Below, piece after piece: positions 1 through 64,000 of a DNA stretch of 64,000 nt. The notes under the pieces are model-generated. The model was given only the letters and a program-made list of their open reading frames with translations, was not told where the DNA came from and searched no databases. The stretch is from assembly GCA_905478415.1 (NCBI GenBank), contig CAJQIG010000001.1, forward strand, positions 72,818 to 136,817, written 5' to 3'. Positions within the stretch are counted from its first letter, which is position 1, and every line of letters begins with the position of its first letter. The DNA comes from an uncultured Patescibacteria group bacterium. GTDB taxonomy: Bacteria; Patescibacteriota; Microgenomatia; UBA1400; PJMF01. The position numbers and the translations under genes are program-made.

Positions 1-1090
1 TTCCAGCCACTAATTCAACAAAATCATAGAACTTACCTTCCTCATTGAGAGTTGGAACGAGTGGGAGATCTGTTTCGAGTGCCAGTGCATAGTCATCTTC
101 ACCAAAGAGAGCGGCAGTATGGACAATTCCAGTTCCATCTTCGAGACTGACAAAGTCTGCAGCTAGAACACTCCACGCATTAGGCTTATCTGAAGTTACA
201 TAGGGATACAGAGGTTCGTAATGCGTACCTACCAGTTCACTTCCCAATATAGTTTTTTGGATAGTTACTGCTTCTGTGAAGACTTTTTCGATCAACTCTT
301 TAGCTACCCATAACAGTTCTCCTGCATTATTTTTGACTTGTACATACTCAGCAGTCGGGTCTACAGCAAGAGCAACGTTTCCGGGGAGAGTCCAAGGAGT
401 TGTCGTCCAAGCAATTAAATATTCGTTTTTTGTATCTGCAAGCTTAAACTTTACAAATACCGAATGGTCTTCGACATCTTCATACGAATTATCCATAGCA
501 ATTTCAAAGTTTGAGAGTGGAGTTGAACATCGTGGACAGTACATGACAACTTTTCTGCCCTCATAGATCAAATTTTTATCTGAAAGTTGTTTGAATCCCC
601 ACCATACAGACTCCATAAACGAGTTGTCCATGGTTTTGTAGTTGTTTTTAAAGTCAACCCATCGACCTAGTCGAGCAATAATTTTTTCCCACTCACCGTC
701 TAAGCGTAGAACTTCGACTTCACAGGCATGGTTGAAGTTGGCAATACCAAGTTCTTCAATGCCTTTTTTCCCACCTTTGATCTTAAGTTTCTTTTCGATC
801 ATGTTTTCGATTGGTAAACCATGACAGTCCCAACCCCAGACACGATCGACACGGTAGCCTTTCATGGTCCAGTACCGAGGAATGACATCTTTAGCTGTTG
901 AGCCAAGAAGATGACCATAATGAGGTAAACCAGTTGCAAATGGAGGTCCATCATAGAAGACATATTCTTTGTCTTTGGATCTCATTTCAACCGATTTTTC
1001 AAATGCCTGCGTTTCTTGCCAAAAATGCAAGATAGACTCCTCCATCTCTGGAAAGTTTGGTTTGCTTGGCAATGTAGTTTGTTTTGGCAT
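1..1090 (-). CDS. ileS: Isoleucyl-tRNA synthetase, N-terminal portion (gene continues beyond window start)
   Basis: The reverse-strand translation from the ATG at 1090 reads MPKQTTLPSKPNFPEMEES...KEYVFYDGPPFATGLPHYGHLLGS...WGWDCHGLPIE, which contains the class I HIGH motif in the IleRS-specific context (FYDGPPFATGLPHYGH). An AAGGAG ribosome-binding site lies 6 nt upstream. The ORF track misses this gene because it runs off the window edge. Confidence 0.85.
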   Translation of the reverse strand, partial: MPKQTTLPSKPNFPEMEESILHFWQETQAFEKSVEMRSKDKEYVFYDGPPFATGLPHYGHLLGSTAKDVIPRYWTMKGYRVDRVWGWDCHGLPIENMIEKKLKIKGGKKGIEELGIANFNHACEVEVLRLDGEWEKIIARLGRWVDFKNNYKTMDNSFMESVWWGFKQLSDKNLIYEGRKVVMYCPRCSTPLSNFEIAMDNSYEDVEDHSVFVKFKLADTKNEYLIAWTTTPWTLPGNVALAVDPTAEYVQVKNNAGELLWVAKELIEKVFTEAVTIQKTILGSELVGTHYEPLYPYVTSDKPNAWSVLAADFVSLEDGTGIVHTAALFGEDDYALALETDLPLVPTLNEEGKFYDFVELVAG

Positions 1091-1325
1091 GTCTGCTCCT
1101 TTTGTATACGAAAAGAACCCTCTCACATTCGCAACTTGCGAACATGAGAGGGTTCTCTATCTTTATGATAGTAAAACGGTACCACCTCTGCTTTTACTTA
1201 GTTCCAGCGATTACGGGCTTACCCGGGTTGTTCTACTCTACTTTTGATAAGTATTTCTTCAACGGGCGTTTTTCCTGATTATTCAAAAAAATTGTTAGGT
1301 GATAGCTAACTGTTGACGCACTACT
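1091..1325 (-). promoter_or_regulatory. T-box riboswitch leader upstream of ileS
   Basis: On the minus strand a GGUGGUACCG T-box core motif (reverse complement of 1177-1186) sits immediately 5' of a long terminator hairpin and U-tract that precede the ileS AUG. A candidate promoter lies upstream: -35 TTCATA (rc 1356-1361), a 17-nt spacer, and -10 TATAAT (rc 1333-1338). Confidence 0.6.
1111..1156 (-). terminator. Intrinsic terminator/attenuator hairpin of the ileS T-box
   Basis: A near-perfect inverted repeat, AGAACCCTCTCA...TGAGAGGGTTCT (1114-1156), is followed on the minus-strand RNA by UUUU. It lies 20 nt upstream of the ileS start codon. Confidence 0.65.
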
Positions 1326-1374
1326 TGTGTGCATTATATAGCAAAGGGTCAATTCTATGAATGGGAGTTTTTAG

Positions 1375-2652
1375 TTACTTCTTTTTTCTTCTCAGGAAAG
1401 CAGGGATTTCAAACTGGTCAATGAGATCAGTATTGGTTTTTGGCTCAGGCGTTTCATCTTTTTTGTCTGATTCAGACTCATCTTTAGTGGTGTCGCCAAA
1501 GGCTTCTGAAGTGACGAATGGATTGGTGACACTTGAAATCTGAGAGGTAGTCATTGGTTGTGTGTACCCTTCTGGGGCACGGTCAATCTTTTGAGCAACT
1601 GGCTCTGGTTTTGGTTTTTCTTCATGCATGCGAACTCGCGACTCACTCGAATAGGCACCGAATAGAGGTTTGTTTGAAGCTGCAAAGCCCATTTGTTTGT
1701 CATCAAAGCCGGTAGCAATGACACTAATTTTAACTTTAGTACCCATTTCTTTGGTAATTGTGGCTCCAAAGATGATGTTAGCTTCTGGATCAGCTGCGTT
1801 GGCGATAATTGTCGAAGCGTCTGAAACTTCAGTCATGGTCATATCTTCGCCACCAATGATGTTATAGAGAATGCCCTTGGCTCCTTCAATTGAAACTTCG
1901 AGCAGTGGAGAGGCAATGGCCATGCGGGCTGCAGTCTGAGCTCTATTTTCACCGCTGGCTTCACCAATACCCATTAAGGCTGAACCAGATTCGGTCATAA
2001 TGGTTTTCACATCTGCAAAGTCGACGTTAATAAGTCCAGGAACAGTAATGAGGTCTGATATACCTTGTACACCTTGACCGAGTACATTATCTGCAAGTCG
2101 GAATGCATCCAGAAGTGTCATTTTTTTGTCGACAACATCCATAAGTCGTTGGTTAGGAATAACAATTAAGGTATCAACAGCATCTTTGAGTCCGGCAATG
2201 CCCTCTTCGGCAGTTTGCATACGGCGAACTCCTTCAAATGCGAATGGTTTCGTCACGACTGCAACAGTCAGTGCTCCAGCTTCTTTGGCAATTTCTGCAA
2301 TAACTGGTGATGCACCAGTTCCAGTTCCGCCACCCATACCGGCTGTGATAAACACCATGTCTGTATCGTAGAGTAAGTCTTTGATTTTTTCGTAGGATTC
2401 TTCGGCAGCGGTATGACCGACATCTGGGTCGGCTCCAGACCCTAAGCCTTTAGTAAAATTACTACCAATTTGGAGTTTTGTCTCTGCTTTTGAAGTTAAA
2501 AGTGCTTGAGCATCTGTATTGACGGTGATGAACTCAACACCACTAATTTTACCAGAGGTAATCATCGAGTTGACAGCGTTCCCGCCACCACCACCGACAC
2601 CAATAACTTTGATCTTTGCGAACGTTGTGTTTGAAGGTTTTACTAGTGCCAT
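1375..2652 (-). CDS. ftsZ: Cell division GTPase FtsZ
   Basis: 425 aa. Contains the tubulin-like glycine-rich GTP-binding loops [11 protein letters not shown] and [12 protein letters not shown]. It is the last gene of the dcw cluster and has a long disordered C-terminal tail. Confidence 0.95.
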
Positions 2653-2731
2653 ACAATCTTATCCTCTGATACGCTTCACATCAAAGTGTACCATTCTAAA
2701 CAAAAAAAGCAATCTTAAATTTCTGGGTTTG

Positions 2732-4039
2732 TTACGGTAGAAGTGACTTAAAAAGAGAGCTTATTTTTTCTGAAAATTTTCCCATAGAAGAAAAGCCACT
2801 AAAGAGTGAACCTAGCGAGAAATTAGAGACAGTATCTCCTTGTCCATGTTTGAGTCCATAATGTAGCAATCCAATACTATTTGCATAGATGGGAGAATGA
2901 ATATCTCTTACTAGACCATCTAGTTTGGTTGGCGTTCCAATCCGAGCAGGTAAGTTAAGTTCTCGTTTTGCAACTTCTGAAATTTGTAGGGTCATGGCTC
3001 CACCGCCAGTGATAACAAGTCCTGCAGGGATATCCTTGAGCAAATGCTCCTCTTTTAGGACATCTCCAATTAATCCAAAAATTTCTTGCATTCTTGGGAG
3101 CATAATACCTTCAGTCACCGTTTTTTTAGAGAGTACTTCATCGCTATCAGAGTTTTCATATTGAGAGAGTTTAATTTCATCAGCTTTTTTTCTGCGTTTA
3201 CTGAAGTCTGCTTTCGATTCTCCAGCATGAGGAGTTAGCCCTTTCATTTTTTCATTTGAAAGGTCAACTTTTATTCTTTCGGCAGTATCCAAGCTTACAC
3301 GGCAGCCAAGGGCAATATCTTGCGTTATATGACGAGCTCCAATAGGAATTGAACCAGAATATTCAAGTGAACCTTCGACATATGCACAGATGGAAGTTGA
3401 TCCTGCCCCAATATCTATGACAGCTACTCCGAGCTCTTTTTCCGTTTCGGATAGGACTACTCCACCAGCTGAAATACCTGAAAAGACAAAATCTATGACA
3501 GTAATGCCAAGGTCTTGGATACATTTTTCAAGGTTTCTAAGGGCCGTTGACATGCCAGTGATGATGTGAGCTTCAGATTCAAGGCGAACACCAGTCATGC
3601 CGACTGGATCTTTAATGCCATCCTGTGAATCAACTTTGTATGCTTTAGGAATAACATGAATGATTTCTTTATCTGAGGAAAGCGATATTGCGCGAGCAGC
3701 TTCGATAACACGTTCGACATCACTGTTTGTAACTTCTTGGTTGGGTGATGCTACTGCTACAACGCCTTTGCTATTCTGAGATTTAATATGTGTGCCAGAA
3801 ACAGAAACATAGGCGGATTTTACTTCGAGACCAGCCATTCGCTCTGCTCCATCAAGACTTTCGGTGATTGTTTCAAGGACTTTTTCTAGATCTATAATTT
3901 GGCTTTTGCGCATTCCCCTAGAAGGGACAGCAGAAACGCCCATAACTTGGAGTGATCGATCTTCGTTGACCGACGCAATCAGAGTGACACATTTGTCTGT
4001 GCCGACATCAATACCGGTTATAATTGTGTTATGTGCCAT
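2732..4039 (-). CDS. ftsA: Cell division protein FtsA (actin-like ATPase)
   Basis: 435 aa. The N-terminus TGIDVGTDKCVTLIA is actin-fold and the C-terminus carries an amphipathic membrane-targeting helix. The gene lies immediately upstream of ftsZ. Confidence 0.9.
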   Translation of the reverse strand: MAHNTIITGIDVGTDKCVTLIASVNEDRSLQVMGVSAVPSRGMRKSQIIDLEKVLETITESLDGAERMAGLEVKSAYVSVSGTHIKSQNSKGVVAVASPNQEVTNSDVERVIEAARAISLSSDKEIIHVIPKAYKVDSQDGIKDPVGMTGVRLESEAHIITGMSTALRNLEKCIQDLGITVIDFVFSGISAGGVVLSETEKELGVAVIDIGAGSTSICAYVEGSLEYSGSIPIGARHITQDIALGCRVSLDTAERIKVDLSNEKMKGLTPHAGESKADFSKRRKKADEIKLSQYENSDSDEVLSKKTVTEGIMLPRMQEIFGLIGDVLKEEHLLKDIPAGLVITGGGAMTLQISEVAKRELNLPARIGTPTKLDGLVRDIHSPIYANSIGLLHYGLKHGQGDTVSNFSLGSLFSGFSSMGKFSEKISSLFKSLLP

Positions 4040-4115
4040 AGTATATACACTAGCATACCAAAGTTACTGGTATTGCGAAATAAGAAATCAGGCTATATTT
4101 GCTCTTTTAGTCATT

Positions 4116-4808
4116 TTACTCATTTTTGGTGCGCAGGACTGGAAATGAGTACCGTAAGTCAATTTCATTAAGTGGTTCTGGGAGTTCGGCAATTTCTGTT
4201 GAGTTTAGTAATAAGGAAAGTTTAGTGACAGCCTGAGCAGACTCCTCCAGGTTGAGAAAAACAGTAACTCCGCTTAGTATCTCTAGAGTAATTGTTTGAG
4301 AGTCAGTGAGTGTCGTTTTTTGAGGAGCAAGATGAGTAACCTCAAGAGCTTTGGTTAGTGAGGAAAGTTCTTGGTGGAGGCCTGGTTTCACAGAGTTATC
4401 TGAAAGAAGTGTTTCAATAGGATAGTCAATAAAAATTGATGGTTCATGATTATTTTTTTCGCTCTTTTTTATGAAGCCATCATCATAGACAGTGTAGTAA
4501 TCAGTTTCTGTTTGTAAATAATAGTTTGGTTTTTTTTGACTAAATACAAGCTTGAGGGTATGAGGGAGTATTTTTGATTCTGATTCTAGAATAAATGTTG
4601 GGTCTGGGATCAGAGTCTGGACGCGAGTATCGAATCGAGAAAAGAAAAGTGAAGAACCTTTCAGTTCACCTAGTGAGGCAGAATATTCTGGAGGGCATTG
4701 TTGAGTGCCAATAGAACAATCTATTGATTGAATAGTGAAGAAGAAAAGACCTGCTGCAATACTGGCGATAATTGCGAATACCCCTGAAATTTTGTAGAGA
4801 GATCTCAT
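4116..4808 (-). CDS. ftsQ: FtsQ/DivIB-like cell division protein
   Basis: 230 aa with a single N-terminal transmembrane helix followed by an extracytoplasmic domain. It sits between murG and ftsA, where ftsQ/divIB is canonically found. Confidence 0.55.
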   Translation of the reverse strand: MRSLYKISGVFAIIASIAAGLFFFTIQSIDCSIGTQQCPPEYSASLGELKGSSLFFSRFDTRVQTLIPDPTFILESESKILPHTLKLVFSQKKPNYYLQTETDYYTVYDDGFIKKSEKNNHEPSIFIDYPIETLLSDNSVKPGLHQELSSLTKALEVTHLAPQKTTLTDSQTITLEILSGVTVFLNLEESAQAVTKLSLLLNSTEIAELPEPLNEIDLRYSFPVLRTKNE

Positions 4809-5941
4809 TTCTTCTTTTGTGTTGTTTTTAGTGCGATAACTGCTTTATATAGTTTTTCACTTCCCCGAGCAACAGATGCTTGTTCTTGTGTTAGTGTTCG
4901 TTTTATTTGACCATGTTTTCTTTTTAGTTCATCCAGAAGTGAAAGTAGCTTTTCTGGTGATAGATCTTTTTGTTGTATCAAAAAGGCTTGTTTACTTTCG
5001 GCTAAGCACTTTGCATTTAGATATTGTTCATTTTGGTGTGAAAATGGAAGTGGAATATAAATAGTAGGAATATATCTAAGACTGAGTTCTAAGACGGTGT
5101 TGGCACCAGCTCTTGAAATTGCTCCGGTAGCAGTTGTATAAATCCAAGCAAGCTCTGTTTCGTTTACCCATTCTCTTACAAAATACTTTGATTGGGTGCG
5201 GAGTGAAAGTTGTTTTTGTTTTTTTTCTAACTCTTTTTTATAGTTTCTAACGGTTGTTTTAGCTCCGCACTGATGAATAACCACCCACTCTTTTGTGAGG
5301 AGCGCTAATGATTGTTTGACAGTGGTGTTGATAATTTCTGAACCTTGGCTTCCTCCCGCAATATAGAGAATTGGATCTTTAGATTTTGTTTTATACCAAG
5401 TAGGAGCCGTTATGTTTTTTTGAAGGATTGAAGTGCGAACTGGATTGCCAGTCACAGTCACGTGAGGATGAGAAATTAATTTGGAAGTTTCTGGGTATGA
5501 AAGGGCTACAACCGACGCAAACCTTGAAGCAAAAGTATTTGCTATTCCAAGAGTTCTTGTTTGTTCGTGAACTACAATTTTTATCCGTAGTAACCAGGCA
5601 GCAAGGGCAAGTGGTACGCTGATATAACTTCCAAAAGAAAGGTACACATCGGGTTTGAAGCGCAGAAAAATATGAATGGCTTTAAAAAAGGCTCCAATAA
5701 TTTGTAGCAGAGTCAACGGTAACAAGAATACAGAACCTTGACCGAGTTTTCCTGAATCAAATGCTACGAAGGGAATGTTGCGCTTTTCGACTTCAGTCTT
5801 TTCTCTGGCTTTTTGTTTTGTTTTAACTCTGGAATATATTCTACCTACAAATACAAAACTGTCCTTTTTTGAATGTTTTGTAACATAGTCAATGAATGCT
5901 AAGGCTGGAGTTAGATGACCACCTGAAACTAAAATCTTCAT
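4805..5941 (-). CDS. murG: UDP-GlcNAc:lipid I GlcNAc transferase MurG (GT28)
   Basis: MKILVSGGHLTPALAFID is a MurG-type N-terminal G-loop. The start was chosen at the internal ATG at 5941 (4-nt ATGA overlap with ftsW); the upstream part of the longer ORF is Cys-rich nonsense. Confidence 0.8.
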   Translation of the reverse strand: MKILVSGGHLTPALAFIDYVTKHSKKDSFVFVGRIYSRVKTKQKAREKTEVEKRNIPFVAFDSGKLGQGSVFLLPLTLLQIIGAFFKAIHIFLRFKPDVYLSFGSYISVPLALAAWLLRIKIVVHEQTRTLGIANTFASRFASVVALSYPETSKLISHPHVTVTGNPVRTSILQKNITAPTWYKTKSKDPILYIAGGSQGSEIINTTVKQSLALLTKEWVVIHQCGAKTTVRNYKKELEKKQKQLSLRTQSKYFVREWVNETELAWIYTTATGAISRAGANTVLELSLRYIPTIYIPLPFSHQNEQYLNAKCLAESKQAFLIQQKDLSPEKLLSLLDELKRKHGQIKRTLTQEQASVARGSEKLYKAVIALKTTQKKK

Positions 5942-7011
5942 GTTTGTTTCCCGATTCGAATAAGTATTCCTGATGCAAACAATATCATGACCTGAGATGA
6001 TCTGCCATATGAGAAAAATGGTAACGGCATTCCTGTGAGTGGAATTAATGCAACAACAGCACTGATATTTAAAAGTGTTTGTAGCCCAATCCAAAAGATA
6101 ATTCCAAAACCCAACAACCTTTCTGCAGGCAAAATATCAGCTTTTGAAACTACTCTGAAACTAGTGAGTAAATACCAGAATAAGATTGAAAGAAGAAAAG
6201 TGGCTCCGACAAAGCCAATTTCTTCAGAAATAATTGCAAAGATAGAGTCAGTACTAGCCTCGGGAATGTAGGAATATTTTTGACTGGAATTACCGATGCC
6301 TTTTCCCCAAACACCACCTTGCCCAAGAGCTAGAGTGATTTGACGAATATGAAAACTTGCTCCTAGAGGATCAGACTCTGGATTAAGGTAAGTAGTCAAA
6401 CGTTTCATCCGATAGGGAGAAGTGAAGATTGCCAGTAGCGCCAAAGGAATTCCTACGCCAGCTATCAGGAGTATATTCTTACCATTCCCCCCAGCTAAGA
6501 AGAACATTGTGGTCGCAATGCCAACGACAAGCAACAGTGAACCTAAATCGGGTTGCAGAATAAGTACTAGTGCTGGTAAGGCTGTCAAAAATACAAAGGG
6601 GCCAAATTTTTGATGGTGGCTCATCCAGGTTGCAAAATAGACAACGATTCCAAATTTAAGAAATTCTACAGCCTGGAAACTAAAGCTGCCAATAGAAAGC
6701 CATCGCCTTGCCCCATTCAAGCTCACTCCAATTCCTGGAACTAGTGTTAAGAGAACAAGTAGCAAACTAAAAATATAGATGATGGGTGAAAACTTGATCC
6801 ACAGTTTTGTTGGAATCAAGGAAGCACCGATCATAGCGATGAGTCCAACAGTAAGTCCAATACTATGTTGGATCAAAAAATGGTACTGAGTTCCAAAAGT
6901 TGCATAGCTTTCGGCAGTTGAGGCCTCAAAGACAAAAAGCAAACCAGCAAACGAGAGGAATAAAACGAGTCCGAGTAAGAGCATCCATTGTGGCAGGTGA
7001 CGTTTTTTCAT
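5938..7011 (-). CDS. ftsW: SEDS-family lipid II flippase/peptidoglycan glycosyltransferase FtsW
   Basis: 357 aa polytopic membrane protein lying between mraY and murG. Confidence 0.8.
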   Translation of the reverse strand: MKKRHLPQWMLLLGLVLFLSFAGLLFVFEASTAESYATFGTQYHFLIQHSIGLTVGLIAMIGASLIPTKLWIKFSPIIYIFSLLLVLLTLVPGIGVSLNGARRWLSIGSFSFQAVEFLKFGIVVYFATWMSHHQKFGPFVFLTALPALVLILQPDLGSLLLVVGIATTMFFLAGGNGKNILLIAGVGIPLALLAIFTSPYRMKRLTTYLNPESDPLGASFHIRQITLALGQGGVWGKGIGNSSQKYSYIPEASTDSIFAIISEEIGFVGATFLLSILFWYLLTSFRVVSKADILPAERLLGFGIIFWIGLQTLLNISAVVALIPLTGMPLPFFSYGRSSQVMILFASGILIRIGKQT

Positions 7012-7023
7012 GTATGTTCCCGT

Positions 7024-8067
7024 TTATAAGACGGCTAACCAAACACCAAAAATAGTTAACATGATTTGAACAAGCCAAGCTCTTTGTACGATCTTTGGTT
7101 CTTCCCAGCCATGACGCTGTAAAGTCAGGTGAATAGGAGCTGCGGGAAAGAGTTTTCTTTTGAGAAACTTCTTTGAAAGTAATTGTAAAAGAGATGTTCC
7201 TATTTCGATGACAAAAATTGCTCCAATCACAATTAAAGCAATTACTTTTCCTAGTAAAAGTCCAATGACTGCTAGGGTAGCTCCCAAAGCTAACGATCCA
7301 ACATCTCCCATGAAAATACGAGCAGGGAACACGTTGAAGTAGAGAAAAGAGATGAGAGAGCCGATTAGCAGTGCAATAAATAGTGATGTTGGTACGTCTA
7401 AGATTGCTGAAGATAAATACCAAAGACCAAAGAGAGAGATCATCAAAATTCCAGAAGCTAATCCATCGAGTCCATCAGTAATGTTGACGGCATTTGCAAA
7501 GGCAATAATGGTGAAGATCGAAAAGGGGATATAAAAGGCTCCCAGTTCGAAGGTGCCAATAAAGGGAATATGCACAAATGAAATTCCAAGTTGAAAGTAC
7601 AGCATTAAGCTAATAACTAAGGCCAGGAAAATTTCTAAAAACAGTTTGTGTTTCATTCTGAGTCCAAAAAAACCACTGGATGAAAATTGAAAGAACTTCT
7701 TGATATCGTCGTAAAGTCCCAAGATACCGAAAGACAAAAAGGTAAAGAAAATAACATTTACTTCTGCCGTGATAGAACTATGATTACTGGTGATAGTTAC
7801 GCCAAAATACTCGAGTAGTGGAAGTAGTATGGCAAAAAGAATTGATACTAACGTAATAATTAGTAGACCACCACCCACAGGCACTCCTGCTTTTTGTTTA
7901 TGGAAAGCATCAAAGATAGGTGTCAATTTCCCAAAAACATCTCGTGTTGTTTGATGCGCTCTCTGAAATTTTAATGCGTAGAGAAGGTTAATAAATGGTA
8001 CCACAGCTACACTTGTCACAATGAAAGATAGTAGTAACACACTTAGTAGTAGCGCCATTCCACTCAT
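7024..8067 (-). CDS. mraY: Phospho-N-acetylmuramoyl-pentapeptide transferase MraY
   Basis: 347 aa polytopic protein with the NAVNITDGLDGLA motif typical of MraY/WecA polyprenyl-phosphate sugar-phosphate transferases. Confidence 0.9.
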   Translation of the reverse strand: MSGMALLLSVLLLSFIVTSVAVVPFINLLYALKFQRAHQTTRDVFGKLTPIFDAFHKQKAGVPVGGGLLIITLVSILFAILLPLLEYFGVTITSNHSSITAEVNVIFFTFLSFGILGLYDDIKKFFQFSSSGFFGLRMKHKLFLEIFLALVISLMLYFQLGISFVHIPFIGTFELGAFYIPFSIFTIIAFANAVNITDGLDGLASGILMISLFGLWYLSSAILDVPTSLFIALLIGSLISFLYFNVFPARIFMGDVGSLALGATLAVIGLLLGKVIALIVIGAIFVIEIGTSLLQLLSKKFLKRKLFPAAPIHLTLQRHGWEEPKIVQRAWLVQIMLTIFGVWLAVL

Positions 8068-8091
8068 ATAGTCTCCTCTTTTTTTATTGAC

Positions 8092-9408
8092 CTATTTTCT
8101 TACAATATTTGCTCCCATCGATCGGAGCCTTTCGTCAAGCGATTCGTAGCCTCTATCAACGTGCTCAATGCCAGAGATAATTGAAGTCCCATCCGCAATC
8201 ATAGCTGCCATAATCAGTGTAGCACCATGTCGCAGATCTTTGACAGTGAAAGACCCAGCTTTGAGTTTTGCTGGTCCATGAATTTTGATAGCATGACGAT
8301 ACTCTGGTGAGTCATTCTCGATATCAAAGTTATAGATTTTTTCTGGATGAGCGACTTCTGGGTTATATAGTTCAATAGTTGTTCCCATTGCTTGTAGTTC
8401 GCTGACATATTGGAAGCGATTAGCCATAATTGTCTCATGAATAACGCTCACACCTTCACATTGTGAAGCTAACGTAGCCCAGAGTGGTTGCCAGTCCGTC
8501 ATAAAACCTGGTTCGATCTCGGTAGTAACATCTGCTGCTTGGAGGGGGCCTTTATAGAAGAATCGAATACCATAGTTGCCAACTTCGTAGCCAGCACCAA
8601 TTTCTTCTAGTTTTTCGAGGAAAGAAGTCAAGTGTTCATGGCGGGCATTTTCAATAATAACGTCGCCTTTAGTGGCAATAGCAGCACAAGCATAACTCAC
8701 CGCTTCATTTCTATCAGGGATCAATCTATGGATAGCTCCATGCAGTTTCTCAACTCCATCAATTTCAATGACACGATGCGCTCTTCGTCGGACGCGAGCC
8801 CCCATACCATTGAGGTAGTCAATCAAGTCATCAATTTCTGGTTCCATGGCAGCATTCTCGAGAATAGTTTTACCTTTTGCAAGGACAGCAGCCATAATCA
8901 GTGTTTCGGTACCGGTGTGAGTATTCTTGGGGAACCGGTAGGTAGCTCCAACAAGTCCCTTGGTTGTAGCCACAAACATGCCGTCTTTATATTCGACTTC
9001 AGCACCAAGAGCTCTGAGACCATCCCAGTGTCGGTCCAGTGGCCGCTTACCTATCTTATCTCCACCTGGAACGGGAACAATGGCTTTCCCAAATTTGGCT
9101 AAGAGAGGAGGAATAAACATGGTTGAAAAACGACCTTGTTCACCGTGTTCTTTGTCTATAGTGTGTTTTGTTAAACTACTTGGGTCAATAAAGATTGCCC
9201 GCTCTCCTGCTCTACTGACTCCAGCACCCAAATAGGCAATAATTTTTGATACCAGGGCCACGTCAGCAATCTGGGAAAAATTTAAGAGTCTTGATTCTGA
9301 TTCTGCTAAGAGTGATGCAATCATTAATTTGTATGAGGCATTTTTTGCACCACCAATTCGCACTGATCCGTGAAGTGGAGTTCCACCAGTAACATGAAAA
9401 CTTGGCAT
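8092..9408 (-). CDS. murA: UDP-N-acetylglucosamine 1-carboxyvinyltransferase MurA (Asp at catalytic Cys position)
   Basis: 438 aa with the MurA motifs GAKNA, ENAAMEPEIDDL and DRGYESLDERL. The active-site loop reads PGGDKIGKRP, where E. coli has PGGCTIGARP. Confidence 0.9.
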   Translation of the reverse strand: MPSFHVTGGTPLHGSVRIGGAKNASYKLMIASLLAESESRLLNFSQIADVALVSKIIAYLGAGVSRAGERAIFIDPSSLTKHTIDKEHGEQGRFSTMFIPPLLAKFGKAIVPVPGGDKIGKRPLDRHWDGLRALGAEVEYKDGMFVATTKGLVGATYRFPKNTHTGTETLIMAAVLAKGKTILENAAMEPEIDDLIDYLNGMGARVRRRAHRVIEIDGVEKLHGAIHRLIPDRNEAVSYACAAIATKGDVIIENARHEHLTSFLEKLEEIGAGYEVGNYGIRFFYKGPLQAADVTTEIEPGFMTDWQPLWATLASQCEGVSVIHETIMANRFQYVSELQAMGTTIELYNPEVAHPEKIYNFDIENDSPEYRHAIKIHGPAKLKAGSFTVKDLRHGATLIMAAMIADGTSIISGIEHVDRGYESLDERLRSMGANIVRK

Positions 9409-9439
9409 ACGGTACTTTCTAATTGAGTACTATTATTTT

Positions 9440-10402
9440 TTACTCTAGGTAGAATACTTCTTCATGTAATTCTACATCAAATTCCTTTTTTACTCGATCT
9501 TTAACAGTTCTGATCAAAGTTTTGACATCTTGGCTTGTTCCAGTCCCATCATTTTCAAACCAAGCAGCATGTTTAGTACTAACCTGGATCCCACCTATTT
9601 TTGTTCCTTTTAGATGTGCTTGATCAATAATGTATCCGCCTGGCACATAGGGTTTTTCTGCAAAATCTGGAAATTGTTTTTGAAGTTTTGGAGTGTTTGG
9701 GACGTTTTGAAAGATACACCCCGAACTTGGAATACCCAGTGGTTGTGTTTTAGCGCGGTACTGTGTGGCATGAGCAATTTTAGTTAGTGATGACTCTTTG
9801 TCGCCCTTTTTAAGTTTAAAGATGACTTCGAGGATAATTTCATTTGAGTTTTGAAAGCGAGAGTGTTCGTACGCGAATGCACAGTCTTCAGCTTTAACCC
9901 AGTGATCAGTTCCATCTTTTGAAAGTACATGAACACTTTCAACATGCGTGCCGATTAAATCAGTAAGGTAGTGAGCATTGTTGTAAATTGCACCACCCAG
10001 TGTTCCTGGAACACCTAGAAAATATTCTAGGCCAGTTGCTCCTGCAGAGACGGTTTGTGATACAAGAGCAGCCATTTTGATACCTGCCCCGGCTTGTATA
10101 AATATACATGAATCATCTTTTTCATCAAGAACTTTGAATGTATCAATGGTGACAAAGAGGAGCAATCCTCTGACTCCATCATCAGAAATAATGACATTGC
10201 TGGCACCTCCAAGGATGGTAACGGGAATAGCTTCGTTGGTACAAAAGGTAATTACATCTTTGATGGTGTTAACATCTGTAGCTTGCAGAAGGGCTTCAGC
10301 TGGTCCTCCAATTTTCATGTAGGTGCGAGGTGCTAGAGGAACATCAAAGTTCCACTCTAAGTGGGGAAAGGTGGCTGAAAGTTTTGATTGTGTTGTGGTC
10401 AT
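9440..10402 (-). CDS. murB: UDP-N-acetylenolpyruvoylglucosamine reductase MurB
   Basis: 320 aa with an FAD-binding N-terminal domain (KIGGPAEALL). Position between murA and murC fits. Confidence 0.8.
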   Translation of the reverse strand: MTTTQSKLSATFPHLEWNFDVPLAPRTYMKIGGPAEALLQATDVNTIKDVITFCTNEAIPVTILGGASNVIISDDGVRGLLLFVTIDTFKVLDEKDDSCIFIQAGAGIKMAALVSQTVSAGATGLEYFLGVPGTLGGAIYNNAHYLTDLIGTHVESVHVLSKDGTDHWVKAEDCAFAYEHSRFQNSNEIILEVIFKLKKGDKESSLTKIAHATQYRAKTQPLGIPSSGCIFQNVPNTPKLQKQFPDFAEKPYVPGGYIIDQAHLKGTKIGGIQVSTKHAAWFENDGTGTSQDVKTLIRTVKDRVKKEFDVELHEEVFYLE

Positions 10403-11829
10403 ATAAGGTCATGGACTTTGTATATGTCCCCTGCTCCTACAGTAAGTACAATACTCTTAGGCTCAGTATTTTTGGAGAGATAGGTAGCCAAATCTTGGTA
10501 GCTGGCAAGAACGGGAATAACTTTTTGAGTTTCTTTGGTGACGCCATCGGCAATACTCTGACTTGAAACAGTAGGATCAAGATTTTCTCTGGCGGAAGCA
10601 AAGATATCTAAGAGAATAAGGTTGGGAGCTGTAGCTAAGGCAGAAACAAATTCCGGGAGTAGTGTTTTTGTTCGAGAGAAAGTATGAGGTTGAAAAGCAA
10701 CATATAGCTTATGGTTTGGGTACCAATGAGTGAGAGCAGAAATCACCGCAGATAATTCTGATGGATGATGTGCATAGTCATCATAGTAGATTACTCCATT
10801 CTTCGTGCCCTTTGCTTCAAATCGTCGTTGGGTAGAGCTAAAAGAAGCCAGAGCCTCTATTGCACTGTTGAGATCAATTCCAAGTGCATCACAAGCTGCA
10901 AGAGCGGCGACAGCATTTTCCACATTGTACCTACCTGGTACAGCTAAAGTGAGTTCATAGCGTTCTTGGTTAGTAATGAGCGTTGCTTTGGTAATTCCAG
11001 AATGAGATGCTTCTTCGTCGTAGACAAAGAGATAATCACACTCACCCACAGAGCCAAAGGTTACTACCGTTTCCGCAGAGTGTTTGGCAAGTAGTGGGAG
11101 ATCTTTGTGATTTAGGATCAGTGTTCCACCAGGCTTAATTGCAGAAAAGAACTCAGTGAAGGCTTTTTTAGTTTCATCAAAAGAAGCATAGACATCAGGG
11201 TGATCATACATAAGGTTTGTACAAATAGTACAGAATGGTTGGAGATACGAAAATCGTGGGATTGGTGCTCCCCCCTTTTTAACTTCTTGAGGGTTCGTGA
11301 CATATTCATCAGCTTCTGCAATACAGTAATCACTTGAGGGATTCCATGAACCTGTTTTTTCGAGTCCAAGTATACTGCCAACACCAACAGAGAAACTAGG
11401 TTGTTTACCTAGTTTTGAAAAGATCCAAGTGAGCATGGCACTAACGGTGGATTTTCCACCAACGCCACAGACAGCAATGCCTCGTTGGGCATTGAAGAAC
11501 TTCGCAAGAGCTTCTGCCTGCGATAGAGTCGGAATAGCAGCCTGAGTTGCAGCCAAAACCTGTGGATTATCAGCACCTTCGTGTGCAGCTGTGTAGATCA
11601 CACAGTCAACACTTTTTGGCATTGGAGTTTCGAAATTAGTATCGATGGAAATCTGATTTGAGTCGAGAATTTTTTGGGTTACGAATGATTCTGGAACATC
11701 ACTGCCACTGACTTTTTTACCAAGATCCAAGAGCATTTGAGCAATTGAAGTCATTGCTACTCCCTTGATACCGACCAAGTAAAAGTGGGAATAGGGTGAA
11801 AAGGGATCTGGTGTCTTTTCAAGTGTCAT
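10399..11829 (-). CDS. murC: UDP-N-acetylmuramate--L-alanine ligase MurC
   Basis: 476 aa. The N-terminal domain HFYLVGIKGVAMTSIAQML is MurC-type, followed by the Mur-ligase P-loop GVGGKST. Confidence 0.85.
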   Translation of the reverse strand: MTLEKTPDPFSPYSHFYLVGIKGVAMTSIAQMLLDLGKKVSGSDVPESFVTQKILDSNQISIDTNFETPMPKSVDCVIYTAAHEGADNPQVLAATQAAIPTLSQAEALAKFFNAQRGIAVCGVGGKSTVSAMLTWIFSKLGKQPSFSVGVGSILGLEKTGSWNPSSDYCIAEADEYVTNPQEVKKGGAPIPRFSYLQPFCTICTNLMYDHPDVYASFDETKKAFTEFFSAIKPGGTLILNHKDLPLLAKHSAETVVTFGSVGECDYLFVYDEEASHSGITKATLITNQERYELTLAVPGRYNVENAVAALAACDALGIDLNSAIEALASFSSTQRRFEAKGTKNGVIYYDDYAHHPSELSAVISALTHWYPNHKLYVAFQPHTFSRTKTLLPEFVSALATAPNLILLDIFASARENLDPTVSSQSIADGVTKETQKVIPVLASYQDLATYLSKNTEPKSIVLTVGAGDIYKVHDLI

Positions 11830-12806
11830 GAGGCAACAATCTTTTCAAGTATTCGTGCTAATTTTTCATGATCATGTCTGAGAAGTGAACGGTATGAAGT
11901 GTCATATTTCTTTTTGTATTCAAGAGCATCATTGATAAGTGGTGTGCGAATAACTTTATTTTCACTACCTAAGTCATCAACAACAGGAAATTCTTGAACA
12001 CTGGCATAGAGTTTTTCTGCTTCAGTTGGAATTGTTTCTGAGTTGACAATGACAGCAGAGACTTCTCTGCCAAGTGCTCCCTCAATCTTTGTAACATGGT
12101 TTTGAGCTGTCATTCCATGTGTTTGAGTTAAACGAGTCATCAGATTCATGACGTACACAACTTTACCGGAGAGTGTAGCAAAGATTGACTTTGTTTCTGG
12201 CAGTACTAGCGTTGCCATTAGACTGGCATAAAAATCACCAGGACCGATAATAATGATGTCTGCTTCTTCGAGAGCAATTTTAGCTTTAGGGTTAATATGA
12301 CACTCGGGTATCAACTTAACTTGATCGATCGTGATTGGTTGTTCAACATCTTCATCTAAAGTGTGTTCACCAATAACAGTGGTGCCGTCACTATATGAAA
12401 TTTCTAGATCGACAAATTGTTCTGTGACGGGGATGACAGTCCCACTGAGGTTGAAAATCTTTTCGGCAATTTCTAATGATTCGGTAGTACTTCCAGTCAT
12501 ATCTTGGAGTGCAGTTAAAATGAGGTTGCCAAGATTGTGGCCTTTGAGTCCATTGCCTTTAGCAAACCGATATAAAAGAATTTTTTGAATCCATGGTTGT
12601 CCTTGCACATCTGCGAGTGCAGCTAGAGACTGACGTAAATCACCCACTGGTTGAAAACCAAACTCATCTCTAATGCGACCAGTAGAACCTCCAGAATCTG
12701 AGACAGCAATGACCGTTGAAATATCCCAATTAAGTTTTTTGAGCGCAGAAACTACTGCAAACGTGCCAGTTCCACCACCCATGACGACGGCTTTTGGTAT
12801 TTTCAT
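11826..12806 (-). CDS. yvcK: YvcK/CofD-family (UPF0052, gluconeogenesis factor-like) protein
   Basis: 326 aa. The N-terminal VVMGGGTGTFAVVSAL glycine loop is characteristic of the YvcK/2-phospho-L-lactate transferase family. Translationally coupled to murC (ATGA overlap). Confidence 0.7.
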   Translation of the reverse strand: MKIPKAVVMGGGTGTFAVVSALKKLNWDISTVIAVSDSGGSTGRIRDEFGFQPVGDLRQSLAALADVQGQPWIQKILLYRFAKGNGLKGHNLGNLILTALQDMTGSTTESLEIAEKIFNLSGTVIPVTEQFVDLEISYSDGTTVIGEHTLDEDVEQPITIDQVKLIPECHINPKAKIALEEADIIIIGPGDFYASLMATLVLPETKSIFATLSGKVVYVMNLMTRLTQTHGMTAQNHVTKIEGALGREVSAVIVNSETIPTEAEKLYASVQEFPVVDDLGSENKVIRTPLINDALEYKKKYDTSYRSLLRHDHEKLARILEKIVAS

Positions 12807-14029
12807 TACGAGAGACTTTCTAAAGCAGCTTTGGTATCACTCCATGGATACTCGGTGGTGCCGAAACACATACTCTTTTCGTGGCCTTTACCAAAGATGG
12901 CGACCACGTCACCAGTCTTAGCTTCTTTTTTGATGGCAAATTCGATAGCTTCCCTGCGATCAGCAATAGAAATAATTTTATTGTGTCCTTCGGTAAGTTG
13001 CTCCTTCATCTGTCTAATAATACTCCAAACATCTTCTGTTCGAGGGTCTTCGGCAGTTAAAATAACCAGATCTGCATGGGTAACTCCAATTTTTCCCATA
13101 ATCGGGCGCTTTGCTTGATCTCTGAGGCCAGCAGCTCCGTAGACGGCAATGAGTCGTCCAGTCAGCTTTTTTTTCTTCATGTGATCTCTGAGGGCTGTAA
13201 GGGCACTTTCAAGTCCCTGTGGAGTATGTGCAAAGTCGACAACGACTTCAAATCGCTTCTTGCTTGGGATAAATTCCATTCGGCCTGGAATTCCCGGGAA
13301 TGAGCGGATAGCAGAACAGAATTCGGTATCTGATACGTCTGCGAGTTGTGCCATTTTATAGACAAGCCGAGCATTTTGTTGATTATAGTGTTCGGGGAAT
13401 CGTTGACTAATAGCTGACTTAACTTTAGTTGGCATTTTCATGTCTGCGTTGTATTGTTGTACGGTTGCTTCGATTGGAAGATACTTTTTAACTTTGTGAA
13501 ATGACATATCATCTCCATTGAGGATAACGGTATGAGCAAGGCTCAGTAACTCACTTTTAGCTTTGAGGTACTCTGTGTAGGTGACGTGATAATCAAGGTG
13601 TTCGTGAGAAATGTTTGTCAAGCCAGCAACAGTTGGGTTGACTCCCCAAGTTCGGTATTGATACACACCGTGTGAGGTAACTTCGAGGATTAGGTGTGTA
13701 TACCCCTTTTGCACCATCATATGCATAAATTTTTGCAAGTCTTGGGGTTGAGGAGAAGTTACATGAAAGCCAGTATCTATTTCTTTGTTACCAAGATACG
13801 CAGCTACGGTAGTTAATAATGCAACCTTATGCCCATGCTCTTTGAGTGCATGGTACAGCATGGTTGATGAAGTAGTTTTACCATCTGTTCCAGTAATTGT
13901 AAAAATGGTAAGTTTTCTTGCTGGAAATCCATACCTAATTTGGGCAGTCAGGCCCTTAAGGATACCGGTTTTGAGGTAGTGATATGGTCGTTTGAGTTTG
14001 TAGAGGGCTAAACGTAACATGTGTTCCAT
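12806..14029 (-). CDS. murE: Mur ligase family protein, MurE-like, lacking the usual N-terminal UDP-binding domain
   Basis: 407 aa with the P-loop ITGTDGKTT about 45 aa from the N-terminus, the central motif NISHEHLDYHVTYTEY and the C-terminal GKGHE motif. It occupies the murE position after ftsI. The specific amino-acid-adding activity is not certain. Confidence 0.6.
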   Translation of the reverse strand: MEHMLRLALYKLKRPYHYLKTGILKGLTAQIRYGFPARKLTIFTITGTDGKTTSSTMLYHALKEHGHKVALLTTVAAYLGNKEIDTGFHVTSPQPQDLQKFMHMMVQKGYTHLILEVTSHGVYQYRTWGVNPTVAGLTNISHEHLDYHVTYTEYLKAKSELLSLAHTVILNGDDMSFHKVKKYLPIEATVQQYNADMKMPTKVKSAISQRFPEHYNQQNARLVYKMAQLADVSDTEFCSAIRSFPGIPGRMEFIPSKKRFEVVVDFAHTPQGLESALTALRDHMKKKKLTGRLIAVYGAAGLRDQAKRPIMGKIGVTHADLVILTAEDPRTEDVWSIIRQMKEQLTEGHNKIISIADRREAIEFAIKKEAKTGDVVAIFGKGHEKSMCFGTTEYPWSDTKAALESLS

Positions 14030-14080
14030 TATATAGTTTTTATTGCAAATAGTCAGGCATGATTCTGTTTGTTATGGTTG

Positions 14081-15865
14081 TCATTCAATAGGCCGTTCTT
14101 CATACATATTGGGCGGTACTTGTAACAATAAGAGTAAGTTATCAGCAATAGTGTACCAGAGCGGAGCTGCTGTTTCGGCTGCCCATGGTGAAGATGTCGG
14201 TTCAGTCAATTTAACAAACATGATGAAGGCTGGATTGTGTGCTGGAGCAAAACCAATGAAACTGGCAATAGTTTTATCTTCCTCGTACCCCCCACTGGGA
14301 GATGGAACTTGTGAAGTGCCTGTTTTTCCGGCTACCGAGTACGAATTTCTAGCTGCCCACTGTGCTTCTCCACTGTGAGCAGAAGTGATCATCATATCTA
14401 CGACTGTTTGTGCAGCTTTGGGAGAGATAACTTGTCCCTCCTCTATTGGTTCAATGATTGTTTCTTGATGGTGTTCATCGACAACTTTTTCAATAATCGA
14501 GGGTCGCATCATCATCCCCTGATTAGCAATGGTATTGATGGCTCTGAGTAACTGCATGCTTGTGGTACTAATTCCTTGTCCAAAAGAAATTGTCGCTAAT
14601 TCGACTGGTCCAAATTTTTCTGGAAAGGGAGTGGTAGTATCTTCTTGCAGGTCAATTCCAATCTCTTCTCCAATTTTAAATTTTTTGAGATACTCTTCGA
14701 AGGTTTTAGCGCCAAGTTGTTCTGCTATAAAAATCATGGCAGTATTGTCTGATTTAGCTAAGGCATCTTCCATGGTGATGTTGGGGTTATAAACATCATT
14801 CCAGGTTCTGATGGTGTACTTGCCAAAGGTTCTCGGTCCTGCGCAGCTAGGACAGGTCGTATCAGGTTTAATTTTGTTGCTGTCAATGCCAGCTGCCACA
14901 GTCAGAACTTTGAAGGTTGAACCAGGCTCATAGCCTGAGACAATACTGGGATTTTTATAGAGGACTGCATCGAACTTTGAAAAATCTGCCGGATTGTAGT
15001 TGGGAAGTGCGACCATCCCCAGAATTCTTCCCGTTTTGGGTTCCATTACAATAATTTCTCCTTGTTTGGCTCCGTACTGCTTCATGGCTTTTTCGAGTTG
15101 TGAGTAGAGCAAAAATTGAACGTCCCGACGAATAGTTGTCGTAATGGAACGACCATCAAGGACTTTGGTTGATTTTAACTGAGAGCCAAGTAGTTTTTGT
15201 CCTAATGCATCAGCTAAAATAGTGGAAGTACTACTGCGAGCAGATAGCTCCTTATTGAGTGCTCCTTCAATGCCAAAATATCCGGTGTCTTCTCCAACAT
15301 TATTTTTACCAACGAAGCCTGTGAGGGTAGCCGCGATTGATGCTTCTGGATACCAACGCTGATCATACGCGTCAAAGCCAAGTGCAAAGAGACCTAGAGC
15401 CTCAATTTTTTCTTTCGTTTCTTTGCTGACTGGTTGAAATAAAGAGACCCAGTTTTTACTTGTATCTGCGAGTTTAGTTTCAAGTTGTAGTAAAAGTTTT
15501 TCTTCAATTTCTTTTGTTTCGGCTGAAATGGTTGAGACCTCAATCTCTTGGCTGAGTATAGGAGTGAGTAGAGCTGCAATTTGTTGAGCTGGTAGAGTTA
15601 CGAGCTTCGGTTGGGCAAAAAGTCGATAGACTTCCTGATTAGCAACTAAAGGATAGTTGTCAGCAGTAAAAATAAGCCCGCGGGTTCCAGTCTCGGAGAC
15701 TGAGCGTTGGTATTGATTTTGGGCTGCTTTTTGTAAAGTAGCAGCTTGTACGACTTGCCAATAAAACAGACGTATGAGAACTCCTAGAAAACCAATACTG
15801 AGAATACTAAAAAGAACACGAGCTCTTGTTTGAGGTAAAGTCTGATCATCGTTGTTTTTTCTCAT
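14081..15865 (-). CDS. ftsI: Class B penicillin-binding protein (FtsI/PBP transpeptidase)
   Basis: 594 aa with an N-terminal membrane anchor and the transpeptidase motifs SxxK (GSTFK), SxN (SDN) and KTG (AGKTGTS). Confidence 0.9.
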   Translation of the reverse strand: MRKNNDDQTLPQTRARVLFSILSIGFLGVLIRLFYWQVVQAATLQKAAQNQYQRSVSETGTRGLIFTADNYPLVANQEVYRLFAQPKLVTLPAQQIAALLTPILSQEIEVSTISAETKEIEEKLLLQLETKLADTSKNWVSLFQPVSKETKEKIEALGLFALGFDAYDQRWYPEASIAATLTGFVGKNNVGEDTGYFGIEGALNKELSARSSTSTILADALGQKLLGSQLKSTKVLDGRSITTTIRRDVQFLLYSQLEKAMKQYGAKQGEIIVMEPKTGRILGMVALPNYNPADFSKFDAVLYKNPSIVSGYEPGSTFKVLTVAAGIDSNKIKPDTTCPSCAGPRTFGKYTIRTWNDVYNPNITMEDALAKSDNTAMIFIAEQLGAKTFEEYLKKFKIGEEIGIDLQEDTTTPFPEKFGPVELATISFGQGISTTSMQLLRAINTIANQGMMMRPSIIEKVVDEHHQETIIEPIEEGQVISPKAAQTVVDMMITSAHSGEAQWAARNSYSVAGKTGTSQVPSPSGGYEEDKTIASFIGFAPAHNPAFIMFVKLTEPTSSPWAAETAAPLWYTIADNLLLLLQVPPNMYEERPIE

Positions 15866-15915
15866 GATGTACCAGTTGTTGTAACATACCTAGCTGTTGG
15901 AGTGAAGCGGTTTTC

Positions 15916-16206
15916 CTAAATTCCCGAGTAAGCCACTGTTTTTGTTGTATCAATAAAGAGTGGAGAAGAAATTTTTACGAAAGATTCGATTTCTTCAGAA
16001 CTACTCAAAGTAGAGAGTGAAGACTCCTGAGCAATTTGACTGAGTAATAGCTGTTTTTGTTGATGAAGGTCACGGTTTTGAGTTTCAATTTGAGCAATTT
16101 TTTTACCATGATGTACAACTAAACTACCTTGAATCACGGTAGCTACAATTTGAAGTGCTAAGACACTCAATAGGGTGATGTAGTAAGTAGTGATTTTTTT
16201 ATTCAT
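15916..16206 (-). CDS. ftsL: FtsL-like small bitopic cell division protein
   Basis: 96 aa with a single transmembrane helix followed by a coiled-coil-like segment. It lies between rsmH and ftsI, the canonical ftsL slot. Confidence 0.5.
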   Translation of the reverse strand: MNKKITTYYITLLSVLALQIVATVIQGSLVVHHGKKIAQIETQNRDLHQQKQLLLSQIAQESSLSTLSSSEEIESFVKISSPLFIDTTKTVAYSGI

Positions 16207-17096
16207 TATATTTTTCTAAGGGCGCGAAGTTTAGCGCTCCGAGAACGTTTGTTCTCTGTGATTTCTGTTTCAGTTGGTTGTAGTGGTTTTTTAGTAATAC
16301 TTTCGGCAAGTTTATTGTTTTCCCAAGATTTAAATTGATGTTTTACAATTCTGTCTTCTCCATCATGGAAGGCGATGGTGACTATGATTCCGTTTTTCTC
16401 TAAAATGCTGAATGCAGCAGGAAGGGCTTGTCCGATTTCATCGAGTTCACTGTTAACAGCAATTCTGAGAGCTTGAAAAACCTTTGTAGCCGGGTGGATC
16501 CCTGGGCGAACTCTTCGTTTGATCGAAGAGATTAAGGAAGCTAGCTGACCAGTTGTTGTGATTGGTTGACTTTGAGCTTTAATTGCTTTGGCAATTCCTT
16601 TTGCTTCTTCTTCACCTCCATAGTCTCTGAACAGCTCCACGAGTTGTTTTTCTGGAACAAGGATAAGAATATCTTTGGCAGTGACACCTAATCTGGTGTC
16701 CATGCGCATATCCAGATCTCCATCTCCTTCAAAACTAAAGCCTCGTTCTGCAGACATGAGTTGTGGGGTGCTCGTACCAAAGTCAAACAAAATGCCTGAA
16801 ATAGCTAATGCTTGATTGAGTTCCTGTCTCAGTTTGGTGAGTGCACGCTCGAGTTTTGAAAAGCTTTCGTGAATGAGTATCAGCTGACCTGCAGCAATCT
16901 CTTTTTGAAAGGTTTCTTTTCCATACTCAATGGCTTCATTATCCCAATCAAAAGCTACCACTTTTGCTCCAGCTTCTATGAGCTTTCTTGTGTGACCACC
17001 TCTACCAAAAGTGGCATCTATATACCAGTGATTTGGCTTGATTTTCAAGAGCTCAATGGCTTCGTGTAGTAAGACTGATATGTGTGTGTTATTCAT
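16206..17096 (-). CDS. rsmH: 16S rRNA (cytosine1402-N4)-methyltransferase RsmH/MraW
   Basis: 296 aa. The motif DATFGRGGHT matches the RsmH SAM-binding signature. Located immediately downstream of mraZ. Confidence 0.9.
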   Translation of the reverse strand: MNNTHISVLLHEAIELLKIKPNHWYIDATFGRGGHTRKLIEAGAKVVAFDWDNEAIEYGKETFQKEIAAGQLILIHESFSKLERALTKLRQELNQALAISGILFDFGTSTPQLMSAERGFSFEGDGDLDMRMDTRLGVTAKDILILVPEKQLVELFRDYGGEEEAKGIAKAIKAQSQPITTTGQLASLISSIKRRVRPGIHPATKVFQALRIAVNSELDEIGQALPAAFSILEKNGIIVTIAFHDGEDRIVKHQFKSWENNKLAESITKKPLQPTETEITENKRSRSAKLRALRKI

Positions 17097-17508
17097 CTAT
17101 GCTTTCAGCAATAGTTTCGGCTTTTTCCTCAAGAGACTCTACATACGAGTGGTAGGTATCTCGGTCCCAAATTTCAACGTAGTTGTAACTTCCAACGATA
17201 ACCACGCTTTTTTCAATATGAGCAAAGCTGGTCAAGTACTCGGGCAGTTGGACTCGACCATTTTTATCTGGAAGAACTTCTATGGCTTCATTGGTCATTA
17301 ACCGAATAAAGTCTCGATGTTTCTTTTTTGTAAAGGAGCGGGCTTCTAGTTTCTGAAGTTCTTCAGCAAATTTTTCTTTTTCGAATAAGAATAATCCACC
17401 ATCCATACCTCTTGTTAAAACCCAATCTGTCGATTGTGATCTAAAAGCCTTGGGAAGTGAGACTCTGCCTTTTTCTTCAACCGTATGATAATATTTACCA
17501 ATATACAT
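17089..17508 (-). CDS. mraZ: Transcriptional regulator MraZ
   Basis: MYIGKYYHTVEEKGRVSLP matches the MraZ N-terminus (MFxGxYxHxxDxKGRxxxP). The start was chosen at the second ATG (17508); the longer ORF starts at 17541. Confidence 0.85.
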   Translation of the reverse strand: MYIGKYYHTVEEKGRVSLPKAFRSQSTDWVLTRGMDGGLFLFEKEKFAEELQKLEARSFTKKKHRDFIRLMTNEAIEVLPDKNGRVQLPEYLTSFAHIEKSVVIVGSYNYVEIWDRDTYHSYVESLEEKAETIAESIDE

Positions 17509-17697
17509 TTTCTTATCAGACAGAATACCACTTTTTACCACTATCGAGATTAAGTATGACTCAACTCAAGTAACTTGTAAATACTAAGTTGACCCGAAAA
17601 CACTATCCCAATAGGTGATATTAAAAAAAACTATCCACATACATAAAATTGCTGTCTTGTTTTTTGTTTGTGGTCTAAACTAGAATTCTGAGTACAT

Positions 17698-17808
17698 ATG
17701 AAGAAGAAAAAAAAGATTCAAAAAGAGGTATCTTCTGAATCTGTATTTATAACCTATGGAGTTTTTGTTTTAGGGATTTCTGTAGTCTTATTGCTTTTAG
17801 CAAAATAA
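17698..17808 (+). CDS. Possible 36-aa small membrane peptide (MKKKKKIQKEVSSESVFITYGVFVLGISVVLLLLAK)
   Basis: ATG at 17698 with the stop at 17806-17808. Predicted to have one transmembrane helix. It lies in the 315-nt mraZ upstream region and is below the ORF-track cutoff, so the call is speculative. Confidence 0.2.
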   Translation: MKKKKKIQKEVSSESVFITYGVFVLGISVVLLLLAK

Positions 17809-17842
17809 AAAAAGCCTCCCTGTTTTCTAAGACAGAGAGGCT
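17801..17842 (-). terminator. Rho-independent terminator downstream of the 17857-18657 gene
   Basis: Hairpin AGCCTCCCTGT-loop-ACAGAGAGGCT (17813-17842, one mismatch) followed on the minus-strand RNA by UUUUUUUAUUUUG. Confidence 0.6.
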
Positions 17843-17856
17843 AGATAGTTGTAGTC

Positions 17857-18657
17857 TTATTTTGAAGTGACTACATAAGCCTCAAGCACATCTACTGTTG
17901 CGGTGGCAGATTTGCCATCGACAGTAGTTTCAAAGCTTTGCCACTCTGTTCCGTCCCATCCCATGATGGTGAGGTCACCTTCACTTCGAGCTCGGATAGT
18001 AAGTTCTGCTGTTCCTGAAAGGGATGCACTACTGGTGAGAGTATAGATTTCTGAAACCAGTGTTCCCTCTAGTTCCCCTGGGTATCCCGGTGAGTTATAA
18101 ATCACAAGTAACCTGTTTGTTGCTAAATCTTCAGACTTGATTTTGAAGAATGCATCTTTCGACCCAAACGTGGTTTCTTTATTAGTATTTTCAAAGTATT
18201 TCCAATCTGATTTGAGATCATACTTATTGCTTCCTTCAAAGAAAGCTCTGAGTTCTCCACCTTTAATATTTTCGTGGTAGGTACAAGAACCTCCTGCACT
18301 ACAGCTTCCCAGCAGAATTTTTTCACTAGCAGGTAGTGTACCTAGATCTATTTCACCAAAGGCACCTTGGACTAGAGTTCCAGTTTGGTACTCGAGTTCG
18401 TACTCAACTACTTCAGCTTCTTTTTTGACTTCACCAATAATGATGCTTAAGTTCCGGCTATCGACGGGATTGATGGTGATGTACGGACGCTCGGCCACTT
18501 CTATCGCATTATAGTTGCGAATTGTCGTTTTCTTTTTTGCTGTTGTTTCTTCAGCGACTTCAACAGGTTTTTGGGTTACCTTATAGATTCCAAAGGATAC
18601 TGCGAGTAGCACCAAAACACCGACAACGATGAGTGGCATGTTATTTTTCTTCTTCAT
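17857..18657 (-). CDS. Hypothetical secreted/membrane-anchored protein
   Basis: Start chosen at the internal ATG 18657 (MKKKNNMPLIVVGVLVLLAVSFGIY is a signal anchor). The longer ORF would overlap glyQS by 77 nt. The extracytoplasmic part has a CSAGGSC pair and no recognisable motifs. Confidence 0.5.
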   Translation of the reverse strand: MKKKNNMPLIVVGVLVLLAVSFGIYKVTQKPVEVAEETTAKKKTTIRNYNAIEVAERPYITINPVDSRNLSIIIGEVKKEAEVVEYELEYQTGTLVQGAFGEIDLGTLPASEKILLGSCSAGGSCTYHENIKGGELRAFFEGSNKYDLKSDWKYFENTNKETTFGSKDAFFKIKSEDLATNRLLVIYNSPGYPGELEGTLVSEIYTLTSSASLSGTAELTIRARSEGDLTIMGWDGTEWQSFETTVDGKSATATVDVLEAYVVTSK

Positions 18658-18703
18658 AGGTTCTTTCGTAATTTCTACCGAATGTTCAATGCGAGAACAC
18701 TCC

Positions 18704-20116
18704 TTACTGTAGCATGGAAGCCAAGTATTCTTCAAGATTTGACAACTTGATGCGTTCTTGTTCTGTGGTGTCTCGATCACGGACAGTCACGGTGTCATCT
18801 TCAAGGGTATCGAAGTCGATAGTAATACAAACTGGAGTTCCAATTTCATCCTGATATAGGTAGCGTTTACCAATATTTCCACGAGCATCCCAAGTGATTG
18901 AGTACTTTTTAGCTAGGCTGTCATAGACAGCTTGGGCTTTTTCTACAAGCTCTGGCTTGTTTTTTAAGAGTGGAAAGACAGCGGCTTTATACGGCGCCAG
19001 GGATGGTTTGAGTTTAAGTACTGTTCTCTTTTTTTCTGCATCTTCTGTGTAAGCATCGGTTAAGACCATCAAGAAAGCACGACCAATACCCAGAGCTGGT
19101 TCTATAACATGCGGAATAAAAGTTTCACCAGAATGGGGGTCACGGTATTCAAGCGACTGACCAGAATGTTCCATATGTTGTTTGAGGTCGTAATCAGTTC
19201 TGTAGGCTACTCCCCAGAGTTCTTTCCATCCAAAACTGAAGTTATAATCTAGATCGTAGGTGTCCTTACTGTAGAAACTGCGTTCGGCATCAGAGTGCTG
19301 GCGCCAGCGAAGGTTTTTTTCTTTTATACCAAGTGTATTTGTGACGAAGGAATGCATGGATTCTTTCCAGTTCTCAAAGAGTTTTTGCCAGTCAGCTTCT
19401 TTGGGGTTAAAGAAGTACTCAATTTCAGCTTGTTCAAACTCGAGAGTTCTAAAGACAAATTGACCGGTAGTAATTTCGTTACGGAAGCTTTTACCAATTT
19501 GGCCGACACCAAATGGCAGCTGGACTCTAGTTGAGTCTAAGATGTTGCGGAAGTTAGTAAAGATACCTTGAGCGGTTTCACCTCGCATGTAAATTCTAGC
19601 TTTGTCATCGGCGACAGTTCCGATGGCTGTTTCGAAGAGTAAGTTGAAGGCTTTGGGTTCTGAGATAGGATTGCCATCTGGACTGAGGATCTTATTCTCA
19701 GTAATGAAAGTGGCCATTTCTTTGACGGAAAGGTCCTCGACTACAAAGCTTGAAAATTCTGTGGATCCCTTTTTGATTTTTCTTTCAATCCACTCTTCAA
19801 TTAAATGGTCAGCTCTGTAGCGTTTTTTAGTCACTAAATCATCAACTAAAGGATCAGAAAAAGAACCCACATGTCCAGAAGCAATCCATGTTTTTGGATG
19901 CAGGAGAATTTGAGAATCAATTCCGACCATATCTGGGCGGGTTGAGATAAATGTAGTCCACCATTCATTACGAATGTTGCGAAGGAGTTCTGCTCCTAGA
20001 GGACCATAGTCGTACGAGTTTGCGAGTCCCCCATAGAGGTTTGAAGTTGGAAATACAAAGCCACGCCGTTTGGCCAATGCGACGATAGTTTCGAGTGATG
20101 GTTGTGTTTTTGGCAT
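18704..20116 (-). CDS. glyQS: Glycyl-tRNA synthetase, dimeric alpha2 (GlyQS) type
   Basis: The N-terminal motif FVFPTSNLYGGLANSYDYGPLG is the class II GlyRS signature. Start chosen at MPKTQPSLE (20116). Confidence 0.9.
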   Translation of the reverse strand: MPKTQPSLETIVALAKRRGFVFPTSNLYGGLANSYDYGPLGAELLRNIRNEWWTTFISTRPDMVGIDSQILLHPKTWIASGHVGSFSDPLVDDLVTKKRYRADHLIEEWIERKIKKGSTEFSSFVVEDLSVKEMATFITENKILSPDGNPISEPKAFNLLFETAIGTVADDKARIYMRGETAQGIFTNFRNILDSTRVQLPFGVGQIGKSFRNEITTGQFVFRTLEFEQAEIEYFFNPKEADWQKLFENWKESMHSFVTNTLGIKEKNLRWRQHSDAERSFYSKDTYDLDYNFSFGWKELWGVAYRTDYDLKQHMEHSGQSLEYRDPHSGETFIPHVIEPALGIGRAFLMVLTDAYTEDAEKKRTVLKLKPSLAPYKAAVFPLLKNKPELVEKAQAVYDSLAKKYSITWDARGNIGKRYLYQDEIGTPVCITIDFDTLEDDTVTVRDRDTTEQERIKLSNLEEYLASMLQ

Positions 20117-20275
20117 AGTGCCCTTCTGGTACAAAAAAACCCCAGTGTACGTTACTACTACTAGGGACCCTCTCGGGCGGTTCCACCCTGTTTCCACACC
20201 TAGAAGTGTGACTCTTTCTTACTTCGTTACTTCCTTTACTTAACAAAAAGGTCACTTGCCAAAGGTGAAACAAAG
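20117..20275 (-). promoter_or_regulatory. T-box riboswitch-like leader upstream of glyQS
   Basis: Minus-strand RNA contains AGGGUGGAACCGCC (rc 20176-20190), resembling the T-box core, followed by a terminator hairpin and U7 and then the glyQS AUG. A -10-like TATAAT (rc 20282-20287) lies upstream. GGC triplets occur in the putative Stem I region. Confidence 0.5.
20132..20166 (-). terminator. Terminator/attenuator hairpin of the glyQS leader
   Basis: CCCUAGU-loop-ACUGGGG stem (rc of 20139-20166) followed by UUUUUUU, ending about 15 nt before the glyQS start codon. Confidence 0.5.
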
Positions 20276-20283
20276 ATAGCTAA

Positions 20284-21618
20284 TTATAGCATAGCCTCAC
20301 TTCGCTTTGCATCCCAGAACGCTCCACGGCGACAGAGAAAATCATCCGCATCCTCGGGATGAGCCATAAGCATTTCAACAGTAGTTTCAAGAAATAGCGT
20401 ATTTTGTGAAGATTTAACTAAGAGGATGTCTTCTTTTTGCATGAATGTTCTAAGGTGTTCTCCGGCTTCAACAGCATCTTTAAACCACCTAACTTTCTTT
20501 TTTTGTTTTTGTAGGTAAGGGAGTGCATATTTTTTCATCTGCGGTCCTACTAAGAAGATTGCATCCAAATACTTTGCTGCAGCTTCAGCAACTTGTAGAT
20601 GTTCAGTCTCAGTCATGGTACCAATTTCTCTAATGTCACCCAGTAAGGCCAGGCTTCTCTTGGCACCAAGTTTTGGAAGCATGGCGAGCATGTCTATGGT
20701 TGGACTGGTTGAAGAATTATAACTACTATCAAGAATGAAGCTGTCATTGATTCCTGGTATCAAAGTAGAACGGCCAGGTTCTAGTGTGAAGTGTGTTTCG
20801 ATGTTTTTACAGATTTTAGAAAGTGGAATGTTTTGCTGTATTCCAACCGCTAAGGCGACGGCAAAGCTAGACGCATAGTGGGCGGCTAAGACATACTCTT
20901 TGAGGTCTAAGGTGTACCGTTCTGAGTTGATCTCAAAAGTAAAGGTTGTTCCTTTCAAACTGGGTTTGCTACTAACTATTTTTACCATGGCAACTTTTGA
21001 TGTTCCAAATGAAATAACTTGGGCCGTAATTTCTGAAACGAGTTTTCTCAGTTCTGGTTGGTCAATGTTTACTACAGCCGTGCTTTGCTCGGGTAAACGG
21101 GTGAGGATCTTTCCTTTTTCGGCAGTAATGAGCTCAATAATCTTTTGTCGTCTCTTCTCTGGGTTAGTTTCTGAAACTAAAAAATCAAAAGGTTCAGAAT
21201 GCATCGGTGCAGCATTGAGAAAAATACCCAGGTCAGGTTTCACAATAGTGAGCAGGTACTCCATATTTTTGGGAGGAAGTGGGCTATCGATCCCCATTTC
21301 AGCTATGAGGATGTCGTAGCGTTCCCAGTTAGTGAGTAGTTTCCAAAAGGTGAGTAGTGCGACTCGGAGCCAATCGGAGAGAGAAAAGTTTTTTGGTTTG
21401 ATTCCCAAGATAGAGAGTGGTAAGCTCGTTTCTGAGTTGGCGTTGAAGGTGTATTTCAGTCTCTTTTCGGGAAGGAGAGCTGCCGCAACAGCATGCTGAG
21501 CAGAAGTCTTCCCGGCACTACCTGTTATGCCAATACAGAATGGGCGATTTTTAAGGAGTTGTACTTTGGCGGCAACTCTAATGTAGTTCAAAAAAAATGT
21601 GGTAATGAGTTTTTTCAT
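20284..21618 (-). CDS. murF: Mur ligase family protein, MurF-like, with a short N-terminus
   Basis: 444 aa. The P-loop IGITGSAGKTS lies about 30 aa from the N-terminus, and NANSETSLPLSILGI resembles the MurF N(Y)NNEIGVPLT motif. Confidence 0.65.
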   Translation of the reverse strand: MKKLITTFFLNYIRVAAKVQLLKNRPFCIGITGSAGKTSAQHAVAAALLPEKRLKYTFNANSETSLPLSILGIKPKNFSLSDWLRVALLTFWKLLTNWERYDILIAEMGIDSPLPPKNMEYLLTIVKPDLGIFLNAAPMHSEPFDFLVSETNPEKRRQKIIELITAEKGKILTRLPEQSTAVVNIDQPELRKLVSEITAQVISFGTSKVAMVKIVSSKPSLKGTTFTFEINSERYTLDLKEYVLAAHYASSFAVALAVGIQQNIPLSKICKNIETHFTLEPGRSTLIPGINDSFILDSSYNSSTSPTIDMLAMLPKLGAKRSLALLGDIREIGTMTETEHLQVAEAAAKYLDAIFLVGPQMKKYALPYLQKQKKKVRWFKDAVEAGEHLRTFMQKEDILLVKSSQNTLFLETTVEMLMAHPEDADDFLCRRGAFWDAKRSEAML

Positions 21619-21624
21619 AGAGTA

Positions 21625-22176
21625 TTATTCTACTTTTAAGAAATCATAACTTTTAAGTGGTTTACCGATCAATGACTGAATGTATTCGGTGATAGTTTCG
21701 TAGGGAGAAAGTGACGGATCTTGAAAACCAAGGGCTGTAATGAGTTTGGAAAGCTGTTGTCGAATCAGTTTCGAAGAAACTTGGTTGTACACTATTTGAT
21801 TTCTGAGTTTGAGAGCTTGCATAAAGACTTCAGAATCAATCTCTTCTTCTACGAAGAGGGCATCTATAATTTCCAGTATCTGAGACAAGGCTCTGAATGC
21901 CGCGAGGTTGCCGTGCATTTTGCTAGTATCGTCAATTAATTTTGTTTGAGTTAGGATAGGTAGCGATTTAGTTACAATACAGTGCACAGTCAGGAGTGAT
22001 CCTGGTTCTAGGTAAGCACGATTTGAGGAAGTTACTTTTCTCACACCTTTAGCAACACAGCTAAACTTTCCTTTTTCTTGTGAAAGGAGGGAAACAATTC
22101 GATCAGTTTCTCCAACATTAGTTCTACGAATGACCAAAGCTTTGAGGGTAAAACTTCTCTCTTTCATAAATACCAC
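21625..22176 (-). CDS. recO: RecO-like DNA repair protein (short form)
   Basis: 183 aa. The N-terminal OB-fold resembles RecO (LKALVIRRTNVGETDRIVSLLSQEKGKFSCVAKGVRK against E. coli [34 protein letters not shown]), and the C-terminus GKPLKSYDFLK matches RecO GGKPLKSRELF. Confidence 0.55.
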   Translation of the reverse strand: MVFMKERSFTLKALVIRRTNVGETDRIVSLLSQEKGKFSCVAKGVRKVTSSNRAYLEPGSLLTVHCIVTKSLPILTQTKLIDDTSKMHGNLAAFRALSQILEIIDALFVEEEIDSEVFMQALKLRNQIVYNQVSSKLIRQQLSKLITALGFQDPSLSPYETITEYIQSLIGKPLKSYDFLKVE

Positions 22177-22200
22177 AATTCCGCAGTGTCAGGCAGGTTA

Positions 22201-24288
22201 TTAGAACTCAGTCGTATAGGTTGTGTCTGCAGCTACAGTGATGGCCTCTTGCCCTCCAGTGACATCAAAGATGACATCAAAGGTTTCAAGTCCACCCTGT
22301 TTCCAGACGGTACCGATATAGTTAGTTTCATTAGCATAGGGCACTGTGTAAGTAACTGTTAATTTGGCAGTACCGAGTGGTTCAAGTATAAAGAAACCAT
22401 CGATGACGGTGAAACCATTTTCATCGTAGGTGCGGGCTTCTTCAGTAAATCCCTGAGCAGAGATGAGTTCGGATCCTTTTGGAACATAGATACGGGTCCA
22501 GTCACGAAGGGTTGAGTTTAGACAGAGTAATCCAGCTTCTAAGTTGCAGTTATCACCTGCTTCTGGGTTCTTGTAGGTAATCTCTACTGTTTTTTCTATT
22601 TGACCGTTTTCAGGGGCCAAAACTGTCTGTGTTACATCATAGGTAACGAATAGGTTTGACTTTGCGCCACCTAAGTTAGCGTTCACAATTCCGATGAAAT
22701 CCTCACCGTCTTTTGGAGGAGTCATTCTGCCTGCAGCATGTGCTAGTTCGGCTGCTGATTGATGGTCTTCATCAATGAAGTAAAACTGGACGTTGCGATT
22801 AGCAATAGATTCAAATCCTTTTCCAAAGAGCGCTGGCCACTGATCTTTTGGTGCCGCATAAGCCTTAGAGAGCAGTGAACGCATCAGTGGACCTAAAATG
22901 CCTTTACGATCTTCACGAAGGTACGGAGTTGGTCGAGTGATGATCTCAGAAAGGATATAGATAATTTCTGGGCAGTTACATCGGGGATCAGTTTCTGCCG
23001 AAAAGGTCCCGTATCCAGGAACTTCAACAGGACCAAGGACGTTGATCAGGCTGGTCAAAAAATGAGTATCTACCGCAATGATGCCATCTATATCACTTGG
23101 CTCACCGGGAATTTCTTGGTAGTTCTCGTAGAACTTATCCATAGAAACTTTGAAGTCAGGTGAGATGTTCATGTCACGAAGATTCCAGTACTTTTCGGTA
23201 GTCAAGTATCGACCGAGCTCTGGTGGGATTGCTTCCTTTTTCTTAAATCGCTGATCCAGTTCATAAATGTCATCTGATTTTTGAGCTTCAACTTTACCAT
23301 TGGTAATGTTAATGATGGCATAAGCTGTTAAAAAGCCTCCAGTTGGGCGAAGCTCATTATCATTTTGGAATAATACCAGGTATTTTTTTGTTTCGTCATT
23401 GGCTCCAGCTACAGATGGGAGTTGCTCGAGCACTGGCCTAAATTCTGTCAATGAGAGACTAGCTCCAGCAACTAACTCTTGAGCTTGCACAATGTTTTCT
23501 CTTACGAGAGTATCTCCAACTTTTTCAGGATAGTGTTCTGGATCAATTTGTGATAATTCTTGTTCAACTGCTTGAAGATCACTTGAAATAGCATCAAGAT
23601 CAGGTGAGATTTTTTCGAGTGTCTCCAGGATTACTTTGACACGGTCTTCAGTAGTACCACCTTGGAACGGTTGATCCCCTGAAAATCCGAGCACATCTGC
23701 ATAGGGACTTATGGCTGCAAGTGTTTTTGAACCTGCAGATAACCCTGCATCTGCAGCAGCTAAACCATGGAGACCATCCTGATAGTAGCGATTTGCAAAT
23801 GGTACTGAGTTAAAAATTGATAGTTTGGCGTAGGTTGCACGAATAGTAGCAAGTTGTGTAGTCAGTTCTGCAACTTTTTCTTGAGTAGCTGGTAAATTTT
23901 GTCCTTTGAAAAGAGTGTAAGCTTCTTGGCCAATCACTAGAGAGGTAGCTGCCTGAGCTTTCATTTCATTTGCCACCTGATACGCATAGAATGCGAGTGT
24001 GACGAGGACGGTGACTACAAGCAGGATAAGAGCGGCAATGCCACCCCAGATTTTTTGTTTTTTTGTGAGCATACTTTTAGACATGGTTGGTTGTACAGTG
24101 TCATCTGTATTTTCAGCTTCAAGTTCCTTGCCATCAACCATAACTGCCGAACCTGAGTTTGCACTGAGATCATCTTTTTTTGGTATTTTCATAAATTGTC
24201 CAGTCACTGGCTCAGCAGTTTCAGGGAAATCTGGTGAGTTTGGATCGACAAAATCAGAGTCTTGGACAGAAGGCTGGTTTTTGGACAT
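22201..24288 (-). CDS. Bitopic membrane protein with a large extracytoplasmic domain (possibly DUF4012-like)
   Basis: 695 aa: roughly 75 cytoplasmic residues, one transmembrane helix, then about 600 extracytoplasmic residues. The motif YLVLFQNDNELRPTGGFLTAYAI recalls the NNAExRxTGG core of DUF4012 proteins (recalled from memory, not searched). Confidence 0.45.
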   Translation of the reverse strand: MSKNQPSVQDSDFVDPNSPDFPETAEPVTGQFMKIPKKDDLSANSGSAVMVDGKELEAENTDDTVQPTMSKSMLTKKQKIWGGIAALILLVVTVLVTLAFYAYQVANEMKAQAATSLVIGQEAYTLFKGQNLPATQEKVAELTTQLATIRATYAKLSIFNSVPFANRYYQDGLHGLAAADAGLSAGSKTLAAISPYADVLGFSGDQPFQGGTTEDRVKVILETLEKISPDLDAISSDLQAVEQELSQIDPEHYPEKVGDTLVRENIVQAQELVAGASLSLTEFRPVLEQLPSVAGANDETKKYLVLFQNDNELRPTGGFLTAYAIINITNGKVEAQKSDDIYELDQRFKKKEAIPPELGRYLTTEKYWNLRDMNISPDFKVSMDKFYENYQEIPGEPSDIDGIIAVDTHFLTSLINVLGPVEVPGYGTFSAETDPRCNCPEIIYILSEIITRPTPYLREDRKGILGPLMRSLLSKAYAAPKDQWPALFGKGFESIANRNVQFYFIDEDHQSAAELAHAAGRMTPPKDGEDFIGIVNANLGGAKSNLFVTYDVTQTVLAPENGQIEKTVEITYKNPEAGDNCNLEAGLLCLNSTLRDWTRIYVPKGSELISAQGFTEEARTYDENGFTVIDGFFILEPLGTAKLTVTYTVPYANETNYIGTVWKQGGLETFDVIFDVTGGQEAITVAADTTYTTEF

Positions 24289-24316
24289 AGAATAAGTATA
24301 CCAAATTACTTAGAGA

Positions 24317-24958
24317 TTACCATTTAGAGATCATAGCCTGTGGAGTTTTAAAAAGAATTTGAATATCTTCAACTATCGATTTTCTCTCGGCATATTGAGC
24401 ATCCATCTGGGCTCTAACCTTAAATGGAACTTCATTGCGACCACTTGTTTGCCAAGGACCAGTAATTCCTGGTTTGACGGTGAGAATCTTTTGTTTATAC
24501 ACTTTGGTTGAAGGATATTTTTTAGTTTGTTCTTCTAGTTCTTTTCTGACATATGCTCGGGGTCCAACCATGCTCATCTCGCCGATGAGAACATTGAGTA
24601 ACTGTGGAAATTCATCGATAGTTAATGAACGGAGTACTTTACCAAGTTTGGTAATTCGCGGATCATTCTCAATTTTCCAGTCCCCTTCTTTAAAACGTTT
24701 CAGTAATTCCTTATCATGTTTATGTAAGAGTTCGTCTGCGTTTGGGACCATGGACCTAAACTTATAGAGATAGAAGTCTTTGCCGTTGAGACCAACTCGT
24801 TTATGTTTGAAAAAAATTGGAAATCCAGAATCAAGATAAATGAGTAGTGGAACTAAGATCCAGACGGGGAAAAAAAGAAGGATAAGACCAAAGGCCACGA
24901 CAACATCAAGAATACGTTTTTGTTGAAAATAATTCATAGTTAGTAGCTTACTATACAA
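24317..24958 (-). CDS. Polyprenyl-phosphate sugar-phosphate transferase (Bac_transf, WbaP/PglC C-terminal-domain type)
   Basis: 213 aa with one N-terminal transmembrane helix. FFKHKRVGLNGKDFYLYKFRSM matches the bacterial sugar transferase signature. Confidence 0.8.
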   Translation of the reverse strand: MYSKLLTMNYFQQKRILDVVVAFGLILLFFPVWILVPLLIYLDSGFPIFFKHKRVGLNGKDFYLYKFRSMVPNADELLHKHDKELLKRFKEGDWKIENDPRITKLGKVLRSLTIDEFPQLLNVLIGEMSMVGPRAYVRKELEEQTKKYPSTKVYKQKILTVKPGITGPWQTSGRNEVPFKVRAQMDAQYAERKSIVEDIQILFKTPQAMISKW

Positions 24959-25008
24959 ATAAACAAGAGTGCAATTCTAACACTATTGGAGTAGCCTGTC
25001 TGATCTAA

Positions 25009-26112
25009 TTAGAGGTACTCTGATTTTTTTTCTTCTTTGAGTCGCTCAACAATTTTCTTAACTTCTTGACTACGACTCTTCGGAATTACCATTAAAATTT
25101 CTTCTGTATCGATGATGACCATGTCGTCAATGCCGACCAGTGCAACTAAGCGTCCATTTGAATGTATCAAGTTATTATGTGATGAAATAGCCAACGTATG
25201 GTTCTCGTTGTGATCAGAGACAATTACATTGCCAGAAAGATCTTTTTTCTCAAGTTCATAGACAACTTTCCAGTCTCCAACATCATCCCATCCAAAATCA
25301 CCAGGAATTAAAACCAAGTTTTCAGCGCGTTCACTAATGGCATAGTCAACTGAGATGGCTTCAGATTTTTCGTAGAGACTAGGCAGTGCTTTGTGAAAGG
25401 CGCTTGATTCGAGTGAAGAGAGCAACTGCGTGTCTGTATACATCTTTGGCATATGTGATTTAAAAGCGTTTACTAAACTGTTGGCAGACCAGACGTACAT
25501 ATTGGCATTCCAAAAATATCGACCGGTGGCAATAAAGCCTCGGGCAGTTGATTCGTTTGGTTTTTCGGTAAAACTATCAACCTTAAAAAGGGAAAGCCCT
25601 TTACCTACTTTTTCTAGATCGTCCCCAATTTTGATATACCCAAAGCCTGTTGCTGGCCGGGTTGGAGAAATCCCGATGGTGACTAGTGAATCTTGTGAGT
25701 AGGCAACTTTTGAGGCTGCTTTCATAACCCGCAAGAACTCTGCTTTATCAGTGACAATATGGTCTGATGCTAAGTTAATAACCACAGCATTAGGATCCTT
25801 CGATTGAGCATAGAGTGCGCCGACTAACATGGCTAGTGCAGTATCTCGTTTTTGTGGTTCAGCAATGATATTTTGGACAGGTACCTCTGGCAAAAGGGTG
25901 TGTACTTCTTCTTTGTAGAGCTCATTAGTGACCACAATGACTCTATCCCAGGGAATCAGAGAGCTGACTCGATCAGCAGCAATCTCAATCATAGTTTTAT
26001 CACCGATTAATTTAAGAAATTGTTTGGGAGTTTTCTTTCTCGATTTTGGCCAAAGTCGAGTTCCACCACCTCCTGCTAGGATGACTGCATACGTGTGGTC
26101 TAGATGTGACAT
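25009..26112 (-). CDS. manC: Mannose-1-phosphate guanylyltransferase
   Basis: 367 aa. The N-terminus AVILAGGGGTRLWPKSRKKTPKQF is the ManC/GMP nucleotidyltransferase signature. Confidence 0.75.
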   Translation of the reverse strand: MSHLDHTYAVILAGGGGTRLWPKSRKKTPKQFLKLIGDKTMIEIAADRVSSLIPWDRVIVVTNELYKEEVHTLLPEVPVQNIIAEPQKRDTALAMLVGALYAQSKDPNAVVINLASDHIVTDKAEFLRVMKAASKVAYSQDSLVTIGISPTRPATGFGYIKIGDDLEKVGKGLSLFKVDSFTEKPNESTARGFIATGRYFWNANMYVWSANSLVNAFKSHMPKMYTDTQLLSSLESSAFHKALPSLYEKSEAISVDYAISERAENLVLIPGDFGWDDVGDWKVVYELEKKDLSGNVIVSDHNENHTLAISSHNNLIHSNGRLVALVGIDDMVIIDTEEILMVIPKSRSQEVKKIVERLKEEKKSEYL

Positions 26113-26140
26113 AGTGTCCTTTCACTCGAGTATGTTATGT

Positions 26141-27352
26141 TTATTTTTTCTCAGATTTTGATAGTATGATACTATCATACATATATTTCTGGAATTTACT
26201 AGTGAACACTCTAGTACTACAGGTTTTAGCCTGTGTTTGTAAAGTAGTAAATGCAAAAGTGTGGTGAGGCAGGTCCTCAATTGCAGCTTGCAAGACTGCA
26301 ATACTCTCGCGTGAAATATGGAGCGCATGTTTCTTATGTGCTAAAACTTCACTAACGCCACTTTCTTTGTGCAGGATACTTGGTGTTCCAAGAGAAGCAG
26401 CTTCCAAAGCGGTAATGCCAAAATCTTCGAGTCCTGGCATCAGCAGTGCTTGAGCTCCTGCTAAGAGTTTTAGTCTTTCCTGATTAGTAACGTGACCGAC
26501 AAAGAGAATACGACATTCTCTTGACACATTTGATAGATGGTTTTGGAGCCATTGAATCAGTGGTTCTTTCTTCCTAATGAAGGCATGTGTTCCGGCGCTA
26601 TCAATAAGTCTTTTTTCTTCCTCCCCTTTGCCTGAAATGATTAGATTTGAGTGTGTGGCTATAGCTGCTTGAATTGAGAGATCAATCCTTTTATAAGCAA
26701 CAAGTCTTGAAAGCGAAAGTAGGTACGGAGCTGGCGGTGTGAATGGTTGTACGGTCGGGGGAATATCAGTCACAGGTGGATAGATCAAGTCAGCTGTTCT
26801 GTTATATGTTTGGTTAATGCGTGACTGTATTTTTTTTGAGATTGCAATTACTCTGTCTGGTCGTGCAGCTGCAGCTTGATCCCACCACTGAAGGTATGCG
26901 AACAACTTTTGTACAAAATAGGATATAAATGGAAGTTTGAGCAGTGGTAGAGAGTTGAGATATGTTTCTTTATGTGAGTAGAGATACCTTGGTGGGGTAA
27001 GTATGTATGAAATGTGGACTTGATTAGGTTTTGTGAGGATGCCTTTTGCCTCTCCACTGGTAATTGAGATGATGACGTCGTACTCAGAAAAATCAAGCGA
27101 TTCAAATGCAAGCGGAAAGAGCCAGACAAGGAAACGATGATTTTTGTATGGTGAGCGCTGAAGAAAGCTAGTAAAGACAGTGAAGACCTTAGTCCACGGT
27201 GTTTTCTTTTGCAGATGAAGCGTGGTGTAGAGTGGTGCATTTGGAAAGGCCTCGTGTAAGGCGAGTAACACCCACTCTGCTCCTCCATAGGTGGTGGTAA
27301 GCTTGTCGTACACTAAGGCAATTGCTGGTTTTTTTTGACTACTTTTTTTCAT
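26141..27352 (-). CDS. Glycosyltransferase family 4
   Basis: C-terminal GT4 (Glycos_transf_1) fold. Start chosen at internal MKKSSQKKPAIALVY (27352), giving a 14-nt overlap with the upstream GT4. Confidence 0.7.
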   Translation of the reverse strand: MKKSSQKKPAIALVYDKLTTTYGGAEWVLLALHEAFPNAPLYTTLHLQKKTPWTKVFTVFTSFLQRSPYKNHRFLVWLFPLAFESLDFSEYDVIISITSGEAKGILTKPNQVHISYILTPPRYLYSHKETYLNSLPLLKLPFISYFVQKLFAYLQWWDQAAAARPDRVIAISKKIQSRINQTYNRTADLIYPPVTDIPPTVQPFTPPAPYLLSLSRLVAYKRIDLSIQAAIATHSNLIISGKGEEEKRLIDSAGTHAFIRKKEPLIQWLQNHLSNVSRECRILFVGHVTNQERLKLLAGAQALLMPGLEDFGITALEAASLGTPSILHKESGVSEVLAHKKHALHISRESIAVLQAAIEDLPHHTFAFTTLQTQAKTCSTRVFTSKFQKYMYDSIILSKSEKK

Positions 27353-28448
27353 GGATAGTTTGATAGACAGCTGCAGTTTTTTTTGCCATTTTTTTCCATG
27401 AATATTCGGCAGCAACTGTTTGTGCATGTTTGGTTAGGTGATGGAGTGATTTTTTCGAAAGCATTTGATATGCATTTAAGAAACTTTCAACAGAGTGTGG
27501 GTTGAAAAAGATGGCTGCATCCTGATAGATTTCATGAAAAATAGGAATGTCTGAGGCCAAAACTGGAGTGCCAAGTTTCATTGCTTCGAGTCCGGTCAGA
27601 CCAAACCCCTCTGAAAGTGAAGGTTGCACTAATGCAGTTGATTCTACATAGAGTTTGGTTAAGTCTGCATCATTGACATATCCTAAAAATGAAACGCGAT
27701 GTTGCAGTTTTCTCTGACGAACATACTCTTCAACTTTTTTAAGAAAAACATTACGGGCGCCAACAATAATTAAGGTTGTTTGGGGAAGCTTTCTGAGTCC
27801 ATCAATGACGAGTTGAATGTTTTTGTGTGGGTAGAGAGATCCCACATACAGCAATTGGTTTTTTTTACGGACATTCTTAGTTTTTGTAGTTTTTGGTTTT
27901 GTGAGGTTTGTACCTTCTTTTGTAATTACAAGTTTAGAGGCTGCCTGAGGGTAGTATTTAGTCACTGTTTTAGCGACTGTTTGAGATGGTACTAAAATCG
28001 ATTTGGCAGTGTGTACTGCAAAGCCAGTCACAATATGATAGAAAAAATATTTTATCCAATACTGTACTGGATTGAGTGTGGTTACCGTGCCACCTCTTTT
28101 TTCGTGCCAAAGCAAGTCATGGATAGTGACAACTGTAGGTTTTGTATAGAGCAAAGCAACATTAAAATGTGGAACATGAAGTAGATCGAGGTTTTCTTTG
28201 TAATAATACCAAGGTAAGACAAGTTGCTCTTTGAGTGAGTAGTGTTTAATTGGGGTGATAACTACTTTGATATTTGGAAATGATTGTTTCTTCCCAAGAA
28301 CTTCGGAAGCTTGGTCTAAAGATGTGAAGAATAATACGAAGGTATCTTCTTTAGAAAGAGGTAGGATTTCGAGCACCAGGTTCTCAGTGTAGCGGCCAAG
28401 ACCTGCATGTTTTTTTCCGGAGAGTCGACAGTCGATTCCAATTTTCAT
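27339..28448 (-). CDS. Glycosyltransferase family 4
   Basis: 369 aa with a GT4-type N-terminus (MKIGIDCRLSGKKHAGLGRY) and the C-terminal EGFGLTGLEAM motif. Confidence 0.75.
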   Translation of the reverse strand: MKIGIDCRLSGKKHAGLGRYTENLVLEILPLSKEDTFVLFFTSLDQASEVLGKKQSFPNIKVVITPIKHYSLKEQLVLPWYYYKENLDLLHVPHFNVALLYTKPTVVTIHDLLWHEKRGGTVTTLNPVQYWIKYFFYHIVTGFAVHTAKSILVPSQTVAKTVTKYYPQAASKLVITKEGTNLTKPKTTKTKNVRKKNQLLYVGSLYPHKNIQLVIDGLRKLPQTTLIIVGARNVFLKKVEEYVRQRKLQHRVSFLGYVNDADLTKLYVESTALVQPSLSEGFGLTGLEAMKLGTPVLASDIPIFHEIYQDAAIFFNPHSVESFLNAYQMLSKKSLHHLTKHAQTVAAEYSWKKMAKKTAAVYQTIHEKK

Positions 28449-28468
28449 CTGGTGTTCAGTCTAGTTTT

Positions 28469-28504
28469 GCTTTTTAAATGGGTCAGGCGCGAAGCGCCTG
28501 ACCC
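28469..28504 (-). terminator. GC-rich perfect hairpin (possible inter-operon terminator)
   Basis: GGGTCAGGCGC-GAA-GCGCCTGACCC (28480-28504) is an 11-bp perfect stem in an AT-rich spacer. The minus-strand 3' flank AUUUAAAAAGC is only weakly U-rich. Confidence 0.35.
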
Positions 28505-28541
28505 ATACATTGTACTTCAAAGTACTACTGATTGACTACGT

Positions 28542-28997
28542 TTACTTCTTAGTAGTCTTCTTTGCTTTTTTAGCAGTAGCTTTTTTCTTAGTAGTTTTTT
28601 TTGGTTTGAGAGCTTCCTCTACAATAGCTTCAAGTTCTTTAAGCTCTGCTTCAGTGAGTTCTTCATCTTCTTCGGTTGAGCATTCTCCACAACAACCTCC
28701 AGCAATTGCCATCTCCTTTTTGAGGGTAGCTACCTTTTTACTGCTGGTGATATTCATAAAGACAACATATACAAAGTGAGCAGCTGCAAGAGCAAACGTA
28801 ATGGTTGGAAGTAGTTCCAGAATTTGTGGATTTTCAGTTAAGGTCATTAACTCTTCTGGAGTGTACATATACTTAATAATGAGTTGAGGTAAAAATGCAT
28901 TTGCAAAAATTGCTGCAACAAAAACCATAAGTGACTCAACTGCTCGAGTCAGGTTTTGCATTCTTAGATCTGTGATTGTACCGTGGTGTGCGTTCAT
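28542..28997 (-). CDS. Hypothetical small membrane protein with Cys cluster and Lys-rich tail
   Basis: 151 aa with two hydrophobic helices, a GGCCGECSTEEDEE motif, an acidic helix and a KKTTKKKATAKKAKKTTKK tail. Has a 4-nt overlap with the upstream GT2. Confidence 0.5.
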   Translation of the reverse strand: MNAHHGTITDLRMQNLTRAVESLMVFVAAIFANAFLPQLIIKYMYTPEELMTLTENPQILELLPTITFALAAAHFVYVVFMNITSSKKVATLKKEMAIAGGCCGECSTEEDEELTEAELKELEAIVEEALKPKKTTKKKATAKKAKKTTKK

Positions 28998-29881
28998 AGT
29001 GCTCCCTTTTTTATTATTAAAAAATACCGTAATAAAGTTCTTACAAAAGCAGGATATTTTTCCTGATAGTGTTTGTCATAGTATTGTAACATGGTGTCAT
29101 AAAAATGCATGCGGGTTTTTCTAGCAATCTTTTGTGAAGCATTTTTTATTCCAGATTTATACTTATGGTGAATGACAACAACCTTTGGATAATAGTAGAT
29201 GTGGTAGCCAGCTTCTCTAAATCGTTTGCACCAATCAAGGTCTTCGGCATACATGAAGAAGCGTTCGTCCAATACTCCTACGCTGTCCATGGCACTTTTT
29301 CTGACCAACATGGCCGCCCCTGAACAAGCTTCAATTTCATGTGCTTCAAAAAAATCTTTATATGACTGGTTATATTCTGAAAATAGTTTGTGTTTAGGAA
29401 AGAGTTTAGCTAACTTGAAAAAGTAGGTGAAAGATGCCCACGGAGTTGGTTCTCCTCTATGGCAAGCTGGGTCAATGTTTCCACTGGTGAATTCTACTCT
29501 CGGAGTAATGACACCAATTTTTTTATTTTTATCCATAACTCTGAGTAAAATATCTAGGTTTGATTCACCGGTAAACTCAACGTCCGAGTTTACCAGCATG
29601 ACATAGTTTGCGGTTGAAGCTTCAAGAGCTTTGTTGTTGGCAACTGAGTAACCAAGATTTTCACCAAGAGCCATGACTTGTGCCCAAGGAAACTCTTTTT
29701 TAACCATTTTAAGCGAATCATCTTCAGAGCCGTTATCAACAACAGTGACAATAACTTTCTTTTTTGTTTGTTGTAGATAGAACTCATCGAGGGTTTGCAA
29801 TGTTTTTTTGAGCCAAAATTGACTATTGTAGTTAACAACAATAATTTCTAAATCATTTTTCTTTTGGACTTTTTTCTTCAT
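28994..29881 (-). CDS. Glycosyltransferase family 2
   Basis: 295 aa. The N-terminus IIVVNYNSQFWLKKTLQTL...VVDNGSEDDS is a GT2 signature (DxD). Confidence 0.75.
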   Translation of the reverse strand: MKKKVQKKNDLEIIVVNYNSQFWLKKTLQTLDEFYLQQTKKKVIVTVVDNGSEDDSLKMVKKEFPWAQVMALGENLGYSVANNKALEASTANYVMLVNSDVEFTGESNLDILLRVMDKNKKIGVITPRVEFTSGNIDPACHRGEPTPWASFTYFFKLAKLFPKHKLFSEYNQSYKDFFEAHEIEACSGAAMLVRKSAMDSVGVLDERFFMYAEDLDWCKRFREAGYHIYYYPKVVVIHHKYKSGIKNASQKIARKTRMHFYDTMLQYYDKHYQEKYPAFVRTLLRYFLIIKKGAL

Positions 29882-29886
29882 ATGTT

Positions 29887-31086
29887 CTATTCTTTTTTGC
29901 TTCCAATTGTTTGATAAATAGTATCAAGTTTCTCAGAGATTATAGACCAATCGTATTTATTTTTCACAAAAGCTTTACCGTTCTTAGCTAATTTCTTTTG
30001 AAGAGTTGGGTCTTTCAGGAGTTTAACAATTAATTTTGCCATTCCGTTGGGGGTGTCAGAAGTCAGTACATGTGTGCCATGAGTAACATCGAGACCCTCG
30101 ACTGCGGTCGTGGTTGCCACAATTGGAGTTCCTGAGGCCATCGCTTCTAATATTTTGTATCGGGTACCTTTGCCACTAAAAACAGGAGCAACAAGGATAT
30201 GAGCACCTTTAAATGCATCACGAATATCCGGAATAGTACCAGAGACAGTAATGTGGGGATCTTTTTCTTGAAAAGCAATGACTTCTTTGGTGGGGGCATT
30301 TCCAACAATCCAGAGTCTGCTTTCTTGCATTGTTTTTGATACCAGTGGCCAAACTTTTTTAACTAAAAAATCGACAGCTTCAACATTTGGCAGCCACTTA
30401 AAAGTTCCGACAGACAGAAGGGTTGGGTATTTTGGATGGACCCGTTTTTTTTCTTCAAACCAGGCAGTATCAACTCCATTTGCAACTACTTCAATCTTTT
30501 CTTCTGACCCAATTTCACTGCCAATAAATTTTTTATCTTCGTCACTCATCACAATCAGCTTTTGACTTTGATTCCAATAGTGACGTTCCCACAGTTTAAT
30601 TTTTCTGATATCAATATCGAGTAAAAACTTTAAAAGTTTTGGAGCTTTTTTAGCATAGCTTTCATAGCCGAGGTACTCAATGGTTTGCTCTACTAAGAGA
30701 GTTGGAATAGTTGTCTCGGGTATATGTGGCATCATATAAAATGTTTCCGCATGAATTAGGTCATATTCGTCGTTCTCAAGTTCTTTTTTAACCGCGTCAA
30801 CAACTTCGGGAACATGATTCCTGATTACCAAAAAAGGAAAAGAAGAAATCGCAGTTCTGAAAATATTACTCAAAGTAAATGGTGTGGATGAGCGTTTAAA
30901 TACTTTGACTTTTGCACAGTACTTTTCAAGTTCTGGGATGAATCGCTTTTCGTTATTTTCTTTGATAAGGGCAAAGAGGGTCACTTCATGCTTATTTGCC
31001 AACTTCTTAAGCAAATTGTATGTCCTAATCTGACCACCTGAGAGTAATGGATAGGGAAGATAGGGAGTAAGCATCAAAATTTTCAT
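29887..31086 (-). CDS. Glycosyltransferase family 4
   Basis: 399 aa. The start MKILMLTPYLPYPLLSGGQ is GT4-type, and the C-terminal domain is Glycos_transf_1. Confidence 0.75.
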   Translation of the reverse strand: MKILMLTPYLPYPLLSGGQIRTYNLLKKLANKHEVTLFALIKENNEKRFIPELEKYCAKVKVFKRSSTPFTLSNIFRTAISSFPFLVIRNHVPEVVDAVKKELENDEYDLIHAETFYMMPHIPETTIPTLLVEQTIEYLGYESYAKKAPKLLKFLLDIDIRKIKLWERHYWNQSQKLIVMSDEDKKFIGSEIGSEEKIEVVANGVDTAWFEEKKRVHPKYPTLLSVGTFKWLPNVEAVDFLVKKVWPLVSKTMQESRLWIVGNAPTKEVIAFQEKDPHITVSGTIPDIRDAFKGAHILVAPVFSGKGTRYKILEAMASGTPIVATTTAVEGLDVTHGTHVLTSDTPNGMAKLIVKLLKDPTLQKKLAKNGKAFVKNKYDWSIISEKLDTIYQTIGSKKE

Positions 31087-31090
31087 GGGT

Positions 31091-32530
31091 CTAGTTCTTC
31101 TCTTTCGTCAAATCAAGGATAATATATGCTTCTGTTTGAGCAACAATAAAGTATTTTTCGGCAAGTGTGTTGGCTTCATCATCTAGAGTTGGAGTCACAT
31201 AGTACTGGGCACCTTTTTCAATCTTTTTTTCGATCTCAAAACCTAGTGGCCAACCTCTATGGTCTGTTTGAAATAAGAAGGCAGTGTCCCCTCCATACTG
31301 TGGAGCGATAATCAGAGCATCAGCGGGCAGTGTTTCTCGGGCAACTTTTCCGAGTTCAGCATACTCAGGGTGATTGATATTATAAAAGCCTTTAATTTGT
31401 TGCCAAGCAAGTAATAACATTAAAGCAGTTGAAAACCCAATGACCCCAATCGAAACAAGTGCGTTACTCTTTTTTGTGATCCATGTATCAGCTACCAAAA
31501 GTGCGTGAGCCAAAGTGATGGAAACAATTGGTGTGACGAGTGCTTGATAGTAGTCATGTTGTACATTTCCCGTGGCTATGACAGTAAAGTATATTCCAAT
31601 GCTGAGCCACCAACTAAAAATAAAGAATTTTTTCTTTTTTAAACTACTTAGTAAACTGATAGGGAGTGCAAGTATGCCGATATATCCAAGTATCATTTTG
31701 GTAATGCGTTCATATCCAAGCCATCTAACCCAAGCCGGTCTAAATCGAATACCATTTCCATTTAAGAGCCAATCTGAAGCAGGAATACCTTCTGGAAATT
31801 GAGAAATCCAGCGACGCCATGCGAAGAAAGGAGCAATCGCTATGACGACATACAGATACAACCTCAGATCACGAGCAATTTCTTTCAGACTTCTCTCTTC
31901 AAACAACATGACGAGATACACAGGAGCTAAAAATGCGGTGAAGGGTTTGAGCAGGAATGAAAGCAATATGGCCAACAAAGAAACAATAAAAAGTAGATTT
32001 GAGTCTCGTTTTAGGAAGTATCGAAAGGTTGTAATTGAAAGTGTTGAGAAAAAAACCATTGCGGGCTCAGGTAATACCACTCGAGAATAGTAGACTGAAT
32101 AGGGTAAGACAGCAAAGAAAAATGCTGCTAAGTATCCGGCTTTTTTACCATAATAGCTTTTCGTTAGGAAGAACAGAGAAATCAGTGTCCCCATTGAAAA
32201 AAGGATTGAAATCAATCTGCTGGTGGGAACTAATGGTGCACTGGGGATGAGTTCTAAGATACCAGCGGTGAGGAGATTATAGAGTGGAAATTCAACCATT
32301 CGGTACCCCTCAGGATTGTCCAGGCCAGAAGGAATATTAGAGAGATCATGATACTTTGGGTATAGTGGGGCGAGGCCATTTTTTTGATATTCTCTTGTTA
32401 CCGAAGCAGTATCTGCTTGTCTCCAACTATGCCAATCTAAAAGTGGTGTGTTGATTTTATACAGTCGAACAAAAAAGCCTAAAAGAATAATTACTACTAA
32501 AAGTGGATATCGGGTAAAAAGTTTTTTCAT
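31091..32530 (-). CDS. Polytopic GT-C-like (ArnT/PMT-like) membrane glycosyltransferase
   Basis: 479 aa with about 11 transmembrane helices. The first loop INTPLLDWHSWRQADTASV is typical of lipid-carrier-dependent glycosyltransferases. Family assignment is tentative. Confidence 0.55.
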   Translation of the reverse strand: MKKLFTRYPLLVVIILLGFFVRLYKINTPLLDWHSWRQADTASVTREYQKNGLAPLYPKYHDLSNIPSGLDNPEGYRMVEFPLYNLLTAGILELIPSAPLVPTSRLISILFSMGTLISLFFLTKSYYGKKAGYLAAFFFAVLPYSVYYSRVVLPEPAMVFFSTLSITTFRYFLKRDSNLLFIVSLLAILLSFLLKPFTAFLAPVYLVMLFEERSLKEIARDLRLYLYVVIAIAPFFAWRRWISQFPEGIPASDWLLNGNGIRFRPAWVRWLGYERITKMILGYIGILALPISLLSSLKKKKFFIFSWWLSIGIYFTVIATGNVQHDYYQALVTPIVSITLAHALLVADTWITKKSNALVSIGVIGFSTALMLLLAWQQIKGFYNINHPEYAELGKVARETLPADALIIAPQYGGDTAFLFQTDHRGWPLGFEIEKKIEKGAQYYVTPTLDDEANTLAEKYFIVAQTEAYIILDLTKEKN

Positions 32531-32532
32531 TG

Positions 32533-34212
32533 TTAGGCTGTAGTCTTCCGTGTTTTAGAGTGTGTTGAAACTTGTGCCAAGGCTACCACGATACCAGTTA
32601 ACAGCCAAAAAGTGAAGGCAACTTTTGAGGAAACAAAAACATCTATAAAGAGAGCGTTTACAAGGAGGCCTATTGTGGCGGCAATATAGCCTACTGAGAG
32701 GGCACCCTCAAAGGTGAGTTTTTTATTCTTTTTCCAGACGTTGAATGCTTGTTTGAGTGCGAGAGCAATAGTTCCAAAGAAGGCCATAAATCCAAGTGAG
32801 CCTGTTTCTCCTAAGGTTCTGAGGAAGTTATTATCTGTACTGTCTGCTTCAGTGAATTCATAGAGTTCAGATTTTGTGAGCGTTGCATACCCAGTCCCTA
32901 AAAGTGGATTAGTAGTGAAGCCTTGCCAGGCTTGTGGCCAGAGGGTATCAAGCCTTATGGCCATTGAGAGTCCGTATCTCAGTGCATTGTCAGAATAAGT
33001 GCGAGGTTGTTCTACCAACAAGATTATATTTTCTCCAGTAGCTGAAATAGTGGCAACTTGTACAATGTCAGGTACATCAACATAGACATCGCTTGGTCGA
33101 TTAGTAACTGGTTGCTGATCACTCGCAATCAGTGCAGCATCAAGCTCATCAGTTGAGATAGCATTTTCTGGTGCAGTGATCTCAAGTGAAGCCATTGTTT
33201 CTGTAAGGCCTAGTTTTTCTGGAAGATATTCATAGAAGATGTGTGTCTTTGTTTCGTTAAAATTGAGATAGGCCATGTTTAGTTGCGGATAACCTTCAAG
33301 TGCATCGAGCATGCGGTCGGACAAGTCGTCACCAAACTTTAGAACCAGGGCCAAGAATAACAAGCCGACTATAGTACCCTGCTTTGTAATATAGATTAGT
33401 CGTTGTTTTAGTAGTGCCTCTTTTTTAAGTGCCGCCATACAAATGACAACTACTAAGGCAACCAGTGTAGCCGCAAAAGCAGTCCGTGCTGCACTAACGA
33501 TGAGCAGCCAGGTTCCGAGTGTAAATAGACCCCAGAGTAGCCAACGAGTATGTCTTTTTGAAGTCGTCAGTGCCGAAACTAAGACTAAGGGTAAGCTCAA
33601 CACAATATAAGCAGCAAGATCATAATGTCCACCAAATGTAGATTGCACTCGAGCATGCTCTGTTAGGTAGAGACGAAGTCCTTTTGAAAATTCTCTATTC
33701 ATTGTTGAGTACACTGGCCAATAGAGATACTTTTGACCAATTCCATAGAGTGTGACTCCCGTGAAGGTGGCTAAGAAAACTTTGAAGAAAAGTTGTACAT
33801 CCTTTTTTGATTGTATTGAGGAAAAAGTAATAAAGAAGAGTGAAAGGTATTCAAGGTTTCTGAGGTAATGTAAAAGCGTTTTACCAACGTGCACAGGGTG
33901 TAGTGGCACTGTTTTTGTAATAAAAAAGGAAGATAGAACGGATAAAAAACCAATGACAGCGTAGGCAGTGATCATCCAAGTAAGCGGTGTTTTTAAGGTG
34001 GCTTTTTTACGAATGACTTGCACAATCCAGACGATTACTGTTGCTAGAATGAGTATGTCTTCAATACGAACTCGAACAATGTATCCGGGGATAATGTCAA
34101 AAAGGGGGAGCTTTGGATAGAGTGGAATAAAGGCAAGTAGGAAGGCTGTTATGTATAACAGCATTTTTTTATCAAGGTGAGTTAGCGTTCTCTTTGAGAA
34201 AAGTTGTTTCAT
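32533..34212 (-). CDS. O-antigen ligase/polymerase-like (Wzy_C family) membrane protein
   Basis: 559 aa polytopic protein. It is a clear paralog of the N-terminal 560 aa of the 44416-47961 protein, sharing the blocks PLFDIIPGYIVR, ARVQSTFGGHYDLAAY and YTEADSTDNNFLRTLGETG. Confidence 0.6.
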   Translation of the reverse strand: MKQLFSKRTLTHLDKKMLLYITAFLLAFIPLYPKLPLFDIIPGYIVRVRIEDILILATVIVWIVQVIRKKATLKTPLTWMITAYAVIGFLSVLSSFFITKTVPLHPVHVGKTLLHYLRNLEYLSLFFITFSSIQSKKDVQLFFKVFLATFTGVTLYGIGQKYLYWPVYSTMNREFSKGLRLYLTEHARVQSTFGGHYDLAAYIVLSLPLVLVSALTTSKRHTRWLLWGLFTLGTWLLIVSAARTAFAATLVALVVVICMAALKKEALLKQRLIYITKQGTIVGLLFLALVLKFGDDLSDRMLDALEGYPQLNMAYLNFNETKTHIFYEYLPEKLGLTETMASLEITAPENAISTDELDAALIASDQQPVTNRPSDVYVDVPDIVQVATISATGENIILLVEQPRTYSDNALRYGLSMAIRLDTLWPQAWQGFTTNPLLGTGYATLTKSELYEFTEADSTDNNFLRTLGETGSLGFMAFFGTIALALKQAFNVWKKNKKLTFEGALSVGYIAATIGLLVNALFIDVFVSSKVAFTFWLLTGIVVALAQVSTHSKTRKTTA

Positions 34213-34221
34213 GAATGTACT

Positions 34222-35226
34222 CTACTTGTGTCGAAGTTTTTGAAGTGCTTCTTTATATGCGGCTGCTTTTTTTCTATCACGTCCTATTGTATCAAAAATG
34301 GTATAGCGAATCAGAGCCCCAAGTGAAAGGATAAACAGTGCTAGATCACGTTGCCACAGAGGTTTGTGTTTGGCCCAGATGTATTTGTAGCCAAGCAACT
34401 CACCAATAATAGCATTTTTTGAACTCGAACTCATATTTTGCAGATGCGTAATAGTTGCTGTTGGATGAATGGCGACGTCATAGTGGTGTTGTTGAGCTCT
34501 CATACAGAGTTCAATGTCTTCGGCATACATAAAGATCTTTTCATCGAATGCTCCGATTTGATCAAGTACTTCTTTTTTTATAAAGAGTGCAGTTCCACCA
34601 ACCCAATCAATAGGAATGAGTTCTTGAGATGTTGTTGCTAATTTTTGTGTTTTTCTACTTCTACCAGTGTGTTGTGTTGAAGGAAATAGTGTTCCAAGTA
34701 CCGGAATATCATCTAAAAAGAGCAGATGACTGAATAATGCACCAAGTGTGGGGGTACTGCCACCTTGAGGTTGAATACTACCGTCTGAGTTAAGCAGAGT
34801 TGCAGCCATAATTCCAAGATTATCGAGAGTGTTTTTTTCGGAGCTGAGTTCACTGGTCAGCTCTGGGTTCTTGGTTGTTTCAAAGGCTTTGATAACTTCT
34901 GAGAGTCCTCCTTTGTTAACAATGGTATCAGAGTTCAAGAAAACCACGTATTTTGCTTTTGATTGAGCAACAGCCTGGTTGTTAGCAGCCCCAAATCCTT
35001 TATTAGTAGTATTTGCTAGTATCGTGACCGGAAGCGTTGCTTTTTTTTTGAAAGCAGTCAGAGCAGCTACTGAATCATCACTTGAATTATTATCTACGAC
35101 AAAAATATTTGTGTTGCTTTTGAGTAGTGGGGACGATTGCACTTCTTTCTCAACGGAAGACAAAGTCTGAATGGTCAGCTCTTTTGTGTTGTATGAAACA
35201 ATGATGACTGAGAGAAGTGGCTTCAT
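34222..35226 (-). CDS. Glycosyltransferase family 2
   Basis: 334 aa. The N-terminus LSVIIVSYNTKELTIQTL...VVDNNSSDDS is a GT2 signature. Confidence 0.75.
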   Translation of the reverse strand: MKPLLSVIIVSYNTKELTIQTLSSVEKEVQSSPLLKSNTNIFVVDNNSSDDSVAALTAFKKKATLPVTILANTTNKGFGAANNQAVAQSKAKYVVFLNSDTIVNKGGLSEVIKAFETTKNPELTSELSSEKNTLDNLGIMAATLLNSDGSIQPQGGSTPTLGALFSHLLFLDDIPVLGTLFPSTQHTGRSRKTQKLATTSQELIPIDWVGGTALFIKKEVLDQIGAFDEKIFMYAEDIELCMRAQQHHYDVAIHPTATITHLQNMSSSSKNAIIGELLGYKYIWAKHKPLWQRDLALFILSLGALIRYTIFDTIGRDRKKAAAYKEALQKLRHK

Positions 35227-35242
35227 GAGACCCTTGTTCTAG

Positions 35243-35854
35243 TTACTGAAATAATCGTGAGCGGCCGAGTGTGTAGGAGTGTGTTGTTTCTTCACGGTCT
35301 TTAATTTTCTTTGCGGGTACTCCAGCTACAACAGTGTGTGGCGCAACTGACTTAGTGACGACACTGCCAGCCGCAACAATTGAACCATACCCGATAGTAA
35401 CTCCAGGCAAAATAATTGATCGAGGTCCAATGAAGACATAGTCTTCGATAGTAATCTTTTCTTCGATGGCTGCAAAGGTAGGATCGTTGAGATCATGTTG
35501 GCTTGTCCAAAACATAACTTCCGAGGCAATGTCGACGTGATTACCGATTTCGAGTCCGCCATTAGAGTTAAGTAACTGTTTTCGACCATCCATGGTAACT
35601 TTTTCACCCACAATGGTGTCAGCACCAATACTAATATAACGTGGGTCATAGATGCGAGCCATCATGTGGATGTTGCTGCCTTTGCCAATTTTCATTCCAA
35701 AAAGTCGGTAGTAAAACTTACGAATCGAGTGAAATGGTATTGTTCCTACACCCCACCAGAGAAAGCCAGTCACCAGTTCGAGCCAAATGGTCGTTATCCG
35801 GTTGAGAATTTTAGCTGTGAGTGTTTTTCTACCCGTGTTTGAAGTTTCTGTCAT
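35243..35854 (-). CDS. Hexapeptide-repeat (LbH) sugar O-acetyltransferase with N-terminal membrane segment
   Basis: 203 aa. Left-handed beta-helix repeats (IGNHVDIASEV... IGPRSIILPGVTIGYGSIVAAGSVVTKSV) resemble WcaF/maltose O-acetyltransferase. Confidence 0.7.
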   Translation of the reverse strand: MTETSNTGRKTLTAKILNRITTIWLELVTGFLWWGVGTIPFHSIRKFYYRLFGMKIGKGSNIHMMARIYDPRYISIGADTIVGEKVTMDGRKQLLNSNGGLEIGNHVDIASEVMFWTSQHDLNDPTFAAIEEKITIEDYVFIGPRSIILPGVTIGYGSIVAAGSVVTKSVAPHTVVAGVPAKKIKDREETTHSYTLGRSRLFQ

Positions 35855-35933
35855 ACTTTTTTAGTATACGCTACTTTTTCCAGATCTGCACCTGGGTGCG
35901 TGTAGTGGTTATAGTATAGCAAATGAAGGTCTG

Positions 35934-36941
35934 TTATTTAGGAGTATATGCTTTATCGAGATGTTTATAAGCCTTTTCGGTCACTACTCTGCCCTTAGGA
36001 GTTCTCTTAAGAAAACCAATTTGAAGGAGATATGGCTCGAATACTTCTTCGATAGTGAGGGTATCTTCATTGAGTGTGGCAGCTAAGGTAGAGAGCCCAA
36101 TGGGACCGCCATTATGTTTTTCGATAAGTTGGAGTAGTAGTTGTCTGTCAGATTCGTCTAGTCCTACGGTATCAATGTTAAACAGTTTTAATGATTCTCG
36201 CACATCACTCTCAGCAATATGTGAGCGATCTTGTACTTCGACAAAGTCACGAACGCGTTTGAGTAGTTTGAGTGCAATTCGAGGAGTACCACGGGCACGA
36301 AGCGCAATGTTGAGTGCAGCATCATTTTCGAGTGTGACGTTTAGTTTTCCGGCTGCATTATTAAGGACGATAGCTAACTCTTTTGGTGAATAGAAAGAAA
36401 GTCGGTGGATGATGCCGAATCGGTCTCTAAATGGTCCAGCCAATAAACCAAAGCGAGTGGTGGCTCCTACGATAGTAAAATGAGGTAAATCAAGTCTAAT
36501 AGTACGAGCAGAAGGTCCTTTGCCGATCACAATATCAAGGGCATAATCTTCCATAGCTGGGTACAGAGTTTCCTCAACTATTTTAGGGAGACGATGAATT
36601 TCATCAATAAATAAGATATCTCCTTCTTGAAGGTTGGTTAAAATCGCTGCTAAGTCGCCGGTCTTGTTGAGAGCCGTTCCTGAAGTGATTTTAATGTTGA
36701 CGCCCATTTCTTTAGCAATCAGGTGTGAAAGGGTGGTTTTTCCTAGTCCAGGGGGGCCATAGAGTAAGGTGTGGTCGATACTTTCTTTGCGGTTAGTGGC
36801 GGCTTGAATAGCCACCATGAGTGATTTTTTTATCTGGAGTTGCCCATGAAATTCTTTCCAATCTTGGGCACGCAAGGTGGTGAAGATGGCTTCATCACCT
36901 GTTCCAACATCTTCGAGTGCGCGTGGTTCTATTGTTGGCAT
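35934..36941 (-). CDS. ruvB: Holliday junction branch migration ATPase RuvB
   Basis: 335 aa with the Walker A motif LLYGPPGLGKTTLSHLIA and RuvB-like architecture. Confidence 0.9.
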   Translation of the reverse strand: MPTIEPRALEDVGTGDEAIFTTLRAQDWKEFHGQLQIKKSLMVAIQAATNRKESIDHTLLYGPPGLGKTTLSHLIAKEMGVNIKITSGTALNKTGDLAAILTNLQEGDILFIDEIHRLPKIVEETLYPAMEDYALDIVIGKGPSARTIRLDLPHFTIVGATTRFGLLAGPFRDRFGIIHRLSFYSPKELAIVLNNAAGKLNVTLENDAALNIALRARGTPRIALKLLKRVRDFVEVQDRSHIAESDVRESLKLFNIDTVGLDESDRQLLLQLIEKHNGGPIGLSTLAATLNEDTLTIEEVFEPYLLQIGFLKRTPKGRVVTEKAYKHLDKAYTPK

Positions 36942-36945
36942 ATAG

Positions 36946-37512
36946 TTATGATCCTAGTTGTTTTAGGCAAAATTGTAGCGCCTGTTGTAGCGTCATTTCT
37001 TCAAATGAAGTATCACGGACTAGTTCGTCAATGTCGTGCTCGTTAAATCCAAGGCTGACGAGCGCATCTGAAAGATCTGTTTGGAAGGTTGAGAGTGGTG
37101 CCAGTTGCAGTTCTTTAATGCTTCCTAATTTTGGTGTCAGGTCGATAATTATTTTTTGGGCTAGTTTTTTCCCAACTCTGGTTACAGAGGTGAAAAACTT
37201 GATGTCAGCTTCTTGGACCGCTTTGACAATTGCTGTTGATCCTTTTTCGGTGATGGCTAAACCTGTTTTTGGTCCGACGCCACTAATGGCAATCAGTAGA
37301 GTGAAAAGTTTTTTTTCTTCGGATGACCGAAAGCCATATAGTTCCAAACTTTTTTCTGTGACATGGGTATAAATTTCAAGCTCAACTTCTCGTTGTTCAG
37401 CTGCAAAAGAGAGGGTGCTGTTAGTGACTAAGACGCCGTACCCAACTCCGCCAGCAATCACTACAAGTGATGATTCTGATATTCTTGGAGTTCCTTTGAG
37501 ATAGGCAATCAT
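36946..37512 (-). CDS. ruvA: Holliday junction DNA-binding protein RuvA
   Basis: 188 aa with MIAYLKGT...GVGYGV and helix-hairpin-helix motifs. Sits immediately upstream of ruvB. Confidence 0.85.
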   Translation of the reverse strand: MIAYLKGTPRISESSLVVIAGGVGYGVLVTNSTLSFAAEQREVELEIYTHVTEKSLELYGFRSSEEKKLFTLLIAISGVGPKTGLAITEKGSTAIVKAVQEADIKFFTSVTRVGKKLAQKIIIDLTPKLGSIKELQLAPLSTFQTDLSDALVSLGFNEHDIDELVRDTSFEEMTLQQALQFCLKQLGS

Positions 37513-37554
37513 GATTTTAGTATAGCAAGGTGTTTGGGTTTCGATAGGGGTATT

Positions 37555-38073
37555 TTATGCAAGACGCTGGGTGAGGCGAGCCATTCTGCCTTTAGTTGCA
37601 TGAGTGATGCCAACAGCAACAGCGTCGATAGCATCATCAATCAAAATTGTGTTGTTTGGTAGCTTAACTTGCATACTGACCATTTTTTCAACAGCTTGTT
37701 TGTTAGCGGAGCCACTGCCGGTAACTGCTTGTTTGATCTCAACTGGGTTATACTCAAAAATTCGACAGTTAGCTTCTAGTAGAACGGTAATAACGACTCC
37801 TCTGCTTTCACTAACTCTCAAAGCCGTTGAAGTATTTTTTGAAAAAAAGAGTGTTTCTATGGCAGCTTCAGTTGGGTGGTGCAAGGCCACGATTTTACTC
37901 AATTCCTTGACTATGTGCTGGTACCTTAAAAAAATAGCATCTTTTTTATTTGTTTGAATGCAGCCAGCTGTCGTCAGGTGATACTCTGAATCTAGCGTGC
38001 CAATAGCCCATCCCAGGCGATCATATCCAGGGTCAATACTGATGATAGTTCGAGTTTTAGGTTTTGGTAACAT
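37555..38073 (-). CDS. ruvC: Crossover junction endodeoxyribonuclease RuvC
   Basis: 172 aa. IISIDPGYDRLGWAIG is the RuvC catalytic N-terminus. Confidence 0.85.
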   Translation of the reverse strand: MLPKPKTRTIISIDPGYDRLGWAIGTLDSEYHLTTAGCIQTNKKDAIFLRYQHIVKELSKIVALHHPTEAAIETLFFSKNTSTALRVSESRGVVITVLLEANCRIFEYNPVEIKQAVTGSGSANKQAVEKMVSMQVKLPNNTILIDDAIDAVAVGITHATKGRMARLTQRLA

Positions 38074-39247
38074 TGAGGAGTGTTTCTAAAATAATTGTGG
38101 CAGATTCTTCCCAAGAAAAACGTTTTGTTTGTTTGATACCTCGCCGTTTCCAGATTAGCTTTTGTCTGGGTGTGGCAGTGTAGACTTCATACATTTTTTC
38201 TGCAATCTGAAGTGGAATAAGTGGGTCCGCCATCAATCCAGCATCGCCTACTACTTCTGGTAAACTTGTAGTTGTAGAAACTACAACTGGTGTTCCATAG
38301 TAGAGTGATTCGAGCGGTGGAATTCCAAAGCCTTCAAAAAGGCCCATTAAAGTGCTGGTAAAGGCTCCTTCATAGAGCACTTGTTTTTCTTTATCAGAAA
38401 TAAACCCGGTTTGAATAATATATTTTTTGAGGGGTGAGCTGTGCATACGCTCTATAATTGGTTCTGCCAGCCAGCCGATTTTACCAGCAAGAACAAGCTG
38501 TGGAGTCTGTTTTGAAGTGGGCTTTTGGTTTTTATCGGGCAGTGAGCGGCTTGCAACCAGCCGTGTAAACGTTTCATAGGCTTCAATCAGAGTAGTGATA
38601 TTCTTTCGTGGTTGAAGCGTGCCAACGAAAAGAATAAATGGTTTTTTAATTTTAAACTTTCGGAGTGTTTTTTTTCGAAAGTAGTTGCTTATTTTGTGTT
38701 TGGTTATGGTAGTTCCTGGGTAGGCAACAATTACATCTTCGGCCTCTCTTTGATATGAGTTAATGACACACTTTTTAGTAAACTCACTAATAGCAATAAC
38801 TTTTTTAGCAGCTTTGACACTATATTCAGTCCAGTTGGTAAGTTTTAAGGTATCTGTTTTTTTAAACTGTTCGGGGTATGAAAGGTAAGCAGTATCCATA
38901 ACTGAACTCACATACGGAATAGGACAAAAACGAGGAGCATAGTGACCAGGAGTAAAAAAAACATCATAGGTATTTTTGTGTAGAAAAAGGTGAATTGGTA
39001 AAGCCCATTGGGTCCAAAATGTCACAGGTGTAACGACTCGATAGTGCCAATTATTTCTTTCCGATGGTAAATCGGCATTTGGCTCATTAGCAAGTACTAT
39101 TGTGATACACAAATCAGTTCTCTTTTTGGTTAGGCTGTAGAGTGCTTCCAAAATTTTGAATGCATATACATTGCTACCTACACGGCTGGGAGTATTGGCT
39201 TCGTTACCATCAATGGCAATATGATAGGTTGCATTAGTAGCTATCAT
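38057..39247 (-). CDS. Glycosyltransferase family 4
   Basis: GT4 fold. Start chosen at MIATNATYHIAIDG (39247), giving a 4-nt overlap with the upstream GT4. The 3' end overlaps the ruvC start by 17 nt. Confidence 0.7.
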   Translation of the reverse strand: MIATNATYHIAIDGNEANTPSRVGSNVYAFKILEALYSLTKKRTDLCITIVLANEPNADLPSERNNWHYRVVTPVTFWTQWALPIHLFLHKNTYDVFFTPGHYAPRFCPIPYVSSVMDTAYLSYPEQFKKTDTLKLTNWTEYSVKAAKKVIAISEFTKKCVINSYQREAEDVIVAYPGTTITKHKISNYFRKKTLRKFKIKKPFILFVGTLQPRKNITTLIEAYETFTRLVASRSLPDKNQKPTSKQTPQLVLAGKIGWLAEPIIERMHSSPLKKYIIQTGFISDKEKQVLYEGAFTSTLMGLFEGFGIPPLESLYYGTPVVVSTTTSLPEVVGDAGLMADPLIPLQIAEKMYEVYTATPRQKLIWKRRGIKQTKRFSWEESATIILETLLNVTKT

Positions 39248-40386
39248 TTGGTATTTTCCTGGTACTCTTTGCACACTTTTTCATAGACAGCTAGTGTTTC
39301 CTTCGCAACTCGCTTCCAACTAAACATTTGTTGACGAATAATCATGCGTTGTAAACGTTTTTGTTGGGCATCTGGTTTTTCGTTAAGTACTGTTTCCAGA
39401 CCTTTTCTAATACCTTCTATATTGAGTGGATCGACTAGTTCGGCGGCATTACCAGCTACTTCCATCATTCCTGAATTATTTGAAGTAACTACAGGTGTGC
39501 CATGATGAAAAGCCTCTAAAATTGGTAATCCAAAGCCCTCATAGAGTGAAGGATAGGCAAAGAGTTCAGCTTCACCGTAAAGAACTGAAAGTTCTTCATC
39601 AGAGACTCTTCCAAGGAATCGAAGTCCGGGCATAATCGATTTTTCCGATTCATCCCATCCAGCTGAACCAGCAATTATAAGATCAATTTCTGGTGAAAGT
39701 GGTTGCCAGGCTTGAATGAGTCGATCTAAGTTTTTTCTTGGCTCTCTTGTGCCGACAAACAATAGGTATGGTTTTTCTAAACGTAAATGAGTTTTAATTT
39801 GTTCAGCTGTTTCTTCCGAAATTGCTGCATTCACTTCTTTAACTTCCATTGGCAAGGCTTCATGGACAACGTCTACGAGGTAACTTGGATAACCTAAAAG
39901 ATCAATAATATCTTTTTTGGTTGCTCTACTGACAGCGATCAAGCGAGTTTGTCGTTCTTGTAGCAGAGACCAGGCTTTTTGATGCTGACGGAGAATATCT
40001 TTGTGAGCACTCTCAGGAAACTTTAGGATTGCTAAATCATGAATTGTTGATACTAGAGGCAGCGTGGTAACTGGTGGCTGAAGCCAATCCCAAGAATGGA
40101 AAATACTTGCCGAAGTTACTTTTGAAGAAAATGTGTTTTTTTTGAGAGTGTGCCAGAGCAACGTAAGAAGCGAGGGAGGGAAAGACTGAAACTCAGTTTG
40201 AATTGATCGATTGTAGAATTGCTTTAGAGTTTCGGCAAAGGTGATTAATTGGTTTTTTTGACGAAGCGAAGATCCATACAGAACTAGGTCATGATTTTCT
40301 TCAATCAATGCTCTCACAAGGTTACTTGTATATCGGGAGACACCACGTTTATAGATAATAGAAGTGATATCGATTGCAATGTTCAT
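39244..40386 (-). CDS. Glycosyltransferase family 4
   Basis: 380 aa. The C-terminal motif YEGFGLPILEAFHHGTPVV is GT4 Glycos_transf_1. Confidence 0.75.
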   Translation of the reverse strand: MNIAIDITSIIYKRGVSRYTSNLVRALIEENHDLVLYGSSLRQKNQLITFAETLKQFYNRSIQTEFQSFPPSLLTLLWHTLKKNTFSSKVTSASIFHSWDWLQPPVTTLPLVSTIHDLAILKFPESAHKDILRQHQKAWSLLQERQTRLIAVSRATKKDIIDLLGYPSYLVDVVHEALPMEVKEVNAAISEETAEQIKTHLRLEKPYLLFVGTREPRKNLDRLIQAWQPLSPEIDLIIAGSAGWDESEKSIMPGLRFLGRVSDEELSVLYGEAELFAYPSLYEGFGLPILEAFHHGTPVVTSNNSGMMEVAGNAAELVDPLNIEGIRKGLETVLNEKPDAQQKRLQRMIIRQQMFSWKRVAKETLAVYEKVCKEYQENTK

Positions 40387-40391
40387 AAAAT

Positions 40392-41885
40392 TTATCTACT
40401 TTCAGATAACTGTGCTTGTGAGCGAGCGTAGACACGCACAAAACCAATATTTGGATAATCGATTTGGTCTACTTCTCTGTAACCAAAATCTTTGACTACT
40501 TGTAACAGTGTATCATGTGGATCAGTCAGAGTCCTCAAGTGATCGAAGACAAGTATGTAGTCATACTCAGTCAAATATTTCATTTTTTCTGGTAGGTCAG
40601 GAATAACATCGGTAGTCAATGCTCCGGTTGAAAAACTTGGATAGTTCGCAGAGTCATACCACCTCCATGGGGCAAAGGCCTCAGGAAATGAAAAGACAAC
40701 TACACTATTATTTGGATAAGTAGTTGTAATTTGAGTGTGGAGATCTCTCCAATTCTCTCTTTGAAGTTGAGGTTTCGTGTAGTAACTGAAGAGTGAAACA
40801 GTAGAAATGATACACAAAGTGCTCAGTCCTAAAATAGCTGATTTTTTAAGTAACAAGTCTTTTTGATTTTTTCCCCAAAGAATAAGATAGGCCAGTCCTA
40901 ATAAGAATCCCGGCTGAATAAGCAGGACTCGTTTTGGTCTGACCACTGGCACAATAAAAGAAATAATCCATGCGGTTAGTAGTGGAATAATGAACCAGCT
41001 GATGAGAATCAGCAGCTCTTTTTTTTGCCACACTTTTTTATTTTTTTTATAGTAGTTCCAACCAAGGAAAGTAAATGAAGTCACAAGAATCATTCCTGAA
41101 ATGAGAAAGAAAGCACTGGCATCTAGCAAAAGTACTCCATACACAAATTTGGCGATAGTTAGAGGAAGTGCTTTTAATTGTGGAATACTCACAACTTCTG
41201 ACCACCCGGGTAATGCAGCCTGCACCTGTTGACCTTTGGTAAGTTGTTTGAAGAAAGTTGGAAGCCAAGGTGCATAGGCAATGGCAACGACAGCGAGCGT
41301 TTTGACTAGGTAACCAAAACGTTTTTTTTCAGAAAAGAGAACATAGAAAATTTGTCCGAGTACTAAAAAGGGATACAAGTAGGATGAAAAAAGACCAAGC
41401 CAAGTGCTGACTCCATAGAGGACATAGGTTTTTAAAGGTTTTTTGTCTTGCACTGCATTCAACAGGAACCACCAAGAAAGGACTGCAAAGGCAGCTGGAA
41501 GTGCATAGGGTCTGAGTTCCTGAGAAAAATAGACATGAAAGGAGGAAATACTGAGTAAAAACCCAGCTATTAACCCAACTGAAGGTGAAAAGTATTTTTT
41601 ACCTATTTTTATGGTGTAGATAATACTGATTATTCCAGGAATAAGAGCTCCCCAAAGTCGCAGCCAAGCTTCGGCAGTAGAGATGCGCAAACTTGCAAAA
41701 GTAATCAGATGCAAGAGTGGTGGTTGAAAGTCAGCAATTATGTTGAACTGTTCACTGAGTGGGCGGGCACTCTCGAGAGCTTGCGCAGCCTCATCAAGCC
41801 AGAGTGAGCCACTCAAAAGTGGAATTCTGAGAGCGAGCCCAAGTAACACAATTGCTAGAGCTTGTTTAAAGAAGCTATGTTTCAT
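40392..41885 (-). CDS. Polytopic GT-C (GT39/GT83 ArnT/PMT-like) membrane glycosyltransferase
   Basis: 497 aa with about 12 transmembrane helices. The first periplasmic loop LSGSLWLDEAAQ carries the DE-type motif of lipid-linked-sugar-dependent glycosyltransferases. Confidence 0.65.
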   Translation of the reverse strand: MKHSFFKQALAIVLLGLALRIPLLSGSLWLDEAAQALESARPLSEQFNIIADFQPPLLHLITFASLRISTAEAWLRLWGALIPGIISIIYTIKIGKKYFSPSVGLIAGFLLSISSFHVYFSQELRPYALPAAFAVLSWWFLLNAVQDKKPLKTYVLYGVSTWLGLFSSYLYPFLVLGQIFYVLFSEKKRFGYLVKTLAVVAIAYAPWLPTFFKQLTKGQQVQAALPGWSEVVSIPQLKALPLTIAKFVYGVLLLDASAFFLISGMILVTSFTFLGWNYYKKNKKVWQKKELLILISWFIIPLLTAWIISFIVPVVRPKRVLLIQPGFLLGLAYLILWGKNQKDLLLKKSAILGLSTLCIISTVSLFSYYTKPQLQRENWRDLHTQITTTYPNNSVVVFSFPEAFAPWRWYDSANYPSFSTGALTTDVIPDLPEKMKYLTEYDYILVFDHLRTLTDPHDTLLQVVKDFGYREVDQIDYPNIGFVRVYARSQAQLSESR

Positions 41886-41967
41886 AGATTCATTATATGG
41901 GTAAATAGGTTCTAGGTGAAGACAAGAAGCACTCCACCCTCAAAGTAATGTCTGCTACAATGCGGCT
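41886..41967. promoter_or_regulatory. Divergent intergenic promoter region
   Basis: 82-nt spacer between the divergent GT-C (minus) and UXS (plus) genes. A TACAAT lies 8 nt before the UXS ATG, which would give an almost leaderless mRNA. Exact elements are uncertain. Confidence 0.3.
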
Positions 41968-42942
41968 ATGCATGCATTTTTACACGAAAAAACAGTGGTA
42001 GTTACTGGCGCAGCTGGTTTTTTAGGGTCACATCTGTGTGACCGACTACTTGATGCGGGTAGTACCGTTATTGGTGTCGATAATTTTATTACTGGTAGGC
42101 GTGAAAACCTAGCACACCTAGAAAAAAACGAAGCTTTTACTTTTATTGAAGCCGATGTTAACAGTGAACCACAAAGCTATTTGAAAGATTCTATTCCGGA
42201 TGTAGTTCTCCACTTTGCTTCTCCTGCCTCTCCCCCACGCTACCAGGAACATCCAACTGAAACATACTTAGTTAACTCGTATGCAACACATTTATTACTG
42301 AGTTTTCTTAAAAAAGTGAATCCTCAGGCGCGGTTTTTATTTGCAGGAACCTCTGAGGCGTATGGCGACCCGGCCGTGCACCCACAACCAGAAACCTATT
42401 GGGGAAATGTGAATCCAAACGGTATTCGCTCTTGCTATGATGAAGCTAAGCGCATGGGGGAAACGGTCTGTGGAGTATTTCATAGAGATATGGGCATGGA
42501 TACCAGGATTGTCAGAATTTTTAATACCTATGGTCCGCGGATGAATCCGGCCGATGGACGAGTCATTCCTAATTTTGTCATGCAAGCACTTCGAGGTGAG
42601 GCTGTAACTATCTATGGAGATGGTACCCAAACCCGTTCATATTGTTTCGTTGATGATTTAGTTTCTGGTATTCTCACCTTTCTCGTTCACCCTGATTTAG
42701 CCGGAGAAACTCTGAACATTGGAAATCCTGAAGAGTTTACTATTTTAGAAACTGCTCGGGAGATTGAAAAAATCGTTGGCGAAGTAATACACACCTTTGA
42801 ATCATTACCAGGAGATGATCCCATGCGTCGTCAACCAGATATTTCAAAAGCCAAAAGATTGCTCGGCTGGGAACCGAAAGTTACTTTTGGTGAAGGTTTA
42901 CAGCAGACAATCGAGTATTTTAGAACGCAACTGGATAGTTAA
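41968..42942 (+). CDS. UDP-glucuronate decarboxylase (UDP-xylose synthase), extended SDR
   Basis: 324 aa with [19 protein letters not shown], the catalytic [14 protein letters not shown] (YxxxK) and [10 protein letters not shown]. All match UXS/ArnA-C-type decarboxylases. Confidence 0.75.
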
Positions 42943-43226
42943 TAATTTCTTTGTGAACCGTCCCGAGCAATAACTTGTTCGTTTTCCCAGTATAGTACCT
43001 GTCCATTTCGAGAAATTCCAATCGGTTGCCCCTCTTCCAATACATCATTTTCATCGACTGAGTACTCAAAGTTAGCTGGGGTAATTTGACCTCGAAAGGT
43101 TGTTGCTCCACAGAGGGTAATAAAGGCTGTACCTAACACTTCATTCTCAAAAGGGTGAGGAGAGAGTTCTATTTTTTCTGTGTCTGTTTTTCTAAACTTT
43201 GCGTACTTTTCTTTTGGTCTACTCAC
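42939..43226 (-). CDS. Hypothetical protein (95 aa)
   Basis: ORF with no recognisable motifs. Overlaps the 3' end of the convergent UXS gene by 4 nt and lies 32 nt downstream of the acidic protein gene. Confidence 0.4.
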   Translation of the reverse strand: MSRPKEKYAKFRKTDTEKIELSPHPFENEVLGTAFITLCGATTFRGQITPANFEYSVDENDVLEEGQPIGISRNGQVLYWENEQVIARDGSQRNY

Positions 43227-43258
43227 GGGCAGTCTTTCTTTCTATTTTTATACTCTAG

Positions 43259-44257
43259 TTAGTTAAGTGACGGATCAATTGGTTTACTAGGATCAGTTGG
43301 ATCAGTGGGTAAAATAAGATTTGCATCTTGGTCAGCTGCACTGAAGATAAGGATGGCAATACCACCAGCTTCTCGATATCCTTGGATGAGCCCTTTGACC
43401 ATTGGAAAGTTTACACTGACATGAGGAAGAAAGAGTGTTTCCATCTCTCCTCCGTCGGCTGGAATCAGCTGAAGCATAAACATGCCAGCTTCAATTCCTG
43501 CTTCAAAGAAAATATATTGTTCTCCCGAATTTAGTTCGACTCCGTAGCCATCATATTCATCGTCTTCTTCGAAGTCATCTTCGTAACCTAGGTCATCTCC
43601 ATATTCAGCATAGTATTGGTCTTCTTCGGTCCATTCGTCACCATAGTCGTTATAATCTGGGTTATCCTCATCCATGTAGGAGTTTGGATCGTCTAGTATG
43701 TTGTCGACGGTAGTGAGCATTTCGTCAATGTCATCTAAATCTTGGTAGTCTTCTGCCCATCCGTCAGAGTTGAATTCACCTGCTTTACCAGCATCATAAA
43801 TCACAATTTCTGTAGCAGTGGTGTTTGGTTTTGTCGGTGGACCAATATAGGTATCCAGTTCGGCAAACGCAGGATCTAAAAAAGCTAAGTCAAATCCAGG
43901 TGCATCTTTGTAACTAGCTTCTTTTGAAATGTGAGGTTTAACCATACCTTCGGCGGGTCCCGAATTAAATGTTTGATTTGATTTTTTGGGCTCACTCTCT
44001 TTTTCGAAGGCAGGAATGTATTGAGATCTTATCCATTCGCCATCGACTTCAGTTAAGCGATAGTGTGGCATGTGATCAGCTTTTTCAGAGTGAATAAAAT
44101 CTAGAGCCTGATTGACTTCGAGAATAATGGCTTGCAGTTTGGCCACGTAGCCAGCAGGTTTTTTTTCGTAGAGGGATTCAAGGGTGGTTAGTAATTGAGG
44201 GAGCCGCTCAGTTTTATAGTATTCTTTCAGTACTTGTAAATCTCGCTCTTGTTTCAT
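43259..44257 (-). CDS. Hypothetical highly acidic protein with a D/E/Y-rich low-complexity core
   Basis: 332 aa with a helical N-terminus, a central DEDNPDYNDYGDEWTEEDQYYAEYGDDLGYEDDFEEDDEYDGYG stretch and a conserved-looking C-terminus (FEAGIEAGMFMLQLIPADGGEMETLFLPHVSVNFPMVKGL). Confidence 0.55.
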   Translation of the reverse strand: MKQERDLQVLKEYYKTERLPQLLTTLESLYEKKPAGYVAKLQAIILEVNQALDFIHSEKADHMPHYRLTEVDGEWIRSQYIPAFEKESEPKKSNQTFNSGPAEGMVKPHISKEASYKDAPGFDLAFLDPAFAELDTYIGPPTKPNTTATEIVIYDAGKAGEFNSDGWAEDYQDLDDIDEMLTTVDNILDDPNSYMDEDNPDYNDYGDEWTEEDQYYAEYGDDLGYEDDFEEDDEYDGYGVELNSGEQYIFFEAGIEAGMFMLQLIPADGGEMETLFLPHVSVNFPMVKGLIQGYREAGGIAILIFSAADQDANLILPTDPTDPSKPIDPSLN

Positions 44258-44278
44258 ATGTTTGTTTCTACTTTTTTA

Positions 44279-44303
44279 CAAAAAAAAACACCCATTTGGG
44301 TGT
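44279..44303 (-). terminator. Rho-independent terminator downstream of the 1182-aa membrane protein gene
   Basis: ACACCCA-TT-TGGGTGT hairpin (44288-44303) followed on the minus strand by U9. Confidence 0.6.
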
Positions 44304-44415
44304 TAACGTTTATACTAGGTGTTACGGTAAAATTGATACTGTTGTTCCATCTGGTAGAAGTATAACAGAGGTTGGAATTTCTTCAAGACAGCAGCAGTGT
44401 GTAACTTGAGTTCAA

Positions 44416-47400
44416 TTATTCTACTTTCTTAAAACTATAGCTCCATTTAGCAGCATTCTTTGAGAATTCAATGAACCTATCTCCAGTAGTATTTGAGAGT
44501 CCACTTGCTAAGAAAGTTATGTTGCTTCCCTCTTTCTGGTAAGAAAATTGGGCTGCTGATTGATTTGGTTTCATGTCGCCCGAAATAATATAAATATTTT
44601 TAGATGGTAACTTTTCAAGTCTTGGCAAGACTTGTTGAATCATAAAACTATCTGCACTGCTTGGTGAGTTGGATATGCTCATTTGACTCATGCTTTGTAA
44701 ATTAGCATCATATCCGACCCAGTTGGCTCGGTCGATGAAGATGAAAACTGTTGAGATAGTATCCATTTTTTCCAAATCGAGTATCTGGTTGAGAATGTAG
44801 TGCTGTTGAAGCTGGGTCGTCTCCCCTTTTTGATTAGTTGAAATAAAGAGGAAATAATCTTCAGGAGTATAGAAATGGTGATAGGCAGTTTCAAATTTCT
44901 TTTGAGGAAGTAGGTCAAAATTTCCGGGAGCAAAGAGTGTTGGTGGTGCTTCTGGAGTTTCAAGATAGAGTTGTGAGAGCGCATCGATTTGTTCTTGATC
45001 ATAGTTGTAGAGAATATCACCCGTAATGACTGAAAATTCAGCTTCTTTACCCACTTGTTTGTAAGCTGAAACTAAGGCAGAAAGTGAATGGACAGAAAGG
45101 TTTTCAGCAAAACTGAAACGTGTACTTGCAACAGTAAAGCGATAGTCTTCGGGCAGTGTTTCCAACTGTAATGGTGCATTGATTGTTTTTGGGGTTGGAG
45201 AGGTAAACGGGAGTTGCTCTCGTACTTGGTAGAGTATGCACGTATAGTTGCATCCGAGTCGGATAATATCTAGGTCAAACTCAGTATGTAAGGCTGAAAA
45301 ACTAGGTGTTGTGTTCGCATCAAGATCGAAGTTACTTGCAAAGAGAGAGTTTGATGCAAGTATTTGGTGATAGAGCGCAGTTAGGTTTTTATAACTGTGA
45401 TCTTCTTCCCAGACACTATTGGGATGGTCCATGTAGGTTTGTTCTTTTGAAAGCGGTAACAAAGTATACATGCCATTACTAAACATATCTACATAGTATG
45501 GATTCATGGCTGTAATAAGATATGGTGTTTTAGTAGGATCGAAGAATGGATTCTCACCGACCGTATTTTCGTAAAAGAAGTCATTAATTTGACTGACCGC
45601 AGTGTAGCGCCAATTGGGCTGGGTGCTTCTAAAGTTTTGAAGCGTAGTCTCTAAAGTTGTACGAGAAAGATAGGTGAAAGTAAAAAGTATGCTCGCTAAG
45701 GTAACAGTGCCTACTTTTAACATTGGGATAAAAAGATGTGTCAAGCCTTTTTGATGTTCAAACTTTTGATACAACCATTCGAGAGCAAAGGCAAATCCTA
45801 GTATAAGGAGTGCAATGAGTGCGGCTGTAGTATCTGCTACAAGTAAGGCAACAACTCCGGTAGCAATGGCACCAAATAGAGTGATGGCTCTTGATCTTTG
45901 AGTTAGAGGCAGAGTCAGTAAGAGCAAAAATAACAAGAAGATCCCTGCAGAAGGCGTACTAACAGCAGTGATAAAGGCTTGACTTGAAATTAAAAGAACC
46001 AGTGCTGTAGTACGAATAAAAGCATGTTTACTTATTTTTTTAAGGAGTTGTGTAAACATCCACAAGCTAGTTAAGGATAGAGTCAGGTTGAAAACAAAGT
46101 ATATACCTGGATTATTATAGATTTTTAGTAATGGTAGTAACAAAATTGCATATAGATCTAATCTAGCTGGGTAAACAGCGGAGCCTCTACAGAGTTCTAC
46201 CGTTCCTGTTCGCAAAAAACAACGGGCAGCTGCGATGTGTTCTGCGCCACTGGGGTTAGCCGCAAAGTTGAGCACTGCACTTCTCTCTGCAAATGGATTT
46301 TGGTACACCAAGAAGAAAAAGCAGGTTCCAAAGAGAAGTAGTACCCCATATTTGGTGACATATTTTTTAAGACTTCGTCCAAGATCTACAGCTTTTGTTT
46401 GTGCTTGCACCGGATGTGCAATATAGTAGCTGGCTAGTATAATTCCTGAGAGCGACCAAAAGGTGAAGGCAACTTTAGAAGCAGCAAAAACATCAATAGT
46501 CAGGGCATTGAGAAGCAGGCCAACTGTGCCAGCAATAAAACCAATATTCAATGTTTTAATAAGTGAGTCAGTGGCAGTAGTTGTTCGATATGCTGTTTTG
46601 AGAAGGTAGAAGACACTTCCAAAAAAAAGTATAAATCCAAGGAGACCCGTTTCTCCAAGCACGCGCAAGTAGTTATTATCAGTGCTATCTGCTTCGGTAT
46701 AGACGGTGGTATCGCCTTTTGTAAGCGTGGCATAGCCACTGCCAGTGAGTGGGTTCTTCATAAAACCTTTGAGAGCGAGTGGCCAGAGCGTGTCTAAACG
46801 AATTCCCATCGATAGACCATACTTGAGCGCATTTTCACTCCAAGTTCTTTCTTTCTCAACCAGTCGATAGGTGGTTACTCCTGTCTCAGGATCAGTGATA
46901 GCAATCTGCACTAAATCGGGGACATCTATATATACGTCATCAGGCTTTAAATTACCTTCGGGAGAACGGTTTTCACCCGGTAACTTAAGTGGTGAATTTA
47001 CAGGTAGTTTAGCATCAATTTTTAGTACAATAGCATGAACGGGAGGAACCGTTTTACTCAGTACGGCCAGACTCCTATAAAAATCTGGGGCAATAAAAAG
47101 TACCCCAAAGACAATAGTTATGCCACCGAGTAGAGAAAGAGTTGCCCACTTAAGGATAGTGGTCACAGACCGATGTGTTTCTTTAAATTTAAAGAAAAGA
47201 ACTATGGCGATGGTGACGCCATAGGCAGCCAGCGAACTTTTGCTTGATCCGGCTATCAGCAACCAAACTCCAGCAATTTGCGCCGCGATAAGGCCAATCT
47301 TTGCTCTGTTACTTTTGGTACTCAGCAGGACGGCAAATAAAAGAGGTAGCACGAGCACTAGGTAGGCAGTTAAGTCATAATGGCCGGCAAAGGTGCTTTG

Positions 47401-47961
47401 CACACGTGCAAATTCATTGAGATATAAGGCTTCACCCTTACTATATTCTCTGTTCATTGTTGAATAGAGGGGCCAGTGTAAGTATTTTTGTCCAGCACCA
47501 TAGACAGCTATGGCCAGAACAGTTGTCGCCAAGACTATCAAAAAAAGTTTAACATCACTTCTCTTTTTGATGGCACTAAAGGTAAAGAAAAAAAGTAGGA
47601 AGTATTCAATGTATCGAAAAAGATGCAAGCCACTTTTTCCAATGTGAATGAGTTGCGGAGGTATAGTGGTGGTTAAAAAGAGACCAAACAATATTGAAAT
47701 GAAGCCAACAAGTATGTAGAGTAAGATCAAAAAGGTAAGCGGTGTTTTCCATGCAATCTTTTTTCTGAGTACTTGCACAAACCAAATAATTGCTGTGATG
47801 AAGACTAAGATATCTTCGGCTCGTGCTCTAACAATATAACCAGGAAGGACATCAAAAAGTGGAATTTTGGGAAAGAGTGGAATAAAGGCAAAAAGAAAAG
47901 CTGTTGTGATTAACAGTGCAGAAGTGTCAAACCAGTGAGTTATCTTTTTGAGCGGTTGCAT
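44416..47961 (-). CDS. Large fusion membrane protein: Wzy_C/O-antigen-ligase-like N-terminal part plus extra transmembrane segments and a roughly 420-aa C-terminal extracytoplasmic domain
   Basis: Start chosen at MQPLKKITHWFD (47961), by analogy with the paralog at 32533-34212. The first 560 aa align block-for-block with that paralog. The C-terminal domain has metallophosphoesterase-like strings (ITGDILYNYD, FAPGNFDL, IYIISGDMKPN), which is only a weak call. Confidence 0.6.
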   Translation of the reverse strand: MQPLKKITHWFDTSALLITTAFLFAFIPLFPKIPLFDVLPGYIVRARAEDILVFITAIIWFVQVLRKKIAWKTPLTFLILLYILVGFISILFGLFLTTTIPPQLIHIGKSGLHLFRYIEYFLLFFFTFSAIKKRSDVKLFLIVLATTVLAIAVYGAGQKYLHWPLYSTMNREYSKGEALYLNEFARVQSTFAGHYDLTAYLVLVLPLLFAVLLSTKSNRAKIGLIAAQIAGVWLLIAGSSKSSLAAYGVTIAIVLFFKFKETHRSVTTILKWATLSLLGGITIVFGVLFIAPDFYRSLAVLSKTVPPVHAIVLKIDAKLPVNSPLKLPGENRSPEGNLKPDDVYIDVPDLVQIAITDPETGVTTYRLVEKERTWSENALKYGLSMGIRLDTLWPLALKGFMKNPLTGSGYATLTKGDTTVYTEADSTDNNYLRVLGETGLLGFILFFGSVFYLLKTAYRTTTATDSLIKTLNIGFIAGTVGLLLNALTIDVFAASKVAFTFWSLSGIILASYYIAHPVQAQTKAVDLGRSLKKYVTKYGVLLLFGTCFFFLVYQNPFAERSAVLNFAANPSGAEHIAAARCFLRTGTVELCRGSAVYPARLDLYAILLLPLLKIYNNPGIYFVFNLTLSLTSLWMFTQLLKKISKHAFIRTTALVLLISSQAFITAVSTPSAGIFLLFLLLLTLPLTQRSRAITLFGAIATGVVALLVADTTAALIALLILGFAFALEWLYQKFEHQKGLTHLFIPMLKVGTVTLASILFTFTYLSRTTLETTLQNFRSTQPNWRYTAVSQINDFFYENTVGENPFFDPTKTPYLITAMNPYYVDMFSNGMYTLLPLSKEQTYMDHPNSVWEEDHSYKNLTALYHQILASNSLFASNFDLDANTTPSFSALHTEFDLDIIRLGCNYTCILYQVREQLPFTSPTPKTINAPLQLETLPEDYRFTVASTRFSFAENLSVHSLSALVSAYKQVGKEAEFSVITGDILYNYDQEQIDALSQLYLETPEAPPTLFAPGNFDLLPQKKFETAYHHFYTPEDYFLFISTNQKGETTQLQQHYILNQILDLEKMDTISTVFIFIDRANWVGYDANLQSMSQMSISNSPSSADSFMIQQVLPRLEKLPSKNIYIISGDMKPNQSAAQFSYQKEGSNITFLASGLSNTTGDRFIEFSKNAAKWSYSFKKVE

Positions 47962-48007
47962 GCTTTTTATTGTATCGTATTTATTTGATGAAATGGATCG
48001 AGATTTG

Positions 48008-48032
48008 GTGCGGGTCGCAAAGCGACCCGCAC
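48008..48032. other. GC-rich perfect hairpin in a short intergenic spacer
   Basis: GTGCGGGTCGC-AAA-GCGACCCGCAC is an 11-bp perfect stem with no U-tract on either strand. Confidence 0.4.
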
Positions 48033-48050
48033 TGTTGGAAATGGGGAAAA

Positions 48051-48233
48051 CTATGGAACAAGGATCGATGCTCCAATCACAATACAAGCGATTGCGACAA
48101 GAGCTAAGACAAAAATAATACGGGCTGCGGTATCAGTAACGTGCACTCCTTCGGCCCAAGGGCTTCTGAGTACCAAAAGTAAGATGAGCCCTACCAGGGC
48201 TCCAATGATTATTAGTGATAATCCAAGGGGCAT
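48051..48233 (-). CDS. Possible small two-transmembrane-helix membrane protein (60 aa)
   Basis: MPLGLSLIIIGALVGLILLLV...FVLALVAIACIVIGASILVP forms two hydrophobic helices. It sits between two large membrane-protein genes on the same strand. Confidence 0.35.
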   Translation of the reverse strand: MPLGLSLIIIGALVGLILLLVLRSPWAEGVHVTDTAARIIFVLALVAIACIVIGASILVP

Positions 48234-48251
48234 GGTTATTCTCCTTGATAC

Positions 48252-48446
48252 TTATGTGGTTGCCGCAAGGACGAACCAAAAGTATCCTAGGCCGGAAAGA
48301 AGTAAGATCATTCCGATAAAAAAAAGTTTTGCAGTTGTGTTTTGATAAACAATGTTTGTACTGTTTTGTTCTGTTCTAGACCTAAAAAATACAACGATCA
48401 GTAGAATTAATCCACAAATCACACTTATAGATGCAATTGTAGCCAT
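48252..48446 (-). CDS. Possible small two-transmembrane-helix membrane protein (about 64 aa from MATIASISVI)
   Basis: Two hydrophobic helices. The ORF track gives 48252-48509 using an upstream ATG. Same-strand operonic context. Confidence 0.3.
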   Translation of the reverse strand: MATIASISVICGLILLIVVFFRSRTEQNSTNIVYQNTTAKLFFIGMILLLSGLGYFWFVLAATT

Positions 48447-48538
48447 CCTGTTCCTCCATTTTAAAGAAAAGTACTTGGAGTGTGTGAGCGCGGAGCTCAA
48501 ACATTCCAAGTGTGATTTATTGTATCATAATAAGATGT

Positions 48539-50314
48539 TTATATGTCGTATTTGACAATTAAGAACTCATTGTTCTCTAGTATGGTTTGATAGTTTTCAT
48601 TTGTAAATATTGTATGTATTGTGTCGATTGACTCCTCTAGCATTAGTTTTTTGTTAAATTTTATGTATGTGACGTCTTTTTGATTGAGAAGCTCATACGT
48701 ATCTAAACTTTTTGAGTTTTCGACTGAAGTTCTAAAGTTATGAATAAAATCATCAATGTGTTTTGGTTGGAAGCCGCTGTAGCCATTAACAAGCTGGCAG
48801 TCATAATGCATGTTGTTCAAGAGCATTTTGGTCCAGTAATTTAGGGTTATCAAGACATGAGTTTTTGGTTGTTCAGGTGCAAATGGATATTCTAAAAGCA
48901 CGTCATTTACTTGACATTCAGATATCAAGTAATTGTAGCTGTCATCTCGGTAGGTATCTACAGCAGTTCTTTGTTTAATTGGAACGATTTCTAGTATGTA
49001 CAATGCTGTTATCAACGTAATAATAAAAATTGCTTTCTTAATTGTATATGATTTAAAAATTGAGTTGAGTGCTACACCAACAAAGTAAAACATACCCACT
49101 TGAACTACAAAAAACCATCTAGATATCACTCGTAATGCTGAAAAAAAAGGAGTTAGTTTAAGTGGAAAAATATACGGCAATGGTATGGCAAGATATTTTC
49201 CATTAAGACTGAGTCGAGGTCCGAGTACTGCTATTATTCCCCATCCGAGCAACAACATAAAGAAATGAAAGATTTGCCTTTCTTTCTTTGTTAAGGAAGA
49301 TTTCCTTAGTTTTTTTATTCCATATGTAACAACAATTAAAAGTATGAAGCCTGTCCCAAATGTTTCTCCTCCAAGGCGATGGTTATGGACATTTATTTTT
49401 TTATAGAATGATTCAACCCAGAAGCTTGGAAGCGGGTTAAAAAAGAAATCAGTGATTTGCATCGAATGATTTATATAGGTATCCGCTGAACGTTCTATCT
49501 CATATACTCTTTGGATTTGCACAAATTTGAAAACAAAGTAACCTGCAATAACAAGAAAGCCCAAGAAAAATAATGATCCTTGTTGTATGGACTTCAGTAA
49601 AGCTTTGGAATCAAAAGCTTTTTTATATTTTTTCCTAAAAAGGTTTTTGAATTGGATATGAGTACTCATTTTCAAAAGAAAGAATATACCTGAAATTGTT
49701 AAGGAGTAAATGCCAATGTAGACTGCAGCTAAAAATTGCAATCCGCTCAAGAAACCAGCGAACACATATTCTGATCTTTTTTTTGCTGTGAGTAGTACTC
49801 CTAATGAAAAAAAGAAAAACCAATATGAGATCATTTGATAATGTGCATACATGGTAAATACATACGGTGAAAAAGTGAAAAGTAATGTCAACAAAAATAT
49901 AGTTTTTTTATCTTTAAAAACTTTATTCCAAAAGAACTGTAGAGAAATGATATTTAGTAATCCAACTGCTAGAAAAACAAGATTGTGAGTTGTTATGTAG
50001 TCTTCTGTAAAAGGGAAAATAAATAGTCCCAAAATACTTTGTGGGAGTAGCAGATCAGTAAAGTACTTTCCTCCTGGAGTTGGATAGAACATTGAGATAT
50101 TTCCGAAATTCATGAAATCTAGTGTGGAAATGTGCTGTATATTCTGTTGGAGAATGTAGACCATCAATGGATAGTCGTACCAATCTGATAAAGCTGAAGA
50201 AATGTGTAACACCAGTGTTTTATTGAAAAGTAAAAATAAAAAGAATATAAATAAGACCGAGAGGATGGAAAACGCTTTTGCTTTTGAGAGTTGTATTAAT
50301 TTTTTCTTTGACAT
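48539..50314 (-). CDS. Large polytopic membrane protein, GT-C-like (function unknown)
   Basis: 591 aa with many transmembrane helices and a C-terminal soluble domain. Very AT-rich. Divergently arranged with the plus-strand island. Confidence 0.5.
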   Translation of the reverse strand: MSKKKLIQLSKAKAFSILSVLFIFFLFLLFNKTLVLHISSALSDWYDYPLMVYILQQNIQHISTLDFMNFGNISMFYPTPGGKYFTDLLLPQSILGLFIFPFTEDYITTHNLVFLAVGLLNIISLQFFWNKVFKDKKTIFLLTLLFTFSPYVFTMYAHYQMISYWFFFFSLGVLLTAKKRSEYVFAGFLSGLQFLAAVYIGIYSLTISGIFFLLKMSTHIQFKNLFRKKYKKAFDSKALLKSIQQGSLFFLGFLVIAGYFVFKFVQIQRVYEIERSADTYINHSMQITDFFFNPLPSFWVESFYKKINVHNHRLGGETFGTGFILLIVVTYGIKKLRKSSLTKKERQIFHFFMLLLGWGIIAVLGPRLSLNGKYLAIPLPYIFPLKLTPFFSALRVISRWFFVVQVGMFYFVGVALNSIFKSYTIKKAIFIITLITALYILEIVPIKQRTAVDTYRDDSYNYLISECQVNDVLLEYPFAPEQPKTHVLITLNYWTKMLLNNMHYDCQLVNGYSGFQPKHIDDFIHNFRTSVENSKSLDTYELLNQKDVTYIKFNKKLMLEESIDTIHTIFTNENYQTILENNEFLIVKYDI

Positions 50315-50435
50315 ACCGTATGCAATGGATTATTACATGTCTAAGTGAATTTATGAAGAAACAGAAGTATAGTATACTAACCAAACTTTACTTTATGATT
50401 ATTTGAAGTTTGTTTTAAGAAAGAGTAGCTAAATA
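50315..50435. promoter_or_regulatory. Divergent AT-rich promoter region of the low-GC island
   Basis: 121-nt spacer between divergent genes. Contains TATAGT/TATACT -10-like hexamers and an AAGAAAGAG ribosome-binding site before the 50436 ATG. Confidence 0.3.
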
Positions 50436-52970
50436 ATGTCAAACATGTTCTCTCATAGCACAAAACGAATATTGAGTAATAAATTTTTTAAAATTGCTGC
50501 CTTTTTTGTATTTATATTAATACTTTTTGTTTATCAGATATTTGCACTAGTAAAAAATCGTGCTAAGTCTTTAGATGATCAACAAATCACCACACTCGTT
50601 CAAAGGGTCTCATTCAGTTCAGAACAAAATTTTAGTAAAATATTGTCTAAAGACAAAAGAACTTTCTCCTTCAAGGCTGAAAATAATAATTTAGGCATCA
50701 TTGCTGTTTTAATAAATAATTATGACCAAGTGAATTCTGACCAACTCACATTTCGAATACGGGAAAAGACTTCTGATAATTGGTATTTCCAAGAGAAATA
50801 TACTACATCCAAGATGAATGCCTCCTATTTCTATACTTTTGGATTTCCACTAATAGCTGAATCAAAAGGAAAAGAATACTTGGTTGAGATAGAATCAATT
50901 GCTGGAGTTCCTAATAATTCAATTTCTTTACATTCTGATTCGCGTTTTTTTATGGCTAAATATTCGTATCCAAAGTCGTATTTGTTTGATCATAGTGATG
51001 AAATTGTTCCATTTACAATTAAAAGAATAGAAGGATATCGCGAGTATCTTTCAAAGGCAGATGTCTTCGCTCTATTTTTGAAAACCTTGGGATGGACAGC
51101 TGTAGTGGGTATTATATTCTATATTTCTAAGAAATATTTTCTTGAGATTATTGCAGGGTATTTGAATAGTATTTACGCAAGAAAGAATGAATTAGCAGAA
51201 TATTTAAAAGACTATGTTGGTTCAAAGTCTTTCAAAAGTGAACTGCTTTTTGTTTTGACTCCAGTAATGGCGTTGTTAGATTTTGCTTTTTTTTCTCCTT
51301 TTACAAAAGAAATTGGGATACCATTGCTTGTTATAATTTCTCTTTTAAATATCGGATATTTATATTTAATATATGTATCCTTTAATGCAATTTTAAGTTT
51401 TGTTAGAGATAAAATATATTATCCAATTGCTTTTCCAGTAGTAGTATTTGTTGTCAGTAGATTGTTTTTTCTTGATGCTGTACCCCGATGGGATAGTGCA
51501 GTTTACTTTCATGCATTACTTAAGAGCATGGCAAAGTTTGATTACAGTATCGGGTCGTTTTTAGGTTTTAATTGGTTTGGGCACCCGTCAATGGGTTTTG
51601 GGCTTTATTCCTCCATTTTTCAATTTCTAAAACCAGATAGCATTTTAATGGTAAATATTGGAAATATTTTCTTAGGAATTATTGCAATTATTTCTTTTTA
51701 CTTAATTAGTCTCTACTTTTTTGAAAATAGAAAAAAAATTGAACTTGTTTTATTAACTACAATGTTTGCTATAAACCCCTTGTTTTTTAGCGTCTCCACT
51801 GCTTTTTTACCAGATTTTGGAGTGATTGTATTTTTCTTAGCAGCATTAGCAGCATTTTTTAATAAAAAACATTTACTGACAACATTCTTTTTTCTATTAA
51901 TGGTTTTTTCTAAAGAAACTGGTGTTTATACATATGGTTTCTTTCTTTTGTTTATTTCAATATTTGTTTTATTGCAACGTCTTTCTAAAATCCATCCAGA
52001 AAAAATAATCAGTTTTTTCTTTGCTCTGATTCCAGGGCTTAGTTTTCTTTTATACTTCATACATAGTAAGGGTAGACATTGGACTGCTGGAAAGCCAATT
52101 GTTATTTCAAATGATTGTTTTTTTTGTTTTTCGTTTCAACCTGCTCACTTTATTCAAAATATTGAAGTTATGTTTATACTAAATTTTAGTTGGATTTTAA
52201 GTGTCATAATCATTATCTCTTTAATTCTTCATTTTTTTAAACGTCAACAATTTTCTTCTTTTTCAAGTGCAGTGAAAAAACAAGAGTTTAAATCTTTAGT
52301 TGCAACTTTTGTTAGTTTTGTCGTCTTTTTTATGGTTTTTGTTATTTATATTATTCCAAGTTATATGACAATTTCTGTTGTGTTTTTACTATTTATAGCT
52401 TATTTTTCATTACTACAATTAAAAATAAACTCTGGATTTAGAATTTTGATACTACTATTTGTCACAACTATATTTTTGATTCAAAGCTTTTTTAACATAG
52501 ATTGGTTGTCTTCGAAGATCTTTGGTGAGTTTAGCCTTGGGAATCACCAAGTGGTAAAAGTTGGTTCTGAATATTCCTGTGATGGATTGATTTATAATAC
52601 TCAATATTTGTACATAGATCGTTTAATTACAAAGTTCCATCAGGAGTTTGGTATTAGTGAGAGTGATTCCATTATTATGAACGCTTCACACTGGCATAGT
52701 TTTTACCTTGGTGGAGGTGGGTACGAAGTATATATAGACCCAAATACCTTGCAAAAAACGTTTATGAAAACAAATGGATTTCGTCCTCAGATATACCCTT
52801 TGAAGGCAGCTAAAACATACCCTGATGAGGCATACTATTTAGCTTTCCCATGGTTAGAAGATGAAGGTAGTTCTCTTGAGATTCTCAAAGGGTTCTATAG
52901 TATTGATAAGGAAACAAGAATTACTACTGGTGGATACTGGATAACTGTATATAGTCTGTCTAAGAAATAA
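50436..52970 (+). CDS. Large polytopic membrane protein (844 aa), putative GT-C-type glycosyltransferase
   Basis: N-terminal transmembrane helix, a roughly 200-aa soluble region, at least 12 transmembrane helices including a LDAVPRWDSAVYF loop, and a C-terminal soluble domain. Confidence 0.5.
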   Translation: MSNMFSHSTKRILSNKFFKIAAFFVFILILFVYQIFALVKNRAKSLDDQQITTLVQRVSFSSEQNFSKILSKDKRTFSFKAENNNLGIIAVLINNYDQVNSDQLTFRIREKTSDNWYFQEKYTTSKMNASYFYTFGFPLIAESKGKEYLVEIESIAGVPNNSISLHSDSRFFMAKYSYPKSYLFDHSDEIVPFTIKRIEGYREYLSKADVFALFLKTLGWTAVVGIIFYISKKYFLEIIAGYLNSIYARKNELAEYLKDYVGSKSFKSELLFVLTPVMALLDFAFFSPFTKEIGIPLLVIISLLNIGYLYLIYVSFNAILSFVRDKIYYPIAFPVVVFVVSRLFFLDAVPRWDSAVYFHALLKSMAKFDYSIGSFLGFNWFGHPSMGFGLYSSIFQFLKPDSILMVNIGNIFLGIIAIISFYLISLYFFENRKKIELVLLTTMFAINPLFFSVSTAFLPDFGVIVFFLAALAAFFNKKHLLTTFFFLLMVFSKETGVYTYGFFLLFISIFVLLQRLSKIHPEKIISFFFALIPGLSFLLYFIHSKGRHWTAGKPIVISNDCFFCFSFQPAHFIQNIEVMFILNFSWILSVIIIISLILHFFKRQQFSSFSSAVKKQEFKSLVATFVSFVVFFMVFVIYIIPSYMTISVVFLLFIAYFSLLQLKINSGFRILILLFVTTIFLIQSFFNIDWLSSKIFGEFSLGNHQVVKVGSEYSCDGLIYNTQYLYIDRLITKFHQEFGISESDSIIMNASHWHSFYLGGGGYEVYIDPNTLQKTFMKTNGFRPQIYPLKAAKTYPDEAYYLAFPWLEDEGSSLEILKGFYSIDKETRITTGGYWITVYSLSKK

Positions 52971-52996
52971 GTTTTTATTTGTGATAAATTAACATT

Positions 52997-53617
52997 ATGC
53001 TAATAAACTCAATACTACAATATCCTCTCATCTGGGATCTTTCACAAATTATTTTTGGGGCAAACAAGCAAAAGAAAGAGTTATACCGATCACTCATTAA
53101 AAAGAAGGGTGCGCTGCTTGACTTTGGTTGTGCTGACGGAAATACTTTTTTAGCATTTAAAAATTTTGATTATACTGGTCTTGACATTGATGCCAAGGCC
53201 ATTGCTCATGCTGAACAAAAGTATGTTGATTTTCCTAATGCCACATTTATTTGTGATGATGTGTTGAAAAACAACCTCCCAAAAGAGAGTTATGATACCA
53301 TTTTATTTGCTGGTACAGCTCATCATCTTCCTGACAAAGATTTATTCAAGATTACAAGGGCGCTTGCGCGTTTACTAAAAAAAAATGGCTGCTTGTATTT
53401 TGTTGATCCTGTTAAAGATACATCGAGAAAATCAAAATTACTTTCTTTCTTAATATCTCTTGACCAAGGGAAGTTTCATAGAGATGAAAAATTTTATACT
53501 AAGAATTTAAAAAAATTTTCAAAAGACCTTAAGCCCAAATTCACTAGAACACATTTCATGACTGGTACTTTTATGCCTCAGCCAACGTATTATATTGCTA
53601 AATTTGTTAAGGCCTAA
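52997..53617 (+). CDS. Class I SAM-dependent methyltransferase
   Basis: 206 aa. LLDFGCADGNTFLAF is the SAM motif I (Methyltransf_11/12-like). Confidence 0.7.
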   Translation: MLINSILQYPLIWDLSQIIFGANKQKKELYRSLIKKKGALLDFGCADGNTFLAFKNFDYTGLDIDAKAIAHAEQKYVDFPNATFICDDVLKNNLPKESYDTILFAGTAHHLPDKDLFKITRALARLLKKNGCLYFVDPVKDTSRKSKLLSFLISLDQGKFHRDEKFYTKNLKKFSKDLKPKFTRTHFMTGTFMPQPTYYIAKFVKA

Positions 53618-53619
53618 TT

Positions 53620-55239
53620 ATGAGTTTTCTTGCTCCTAGATCATATTTTTCTCAGATGGGAGAAGACAAGTATATTGATACTGAAATTTTTTTAGGTAAA
53701 AGCAATGGTGTGTTTTTAGATATTGGAGCACATGATGGAAAAACATTTAGTAACACCTATTTCTTAGAGAAGTATCGTAACTGGAACGGTATTTGCGTGG
53801 AGCCACTTCCAGATATTTTTAAAAAACTCAAGAAAAATCGAAAAGCCATAGCAATCAATGCCGGTGTGGGTTTAAAAAAAGGAAAAGAAAAGTTTTTAGA
53901 GGTTAGTGGTGATGGAAACGCAGAAATGTTTTCTGGCTTACTTGCTTCTTTTGATCCTCGTCAAATTAGAAATATTAAGAAGGAAGTAAAAAAACGTAAT
54001 GGAAAAATAAAAGAAACAGTAATTGATATAGTGCCACTGTCAACTATTCTTAAGAAGAATAAGATTACTCACGTTGATTATTGCTCCATAGATACCGAAG
54101 GTAATGAACTTGATGTCCTAAAGTCAATTGATTTTTCAGCTTGTAGTATAACTTGTTTTACTGTCGAAGACTTATTTGGTAGCAAAGAACTTCGTTCTTT
54201 TATGAAAGAAAAAGGCTATACCTTAGTGAAAACTCTTGATAAGGATTTGGTCTTTCTTCATAAATCTTCAATGCAAATAGGTGGTAATAAAGCAGATGTG
54301 GAAATGGTGAAATCAGGCACGCAGACTCTTTCGGTTGTCATTCATACAAAAAACGAAGAAAAGATGATAGCGGATTGTATTCAGTCTGTTAAAAAGATTG
54401 CAGACGAGATTATTGTTGCTGATATGCAGAGTACAGATAATACAATTGGTATTGCAAAAAAATTAAAAGCAAAAATTATATCAGTCCCAGAGTACGGTTT
54501 TGCTGATCCAGCTAGAAATTTAGCGCTTTCAAAGGTTACAAAGGATTGGGTTCTTGTTCTTGATGCAGATGAAAGGATCACACCAAAACTAGAAAAAAAA
54601 ATAAAAAGATTGATACGCGGTGGAACTTGTGATGTTGTTAGTTTTCCAAGAAAAAACATAATGCTGGGAGGGTGGATTAAGCATGGATTGAGATGGCCAG
54701 ACTATCAAATTCGTTTGTTTAGAAAAGGTTTTGCAAGCTGGAGTGACATGATTCATGATCCGGCTCATTATACGGGGCGTTTTTACAGGCTGCCAGCAAA
54801 GGAAGTAAATGCCTTAGTCCATTATCATAGCGATAGTATTAGTTACTTAATGGATAAAACATACCTCCAGGCCTCTTTAGAACGTTTCTATGATAATCAA
54901 GAAGATTTGTCAATTGATACCATTTACGACAGGATGGGTAAGGAGTTTGTTTGGCGCTTCTTTGAACATGAAGGTTATAAAGATAAAATGCATGGATTAA
55001 TAGTAAATAAATTTATGGAGTTTTATAGGTTTCTAGAATTTGCTATGTATTGGGAGCGAAGTGGCAAACCCGAACTAGCAACAATCAAAGAATTAGATAG
55101 TCTTTGGAATATTGAGAACAAGCTCAATGAAACAACGGACGAACTCAACAGAATTAAAGATTCAAAATTTTATATTTTTTGGAAAGCTTATTCATATTTG
55201 AAAGATTTATTTAAAAATATGCAATCAAAATTACACTAG
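53620..55239 (+). CDS. FkbM-family methyltransferase fused to a GT2 glycosyltransferase
   Basis: 539 aa. The N-terminal half (FLDIGAHDGKTFSNTYFLEKYRNWNGICVEPLP) is FkbM/Methyltransf_21. The C-terminal half (LSVVIHTKNEEKMIADCIQSV...VADMQSTDNT...LVLDADE) is GT2. Confidence 0.7.
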   Translation: MSFLAPRSYFSQMGEDKYIDTEIFLGKSNGVFLDIGAHDGKTFSNTYFLEKYRNWNGICVEPLPDIFKKLKKNRKAIAINAGVGLKKGKEKFLEVSGDGNAEMFSGLLASFDPRQIRNIKKEVKKRNGKIKETVIDIVPLSTILKKNKITHVDYCSIDTEGNELDVLKSIDFSACSITCFTVEDLFGSKELRSFMKEKGYTLVKTLDKDLVFLHKSSMQIGGNKADVEMVKSGTQTLSVVIHTKNEEKMIADCIQSVKKIADEIIVADMQSTDNTIGIAKKLKAKIISVPEYGFADPARNLALSKVTKDWVLVLDADERITPKLEKKIKRLIRGGTCDVVSFPRKNIMLGGWIKHGLRWPDYQIRLFRKGFASWSDMIHDPAHYTGRFYRLPAKEVNALVHYHSDSISYLMDKTYLQASLERFYDNQEDLSIDTIYDRMGKEFVWRFFEHEGYKDKMHGLIVNKFMEFYRFLEFAMYWERSGKPELATIKELDSLWNIENKLNETTDELNRIKDSKFYIFWKAYSYLKDLFKNMQSKLH

Positions 55240-56192
55240 TGAAAAAACACACGTTTTTAATTACTGGCTCAACAGGTTTTATAGGTTCAGTTTTGTTGCG
55301 CACCTTGCTTCGAAGAGGAGAAAAAGTTGCTATTATTTTGCGGAAAGAATCGAATGTTTGGCGCATCAGTGACTTACTGGGTCAGGTCACTATTCATTAT
55401 TCGGACTTATCTTCATTACCTAAGTTAGAGAGTATTATTAAAAAAGTAAAGCCAACTGTTATTTACCATTTAGCTACAAATGGAGCTTATTCATATCAAG
55501 ATAATGCAGATCAAATTATTCAAACAAATATTCTAGGCACATGGAACTTATTGCAAGCATGTAATATAGTTGATTACGAATTATTTGTGAATACGGGCAG
55601 TTCTTCGGAATATGGTTTTAAGCAATTTGCTATGAGGGAAACTGACATTACAGAACCGGCAAGTTATTATGCTGTAACGAAGTGTGCACAGACACTTTTA
55701 TGTTCTCATATTGCTCGTCAAGAAAAAAAACCGATAGTTACTTTGAGACCCTTTTCCGTTTATGGCCCATTTGAAGAGCCTCGTCGCCTTGTTCCCACCT
55801 TAATGATGTCTCTCTTACAGAATAAAAAAATGAGTCTAGTATCTCCGACTATTGCGAGAGACTATATTTATATTGATGATATGGTATCTGCTTATCTTAA
55901 GATAAGTAAACTTAAAATGAATTCTGGTGAGTATTTTAATATTGGTACTGGAGTACAAACAACAATTAAGGAAATAGTAAATAAATCATCGAGAATAAGT
56001 GGAAAAGAAGGCAATTTTATTTGGGAAGGTCTTGATAATAGAAAGTGGGATACAGATGTTTGGGTGGGCGATATATCCAAAGCCAAAAGGCTTTTAAACT
56101 GGCAACCAAAACATTCTTTGGAATCTGGTATAACTGAAACATGGAAGTGGTTTGAAAAAAATTATAAGAAATATAGTTATGAAAAAAAATAA
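55239..56192 (+). CDS. NAD-dependent sugar epimerase/dehydratase/reductase (extended SDR)
   Basis: 317 aa with the Rossmann motif ITGSTGFIGSVLLRTL and the catalytic YAVTK (YxxxK). Confidence 0.7.
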   Translation: MKKHTFLITGSTGFIGSVLLRTLLRRGEKVAIILRKESNVWRISDLLGQVTIHYSDLSSLPKLESIIKKVKPTVIYHLATNGAYSYQDNADQIIQTNILGTWNLLQACNIVDYELFVNTGSSSEYGFKQFAMRETDITEPASYYAVTKCAQTLLCSHIARQEKKPIVTLRPFSVYGPFEEPRRLVPTLMMSLLQNKKMSLVSPTIARDYIYIDDMVSAYLKISKLKMNSGEYFNIGTGVQTTIKEIVNKSSRISGKEGNFIWEGLDNRKWDTDVWVGDISKAKRLLNWQPKHSLESGITETWKWFEKNYKKYSYEKK

Positions 56193-57075
56193 GGTTAGTT
56201 GTGCGATTTGTAATACAGTAGATAATTACTCAGTTTTATACGAACAAAATTACAAAGATGACGATTTTAACGTCGATATTTTTTCTGCTAGAAGGTTACC
56301 AGACAAAATTCATTATCAATTAGTAAAATGCAATTCGTGTGGTCTAGTCCGATCTACTCCAGTTATTGAAAATGACATCTTAAATGACTTGTATGTCAAA
56401 AGTAAATTAACATATAATACAGAAGTTGAAAACTTAAAAACCACCTATCTAGAAGCACTTTCTCCAATTTTAAATAGACTCGCAAAGAAGTCAGCAATTC
56501 TTGAAATTGGATGTGGAAATGGTTTTGTTGTAGAAGAGTTGTGCAAACAAGGGTACACAAATACTTTTGGAATTGAACCTAGCATAGATGCGGTTGAAAA
56601 AGCACCAGATGATTTATCAAAGCGAATTGTACTTGATTATTTCAAGGATGGGCTTTTTAAAGAAAATACATTTAACTTTATTTTCATATTTCAAACTTTA
56701 GATCATATTCCAAACCCTGATCAGTTCTTGAAGGAGTGTCACAGAGTTTTGAAGCCTAATGGATATATCTTTGCATATAATCATGATGTTGAAAGTATTT
56801 CAGCTAAGATCCTCGGTGAGAAAAGCCCCATTTTTGATATAGAACACACTTTTCTTTATAGTACTGATACAATTAAAAAGATATTCAACAAGAATAGATT
56901 TGAGGTGCTTTCAGTTGATAAACCATTGAATACGCTATCTTTAAAACATCTTACCTGGTTACTACCTTTACCTAGAAGAATTAAAAGGTGGTTGTTAAGA
57001 TCGAATAGTTCATTGTTTAATATAAATATAAAGATACCACTTGGTAACCTAGCAATTACGGCAAGGAAAAAATGA
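56179..57075 (+). CDS. Zn-ribbon plus class I SAM methyltransferase (NDP-sugar C-methyltransferase-like)
   Basis: The N-terminus has CAICN...(38 aa)...CNSCG, i.e. CxxC-CxxC, followed by the SAM motif ILEIGCGNGFVVEEL. Start chosen at 56179 (the ORF track gives 56152). Confidence 0.55.
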   Translation: MKKNKVSCAICNTVDNYSVLYEQNYKDDDFNVDIFSARRLPDKIHYQLVKCNSCGLVRSTPVIENDILNDLYVKSKLTYNTEVENLKTTYLEALSPILNRLAKKSAILEIGCGNGFVVEELCKQGYTNTFGIEPSIDAVEKAPDDLSKRIVLDYFKDGLFKENTFNFIFIFQTLDHIPNPDQFLKECHRVLKPNGYIFAYNHDVESISAKILGEKSPIFDIEHTFLYSTDTIKKIFNKNRFEVLSVDKPLNTLSLKHLTWLLPLPRRIKRWLLRSNSSLFNINIKIPLGNLAITARKK

Positions 57076-57782
57076 AATTCACTGAACGTCAAAAGAAATT
57101 GAGAAAAAGACTAATGGAGGTTGTTTTTAAAGCCAACGCTTCGCATATCGGATCGTCTATAAGTGTGATTGATATAATTGATTCTATTTTTGAAATTAAA
57201 TCTAGTGAAGACCGTTTTGTACTCTCAAATGGACATGCAGCAGCAGCCTATTATGTAGTCTTAGAGAAAAACAACTATCTAAAAAATATTGACTTAAATA
57301 CATTGGGGGTTCATCCGGATAGAGATTTAAAAAAACATATTCATGTTTCAACAGGTAGCTTAGGTCAAGGATTACCGATAGCATTAGGAATGGCTTTGGC
57401 AGATAAAAAGAAAACAATTTATTGTTTAATTTCTGATGGAGAATGTGCTGAAGGTAGTATCTGGGAAGCTCTGAGGGTGTATCAACAAGAAGCTCCTAAC
57501 AATTTGAAAATTGTGGTATCAGTGAACGGTTGGGGGGCTTATGATAAAATCTCCTCGAGAGATTTGAAAAAAAGATTTACTGGCTTTGGTCTCAAGGTAG
57601 TAAGTATAAACGGTCATGACCAAAATCAAATTGTGACTTCACTTAAAGAAAAATATGATAAACCAACACTATTTTTTGCTAAAACAAATTCTGATCAATT
57701 ACCCTTTTTGAAAGACTTAGTTGCTCATTATCATTCAATGAGTGAAGAAGAGTATCAGTTAGCTGTAAAGAAATTTTCATGA
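57072..57782 (+). CDS. Transketolase N-terminal (ThDP-binding) subunit
   Basis: 236 aa with SNGHAAAAYYVV, HVSTGSLGQGLPIALGMALA and the ThDP GDG-type motif ISDGECAEGSIWEA. Confidence 0.75.
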   Translation: MKFTERQKKLRKRLMEVVFKANASHIGSSISVIDIIDSIFEIKSSEDRFVLSNGHAAAAYYVVLEKNNYLKNIDLNTLGVHPDRDLKKHIHVSTGSLGQGLPIALGMALADKKKTIYCLISDGECAEGSIWEALRVYQQEAPNNLKIVVSVNGWGAYDKISSRDLKKRFTGFGLKVVSINGHDQNQIVTSLKEKYDKPTLFFAKTNSDQLPFLKDLVAHYHSMSEEEYQLAVKKFS

Positions 57783-58276
57783 CAGACTATAGCCAAAACC
57801 TACGAAGAAGATTTGCTGATGAACTCTATGCTGCAATGGAAAAGAACAGAGATATTTTTGTTTTAACAGGTGATCTGGGGTATAGAGTTTTAGATCAAAT
57901 TAAGGTTGATTTCCCAGACCGGTTTCTTAATGTTGGTGCTGCAGAGCAATCTCTCATTGGAATTGCTGTGGGAATGGCTCTTGAAGGAAAGATTCCGGTT
58001 GTATACTCTATTACTCCCTTTCTTTTGTATAGACCGTTTGAAACCATTAGAAACTACATTGATCATGAAAAAATTCCAGTGAAGCTCATTGGTTCTGGAC
58101 GAGACAAAGATTATGGCCATGATGGTTTTTCTCACTGGTCATGTGAAGATAGAGATGTGATGAAAATATTTAGTAATATTAAATCAGCTTGGCCAGATTC
58201 AGCTGATGAAGTCTCAGTTCTTCTGCCCAAGCTGCTGAGTGATACAAAACCTTGGTATCTAAACTTGAAAAGATAA
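57779..58276 (+). CDS. Transketolase pyrimidine-binding-domain subunit (short C-subunit)
   Basis: 165 aa. GAAEQSLIGIAVGMALEGKIPVVYSITPFL matches the transketolase central domain. Has a 4-nt overlap with the N-subunit gene. Confidence 0.7.
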   Translation: MTDYSQNLRRRFADELYAAMEKNRDIFVLTGDLGYRVLDQIKVDFPDRFLNVGAAEQSLIGIAVGMALEGKIPVVYSITPFLLYRPFETIRNYIDHEKIPVKLIGSGRDKDYGHDGFSHWSCEDRDVMKIFSNIKSAWPDSADEVSVLLPKLLSDTKPWYLNLKR

Positions 58277-58279
58277 AAT

Positions 58280-59245
58280 ATGGGCAAAAAAAAGATTTCG
58301 GCTATTATTGCTTGTTATAAAGATGAGCAAGCAATTCCTTACATGTACCTTCGTTTGAAAAAAGTATTCAAACAACTTTCTGTTGAACATGAAATAATTT
58401 TTGTGAACGATGGGAGTCCTGACAATACCGAAGAAGTTCTAGAAGCATTAGTGAAAAAAGATGCAGCTGTTATAGCGATAACTCATTCTAGAAATTTTAG
58501 CTCTCAAATGGCTTTTACAAGTGGTATGGATATTGCAACGGGAGATTGTGTAGTCTTTCTTGATGGTGATTTACAAGATCCACCTGAGATGATTGCCAAG
58601 TTTTATACAAAATGGCTGGAAGGTTTTGATGTTGTCTATGGAGTTCGTGTTAAACGGGAGGCTCCCTTGTTAATGCAGTGGGCTTATAAAGGCTTTTATC
58701 GTGTTTTTAATAAAATATCATATATTCATATCCCTTTAGATGCTGGCGACTTTTCTTTGATAGATAAAAAGGTATATAGTGAGTTGAAAAGACTTCCAGA
58801 GCGAGATAGATTCTTGCGAGGTCTAAGAGCTTGGCTTGGTTTTAAACAAGTTGGTGTTCCTTACATTAGACCAGAACGAAAATTTGGTGTAACAACAAAT
58901 AATCTAATTAAAAATTTTCAATGGGCTACAAAAGGTATTTTTTCTTTTTCTTATATCCCATTACAAATAATGACGTTCACCTCTTTAGCTGTATTCTTAC
59001 TTTCGTTATTTGGAATTGTATATCAAATTGCTCTATCCTTATTCTTTCCAGAATCCACACCAGACGGAGTGAGTACCATTATTGTATTAGTGTTATTTAT
59101 TGGTTCAATCCAGCTATTAGGAATTAGTATTTTAGGTGAGTACATTGCTAAAATCTTTGAAGAAGTAAAGCAAAGACCAAAGTATATTGTTAAAAATGTG
59201 TTGAGAAAAAAAGTTTCTTATTCTTTAGATAAAGAAACCGTATAG
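58280..59245 (+). CDS. GT2 polyprenyl-phosphate glycosyltransferase (Dpm1/GtrB/ArnC-like)
   Basis: 321 aa with ISAIIACYKDEQAI...FVNDGSPDNT...FLDGDLQDPP (DxD) and two C-terminal transmembrane helices, as in GtrB/ArnC. Confidence 0.75.
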   Translation: MGKKKISAIIACYKDEQAIPYMYLRLKKVFKQLSVEHEIIFVNDGSPDNTEEVLEALVKKDAAVIAITHSRNFSSQMAFTSGMDIATGDCVVFLDGDLQDPPEMIAKFYTKWLEGFDVVYGVRVKREAPLLMQWAYKGFYRVFNKISYIHIPLDAGDFSLIDKKVYSELKRLPERDRFLRGLRAWLGFKQVGVPYIRPERKFGVTTNNLIKNFQWATKGIFSFSYIPLQIMTFTSLAVFLLSLFGIVYQIALSLFFPESTPDGVSTIIVLVLFIGSIQLLGISILGEYIAKIFEEVKQRPKYIVKNVLRKKVSYSLDKETV

Positions 59246-60870
59246 ATATTACACAAATTAAAACAGCCTTCATGAACTTTTTCTAGTTCAAAGGTTTCAG
59301 AATATTTCTTAAAGGTATTTTTAAATTGACCTGAAGCTTCGATTCCATAGTTAGCCAGATAGATTTTTTCGCCATTTGTAAGCTTTTGTGTATAGGTTTC
59401 CAGTAAACTCTGATTGTTAGGAACTCCCCAGACTTCTAGTTTTTTCTGATTAAAATCCTGCTGTTCATCAAAAGGCAGTACAACATAGGTGTTGTTAGTG
59501 AAAAAATCAACCATATAGGGTGAGGTTAAAGAAATAAGTTGGGCCTGCTCTTCTCTCCTCGAAGAAAAGAACGCATTGTATTCTTGGATCGAAAGGTACC
59601 ACCAAGGTGATTCGGCATACTTCAGATTTAGCATGACTTGTGATTTGAGGGGAAGTAATCTGCTACCTAGGAGTATGATCCCAAGTATAAGAGTGGTTCC
59701 TGGTACAAATAGTTTTTTAGGAATAGAGAGTTTCTTAAGAAGCATTTGAATTCTTTTTTGAGAAGAAATATTATCTAACAAAAGTGCCAGGCCAAGTAGG
59801 ATGGCAAAAAATCCAGTAAAGATATATCTCGAGTCAAATGCATAAAAGGTAGACATAAAAATGGTTTGTGCGAGTGTGCTGATACCTAAGTAGAGGGCAA
59901 ATGTTCGGTGTTTTGGTTTTATAAGTGCGGACAGAATTCCAAGAAACCCCAGCCATCCGATCAGTTTGGAAAACCAAGGTCTGACATCCCACAAAAATCG
60001 AGCTGGATGACCAAGTAAAATCTGCACATATTCAGAAAAATGATCAGCAAAGACTGACATACCAAAGTAACTGTTTGTAACAGTGCTTGATCCTGGCGCT
60101 TGGGTTTTTGGAGTGATAATTCTGAGTAAGAAAGCTATGCTTTTAGCGAAATTATAGGAAAAAGGTAGCAGTAATAGAATTGGAAGCCCAAGTATGATAG
60201 TTGCGATCAGGGTTTGTTTATATTTTTTCTGTCGAAGATTAGGCAAGGCCATCTTGAAAAATTGCACCGCAACCAGAGTAACTACCAGTGGCACATAGGC
60301 AAATTTTGTAAAGTAAAATGCAACTGCAACGGTGCCAGTAGCTAATAAAACTTTTTTAGTTGTCTTTTGAAGCATCAGATAACAACTGAGTAGAAACAGC
60401 GGTACTAGGAGGTTCTCGGCCATAGCTAGAGTTGGCAGCCAGAAAAAGTGATAGCTAGTGACAGTTATGCCAAGCACTAATGCGTGAATAAACGGTTCCT
60501 TGGTGATTTTTTTTAGAATTGCGTACAAGAGTACTACACTCAAATAACTTAAAAATACATTGGTAAAGTAGAAGGTTCTGGGATCAAAAGAAAGTAAAAA
60601 CCCAGGTAATAATGCCAATGAATACCCTTGTGGTACTGACGGGTCACTACCAGGTAGACCAGTTTGCAGTCCCGACCGACAGAGGTTCCAAGTGCCTTCG
60701 GCAATAAAGCATCTAGCCACCGTTACATAGTGAAACGAGTCGGGAAAAGGTTCGAAGTTGGGAATGAGTGTTCGAGTGCTATAGGGGTTACGAAAGAGCA
60801 GAAAAAAGAGGGCAAAACTGGCAAGAAAGAGTGGCCAATGACGACCAAACAGGTACTTAATTTTTTTCAT
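59218..60870 (-). CDS. Polytopic GT-C-like membrane protein
   Basis: 550 aa with many transmembrane helices and a periplasmic loop EPFPDSFHYVTVARCF. Its 3' end overlaps the convergent GtrB-like gene by 28 nt. Confidence 0.5.
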   Translation of the reverse strand: MKKIKYLFGRHWPLFLASFALFFLLFRNPYSTRTLIPNFEPFPDSFHYVTVARCFIAEGTWNLCRSGLQTGLPGSDPSVPQGYSLALLPGFLLSFDPRTFYFTNVFLSYLSVVLLYAILKKITKEPFIHALVLGITVTSYHFFWLPTLAMAENLLVPLFLLSCYLMLQKTTKKVLLATGTVAVAFYFTKFAYVPLVVTLVAVQFFKMALPNLRQKKYKQTLIATIILGLPILLLLPFSYNFAKSIAFLLRIITPKTQAPGSSTVTNSYFGMSVFADHFSEYVQILLGHPARFLWDVRPWFSKLIGWLGFLGILSALIKPKHRTFALYLGISTLAQTIFMSTFYAFDSRYIFTGFFAILLGLALLLDNISSQKRIQMLLKKLSIPKKLFVPGTTLILGIILLGSRLLPLKSQVMLNLKYAESPWWYLSIQEYNAFFSSRREEQAQLISLTSPYMVDFFTNNTYVVLPFDEQQDFNQKKLEVWGVPNNQSLLETYTQKLTNGEKIYLANYGIEASGQFKNTFKKYSETFELEKVHEGCFNLCNIYTVSLSKE

Positions 60871-62341
60871 TCGAGCTTTCTAAGATATCAAACAGTTGGG
60901 TTTCAAAGTTTTCTTGAGTATACTGAGTGCTTGCGGTTAGAGCTTTCTCTTTAAATTGGCGCAGCCGAGCTGGATCTTTTGCCAGGTGCTTAGTGATATG
61001 CTGCAATTCTTCTAGAGTATTCCAAGTATACCCCACATCTCGAGCAATTTCAGCTGGGCCGCCCTTATTAATAACAACGGGGATACACCCAGAGGCCATG
61101 GCTTCAATCACAGTGAGACCAAAATGTTCGAGCATCACAGGATATTTTTCTTCGTTAATATCGAGGCCAGTAGCGTGCCAATAGATTCGACTTTTACTTA
61201 AGACTGAGGTGAGTTCTTCAAAACTGGCATTTTCATGAATAACAACGGGGAGGTCTTTAGCGGCAGCTGCTACTTTTTCGAAGTAGGCACGGTGGATGGG
61301 GGCGTCGTTGACGCTGCCAATTAAGTGTAGTTCCCAGCCAGGTAGTTCGGTGTGAAGTTGCCGGAAGGCCTCCACCATTTCAAGTTGTTTCTTACTGTGT
61401 CCGCCTACAAAAAAACGTCCGGTCGAGACAATCCATTTTTGTTTGCGTTCACTTGAATAAAAGTCAGTAATTGGTACTGGTGGATAGGCTATGGGGGTGT
61501 TGATGCCCCAGTATTGAGCCACCCACTTCTTTGTATATTTTGAAATAGAAGCAAGATGAGTATAACTAGCTACTTCTTTTTTAGAAAAATTGCGCGGACC
61601 TGCTTGAAACCGTTCTTTCCAACCAGGGACTATATCCATACATCTTTGGCCAACTTGATTCCAGAGTGAAGTCTTTAGTTGTATTGCTACTCCTTCTGTA
61701 TATTGTGAAGCTGGCAATGTAATGAGCCACTGTCGGATTGGTTTTTCTGATGTTGCAGTGAGCTCGACAGTATTGGAGTGATGTAACACTTTCACTTTTG
61801 TTTTGACCACGGTGTGCAGACTGGTAACTTCTAATTGTTCCACAACAGAAATGGCAAGTTTAGGAAATACAAGCTTAAAAGTAGCTTTTTGCTTTGGCTT
61901 GTTGCATCCTATGGTAATTTGAGTTGCATCTTTTTGAATGTAGAGAGGAAATGTAAATAGGAAACGAACGAAAGGGACAACAACACTGCGAGTCAGCCAT
62001 TCTTTTGGTGTAAGTTTGAGTGTGGTTGGAAAGAAGACAGATAGGAGCGATTGCTTTGCTTTGGAAGGAATCATGTCGGCAAATGAGCTGAGTACAAAGA
62101 GATCATACTCTTTGGTAAAGGGAGTAAGTTCGTAGTCCCAAAGTTCTGGAAGGTATCTAATTGAGAATGATAGTTTCTCTAATCCAAATTTCTTTTTAAG
62201 AAGCTCGGTGTCTGTGGGTCTGTGGGTAAGGAGTTCTACACTGTAGCCTTTTTTTGCTAAAGCTGCAGCAATTGCTAGAGTGTGTCGCTCTCCCCCACCG
62301 AGTGTGTGGAGCCAACGGTCGTAGATGCCTGCTTTTTTCAT
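60857..62341 (-). CDS. Glycosyltransferase family 4 (two-domain)
   Basis: 494 aa. The C-terminal Glycos_transf_1 motif reads GLTVIEAMASGCIPVV. Confidence 0.7.
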   Translation of the reverse strand: MKKAGIYDRWLHTLGGGERHTLAIAAALAKKGYSVELLTHRPTDTELLKKKFGLEKLSFSIRYLPELWDYELTPFTKEYDLFVLSSFADMIPSKAKQSLLSVFFPTTLKLTPKEWLTRSVVVPFVRFLFTFPLYIQKDATQITIGCNKPKQKATFKLVFPKLAISVVEQLEVTSLHTVVKTKVKVLHHSNTVELTATSEKPIRQWLITLPASQYTEGVAIQLKTSLWNQVGQRCMDIVPGWKERFQAGPRNFSKKEVASYTHLASISKYTKKWVAQYWGINTPIAYPPVPITDFYSSERKQKWIVSTGRFFVGGHSKKQLEMVEAFRQLHTELPGWELHLIGSVNDAPIHRAYFEKVAAAAKDLPVVIHENASFEELTSVLSKSRIYWHATGLDINEEKYPVMLEHFGLTVIEAMASGCIPVVINKGGPAEIARDVGYTWNTLEELQHITKHLAKDPARLRQFKEKALTASTQYTQENFETQLFDILESSNEKN

Positions 62342-63258
62342 ATTTTCCCTGTTATTCTATAACGTAGCAAATACGGTAGGTTTCGAGTCAGTTGTACTAG
62401 TACTTTGACCCGAGTAAAAAACCGCTTTTTGAGTTTGATGAGTTGGTACAGAGCTGATAGCTTGTATTTGAAGGTTTCTGTTAATACAGTTCCAAGTGGA
62501 AAGTGTTTCCAAAGAAAAAGAAGTCGGTTAAGTTCGGTCTGATACACAAAAAACGAAGACCACTCTTCACTGCTGGCAGAATGCACGTGGTTTAGTTCTG
62601 ACTTTGGTTGATACCAAATTGAGTACCCCGCTTTGAGCAATCGCAAACTAAAGTCTGTATCCTCATAGTACATAAACATATGTTCATCAAAACCACCGAG
62701 CTCTAAAAAGATTTTTCGGTCGATAGCTACGCTGACACCACTAAAGGCAGCTAGTTCTGTTTCTTTGGCATAGTATTCCGAGTCATTTTCGTAGAGCTGT
62801 TGACGATCTTTAGTAATTACGGCTCCTCTGTCCCTCGAGTGTCCGTCGTGAAAGACATAATTTCCGGCATTTTGAATAAAGTCTTGGCCATCAATCGAAA
62901 TTTTTGTTTTAGCATTTACTGCTCCCACGTTAGGATGCACTTTGAAGCTGCGCAGCAGTGGTTGCAACCAATTTGGATCAACTACTGTGTCGGGATTAAG
63001 TAAGACAATGTATTTGCTATTTGCAAGTTCGGCGGCTCTGTTAACTGCTGCAGCAAAGCCAAGATTTTTTTCTGACGTATGAATGAGGATATCAGGAAAC
63101 TGTTTCTTAATTTTTAAGATGGTTGAGTCACTGGAAGCATTGTCCCAAACAATTGTTTCACAGTGTTCCACACCTTTCACATGTTTCACGGAACGCAAGC
63201 AGCGGCCTATAAATTCTGCACTATTATAGGTGATAATGATAATTGAAGCTTTTGTCAT
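62338..63258 (-). CDS. Glycosyltransferase family 2
   Basis: 306 aa. ASIIIITYNSAEFIGRCLRSV...WDNASSDST is the GT2 signature. Confidence 0.75.
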   Translation of the reverse strand: MTKASIIIITYNSAEFIGRCLRSVKHVKGVEHCETIVWDNASSDSTILKIKKQFPDILIHTSEKNLGFAAAVNRAAELANSKYIVLLNPDTVVDPNWLQPLLRSFKVHPNVGAVNAKTKISIDGQDFIQNAGNYVFHDGHSRDRGAVITKDRQQLYENDSEYYAKETELAAFSGVSVAIDRKIFLELGGFDEHMFMYYEDTDFSLRLLKAGYSIWYQPKSELNHVHSASSEEWSSFFVYQTELNRLLFLWKHFPLGTVLTETFKYKLSALYQLIKLKKRFFTRVKVLVQLTRNLPYLLRYRITGKI

Positions 63259-63344
63259 GGTAGTTTGTGGACGACAAGGTTTGTTTCGTCTTCTAGTAGT
63301 ATCTCAAATTGATCGGAATGTACAAGATCTAGGAATATATGTTT

Positions 63345-63378
63345 AAAAAATGACCCCAGGCAACAGTGCCCAGGGTCA
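63345..63378 (-). terminator. Rho-independent terminator downstream of the 63402-63950 gene
   Basis: Hairpin TGACCC-CA-GGCA-ACAG-TGCC-CA-GGGTCA (63351-63378) followed on the minus strand by UUUUUU. Confidence 0.55.
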
Positions 63379-63401
63379 ACTAATGTCACTTGGCTTTTGT
63401 A

Positions 63402-63950
63402 TTAAAAGCAGTAAGAAAGGGCGGGTTGCCCTTCCTTCTCAGTAACGGTTACATTCACAAAACGGATTTCTGCATCTTCCCTGTCAGGGATACAGGCAAA
63501 TCGGGCAGTTTGGCCCCAATGTATGACCAGGAGGCCAGTCGTAATTTGCTTGGTTTCTAGCTGTACATTTTTTGGTTCTAGCAGCCATTGCGGCTTGTCT
63601 ACTTCATGTTCATCCTCAAAAGTTGTCAGGACGAAGCTATCAGTATTTGGCAAAGTTGCTAGTACGTATACCAGCACAGTTTGGTCTGGCTCAACAGCTG
63701 GGCCAATCTGTACCCAGTTTTGTTTGCCTTCTTTGAACATCACATCTGGATGTGCCAATGCAGCAGAGACTGGATCCATAATTCTGAATCCGTTGGAAAA
63801 GGATACCAACGCCCGACTTTTTTCTATTGATCCTGACATCAGCCGACGTCCATCTGGCAAGAACAGTTCGTGACTGACCATTCTGTTGATGGGAATTCCT
63901 GGTTGGAACAGTTCTAACCGGGAGCTAACTTGCAAGGTATAAGGAATCAT
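63402..63950 (-). CDS. Hypothetical protein (182 aa), noticeably GC-richer than its neighbours
   Basis: ORF with no recognisable motifs. Local GC looks near 50% against roughly 40% elsewhere. It is terminated by its own intrinsic terminator. Confidence 0.5.
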   Translation of the reverse strand: MIPYTLQVSSRLELFQPGIPINRMVSHELFLPDGRRLMSGSIEKSRALVSFSNGFRIMDPVSAALAHPDVMFKEGKQNWVQIGPAVEPDQTVLVYVLATLPNTDSFVLTTFEDEHEVDKPQWLLEPKNVQLETKQITTGLLVIHWGQTARFACIPDREDAEIRFVNVTVTEKEGQPALSYCF

Positions 63951-64000
63951 GTTTCTCCTTTAAACGGTGAACAATTCGGGTACCCAGAGACTTCCCTCTT

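Follow-up and report, generated by a model that had tools for sequence, protein, structure and literature searches.

The window analyzed in this work is a stretch of 64,000 nucleotides from an uncultured Patescibacteria (CPR) bacterium, and one of its genes encodes an O-antigen-ligase-like protein with 660 residues that WaaL lacks. A first-pass annotation, made from the sequence alone, described the product as an O-antigen-ligase-like (Wzy_C) core followed by extra transmembrane (TM) helices and a large catalytic domain, an architecture that it considered undescribed. Indeed, the literature searched on combinations of Wzy_C with metallophosphoesterases or PMT_2, of O-antigen ligases with calcineurin-like fusions and of Patescibacteria with GT-C enzymes yielded no paper describing it and nothing else of relevance. 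The reading that we favor, with a probability of roughly 0.6, is that the gene encodes a surface-glycan assembly enzyme in which an active module A is joined to two degenerate, extracytoplasmic accessory modules, B and C. The gene is a conserved variant of known cell-surface sugar machinery and no new kind of system.

The gene is located on the reverse strand at positions 44416..47961. It is a single long ORF, as annotated before, that starts with ATG and encodes 1181 aa plus a stop codon instead of the 1182 aa then given. An alternative in-frame TTG upstream of this ATG would lengthen the product to 1223 aa; the homologues all begin at the Met equivalent to the ATG. The ORF listing and the AF2 model describe a three-module membrane protein with ~19 TM helices, modeled confidently across all modules (pLDDT 85.1, pTM 0.81). 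Hydropathy and AF2 place ~7 additional TM helices at residues 518-766, followed by a hydrophilic tail of 415 aa (residues 767-1181). Extra helices and a 420-aa domain had been recognized at first pass, but their identity has to be revised, as the C-terminal 660 aa are two modules (GT-C-derived module B and phosphoesterase-fold module C) and no longer one domain. Residue conservation in the long family was counted in an alignment of 37 homologues, which contains four invariant Cys, all in module B and located in its first outer loop and its outer domain. Together with the loop charge pattern (12 + 7 TM helices with K/R-rich inner loops), these Cys suggest that the C-terminus, comprising the soluble parts of modules B and C, faces outward. 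The window protein additionally has an extra hydrophobic hairpin (residues 684-717; 45811..45912, reverse strand), which is missing from P0001-P0004, where the alignment shows a gap, and which has a pLDDT of only 56-58.

Module A (residues 1-517; 46411..47961, reverse strand) is, by homology and fold, a WaaL/Wzy_C-like transferase with 12 TM helices and a long outer loop. In the AF2 model, the 12 helices fall within residues 1-515 and the loop is located at ~296-430, near the C-terminus of the module, in keeping with the WaaL-like fold. WaaL is also the top Foldseek match of the long model (7tpg_B, E 5.9e-7, TMt 0.64), which makes the WaaL/Wzy_C enzymes (PF04932; CAZy GT121 and related BP-Pol families; 7TPG) the best fold match of module A. 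At the sequence level, Pfam Wzy_C matches 33 of the 37 homologues at E<=0.01 (best 1.9e-13), whereas the window protein itself scores 28.2 bits (E 1.9e-6), below the gathering score of 31.7 bits. The ligase-like core proposed at first pass is thereby upheld, even though a sequence search of the PDB with the N-terminal module gave no match, including the solved WaaL.

Module A is very strongly conserved and holds ~65 of the 72 invariant columns of the alignment. Three Arg are invariant (37/37), namely R171 and, in the long loop, R388 and R433. D390 in the loop region is invariant as well, and so is the loop stretch E423-N430 (EADSTDNN), with E423, A424, D425 and N430 at >=90%. [quoted passage not shown] Module A resembles O-Lig in its 12 TM helices and its long outer loop with invariant Arg, but a loop His as in WaaL is not evident: the loop contains no invariant His, and the nearest nearly invariant one, H194, lies elsewhere. 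Judged from its sequence, module A may be a ligase, a polymerase or a protein O-oligosaccharyltransferase, roles that look alike at this level. To our knowledge, Patescibacteria have no LPS, so that, in contrast to WaaL, its acceptor would have to be other than lipid A-core.

A stand-alone paralogue of module A (559 aa; 32533..34212, reverse strand) was identified with BLASTP and has weak Pfam matches to Wzy_C and IctB. The IctB bicarbonate-transporter label was discarded (44 bits versus a cutoff of 366). The paralogue aligns to the long protein over 545 columns, of which 46% are identical and 61% positive (E 4e-148), a similarity that chance would not produce. The duplication noted at first pass is therefore real, but the homology spans residues 5-510 of the long protein and ends at ~510 rather than 560. 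The shared motifs quoted there are present as well, namely PLFDVLPGYIVR in the long protein versus PLFDIIPGYIVR in the 559-aa protein, ARVQSTFAGHYDL versus ARVQSTFGGHYDL, and YTEADSTDNNYLRVLGETG versus FTEADSTDNNFLRTLGETG, with the correction that the short copy of the third motif begins with F and not with Y.

Module C (residues 925-1181; 44419..45189, reverse strand) has a metallophosphoesterase (MPE) fold with degenerate motifs, based on Foldseek, Pfam and the motif columns of the alignment. Foldseek retrieves the MPE alpha/beta sandwich fold of Rv0805 (2hyp, E 1.2e-3, probability 1.00, TMt 0.59), with further fold matches to Mre11 and the Pol delta/alpha B-subunits. The window protein has no PF00149 match, and Pfam and NCBIfam scans of its C-terminal 664 and 404 aa returned nothing; Pfam Metallophos (PF00149) does match seven of the 37 homologues, with P0011 reaching 27.5 bits, above the cutoff of 21.5. 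The resemblance to MPEs suspected earlier thus holds at the fold and family level. The GD-x-x-Y and GNFD strings on which it was based were also found (TGDILY, residues 981-986; PGNFD, residues 1012-1016), and weak SbcD/Mre11 profile matches align GD and GN of module C. No stand-alone paralogue of this domain was detected in the profile search of the window ORFs.

An active role of module C, as a non-canonical phosphoesterase that works together with module A, seems unlikely to us. The domain shares the fold with PF00149 enzymes (Rv0805, Mre11/SbcD), but the five MPE motifs (DxH, GDxxD, GNH[DE], H, GHxH) are not kept. Motif I reads S-T-R-F and D-x-H is absent in 37/37, which speaks against activity, whereas motif II retains GD, although GD alone, and its bridging Asp (D982) is conserved in 32 of the 37 homologues. 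Motif III reads GNFD and keeps N1014 (34/37), but the His of GNH is Phe here and Y or F among the homologues. A His at motif IV (position 1077), present in 19/37, would favor activity, and together with the conserved D982 and N1014 it could mean that module C still binds a metal and catalyses in an unusual manner. The window protein has D1077 instead; its motif V is SGDM and lacks GHxH. Activity could further be argued from the Asp or Asn at position 1129 and from R948 (24/37), located where the metal-1 ligands would be, and from the Metallophos scores of the seven homologues. Across the homologues, GD and GN mostly persist while the other canonical motifs have decayed, and GD and GN have been lost altogether in some lineages (P0065, P0066, P0078). 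Such a pattern is typical of inactive MPE folds, and the DNA polymerase alpha/delta B-subunits among the fold matches are inactive MPE-fold relatives. Module C also differs from calcineurin-like MPEs in being tethered to a 19-TM protein and probably extracytoplasmic. A fusion to an enzyme yielding a lipid diphosphate would make chemical sense: where the polyprenyl-diphosphate carrier is released, an active module C might convert it to the monophosphate by hydrolysis. Alternatively, it might cleave a glycan phosphodiester or diphosphate link by analogy with PGAP5, which cleaves a glycolipid phosphodiester, and LpxH, which cleaves a lipid-linked diphosphate.

Module B consists of two parts. The membrane part (residues 518-766; 45664..46410, reverse strand) is a truncated GT-C core, identified by profile search, BLASTP and hhalign; it begins with TM13, continues with a first outer loop that bears a disulfide (C581, C591) and ends with 6 further TM helices. 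The outer alpha/beta domain (residues 767-924; 45190..45663, reverse strand) aligns to residues 410-550 of a 550-aa window protein and is a homologue of the periplasmic C-terminal domain found in a stand-alone GT-C family. It carries NPYYVDMFSN...LLPLS and GCNYTC, of which C904 and C908 are invariant (37/37). The 550-aa protein (59218..60870, reverse strand), which was missed in the first-pass annotation, is an intact stand-alone paralogue of module B. It was found at E 1e-45 in the profile search of the window ORFs and at 29% identity with BLASTP. In hhalign, module B matches its family at a probability of 100% (E 4e-60), apart from a stretch of ~190 aa in the center that module B does not have.

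The GT-C assignment of the paralogue is based on AF2 (pLDDT 93.4) and Foldseek, which retrieved 17 GT-C structures at E<1e-3, with matches to ArnT (E 1.5e-7), STT3, AglB, PglB, ALG9/12, AftA, DPY19 and Pmt4. The stand-alone family and module B are both without a match to a Pfam model (one member scores 23 bits with PMT_2, below the cutoff), and a PDB search with the family profile returned nothing meaningful. When the window's two PMT_2 proteins, as single sequences, were compared with the family by hhalign, neither was significant; close kinship to PMT_2 is therefore not claimed. The paralogue shares the fold of the ArnT/PMT/STT3-PglB enzymes and has an invariant Asp in the first outer loop (D44, 95/95); E152 (94/95) and R348 (95/95) are conserved in its family as well, and Y48, D346 and Y349 are likewise invariant there. 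Module B, in contrast, lacks the central helices, and hence a complete TM core, as well as the conserved acidic residue of the first outer loop: position 571, which corresponds to D44, is S/Q/N/H/A, the residue matching E152 varies, and D346, R348 and Y349 are deleted. Judging from these alignments, module B is a truncated descendant of an ArnT/PMT-type GT-C enzyme with its own periplasmic domain.

A module B that is still an active GT-C would make the long protein bifunctional, carrying out two successive glycan-transfer steps. This is very doubtful on sequence grounds, as the deletion removes several TM helices and Y48 of the intact family has no conserved counterpart either. The clear homology to the ArnT-like family, the conserved P556, Y604 and N625, and the outer-domain motifs NPYYVD...LLPLS and GC..C common to the stand-alone family would be in its favor, as would an acidic residue in the first outer loop, E574, which is present in 23/37. 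The GT-C matches of the full-length model are, however, non-significant (ALG12 E 0.39, ArnT E 1.4), and the same gene cluster keeps the intact paralogue.

GT2, GT4, PMT_2, epimerase and methyltransferase genes make the window as a whole a glycan island, and no RNA elements were found in it with Rfam. One PMT_2-type GT-C gene (31091..32530, reverse strand; Pfam PMT_2, E 1.5e-11) lies directly downstream of the 559-aa module A paralogue, in the same order as in the fusion. In L004, the intact GT-C gene immediately precedes the long gene, and in L006 it lies close by.

Whether the fusion is conserved in related genomes, a check proposed at first pass, was examined. About 35 clusters (50% identity) of homologues of 1000-1270 aa share the fusion layout, it is uninterrupted in four GTDB genomes at identities down to ~33%, and all genomes traced are Patescibacteria. 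Two of the three modules look degenerate, and a 34-aa stretch of low model confidence is unique to the window protein, which might point to an artefact of assembly or frameshift or to a pseudogene in decay that links two or three adjacent genes. This possibility is negligible and was ruled out, because at least 10 contigs from different, independent assemblies carry the identical 1181-aa product, the divergent clusters and GTDB genomes keep the same architecture, Ca. Pacebacteria and Patescibacteria BroJett025 have single-ORF fusions of 1144 and 1121 aa, and the four Cys and many more residues of the C-terminal half are invariant in a protein that AF2 models confidently in every module.

In the favored reading of an active module A with two degenerate accessory modules, module A would be the intact and catalytic WaaL/Wzy-type part, acting as a lipid-PP-glycan transferase or polymerase. 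Module B, which has lost ~190 central residues and all acidic and basic residues that are invariant in its family but still has its first outer loop, some of the helices and its outer alpha/beta domain, would be a pseudoenzyme that either retains acceptor or glycan binding or docks partner enzymes. Module C would be non-hydrolytic and at most a one-metal binder of phosphate or diphosphate. The verdict of inactivity is drawn entirely from the loss of residues conserved in relatives, and it makes the catalytic C-terminal domain of the first-pass annotation doubtful: most metal ligands and the His of GNH are missing from module C, and the GT-C remnant lacks the family-invariant residues.

A further, rather improbable, possibility is a self-contained ligation-and-recycling machine. 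Here, the WaaL-like module A would free polyprenyl-diphosphate beside a re-tooled phosphoesterase-fold domain, which would hold one metal on D982, N1014, D1077 and D1129, with R948 in place of the second metal. Module C would then dephosphorylate or capture the carrier, with the acceptor polymer bound to the GT-C remnant. If true, this would be the first WaaL/Wzy enzyme with built-in carrier processing and the first GT-C pseudoenzyme, and lipid-scavenging CPR bacteria would have adapted in this way to spare scarce carrier lipid.

One homologue is labeled 'O-antigen ligase family protein' by NCBI. This label covers less than half of the long protein, and our analysis corrects it. The stand-alone GT-C family is sizeable (>90 clusters at 50% identity, pLDDT 93), ArnT-like and without a Pfam model, and the fusion is a natural 'Rosetta stone' that ties WaaL-like and GT-C enzymes to one pathway. 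Patescibacteria are uncultured, host-dependent bacteria with poorly understood envelopes, and they probably attach to their hosts through surface glycans. In our favored reading, the locus presents a conserved, clade-specific WaaL/Wzy-type enzyme design with two domesticated, degenerate enzyme modules, and it supplies constructs to probe WaaL-like function in bacteria that are, as far as we know, LPS-free.

At window 44416-47961 (minus strand), the long gene forms one uninterrupted 1181-aa ORF that starts at an ATG; an upstream TTG would lengthen it, but every homologue starts at the Met that corresponds to the ATG. Hydropathy and a full-length AF2 model (mean pLDDT 85.1, pTM 0.81) place 12 helices in residues 1-515 and about seven more in 518-766, followed by a 415-aa hydrophilic tail, in line with the extra transmembrane helices and large hydrophilic C-terminal part described in the first-pass annotation. 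The protein is divided here into modules A (1-517), B (518-924) and C (925-1181). The best explanation, to which we assign a probability of about 0.6, is that module A would be catalytic and that modules B and C are accessory binding or docking parts.

Module A is WaaL-like, as proposed earlier. Pfam Wzy_C scores 28.2 bits on the long protein, slightly below the gathering score of 31.7, and matches 33 of 37 aligned homologues (best E 1.9e-13). Against PDB, the full-length model scores best with WaaL, the O-antigen ligase 7tpg_B (Foldseek, E 5.9e-7, TMt 0.64), with FtsW also among the matches. In the 37-sequence alignment, module A is the best-conserved module, with some 65 of the alignment's 72 invariant columns. 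R171/E172 and S189-D196 are among these, and the long outer loop carries the invariant R388/D390 and R433 plus a conserved E423-N430 stretch (EADSTDNN), in which E423, A424, D425 and N430 are each kept at ≥ 90%. O-antigen ligases are described as proteins of 12 transmembrane helices with a long loop on the periplasmic side, two Und-PP-binding Arg residues and one His (PMC10920833). The helices and the loop of module A fit this description, and its invariant Arg residues are candidates for the Und-PP-binding pair; the His was not located. Module A is the putative catalytic part. The paralogy claimed between the first 560 aa and the 559-aa protein (window 32533-34212, minus strand) is real, with 46% identity over 545 columns (BLASTP, E 4e-148) and the originally listed motifs present, but it covers residues 5-510 and stops near residue 510.

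For module C, the suggested metallophosphoesterase (MPE) resemblance held at the fold and family level, but the canonical motifs are mostly gone. Pfam and NCBIfam models gave no match to this region of the window protein; Pfam Metallophos matches seven of the 37 homologues, including P0011 (27.5 bits, cutoff 21.5, residues 976-1107). PDB profile searches put SbcD/Mre11 on top at E 0.05-0.6, which alone is not significant, with GD aligned onto GD and GN onto GN. In Foldseek, the full-length model matches the phosphodiesterase Rv0805 at rank 2 (E 1.2e-3, probability 1.00, TMt 0.59), followed by Mre11 and by the DNA polymerase delta and alpha B-subunits. Together, these results consistently indicate an MPE fold. 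Motif I (D-x-H) is replaced by S-(N/H/Q/T)-R-F in the family (S-T-R-F in the window protein), and motif II (GDxxD) keeps only G981 (34/37) and D982 (32/37), reading TGDILY in the window protein. Motif III (GNH[DE]) becomes GN(Y/F)D, with N1014 in 34/37 and GNFD, within the string PGNFD, in the window protein. The His of motif IV is present in 19/37 homologues and is D1077 in the window protein, and motif V (GHxH) is SGD(L/M) or TANH, here SGDM. Both GD and GN are lost in a few lineages (homologues P0065, P0066 and P0078). We conclude that module C is an MPE-fold domain and not a canonical hydrolase, in which a residual one-metal or phosphate-binding site may persist. The retained GD and GN would also suit a phosphoesterase that is still active and has been re-tooled to process either the released carrier or a phosphodiester link; with most canonical motifs gone, we consider this unlikely.

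The extra helices and a single 420-aa C-terminal domain, as originally drawn, gave way to a different division, in which the helices and the outer alpha/beta domain form module B. A word-indexed search with residues 518-1181 gave four homologues of 1076-1144 aa each, and an exhaustive profile search gave 680 proteins. Among its 150 top-ranking representatives (50%-identity clusters), about 35 are 990-1270 aa long, and their matches run from residue ~500 through to the C-terminus. The same search gave many proteins of about 520-580 aa that match in two stretches only, covering profile positions ~16-170 and ~115-360. One of them lies within the window (59218-60870, minus strand, 550 aa) and has no match in Pfam or NCBIfam scans. 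A profile made from residues 518-1181 of the long protein, aligned with the four homologues, finds this ORF at E 1e-45 among the window ORFs, and BLASTP aligns it with module B in two blocks of 29% and 22% identity.

An AF2 model of the 550-aa protein, built on an alignment of 95 stand-alone family members (pLDDT 93.4, pTM 0.93), matches ArnT by fold (Foldseek, E 1.5e-7). All 17 matches at E<1e-3 are GT-C glycosyltransferases, with human and yeast STT3, AglB, PglB, ALG9/ALG12, AftA/AftB, DPY19 and Pmt4 among the other matches. The family is large, with over 90 of the 50%-identity clusters in the top 150 matches, and appears from the model to be an uncatalogued, ArnT/STT3-like GT-C family. Profile-profile alignment with the long family (probability 100%, E 4e-60) pairs stand-alone residues 3-162 with long residues 530-683 and ~352-550 with 718-924, and the long family is without the central ~190 residues. 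The invariant or near-invariant stand-alone residues have no conserved counterpart there: D44 (95/95; S/Q/N/H/A at position 571), Y48 (95/95) and E152 (94/95) fall at variable positions, and D346 (87/95), R348 (95/95) and Y349 (94/95) within the deleted segment. Because of these losses, module B is a truncated GT-C remnant that is very probably without catalytic activity. It still has the beginning (QNPF) of the first outer loop, together with the outer alpha/beta domain (NPYYVD..LLPLS, GC...C), as well as two invariant, long-family-specific Cys pairs (C581/C591 and C904/C908); GT-C matches of the full-length model were non-significant in Foldseek. That module B remains an active GT-C would accord with the retained outer parts, and given the missing segment and residues we regard it as improbable.

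An artefact or pseudogene is highly implausible, since the evidence shows a genuine, conserved fusion: at least 10 contigs of different ENA assemblies carry exactly this 1181-aa gene product, and a GTDB scan found homologues at four loci, all in Patescibacteria (Ca. Pacebacteria, L004; Paceibacterota UBA9650; BroJett025, L006; SMAG_U8367). No frameshift separates two genes, and L004 and L006 each encode the protein in one ORF (1144 and 1121 aa, respectively). One homologue is named 'O-antigen ligase family protein' at NCBI; database annotation covers only the first module.

Module A presumably ends in the cytoplasm, as WaaL does, and the following linker (residues 519-534) is K/R-rich. Module B is predicted to have seven membrane passes in the window protein and five in P0001-P0003, three of the four closest homologues, because of a 34-aa hydrophobic insertion (residues 684-717; window 45811-45912, minus strand), a predicted transmembrane hairpin of low model confidence (pLDDT 56-58) absent from the four closest homologues. 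The helix number is odd, and residues 767-1181 are therefore inferred to lie outside the cell. The invariant cysteine pairs fit this location, as does the C-terminal domain of ArnT-like enzymes, which is periplasmic.

The whole window is a surface-glycan island (G+C content 39.4%; no Rfam family above the gathering score in the 64 kb). Besides several genes of the GT4 and GT2 types, it carries two for PMT_2 proteins, two for epimerases/dehydratases, some for methyltransferases and at least two for additional polytopic proteins without Pfam match. A PMT_2 GT-C gene (31091-32530, minus strand) directly follows the short paralogue after a 2-bp gap. The fusion has its modules in the corresponding order, although the GT-C here belongs to a different family from module B. 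In L004, a block of GT2, GT4-like and intact 578-aa GT-C genes lies immediately upstream of the long gene, and in L006 GT2, GT4-like and intact GT-C genes lie within 6 kb of it; downstream, the two loci are syntenic for an epimerase, PMT_2, two GT4 genes and RuvB. This places the intact and the degenerate GT-C in a single conserved gene cluster. In the window, the long gene and the GT2, GT4-like and GT-C block stand about 11 kb apart (48.5-59.2 kb), with other glycan genes between them, which indicates an insertion or rearrangement within the island relative to L004. The interval holds methyltransferases, an FkbM-GT2 fusion, an epimerase, split transketolase-like genes and two polytopic proteins without Pfam match that flank the long gene (48539-50314, minus strand, 591 aa; 50436-52970, plus strand, 844 aa). 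These have roughly 9 to 13 hydrophobic segments and may be further unrecognised GT-C-like enzymes; a counterpart of the 591-aa protein is conserved close to the long gene in L004 (47% identity) and in L006 (64%). Directly downstream of the long gene, a soluble 332-aa protein without Pfam match (43259-44257, minus strand) has a low-complexity centre that is extremely acidic and D/E/Y-rich. Its homologue was found at the equivalent place in L004 (163 aa aligned at 31% identity) and not in L006, where the ORF at that position is similar in size. A 695-aa protein with one N-terminal transmembrane segment and a DUF4012 domain (22201-24288, minus strand; E 3e-26) lies among housekeeping genes, including a class II tRNA synthetase (18704-20197) and a PBP2-type transpeptidase (14081-15865).

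From the homologies, folds, losses and conservation observed, we infer a mechanism with a catalytic module A and accessory modules B and C. Having lost catalytic residues and kept conserved outer domains, modules B and C would most likely bind the acceptor glycan or a phosphorylated carrier, or dock partner enzymes. PglL and WsaB-type O-oligosaccharyltransferases also carry Wzy_C. Because Patescibacteria are not known to have LPS, the acceptor would not be lipid A-core; it may be a polysaccharide of the wall, a lipid anchor, or a protein of the surface or S-layer. The parts are of known kinds (WaaL/Wzy_C, GT-C and MPE fold). In the literature searched, no description was found of their combination, of the domesticated GT-C remnant or of the restriction to Patescibacteria, which agrees with the first-pass view of the fusion architecture as undescribed. 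The finding is not a new principle, and is of interest to glycobiologists and CPR specialists.

Follow-up and report, generated by a model that had tools for sequence, protein, structure and literature searches.

The 64-kb window, by which we mean the whole stretch of DNA analysed, comes from an uncultivated, Pacebacteria-like marine member of the Patescibacteria. At positions 48,539-59,245 it carries a block of nine genes, an eight-gene operon on the plus strand and a gene for a 591-aa protein on the minus strand, inside a conserved cell-envelope glycan locus that lies next to ruvCAB and is rich in polymer-building genes. No further ORFs of at least 100 aa were found within the block. GC content is 0.324 in the block versus 0.408 across the remaining window, and 1-kb windows between 49 and 60 kb have values of 0.29-0.35, down from about 0.40-0.43. 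In 2-kb windows, neither the GC profile (island z = -3.9 to -7.6) nor the tetranucleotide profile (island L1 distance z = 5.4 to 18, maximum outside the island z = 2.1) is flat, which bears out the sharp GC drop claimed in an earlier note on this DNA; the runs below 30% GC that it also described occur at about 50-53 kb and not in the rest of the block. The low GC is not an artefact of membrane proteins, because the soluble enzymes of the island are likewise low (GC 0.30-0.38) and so is GC3, with a mean of 0.2545 for the eight plus-strand genes versus 0.3385 for 43 other ORFs (Mann-Whitney p = 6e-6). As the note had it, the eight plus-strand ORFs are consecutive and tightly packed (50,436-59,245; intergenic distances of -14 to +26 nt); taking ORFs of at least 150 aa as genes, the sole plus-strand gene outside the operon lies at 41,968-42,942. 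The block is confirmed as a real compositional island with a strand flip.

Two membrane proteins of the block have a GT-C fold. The 591-aa protein (48,539-50,314, minus strand) belongs to the DUF6311 family, with homologues that match PF19830. Its AF2 model (pLDDT 87.7, pTM 0.90) retrieved GT-C enzymes as 21 of the 21 top matches in a Foldseek search of the PDB, led by STT3 (6.9e-8) and followed by AglB, DPY19, AftD, PglB and ArnT, and an invariant D44-W45-x-D47-x-P49 motif lies just after TM1. Since its GC3 is host-like (0.316) while GC1 (0.375) and GC2 (0.275) are low, the gene was probably acquired earlier than, or separately from, the eight-gene operon, from what looks like the same kind of source. 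The 844-aa protein (50,436-52,970, plus strand), which the earlier note had correctly taken for a large GT-C-like protein, is a membrane glycosyltransferase of a rare family without Pfam matches. It consists of TM1, an extracytoplasmic beta-sandwich (about residues 53-177) resembling carbohydrate-binding modules (CBMs), a TM core (187-696) and a C-terminal alpha/beta domain. Between the two divergent genes, the sequence reads as an AT-rich intergenic region of 121 bp (50,315-50,435), presumably the promoter region from which the operon would be expressed.

Downstream of the 844-aa gene lies a gene for a 206-aa class I SAM-dependent methyltransferase (52,997-53,617, plus strand; Methyltransf_25/11/12/31/23, E = 2e-15 to 5e-12), whose orthologues (61-71% identity) are found directly 3' of the 844-aa homologue in three related loci, L010, L011 and L012. 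It is followed by a soluble 539-aa fusion (53,620-55,239, plus strand) of an FkbM-type methyltransferase (residues 34-201; PF05050, 5e-22) and a GT2 domain (238-378; PF00535, 2.4e-22), 70-73% identical to its L011 and L012 counterparts. The nearest PDB chains to the GT2 part, all weak matches, were GmaR, SunS and ThuS.

The remaining five genes, all on the plus strand, form a module. The first encodes a 317-aa GalE-like extended SDR (55,239-56,192; Epimerase 3.8e-45, GDP_Man_Dehyd 4.8e-46) with the motifs TGSTGFIG, GSSSEYG and YAVTK, which are near-identical across 15 module SDRs compared. The nearest PDB chains were UDP-GlcA and UDP-hexose 4-epimerases (6zl6, 4zrm and MoeE5), and the Asp-Glu pair of RmlB-type 4,6-dehydratases is absent from this SDR; its motifs are compatible with an epimerase, an oxidase or a decarboxylase alike and do not discriminate among them. 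The second product, ZnMT, is a 298-aa methyltransferase (56,179-57,075; Methyltransf_23, 1.9e-20; 307 aa from an alternative TTG start at 56,152) with an N-terminal Cys4 zinc ribbon, all four cysteines of which are invariant. Its best PDB matches were TcaB9 (7e-10) and a KijD1-type 'Sugar 3-C-methyl transferase' (2e-6), with alignments that cover just residues 42-252 of these 416-aa proteins. As it is without the NDP-sugar-binding C-terminal domain of characterized C-3-methyltransferases, ZnMT could equally be an O- or N-methyltransferase rather than a C-methyltransferase. At E<=1e-30, the family accounts for about 203 clusters in a set of 1.84 billion representatives; its members are typically about 300 aa long. 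The next two genes encode a split transketolase-family enzyme. TK-N is the 236-aa ThDP-binding (PP) subunit (57,072-57,782; Transketolase_N 4e-17, DXP_synthase_N 1e-12), carries the ThDP/Mg motifs LSNGH and SDGECAEGS...VNG, and is nearest in the PDB to the N component of a split-chain transketolase (6yak, 5.8e-25). TK-Pyr is the 165-aa pyrimidine-binding (Pyr) subunit (57,779-58,276; Transket_pyr 2.4e-19, residues 8-165), with the catalytic-Glu motif GAAEQ and the motif GHDGFSHW; it ends at the Pyr domain, without Transketolase_C, and is 81-88% identical to its counterparts in L011 and L012. The last gene (58,280-59,245) encodes a 321-aa polyprenyl-phosphate glycosyltransferase of the GtrB/ArnC/PgfS type, with a GT2 domain (motif FLDGDLQD) and C-terminal TM helices. 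It matched Synechocystis GtrB (5ekp, 1.3e-69, residues 5-307) and ArnC (1e-36) in the PDB, and PgfS (2e-68) and ArnC (7e-42) in NCBIfam, both under their equivalog cut-offs. Pfam, NCBIfam and PDB searches thus agree with the domain assignments that the earlier note had made for the soluble enzymes and the GtrB-like protein.

The left edge of the block is the stop codon of the 591-aa gene (48,539), beside a unit of hairpin, ribosome-binding site and small peptide that is common to the relative L007. Here, two small two-TM peptide genes (48,252-48,446 and 48,051-48,233, minus strand) lie behind the conserved hairpin and ribosome-binding site; L007 has a single copy of 64 aa. With the large Wzy_C protein that follows, they make up the left flank, outside the island (44,416-48,446, minus strand). 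The Wzy_C protein is 50% identical to that of L007 in an alignment from residue 43 and likely starts at M43, about 47,961; its C-terminal region resembles the 550-aa protein of the right flank and an ORF at 32,533-34,212. The right edge is the stop codon of the 550-aa gene (59,218-60,870, minus strand; GC 0.387), which encodes a conserved Pacebacteria membrane protein with 131 homologues, some of them source-named Pacebacteria or Patescibacteria. The GtrB-like gene ends in 10 codons that lack a counterpart in homologues and run antisense into the 3' end of this gene; alignment with the L011 and L012 proteins ends at residue 311 (position 59,212). Profile-profile comparison (hhalign) gave the 550-aa protein a probability of 92.8% against the 844-aa family and 86.5% against DUF6311, by which it appears remotely GT-C-like, and its identity profile revealed no mosaic toward the low-GC clade. 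Of the two GT-C-like proteins proposed to bracket the block, the 591-aa protein belongs to it, whereas the 550-aa gene is conserved backbone outside the island and serves as a synteny anchor.

In L007, the closest relative found, the gene order is GT2, GT1, 550-aa homologue, small peptide, Wzy_C, epimerase, PMT_2, GT4, GT4. The flanks are the same and the backbone proteins 50-79% identical, and nothing of the cassette lies between the 550-aa homologue and Wzy_C, leaving an empty site. The block is also absent in L008, and the eight-gene operon in L013; the 591-aa protein is 67% identical to the product of a gene in the same slot of L013 but only 46% identical to its L007 homologue. The same operon (844-aa gene, 206-aa methyltransferase, FkbM-GT2, SDR, ZnMT, TK-N, TK-Pyr, GtrB) was found in L011 and L012, Patescibacteria contigs whose loci have 27-31% GC throughout. 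Identity to the L011/L012 proteins is 45-88% for the cassette, whereas backbone proteins reach only 33-41% against L011/L010; taken alone this argument is weakened by the generally slower evolution of enzymes compared with membrane proteins. Together, the deviating composition, the empty site and the identity discordance support the horizontal acquisition that had been proposed. The block has no integrase or transposase gene, no tRNA and no direct repeats at its flanks, so we infer the mechanism of insertion; most likely the eight-gene operon was acquired when this locus recombined with its equivalent in a lower-GC relative, the presumed donor lineage. All near-identical population contigs, from two studies, carry the block, and no within-population or strain-level polymorphism was seen among them; variation is therefore between species-level lineages (L007, L008, L013), and the suggested hypervariability between strains was not borne out.

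The module has a wider distribution than the operon. SDR, TK-N and TK-Pyr genes lie within a few kb of ZnMT in 13 of 13 GTDB loci (those found by way of ZnMT), and a GtrB-like gene is adjacent in 10. These loci come from several Patescibacteria classes, three Gammaproteobacteria MAGs and one Anaerolineaceae (Chloroflexota) MAG. SDR and ZnMT are fused into one ORF in L011, as are SDR, ZnMT and TK-N in L012, and the N-terminal beta-sandwich of the 844-aa protein recurs, at 32-37% identity, in large membrane proteins encoded next to the module in L015 and L017. In an alternative cassette of L010 and in L016, an acetolactate-synthase-type ThDP enzyme is encoded beside a GtrB-like gene. We know of no description of the chemistry of this five-gene module, SDR-ZnMT-TK(N)-TK(Pyr)(-GtrB), spread over several phyla.

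We consider it likely that the block is a horizontally acquired lipid-carrier/GT-C cassette for glycan decoration, operating as an extracytoplasmic glycosylation system of the three-component type. In the cytoplasm, the SDR, the zinc-ribbon methyltransferase and the two-subunit ThDP enzyme would modify a common sugar, either as a nucleotide sugar or already on the lipid, probably through a keto intermediate that is C-methylated and/or lengthened or branched by a two-carbon unit; the enzyme families suggest a methylated and/or C-branched product. The GtrB-like GT2 would join this sugar to polyprenyl phosphate, and a flippase encoded outside the block would turn the lipid-linked sugar across the membrane. 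The 844-aa GT-C enzyme would then move it onto a surface glycan or protein, its CBM-like domain probably binding the acceptor, and the DUF6311 GT-C enzyme may also participate; the FkbM-GT2 fusion and the 206-aa methyltransferase could add or methylate another residue. Reaction directions and the identities of sugar and acceptor we likewise infer. Where a GtrB-like enzyme and a GT-C enzyme occur as a pair, the usual scheme is that a sugar is loaded on polyprenyl phosphate and then transferred outside the membrane; conserved gene neighbourhoods support this part of the proposal, which the earlier note had put forward. The block encodes no GtrA, MATE or ArnEF-type flippase and no nucleotidyltransferase. 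Transketolase-family enzymes usually act on sugar phosphates, with aldehyde acceptors, and in the literature we found no characterized member active on an NDP- or lipid-linked sugar.

The same machinery might instead glycosylate proteins (pilins, S-layer or other envelope proteins), as do the streptococcal Pgf system and the eukaryotic and actinobacterial PMTs. We regard this as possible but unlikely: the PgfS score of the GtrB-like protein (231 bits) is far under the 500-bit equivalog cut-off and its GtrB E-value is similar, the 844-aa N-terminal domain is like carbohydrate-binding modules, and the locus is full of Wzy_C and GT1/GT2/GT4 genes, with a Wzm/Wzt ABC transporter in L011/L012. Acceptor class is not predictable from GT-C fold similarity. 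It is highly improbable that the split transketolase is an ordinary pentose-phosphate enzyme placed by coincidence among unrelated housekeeping methyltransferases, with no unusual sugar made. Its matches are to genuine transketolases, one of them a functional split-chain enzyme, its catalytic motifs are intact, and in the reduced genomes of Patescibacteria a single enzyme may fill several roles. Against this stand the linkage of the pair to ZnMT and SDR in all 13 loci found by way of ZnMT, the translational fusion of TK-N with SDR-ZnMT in L012 and the lack of Transketolase_C. Moreover, L020 encodes a separate full-length transketolase beside a transaldolase-PGI protein, so the split enzyme of its module is not the housekeeping one, and split transketolase and methyltransferase genes also occur together in an actinomycete EPS cluster (PMC13390465).

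It seems very unlikely that the block is ancestral, with later deletion from L007 and other relatives, and owes its low GC to amino-acid composition and local mutational bias. Several observations would fit: the strong hydrophobicity or Lys/Asn richness of three membrane proteins among the nine depresses GC1 and GC2; GC3 of the 591-aa gene is host-like, and L013 has an orthologue in the same slot; mobility genes and repeats are lacking; and the block is fixed across the near-identical population contigs. However, GC3 of all eight operon genes, five soluble enzymes included, is under that of nearly all 43 other ORFs, the operon is missing at the site in three relatives of differing distance, and cassette and backbone identities are discordant. 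The strand is opposite to that of the remaining window, and the 10-codon run of the GtrB-like gene into its neighbour resembles a junction artefact. We also give little credence to a non-functional, decaying remnant. In L011 and L012 the cassette comes with the Wzm/Wzt transporter and a terminal 673-aa membrane protein, neither of which is encoded in the 64-kb window, so that the system of this genome may be incomplete. The single SDR-ZnMT ORF of L011 and L012 corresponds here to two ORFs in different reading frames, and TK-N or the 550-aa gene is split in some low-coverage contigs. Nevertheless, each of the nine ORFs is intact and, judged against its homologues, of full length; the SDR/ZnMT boundary has an ATG and an overlap of 14 nt, as is typical of translationally coupled genes; and in the 13 other loci SDR and ZnMT are more often separate than fused. 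The block is kept in contigs of two studies, and the disrupted copies, on contigs of 2-5x coverage, are likely assembly errors. A foreign glycan-decoration cassette is our preferred reading.

As in the exchange of low-GC, serotype-specific cassettes at O-antigen and capsule loci, a lower-GC block lies between conserved genes of a glycan locus, at a site empty in relatives and without integrase or repeats. Here, however, the putative exchange is in an uncultivated Patescibacteria lineage and between species-level relatives rather than strains, with no polymorphism detected among near-identical contigs. The block resembles GtrA/GtrB/GtrC-type and related three-component systems of extracytoplasmic glycosylation in its GT2 polyprenyl-phosphate glycosyltransferase with C-terminal TM helices, in having at least one GT-C-fold transferase and in being a swappable add-on within a polysaccharide locus. 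Systems of this group include O-antigen glucosylation in Shigella and Salmonella, CsbB/GtcA/YfhO in Firmicutes and ArnC/ArnEF/ArnT. Unlike them, the block has no flippase gene, and its GT-C proteins belong to the Pfam-less 844-aa family or to the function-unassigned DUF6311. To our knowledge, no described three-component system tailors its donor sugar with a methyltransferase and a transketolase-family ThDP enzyme, as appears to be the case here. The pentofuranose system of Citrobacter youngae (GT136) provides a three-component precedent for a GT-C enzyme with an acceptor-binding CBM-like domain and an auxiliary GalE-like SDR epimerase (PMC11127046), although the CBM-like domain is N-terminal in our protein.

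For the sugar itself, the pairing of an SDR able to make a keto-sugar with a ThDP enzyme recalls YerE (yersiniose A) and the route proposed for eurekanate, in which ThDP-dependent enzymes place a two-carbon unit on SDR-made NDP-4-keto sugars, by proposed acetyl transfer to UDP-4-keto-xylose in the case of eurekanate (PMC9306805, PMC10338323). YerE, however, is a single chain of the acetolactate-synthase/pyruvate-oxidase family with TPP_enzyme_N/M/C domains, whereas the putative sugar-tailoring enzyme of the block is of the transketolase/DXS family, split into PP and Pyr subunits with no third domain. ZnMT shares with the NDP-sugar C-3-methyltransferases TcaB9, TylC3 and KijD1 an N-terminal Cys4 element followed by a class I SAM-binding domain, but at about 300 versus about 416 aa it aligns at low identity and only to TcaB9 residue 252; it lacks the C-terminal domain by which TcaB9 binds the dTDP-sugar. 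Like the split-chain transketolase of Carboxydothermus hydrogenoformans (PDB 6yak), the ThDP enzyme is divided into a PP and a Pyr subunit and carries the ThDP/Mg and catalytic-Glu motifs; its 165-aa Pyr subunit is without Transketolase_C, unlike the 6yak partner, AMIS_56720 and the L020 homologue (309 aa). We know of no earlier report of a split transketolase fused to an SDR and a methyltransferase, as in the relatives. As in this block, the wps-2 EPS cluster of Actinoplanes missouriensis, with its unannotated split transketolase genes, also contains a co-located SAM methyltransferase gene (PMC13390465).

The block at 48,539-59,245 comprises a minus-strand gene for a 591-aa DUF6311 membrane protein (48,539-50,314) and an operon of eight plus-strand genes (50,436-59,245) encoding, in order, an 844-aa GT-C-like protein, a methyltransferase (MT206), an FkbM-GT2 protein, an SDR, a zinc-ribbon methyltransferase (ZnMT), the two halves of a split transketolase (TK-N, with the PP domain, and TK-Pyr) and a GtrB-like GT2. 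An earlier note, made from the sequence, had described a sharp drop in base composition at about 48.5-59.2 kb and a flip to the plus strand for eight consecutive genes. Both are real. GC is 0.324 in the block versus 0.408 in the remainder of the window, with 1-kb values falling from 0.40-0.43 to 0.29-0.35 between 49 and 60 kb, and all eight ORFs lie on the plus strand with spacings of +26 to -14 nt; nearly all the rest of the window is minus-strand. The sliding-window profile was far from flat: in 2-kb windows, the block lay 3.9-7.6 s.d. under background in GC and 5.4-18 s.d. over background in tetranucleotide distance, which was ≤2.1 s.d. in every outside window. Mean GC3 was 0.2545 for the eight plus-strand genes versus 0.3385 for 43 other ORFs (P = 6e-6). 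Since GC3 is low, and the five soluble enzymes of the operon are low too (GC 0.30-0.38), the drop is not merely an effect of hydrophobic proteins.

Synteny with relatives revealed an empty site. L007, the nearest relative represented by a long contig, keeps the flanks, and its backbone proteins share 50-79% identity with the window's. Its gene order (GT2, GT1, a homologue of the flanking 550-aa membrane protein, a 64-aa peptide, Wzy_C, a 307-aa protein, an epimerase on the opposite strand, PMT_2, GT4 and GT4) is exactly the minus-strand order of the window, except that the 550-aa homologue directly adjoins the peptide/Wzy_C unit. The block is also missing in a second relative (L008), and the eight-gene operon is missing at this site in a third (L013). 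Both junctions fall at gene ends, because the hairpin, ribosome-binding site and small-peptide unit just past the stop codon of the 591-aa gene is common to the window and L007, and the C-terminus of the 550-aa protein (59,218-60,870, minus strand) is conserved to its last residues. On this right-hand side, the GtrB-like gene ends in 10 codons that its homologues lack and that read antisense into the 550-aa gene. The latter is not itself mosaic: a junction within it was rejected, its identity to close relatives exceeding that to the low-GC clade over the full length.

Pairwise identities were discordant: cassette proteins are 45-88% identical to those of two relatives with a low-GC copy of the operon (L011 and L012), versus 33-41% for backbone and flanking proteins compared with L011 and a further relative, L010. 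Composition, empty site and discordant identity all support the proposal that the cassette was horizontally acquired. None of the mobility signatures of an island (integrase or transposase, tRNA target, flanking direct repeats) was found: all nine ORFs of the block carry glycan-related assignments and none is an integrase, the window holds no tRNA and no Rfam family, and flanking repeats, direct or inverted, were limited to AT-rich matches at chance level. With integrase, tRNA and repeats all lacking, we infer that arrival by homologous recombination within the conserved locus is the most economical mechanism. A tblastn search of PLSDB plasmids with ZnMT gave only two unannotated matches, 25% identical, and a promoter/terminator scan gave 72 sites versus 48.5 expected, in DNA too AT-rich for such counts to be informative. 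We tentatively read the 591-aa gene as an acquisition older than or separate from the operon. Its GC3 is host-like (0.316), with GC1 and GC2 as low as in its low-GC orthologues; its product is 67% identical to that of the gene in the same slot in L013, but only 46% identical to the copy in the closer relative L007, which is located elsewhere in that locus.

The same note had offered 'hypervariable' as an alternative, which would predict strains with and without the block. This was not seen, as every near-identical population contig carries it: the cassette adjoined the 550-aa gene in 16/16 contigs read, and a strain-level presence/absence polymorphism was rejected for this population. The exact proteins were found on a 584-kb scaffold and on many shorter marine-metagenome contigs (SOLA22 and a second study), and source records label some homologues of the flanking 550-aa protein Pacebacteria or Patescibacteria. 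Some population contigs carry split genes: the 550-aa gene in L006 (3770-5421; 98 + 413 aa), and TK-N (130 + 104 aa) and the GtrB-like gene (176 + 44 aa) in L032 (3463-4173) and L029 (7626-8266), respectively. Those in L029 and L032 may be assembly errors rather than real pseudogenes, given the ~3-5x coverage in their contig names. A frameshift pseudogene was also considered for the SDR/ZnMT boundary of the window, where the two genes lie in different frames with a 14-nt overlap. Natural fusions of these genes do occur, as an SDR-ZnMT-TK(N) ORF of 848 aa in L012 (9086-11632) and an SDR-ZnMT ORF of 611 aa in L011 (14730-16565); separate genes are the commoner arrangement, and the pseudogene reading was rejected.

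Pfam, NCBIfam and PDB sequence searches upheld each of the domain calls made in the note. The 321-aa GT2 matched Synechocystis GtrB at 1.3e-69 (residues 5-307) and ArnC at 1e-36, with PgfS and ArnC NCBIfam matches under their equivalog cut-offs; a DxD motif (DGDLQD) and a hydrophobic C-terminus mark it as a putative membrane-anchored polyprenyl-phosphate glycosyltransferase. The nearest solved relatives of the SDR are UDP-GlcA and UDP-hexose 4-epimerases, and its motifs G-S-S-S-E-Y-G and YxxxK are near-identical in all 15 module SDRs compared. An RmlB-type 4,6-dehydratase role was rejected, the Asp-Glu pair being absent in 15/15 (YxxxK is present); the Glu of the motif might conceivably be used as in GMD or UXS.

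ZnMT has the N-terminal Cys4 zinc site and class I SAM domain of the TcaB9/TylC3/KijD1 family, with C8, C11, C51 and C54 invariant in three aligned orthologues, a Methyltransf_23 match at 1.9e-20 and, as best solved relatives, the sugar C-3-methyltransferases TcaB9 (top PDB match) and KijD1. Its alignment to TcaB9 covers residues 42-252 of 416, that is, the zinc and SAM domains only, and the protein ends ~40 residues later; the C-terminal NDP-sugar-binding domain (~160 aa) is absent, with no Pfam match past the methyltransferase domain. We therefore do not file ZnMT in the C-3-methyltransferase family, and judge from its domains that it probably works like TcaB9 and KijD1 without being a family member. 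Its own family numbers ~203 clusters at E≤1e-30 among 1.84 billion representatives, with members typically ~300 aa long.

The transketolase pair matched PF00456 at 4e-17 and PF02779 at 2.4e-19, its nearest PDB entry being the split-chain transketolase 6yak (5.8e-25). The ThDP/Mg-binding and catalytic-Glu motifs of the PP and Pyr domains are intact. At 165 aa, the Pyr subunit runs out at position 169 of the 174 in the PF02779 profile and has no Transketolase_C domain (PF02780); all NCBIfam transketolase scores for the pair are far under cut-offs. Lacking the third domain and being linked or fused to glycan enzymes in 13/13 loci, the pair does not fit the housekeeping pentose-phosphate transketolase (EC 2.2.1.1). 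In the Anaerolineaceae MAG locus L020, a normal full-length transketolase stands beside a transaldolase-PGI protein in addition to the split pair, and the split pair of that module is therefore not the housekeeping enzyme.

With the ZnMT alignment as query, a scan of GTDB, one genome to each species, recovered these 13 loci, from Shapirobacteria, Pacebacteria, Levybacteria, Microgenomates and Paceibacterota and from three Gammaproteobacteria MAGs (L016, L017 and L019) and the Anaerolineaceae MAG, placing the module outside Patescibacteria as well. SDR, TK-N and TK-Pyr genes lie within a few kb of ZnMT in every locus, in variable order, and a GtrB-like gene adjoins the module in 10/13. GC is as low as 28% in the L016 and L017 loci, where module proteins match their counterparts in the window at 53-71% identity, no less closely than other Patescibacteria do; this suggests cross-phylum transfer of the module, possibly among marine bacteria, with MAG contamination a possibility. 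In L017 and in another module locus, L015, the module is followed by 883-890-aa membrane proteins that share precisely the N-terminal beta-sandwich with the 844-aa protein (32-37% identity). The L011/L012 operon encodes an 834-aa protein, MT206, FkbM-GT2, SDR, ZnMT, TK-N, TK-Pyr and GtrB; it is preceded by Wzm/Wzt and has at its far end a 673-aa membrane protein with a weak PMT_2 match, in loci of 27-31% GC throughout. L010 (10001-22517) holds an alternative cassette that keeps an 838-aa GT-C homologue and a small methyltransferase. A 676-aa protein (weak PMT_2) and a DUF6311 protein come next, and the place of the sugar genes is taken by a GtrB-like gene (40% identical), a DegT aminotransferase, two SDRs, a nucleotidyltransferase and an acetolactate-synthase-type ThDP gene, of which the locus holds only the beginning. 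By analogy, this cassette resembles a pathway to a yersiniose-like branched sugar.

The 591-, 844- and 550-aa proteins gave no Pfam match even at E≤10 and so lie outside the PMT_2/ArnT-like sequence family (PF13231), with weak PMT_2 matches in only some of their homologues. They share the GT-C fold with PMT_2/ArnT-like enzymes, not the sequence family, and by their fold the 591- and 844-aa proteins would supply the GT-C transferase of a three-component system, acting outside the membrane. The structure model of the 591-aa protein (pLDDT 87.7) matches GT-C enzymes only. At the profile level, the 550-aa protein is related to both the 591-aa and 844-aa families; no solved structure was found by sequence with the profile of its family. 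The 844-aa family is rare, with 18 matches in a word-indexed search of 5.8 billion proteins. In the papers searched, we found no mention of 'DUF6311' and no function for it, and no description of a GT-C family with an N-terminal CBM-like domain like that of the 844-aa protein.

The surrounding 27-63 kb form a large glycan locus, broken by ruvC, ruvA and ruvB, with GT1, GT2 and GT4 transferases, two PMT_2 GT-C proteins, two Wzy_C proteins and an epimerase. The density of GT-C-type membrane proteins in this locus (27,000-63,300) is unusual: the PMT_2 proteins at 31,091-32,530 and 40,392-41,885, the 550-, 591- and 844-aa proteins, and the C-terminal half of a 1223-aa ORF (44,416-48,087, minus strand). 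This ORF is a fusion of a Wzy_C/O-antigen-ligase-like N-terminal half, 46% identical to a separate 559-aa ORF (32,533-34,212, minus strand), and a C-terminal region resembling the 550-aa GT-C-like protein; as the L007 alignment begins at residue 43, translation probably starts at the ATG near 47,961 and not at the TTG at 48,087. Just upstream of Wzy_C are two tandem genes for ~60-aa two-TM peptides (48,051-48,233 and 48,252-48,446, minus strand), preceded by a conserved hairpin and the ribosome-binding sequence ACTTTTCTTTAAAA(T/G)GAGG; L007 has a single copy (11827-12021, 64 aa). Between the epimerase and Wzy_C, a 332-aa protein (43,259-44,257, minus strand) that matches no Pfam family and contains a long Asp/Glu/Tyr-rich low-complexity stretch is 35% identical to its L007 counterpart, far under its neighbours. 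A second, shallower GC dip at 28,000-31,100 (0.35-0.39 in 1-kb windows; genes 0.36-0.38), containing GT2 and GT4 glycosyltransferase genes at 28,994-31,086, may be another, older exchanged segment of the locus.

Homology, fold and conserved neighbourhoods support a GtrB/GT-C lipid-carrier logic, in which the GtrB-like enzyme would make a polyprenyl-phosphate-sugar and a GT-C enzyme would use it outside the membrane. Low-GC cassettes in polysaccharide loci are well known, as are GtrB/GT-C systems; at that level the finding is ordinary, and the first reading is right. For the tailoring steps, the routes to yersiniose and eurekanate, which combine an SDR with a ThDP enzyme (PMC9306805, PMC10338323), provide a model by analogy: the SDR would generate a keto intermediate, the methyltransferase would then methylate an adjacent carbon, or a hydroxyl, and the transketolase-like enzyme would add a two-carbon unit. 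The block contains neither a nucleotidyltransferase nor a dedicated flippase (GtrA-family, MATE or ArnE/F), with no ORF of ≥100 aa besides the nine genes and none of these matching; the Wzm/Wzt transporter found with the cassette elsewhere is absent from the window. The two-TM peptides are the sole small membrane proteins near the flippase-less block. Tailoring after transfer to the lipid is plausible, given a methyltransferase that lacks a nucleotide-sugar domain and the precedents of Citrobacter youngae and of DprE1/E2.

Patescibacteria are uncultivated, host-dependent bacteria whose surface glycans probably serve in attachment and in evading phages or hosts; to our knowledge, almost nothing is known of these glycans. 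This locus shows that Patescibacteria diversify their surface as pathogens do their O-antigens and capsules, swapping whole sugar-decoration cassettes in a conserved locus. The compact module of SDR, ZnMT and split transketolase, linked in all 13 genomes across phyla and usually with an adjacent GtrB-like gene, has a chemistry that no characterised pathway explains. Tentatively, and with more doubt than confidence in the whole taken jointly, we propose that the SDR, ZnMT, domain-reduced split transketolase and GtrB constitute an undescribed pathway in which a transketolase-family ThDP enzyme would form a C-C bond on a nucleotide- or polyprenyl-phosphate-linked keto- or aldehydo-sugar, giving a C-methylated, two-carbon-branched or chain-extended sugar, that the rare CBM-bearing GT-C family would deliver it to the surface, and that the module has spread between Patescibacteria, marine Gammaproteobacteria and Chloroflexota. 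If a transketolase-like enzyme does act on an activated sugar, it would open a new route to branched or higher-carbon sugars and represent a new type of biocatalyst, and the module is directly testable by heterologous expression.

Our literature search found no description of a linked, sometimes fused SDR-ZnMT-split-transketolase module with a GtrB-like enzyme, and no characterised transketolase in O-antigen, capsule or nucleotide-sugar contexts. The nearest mention is the actinomycete exopolysaccharide cluster wps-2 of Actinoplanes, which holds an uncharacterised pair of methyltransferase and split transketolase (PMC13390465). For the transfer machinery, three-component systems offer precedents: that of C. 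youngae likewise has a CBM on its GT-C enzyme and an auxiliary GalE-like SDR (PMC11127046).

Follow-up and report, generated by a model that had tools for sequence, protein, structure and literature searches.

What does a transketolase (TK) encoded in two pieces do inside a glycan locus? An earlier note on the window, the whole 64,000-nucleotide stretch of DNA analysed here, which is part of a 584-kb contig, had placed an SDR, a Zn-ribbon methyltransferase, a TktN and a Pyr-only ORF at 55239-58276 and had proposed that they make a branched sugar. All four ORFs lie at these positions and the 4-nt ATGA overlaps are visible in the sequence at 57072 and at 57779, although this core is only part of the unit, which runs upstream to 50436 and downstream to a GT2 and a GT-C glycosyltransferase. 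The coupling of the two glycosyltransferases to the TK cassette was absent from the earlier note. The features concerned are as follows.

41968..42942, + strand: UDP-glucuronate decarboxylase (UXS) homologue (PDB match human UXS1 2B69, 2e-94)
50436..52970, + strand: polytopic membrane protein, 844 aa, opening the + strand run, within a low-GC island
52997..53617, + strand: class I SAM methyltransferase of the same-strand run, 206 aa (Methyltransf_25/11/12)
53620..55239, + strand: FkbM-type methyltransferase-GT2 glycosyltransferase fusion (Methyltransf_21 5e-22, Glycos_transf_2 2e-22)
55239..56192, + strand: extended SDR, 4-epimerase/oxidoreductase-like, GTG start, 317 aa (Pfam Epimerase 4e-45)
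56179..57075, + strand: Zn-ribbon and class I SAM methyltransferase, 298 aa (Pfam Methyltransf_23/11/25)
57072..57782, + strand: TKα, ThDP-binding (PP) domain subunit of a minimal enzyme of the transketolase lineage, 236 aa
57779..58276, + strand: TKβ, Pyr-domain-only subunit, 165 aa
58280..59245, + strand: GtrB/ArnC-type polyprenyl-phosphate glycosyltransferase, GT2 (PDB matches sll0501/GtrB 1e-69, ArnC 1e-36)
59218..60870, − strand: GT-C-fold membrane glycosyltransferase, ArnT-like by AF2 and Foldseek, 550 aa, convergent with the GT2

The Pfam searches that the earlier note had called for recovered Transketolase_N in TKα (4e-17) and Transket_pyr in TKβ (2e-19). The latter was the only domain found in the 165-aa TKβ and Transketolase_C was not detected, in line with the claim that this ORF lacks the usual C-terminal domain. 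TKα also matched the NCBIfam transketolase model at 1e-40, but with 139 bits against a cut-off of 488. The best PDB match of TKα was the split TK 6YAK (6e-25), and that of TKβ was 6YAJ (3e-20), spanning residues 39-192 of 341. In alignments, TKα retained the equivalents of H26, H66, H100, D155, E160, N185 and H261, with I187W and I189A as changes, and TKβ retained R358, D381, E411, D469, H473 and R520, with changes at S385 (to R/K) and H461 (to G). His461, R358 and R520 are sugar-phosphate-binding positions of ordinary TKs. The ThDP motif of TKα, given earlier as GDG, in fact reads SDG...N, and S121-D122-G123-E124 was invariant among 24 family members. On these alignments, TKα and TKβ are predicted to form an intact, specialised minimal ThDP enzyme that retains the full set of ThDP-binding and catalytic transketolase residues.

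A frameshifted, pseudogenised ordinary tkt, a reading raised in the earlier note, would likewise leave two neighbouring ORFs, one for the N-terminal part of the TK and one for its middle. We regard this reading as ruled out and give it practically no probability: the two-gene layout, the lengths and the ATGA overlap are shared by >150 loci at 48-87% identity, the TKα/TKβ overlap recurs in the ORF coordinates of 4 divergent relatives, and identical proteins were found on 23 contigs from several samples. The C-domain is moreover cleanly absent, since the TKβ chain finishes at the equivalent of Arg520: its stop codon is at 58276, and the GT2 gene begins 4 nt downstream.

We found >120 TKα relatives of 236-245 aa with at least 53% identity, while Pyr-only proteins of 150-175 aa occupied dozens of 50%-identity clusters, and one protein (P0240) was a single-chain PP+Pyr version of the pair. 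TktN adjoined a Pyr-only gene in 62 of the 63 scorable metagenome loci and in 76/78 viral loci, far in excess of chance. By sequence, the pair belongs to a large family of uniform length in CPR/Patescibacteria, lacking the C-terminal domain. The order SDR – (methyltransferase) – TKα – TKβ – GtrB-like polyprenyl-phosphate glycosyltransferase was conserved. Among 42 loci with full flanks, the orthologous SDR was present in 31 and the 298-aa methyltransferase in 29; an SDR adjoined the TK pair in most cellular loci, and where the orthologous one was missing a different Epimerase-family SDR took this place. The GtrB-like GT2 occurred in 42/58 loci at 63-79% identity, directly 3' of TKβ in 35 of them, and the GT2 and TKβ were the most conserved and most tightly linked gene pair of the module. 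About 80 viral contigs carried the SDR and TK core without lipid-carrier genes; the SDR cluster was present in 76/80 of the viral loci, alongside NTP-transferase, glycosyltransferases and FkbM methyltransferase, and one locus (L174) had the order GHMP kinase - NTP-transferase - SDR - TKα - TKβ. With its uniform-length family and conserved neighbours, the split ThDP enzyme in a glycan locus is, as the earlier note had supposed, real, conserved and specialised.

The same data bear on whether the pair could simply be the transketolase of the housekeeping pentose-phosphate pathway, reduced and split, that happens to lie beside glycan genes. The pair does keep every catalytic residue and two of the four that bind phosphate, CPR genomes are reduced and no other tkt was found in the 64-kb window, but the synteny with SDR, methyltransferase and GT2 is kept between loci of 45-87% identity and extends to phage contigs. 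The pair also sits inside a low-GC island and scores far under the NCBIfam equivalog cut-off. Gly replaces H461 in about 95/95 family loci, whereas housekeeping TKs retain His, and a CPR genome of the Paceibacterota (L016) encodes an ordinary split TK (280 + 331 aa) in which H461, S385 and the C-domain are all present. A housekeeping role is, in our judgement, very improbable. Slightly less so, although still improbable, is a minimal two-chain ThDP 2-oxo-acid decarboxylase comparable to sulfopyruvate (ComDE) or phosphonopyruvate decarboxylase, which would provide the glycan with an aldehyde or acyl substituent without forming a sugar C-C bond. Chains of 236 and 165 aa with PP and Pyr domains only resemble the subunits of those enzymes, and weak NCBIfam matches were obtained to sulfopyruvate decarboxylase β (4.5e-5) and phosphonopyruvate decarboxylase (4e-4), but the transketolase similarity, both to NCBIfam and to 6YAK, is far stronger, the TK-specific H26, H66, H100, H261 and H473 and R358/R520 are all retained, and a PEP mutase or aminotransferase partner was not recurrent among the neighbours.

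The partners of the TK pair were then compared with enzymes of known structure. The SDR carries the motifs GxxGxxG, SSSEYG and YxxxK, and G10/G13/G16, S121-S122-S123-E124-Y125, Y144 and K148 were conserved in 43 sequences. Its best PDB match was the UDP-GlcA 4-epimerase 6ZL6 (3e-31), followed by 4ZRM and MoeE5, and it has Ser-Ser at the positions where dehydratases carry Asp-Glu; the SDR of the cassette is accordingly classed, from its sequence, as 4-epimerase-like. The methyltransferase starts at TTG 56152 in the ORF list, while the 298-aa product called in public assemblies starts at ATG 56179. It matched Methyltransf_23 (2e-20) and its CxxC...CxxC cysteines (C8, C11, C51, C54) were invariant, but the Methyltransf_13/14 domains named in the earlier note gave no Pfam match at E≤0.01. 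The proposed resemblance to NDP-hexose C-methyltransferases was borne out: TcaB9 was the best single-sequence PDB match (7e-10), and a Foldseek search with the AF2 model (pLDDT 91.5) returned MtmC, TcaB9 and KijD1 as the top 18 matches (TMq 0.60-0.65); with a 4-sequence profile, the generic methyltransferase 3CC8 outranked TcaB9. The NDP-4-keto-sugar C-3 methyltransferases TcaB9, KijD1 and MtmC share with the window protein the four-Cys Zn ribbon and the class I fold, and equivalents of their Y76, H181, E224 and H225 are conserved in it (Y72, H176 and H223 without exception, E222 at 90% or more). Unlike them, the window protein has Phe/Ile for Y222, is about 110 residues shorter and falls below Pfam Methyltransf_13 detection. 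Sequence and model together indicate an enzyme related to the NDP-4-keto-sugar C-methyltransferases without their C-terminal Methyltransf_14 domain.

Among known systems, the nearest precedent, likened by description, appears to be the split-gene TKs proposed to transfer a hydroxyacetyl unit to a keto sugar in the miharamycin and amipurimycin pathways (Krug et al. 2024, via PMC12247030), with 13 further Streptomyces BGC sequences with such TKs given in section 2.3 of PMC12247030. As described there, their role is proposed and uncharacterised in vitro; common to both are a two-gene TK in a sugar-tailoring cluster, an oxidoreductase to which formation of the keto acceptor is ascribed and a proposed C2 (ketol) transfer giving a tertiary alcohol. 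The described examples all come from Streptomycetes and from secondary-metabolite nucleoside pathways, whereas the window pair has no C-terminal domain, is found in CPR bacteria and viruses and is joined to a GtrB/GT-C lipid-carrier route. The closest sequence match among solved structures, the conventional split-gene TK of Carboxydothermus hydrogenoformans (6YAK/6YAJ), is an α2β2 enzyme from two genes that acts on aldehydes (PMC7661550); it shares the catalytic residues, but its 341-aa β chain has a C-terminal domain and the glycan context is absent. Yersiniose, to which the earlier note had pointed for ThDP-dependent two-carbon transfer onto NDP-4-keto sugars, is not a transketolase precedent, since YerE is a decarboxylase-superfamily (AHAS-like) ThDP enzyme using pyruvate or 2-oxo acids (PMC9306805, PMC12247030). 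The logic of YerE/YerF in yersiniose A, ThDP-dependent addition to an NDP-4-keto sugar followed by branch reduction, is established (PMC9306805); it is shared by the YerE-like ErwE/MygE and the αKADH2 pairs AviB1/AviB2, Pau11/Pau12 and KbDH-α/β, which add C2 or longer units to an NDP-4-keto (deoxy) sugar before NAD(P)H reduction (PMC9306805, PMC12247030, PMC4753412), and is the logic proposed here for the window module. The αKADH2 pairs, which transfer acetyl, are E1 α/β-type enzymes and possess a C-terminal domain, whereas the window enzyme, as in the comparison with YerE, is of TK lineage.

A plasmid cluster of the cultured bacterium Paenibacillus cellulosilyticus KACC 14175 (NZ_CP054609.1) encodes a 635-aa fusion of an Epimerase-SDR to Transketolase_N (WP_110042955.1), followed by a Pyr+C subunit (WP_110042956.1), together with rfbF, rfbG (CDP-glucose 4,6-dehydratase), a Methyltransf_13+23+14 C-methyltransferase, a TylF O-methyltransferase and GT2/GtrA. 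The TK half of the fusion shows 30% identity with TKα of the window (E 2e-38), and the cluster shares I187W, H461G and the physical coupling of SDR to TK, but it has a Transketolase_C domain, Gln for D469 and Lys for R520, a TylC3-type methyltransferase of full length and, through its CDP-glucose 4,6-dehydratase, an explicit route of entry. By its gene content, this cluster supports the prediction of a C-branched-sugar route.

The intact minimal TK and its recurring SDR partner in uncultured CPR bacteria and viruses therefore point to an unusual C-branched sugar for the cell surface as the likely product of the TKαβ and SDR module, a prediction that we hold with moderate confidence. Although unproven, this is the best-supported reading, because of the Paenibacillus cluster, with its SDR-TK fusion, 4,6-dehydratase and C-methyltransferase, and the C-methyltransferase fold match of the window protein. 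TKαβ and the neighbouring epimerase-like SDR would act jointly on a keto-sugar in nucleotide-activated form. An NDP-sugar would first be converted to a 4-keto (or other keto) sugar, through the NAD+ of the SDR or by a dehydratase/decarboxylase encoded elsewhere, and the Zn-ribbon methyltransferase, judging by its fold and its catalytic His and Glu-His, would C-methylate beside the carbonyl as TcaB9, KijD1 and MtmC do. TKαβ, whose catalytic residues are intact in the alignment, would then form a ThDP-bound C2 carbanion from a ketol donor (ketose phosphate, hydroxypyruvate or perhaps pyruvate). Addition of this carbanion at the sugar carbonyl would create a tertiary alcohol bearing a hydroxyacetyl (or acetyl) branch, and the SDR, as the SDR-TK fusion suggests, could reduce the branch carbonyl like YerF. 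The substrate channel shows large-to-small changes (H461G, I189A, Y440T, F434I) and an extra K/R at 385, which may suit a bulky NDP-sugar with its diphosphate held by R358, R520 and K/R385. R358 and R520 bind sugar phosphate in ordinary TK, and ordinary phosphosugar substrates may therefore also fit.

Against the branched-sugar reading, the SDR is epimerase-like, no nucleotidyltransferase, 4,6-dehydratase or RmlC/D was found in the 64-kb window, and none of the cassette enzymes is known to yield a stable keto-sugar. Dehydratase routes adjoin the TK pair in a minority of loci (L093, L155, L157). The UXS homologue, 13 kb upstream, might conceivably supply a UDP-4-keto-pentose as acceptor, and it was not co-conserved with the cassette (0/29 large loci at ≥35% identity).

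A TK-like enzyme might instead add a C2 ketol to a sugar aldehyde, or cleave a ketol side chain. The product would then be a nucleotide- or lipid-linked sugar of higher-carbon or ketose type, its chain lengthened or shortened, with no tertiary-alcohol branch. The native acceptors of TK are aldehydes, and the epimerase-like SDR belongs to enzymes that can oxidise exocyclic positions (heptose 6-epimerase NCBIfam match). In E. coli TK the 2-hydroxyl of the acceptor is recognised by D469, a residue that the CPR family retains and that the Paenibacillus, Azospirillum and L026 enzymes lack. The tight linkage of GT2 and TKβ also fits this alternative, in which the TK-like enzyme might act after transfer to polyprenyl phosphate; viral TK pairs, however, occur without any GtrB-like gene, and the TK step therefore needs no lipid-linked substrate. 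The TcaB9/MtmC-like methyltransferase and the CDP-4-keto-6-deoxyglucose context in Paenibacillus suggest ring-ketone chemistry, and we consider the aldehyde route unlikely, if less so than a decarboxylase.

For the C-branched sugar, the coupling to the GtrB-like GT2 and the GT-C suggests delivery through a lipid carrier. The GT2 also matched NCBIfam PgfS (2e-68) and has two C-terminal TM helices, with TM-like segments at 223 and 259. The 550-aa GT-C had no match in Pfam or NCBIfam; its AF2 model (pLDDT 89.4) gave ArnT 5F15 as the best Foldseek match (2e-8), then AglB, ALG9/12, DPY19 and AftA, and a PMT_2 domain was found in one 40%-identical homologue. GtrB (sll0501, 5EKP)/ArnC with GtrC and ArnT share with this pair, from the GT2 match and the ArnT fold, a two-step polyprenyl-phosphate-sugar extracytoplasmic glycosylation. 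The sugar carried in those systems is glucose or L-Ara4N(formyl), and we know of none with an associated TK-type enzyme. From the assigned families and fold, the product of the TK module probably travels by the polyprenyl-phosphate route: the GT2 would load the finished sugar onto the polyprenyl phosphate carrier, this would be flipped, and the GT-C of ArnT fold would then join the sugar to an envelope acceptor.

The FkbM-GT2 fusion gene lies directly 5' of the SDR, whose start its stop overlaps, and it had no detectable orthology to genes in other TK loci, so that we infer its membership of the module from operon position only. The 206-aa methyltransferase has a 62%-identical homologue 5' of the SDR in one locus (L096), and L169 and L171 have less similar homologues. 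The 844-aa membrane protein, with 14 TM-like segments and no family match in Pfam or NCBIfam, is possibly a second glycan transferase or polymerase, and a partial homologue lies directly 3' of the GT2 in L009.

The run of eight plus-strand genes that holds the transketolase pair is uninterrupted in the ORF listing (50436-59245) and is met by a convergent gene for a membrane protein. The genes are:

run starting at 50436, plus strand: gene 1 of eight, 844-aa membrane protein
plus strand: gene 2 of eight, 206-aa methyltransferase
plus strand: gene 3 of eight, FkbM-methyltransferase/GT2 fusion
55239-56192, plus strand: gene 4, SDR (Pfam Epimerase/GDP_Man_Dehyd)
56179-57075, plus strand, ATG start: gene 5, Zn-ribbon methyltransferase of 298 aa (MT298; Pfam generic class I methyltransferase)
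57072-57782, plus strand: gene 6, TKα, 236 aa (Pfam Transketolase_N)
57779-58276, plus strand: gene 7, TKβ, 165 aa (Pfam Transket_pyr, without Transketolase_C)
58280-59245, plus strand: gene 8, GT2, end of the run
59218-60870, minus strand: 550-aa membrane protein, convergent with the run

The overall observation of the earlier note, that split transketolase (TK) ORFs lie beside an SDR and a Zn-ribbon methyltransferase, was confirmed, and the 4-nt ATGA overlaps it described were seen in the sequence at 57072 and 57779. The GC content was 0.30-0.35 over the island holding the run vs 0.42 in the flanks. This low-GC island (48000-60000 of the window) takes in the plus-strand run and the flanking membrane proteins, and its match to the gene run fits a horizontal origin of the glycan module as a whole. 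On the minus strand at 44416-48087 lies a gene for a 1223-aa protein, the sole match of which was a sub-threshold one to Wzy_C (O-antigen ligase/polymerase) over residues 272-489 (27.9 bits vs a gathering cut-off of 31.7); its size is unusual for that family and the remainder is unannotated. The window belongs to a metagenome contig of CPR/Patescibacteria. Altogether 23 contigs carried the exact TKβ protein, up to a length of 584 kb (ENA ERZ23498645 scaffold_3), and close homologues carried the names Shapirobacteria, Amesbacteria, Pacebacteria and Gottesmanbacteria.

Residues of the pair were numbered after E. coli TktA, with a reference sequence that was checked against a real Stutzerimonas TktA (73% identity, 2 gaps). 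A PP domain was recognized by the ThDP/Mg2+ motif GDG-x(25-30)-N together with His26, His66, His100 and His261. The GDG motif that had been claimed for the N-terminal chain was not borne out, since TKα carries the variant SDG...N; equivalents of D155, E160, N185, H26, H66, H100 and H261 were present in the alignment, H261 being read from a first alignment and its column having shifted in a second. In TKβ, the cofactor-activating Glu411 and the equivalents of Asp469 and His473 were conserved. Aligned with canonical TKs, the minimal pair retained R358, D381, E411, D469, H473 and R520, the last as the final residue of TKβ, and showed the substitutions I187W, I189A, S385R/K, F434I, Y440T and H461G. 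The set that binds the sugar phosphate (Arg358, Ser385, His461 and Arg520) is therefore incomplete, with R358 and R520 kept and H461 and S385 replaced. Across about 95 family loci, position 461 was Gly in every one, position 187 was nearly always aromatic and position 385 was K/R in about three quarters, while the housekeeping TKs of control loci retained His461 and Ser385. These controls came from a pattern scan of genome contigs; the patterns used, TGSLGQGLP and [ED][KR]F[IV]LSNGH, occur in transketolases of every kind, so that 79 of its 80 loci held an ordinary tkt. That the pair is instead a decarboxylase of the ComDE/Ppd type appears very improbable to us.

No match to Transketolase_C (PF02780) was obtained for TKβ in the Pfam search, and NCBIfam NF004559 gave 139 bits for TKα and 62 bits for TKβ, well under the equivalog cut-off of 488. 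The nearest solved structure was the Carboxydothermus split TK (6YAK/6YAJ, PMC7661550). Within the 64-kb window we found no canonical tkt besides the pair, a check named by the earlier note, and a housekeeping role could be considered; such a role is poorly supported, and H461G, the missing C-domain and the NCBIfam scores below the cut-off argue against an ordinary transketolase. The Paceibacterota genome at locus L016 carries an ordinary split TK of 280 + 331 aa with H461, S385 and a C-domain, so that the conventional form does exist in CPR bacteria. The idea that the short chains are a pseudogene is likewise poorly supported: more than 120 database proteins are related to TKα with 53-72% identity, almost all of them 234-249 aa long, and an exhaustive HMMER search with TKβ recovered dozens of clusters (at 50% identity) of proteins that have the Pyr domain only and measure 150-175 aa; both results speak against decay. 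Proteins of about 300 aa with Pyr and C domains turned up only farther off in this search, at about 40% identity, and one representative protein (P0240) joined PP and Pyr in a single chain that likewise ended without a C-domain. Judged by sequence, TKα and TKβ belong to a minimal, C-domain-less and SDR-coupled TK clade found in CPR envelope-glycan operons and on viral contigs.

To describe the conserved surroundings of the pair, we surveyed 84 cellular and metagenome loci. Three divergent members located by exact-protein look-ups showed the order SDR, (methyltransferase), TKα, TKβ, GT2, with PMT_2/GT-C proteins close by. TKα adjoined TKβ in 62 of 63 scorable loci, and a GT2 gene was found in 42/58 loci, directly downstream in 35. 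Of the 42 loci with full flanks, 31 had an orthologous SDR, 30 had the GT2 and 29 had MT298; identities to the window proteins were 42-81% for the SDR, 58-87% for TKβ and 63-79% for the GT2. Where the orthologous SDR was missing in the loci inspected (L160, L147, L174 and L104), another Epimerase-family or classical SDR adjoined the pair. Over the loci in general, a neighbouring methyltransferase of one type or another was almost always present. In one Amesbacteria locus (L089:12037-13353), a PLP-dependent gene of the Orn/DAP/Arg decarboxylase family and a second SDR split the cassette between TKβ/methyltransferase and GT2, which hints that some lineages modify the sugar further. Literature searches yielded nothing relevant on split transketolases and polysaccharide, on transketolases in O-antigen clusters or with capsule, or on polyprenyl in Patescibacteria.

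The Pyr-only family also occurred on 122 IMG/VR contigs, and we examined 80 of them (L178-L257). TKα adjoined TKβ in 76/78 viral loci and the Epimerase-family SDR cluster was present in 76/80. Other genes in the 80 loci coded for FkbM methyltransferase (48), GT34-like transferase (32), nucleotidyltransferase (17), GT2 (16), GT17 (15) and large terminase (15), while the GtrB-like GT2 and MT298 were found in none of the viral loci examined. As the SDR and TKα are kept on viral contigs and the GtrB-like GT2 and MT298 are absent from them, SDR plus TKαβ is the invariant unit. We infer that this unit would act on a soluble (nucleotide) sugar and that delivery on a lipid carrier would be a cellular add-on. 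The alternative that the pair extends an aldehyde chain, or acts on a lipid-linked sugar, seems unlikely to us. The viral core of SDR, TKα and TKβ often lay beside terminase genes; locus L174 (5702-13965), for example, read GHMP kinase, NTP-transferase, SDR, TKα, TKβ, gp3, terminase, portal. Such gene content suggests that phages may encode enzymes that make a modified sugar for glycans of the virion or of the host surface. The FkbM domain of the window gave no BLAST match to the FkbM genes of the viral contigs. TKβ relatives at 48-54% identity were also present on three contigs labelled GVMAG (giant-virus MAGs; L205, L235 and L255).

The best solved relatives of the SDR were 4-epimerases, namely Bacillus cereus UDP-GlcA 4-epimerase 6ZL6 (3e-31), Thermotoga 4ZRM and MoeE5. 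Its family-invariant motif, S121-S122-S123-E124-Y125-G126, places Ser-Ser at the Asp-Glu site of 4,6-dehydratases, and the SDR is therefore predicted to be of the epimerase/oxidoreductase type and not a dehydratase. An SDR adjoined the TK pair in nearly all contexts and was fused to TK in Paenibacillus; adjacency and fusion make it a putative NAD(P)H oxidoreductase partner for the branch carbonyl.

For the methyltransferase, the C-methyltransferase domains of Pfam that had been anticipated did not score, Methyltransf_13 included, and only generic class I domains were matched. The C-terminal sugar-binding Methyltransf_14 (PF08484) was absent from the window protein and from all 120 homologues listed, and the protein has 298 aa vs about 410 aa in C-methyltransferases of the TylC3/TcaB9 type. 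A single-sequence search gave TcaB9 and KijD1 as best matches, and the TcaB9 alignment took in the second CxxC as well as the counterparts of H181 and E224-H225. In 27 homologues, the four zinc-binding Cys residues (C8, C11, C51 and C54) were invariant, as were Y72, H176 and H223, and E222 was conserved in at least 90%; Y72, H176, E222 and H223 correspond to the catalytic Tyr76, His181 and Glu224-His225. Unlike in TcaB9-type enzymes, the Y222 equivalent is Phe/Ile. A shallow profile of four sequences ranked the generic methyltransferase 3CC8 above TcaB9, and the ranking was decided at the level of the fold. Foldseek with the AF2 model (pLDDT 91.5) returned MtmC, TcaB9 and KijD1 at ranks 1-18 (E 3e-13 to 8e-12, TMq 0.60-0.65), while generic methyltransferases reached TMq 0.41-0.54. 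The overall fold, as modelled, is closest to the NDP-hexose C-methyltransferase family.

The GT2 matched GtrB (sll0501) at 1e-69 over residues 5-307 and ArnC at 1e-36, and has two TM-like C-terminal segments, as expected of a GtrB/ArnC-type enzyme. The convergent 550-aa membrane protein had no family match in Pfam or NCBIfam; its AF2 model (pLDDT 89.4) matched ArnT 5F15 best (E 2e-8, TMq 0.53), followed by AglB, ALG9/12, DPY19 and AftA, and the protein is thus predicted to have a GT-C fold. In a population variant of 59218-60870 (L007:3770-5421), this gene was called as pieces of 98 + 413 aa vs 550 aa, which suggests that the transferase may be inactivated or variable at strain level.

The earlier note had read the locus as a candidate branched-sugar pathway, which domains, fold, synteny and an SDR-TK fusion support in part. 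The supply of a keto-sugar is where this reading falls short, as no nucleotidyltransferase, 4,6-dehydratase or RmlC/D gene lies within the 64-kb window. A homologue of UDP-GlcA decarboxylase (UXS) was present at 41968-42942 (plus strand), 13 kb from the cassette (2e-94 to human UXS1). Some UXS-family enzymes release UDP-4-keto-xylose, the proposed precursor of C-4-branched eurekanate (PMC10338323), and the homologue is a possible source of a UDP-4-keto-pentose. It adjoins a PMT_2-type GT-C gene at 40392-41885 (minus strand), and the two together resemble another unit for lipid-carrier or pentose glycosylation. Neither UXS homologue, RmlB-type dehydratase nor nucleotidyltransferase was co-conserved with the cassette; their occurrence was limited to 2-4 of the 29 large loci. 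A 6-deoxyhexose route was found beside the cassette in some CPR loci only, with NTP-transferase, dehydratase-like SDR, RmlC and SDR genes in L155 and RmlA-D-like genes in L093 and L157, and was absent from most.

The fusion was found on a plasmid of the cultured Paenibacillus cellulosilyticus, where a 635-aa Epimerase-SDR + Transketolase_N protein precedes a Pyr + C subunit. This cluster begins with rfbF (Glc-1-P cytidylyltransferase), rfbG (CDP-glucose 4,6-dehydratase) and a C-methyltransferase with Methyltransf_13+23+14, and continues with SDR-TktN, TktC, TylF O-methyltransferase, GT and GT2/GtrA. The TK part shows 30% identity to TKα (E 2e-38) and has the I187W and H461G substitutions of the window pair. 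The fusion ties SDR and TK into one predicted pathway starting from an NDP-4-keto-6-deoxyhexose. A keto-sugar-making enzyme stands alongside TK in Paenibacillus (rfbF/rfbG), L093, L155 and L157; the window has only the epimerase-like SDR and the distant UXS homologue.

The best-supported chemistry is one in which a C2 (ketol) unit is moved onto a nucleotide keto-sugar with the help of ThDP. The analysis itself showed which domains and folds are present, that the catalytic residues are intact, and the clade signature, synteny and fusion; the substrate, donor, position of attack and order of steps are those we infer. In the proposed scheme, TKαβ would transfer the C2 unit, the SDR would supply or remove a carbonyl, the TcaB9-like methyltransferase would C-methylate the sugar, and the GtrB-like and GT-C enzymes would serve its export. 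The residues H461G, I189A, Y440T, F434I and K/R385 could fit a bulkier, diphosphate-bearing acceptor. Precedents for C-branching are YerE/YerF and the E1-like αKADH2 enzymes (PMC9306805, PMC4753412, PMC12247030). Branching of the transketolase type is a proposal only, made for miharamycin, amipurimycin and 13 Streptomyces sequences, none of them characterized in vitro (PMC12247030 sec. 2.3), and the window TK resembles the miharamycin and amipurimycin TKs as they are described. We propose, tentatively and at somewhat below even confidence, that a widespread and so far unrecognised clade of minimal PP+Pyr TKs of CPR bacteria and phages (possibly also of giant-virus MAGs) makes up, with an obligate SDR, a branching unit of two enzymes that puts a hydroxyacetyl-derived C-branch on nucleotide sugars.

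If this is true, sugar branching by enzymes of the TK type would be seen for the first time outside Streptomyces and for the first time in connection with glycans of an envelope or virion, and no functional transketolase architecture smaller than the PP+Pyr pair would be known. The family would take the place that stands empty for transketolases among the ThDP enzymes that branch sugars, and would widen that class to thousands of sequences from uncultured bacteria and viruses. With 401 aa in total, the two-chain enzyme is a candidate biocatalyst for making α-functionalised tertiary alcohols. The proposal predicts that CPR cells carry on their surface a sugar that is both branched and methylated; the chemistry of their envelope is, to our knowledge, almost unexplored. 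Phage contigs with the SDR+TK core suggest viral remodelling of host or virion glycans. The family is large and cleanly defined, with a biochemical role that is predicted only; since it has a cultured relative in P. cellulosilyticus, the branching idea is open to direct test.

Further TK pairs were seen in other genomes. On a Vibrio nigripulchritudo plasmid (L177, 27016-30119), a TK-like pair without the H26 and H100 equivalents adjoins a RuBisCO-like protein, two FGGY kinases and an ABC sugar transporter, and apparently represents a subfamily of catabolic function that has no relation to the glycan clade. An Oscillospiraceae TK pair (L026) comes after a Bac_transf gene. Plasmid p5 of Azospirillum argentinense Az39 (L175, 48336-50098) carries a related TK N + C pair with H461G and 39% identity to TKβ. 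Its neighbours are an SDR, a kinase, a Methyltransf_24 protein and two radical-SAM proteins that bind B12, with transposases on the flanks, and these genes are putatively another cluster for the tailoring of a sugar or natural product.
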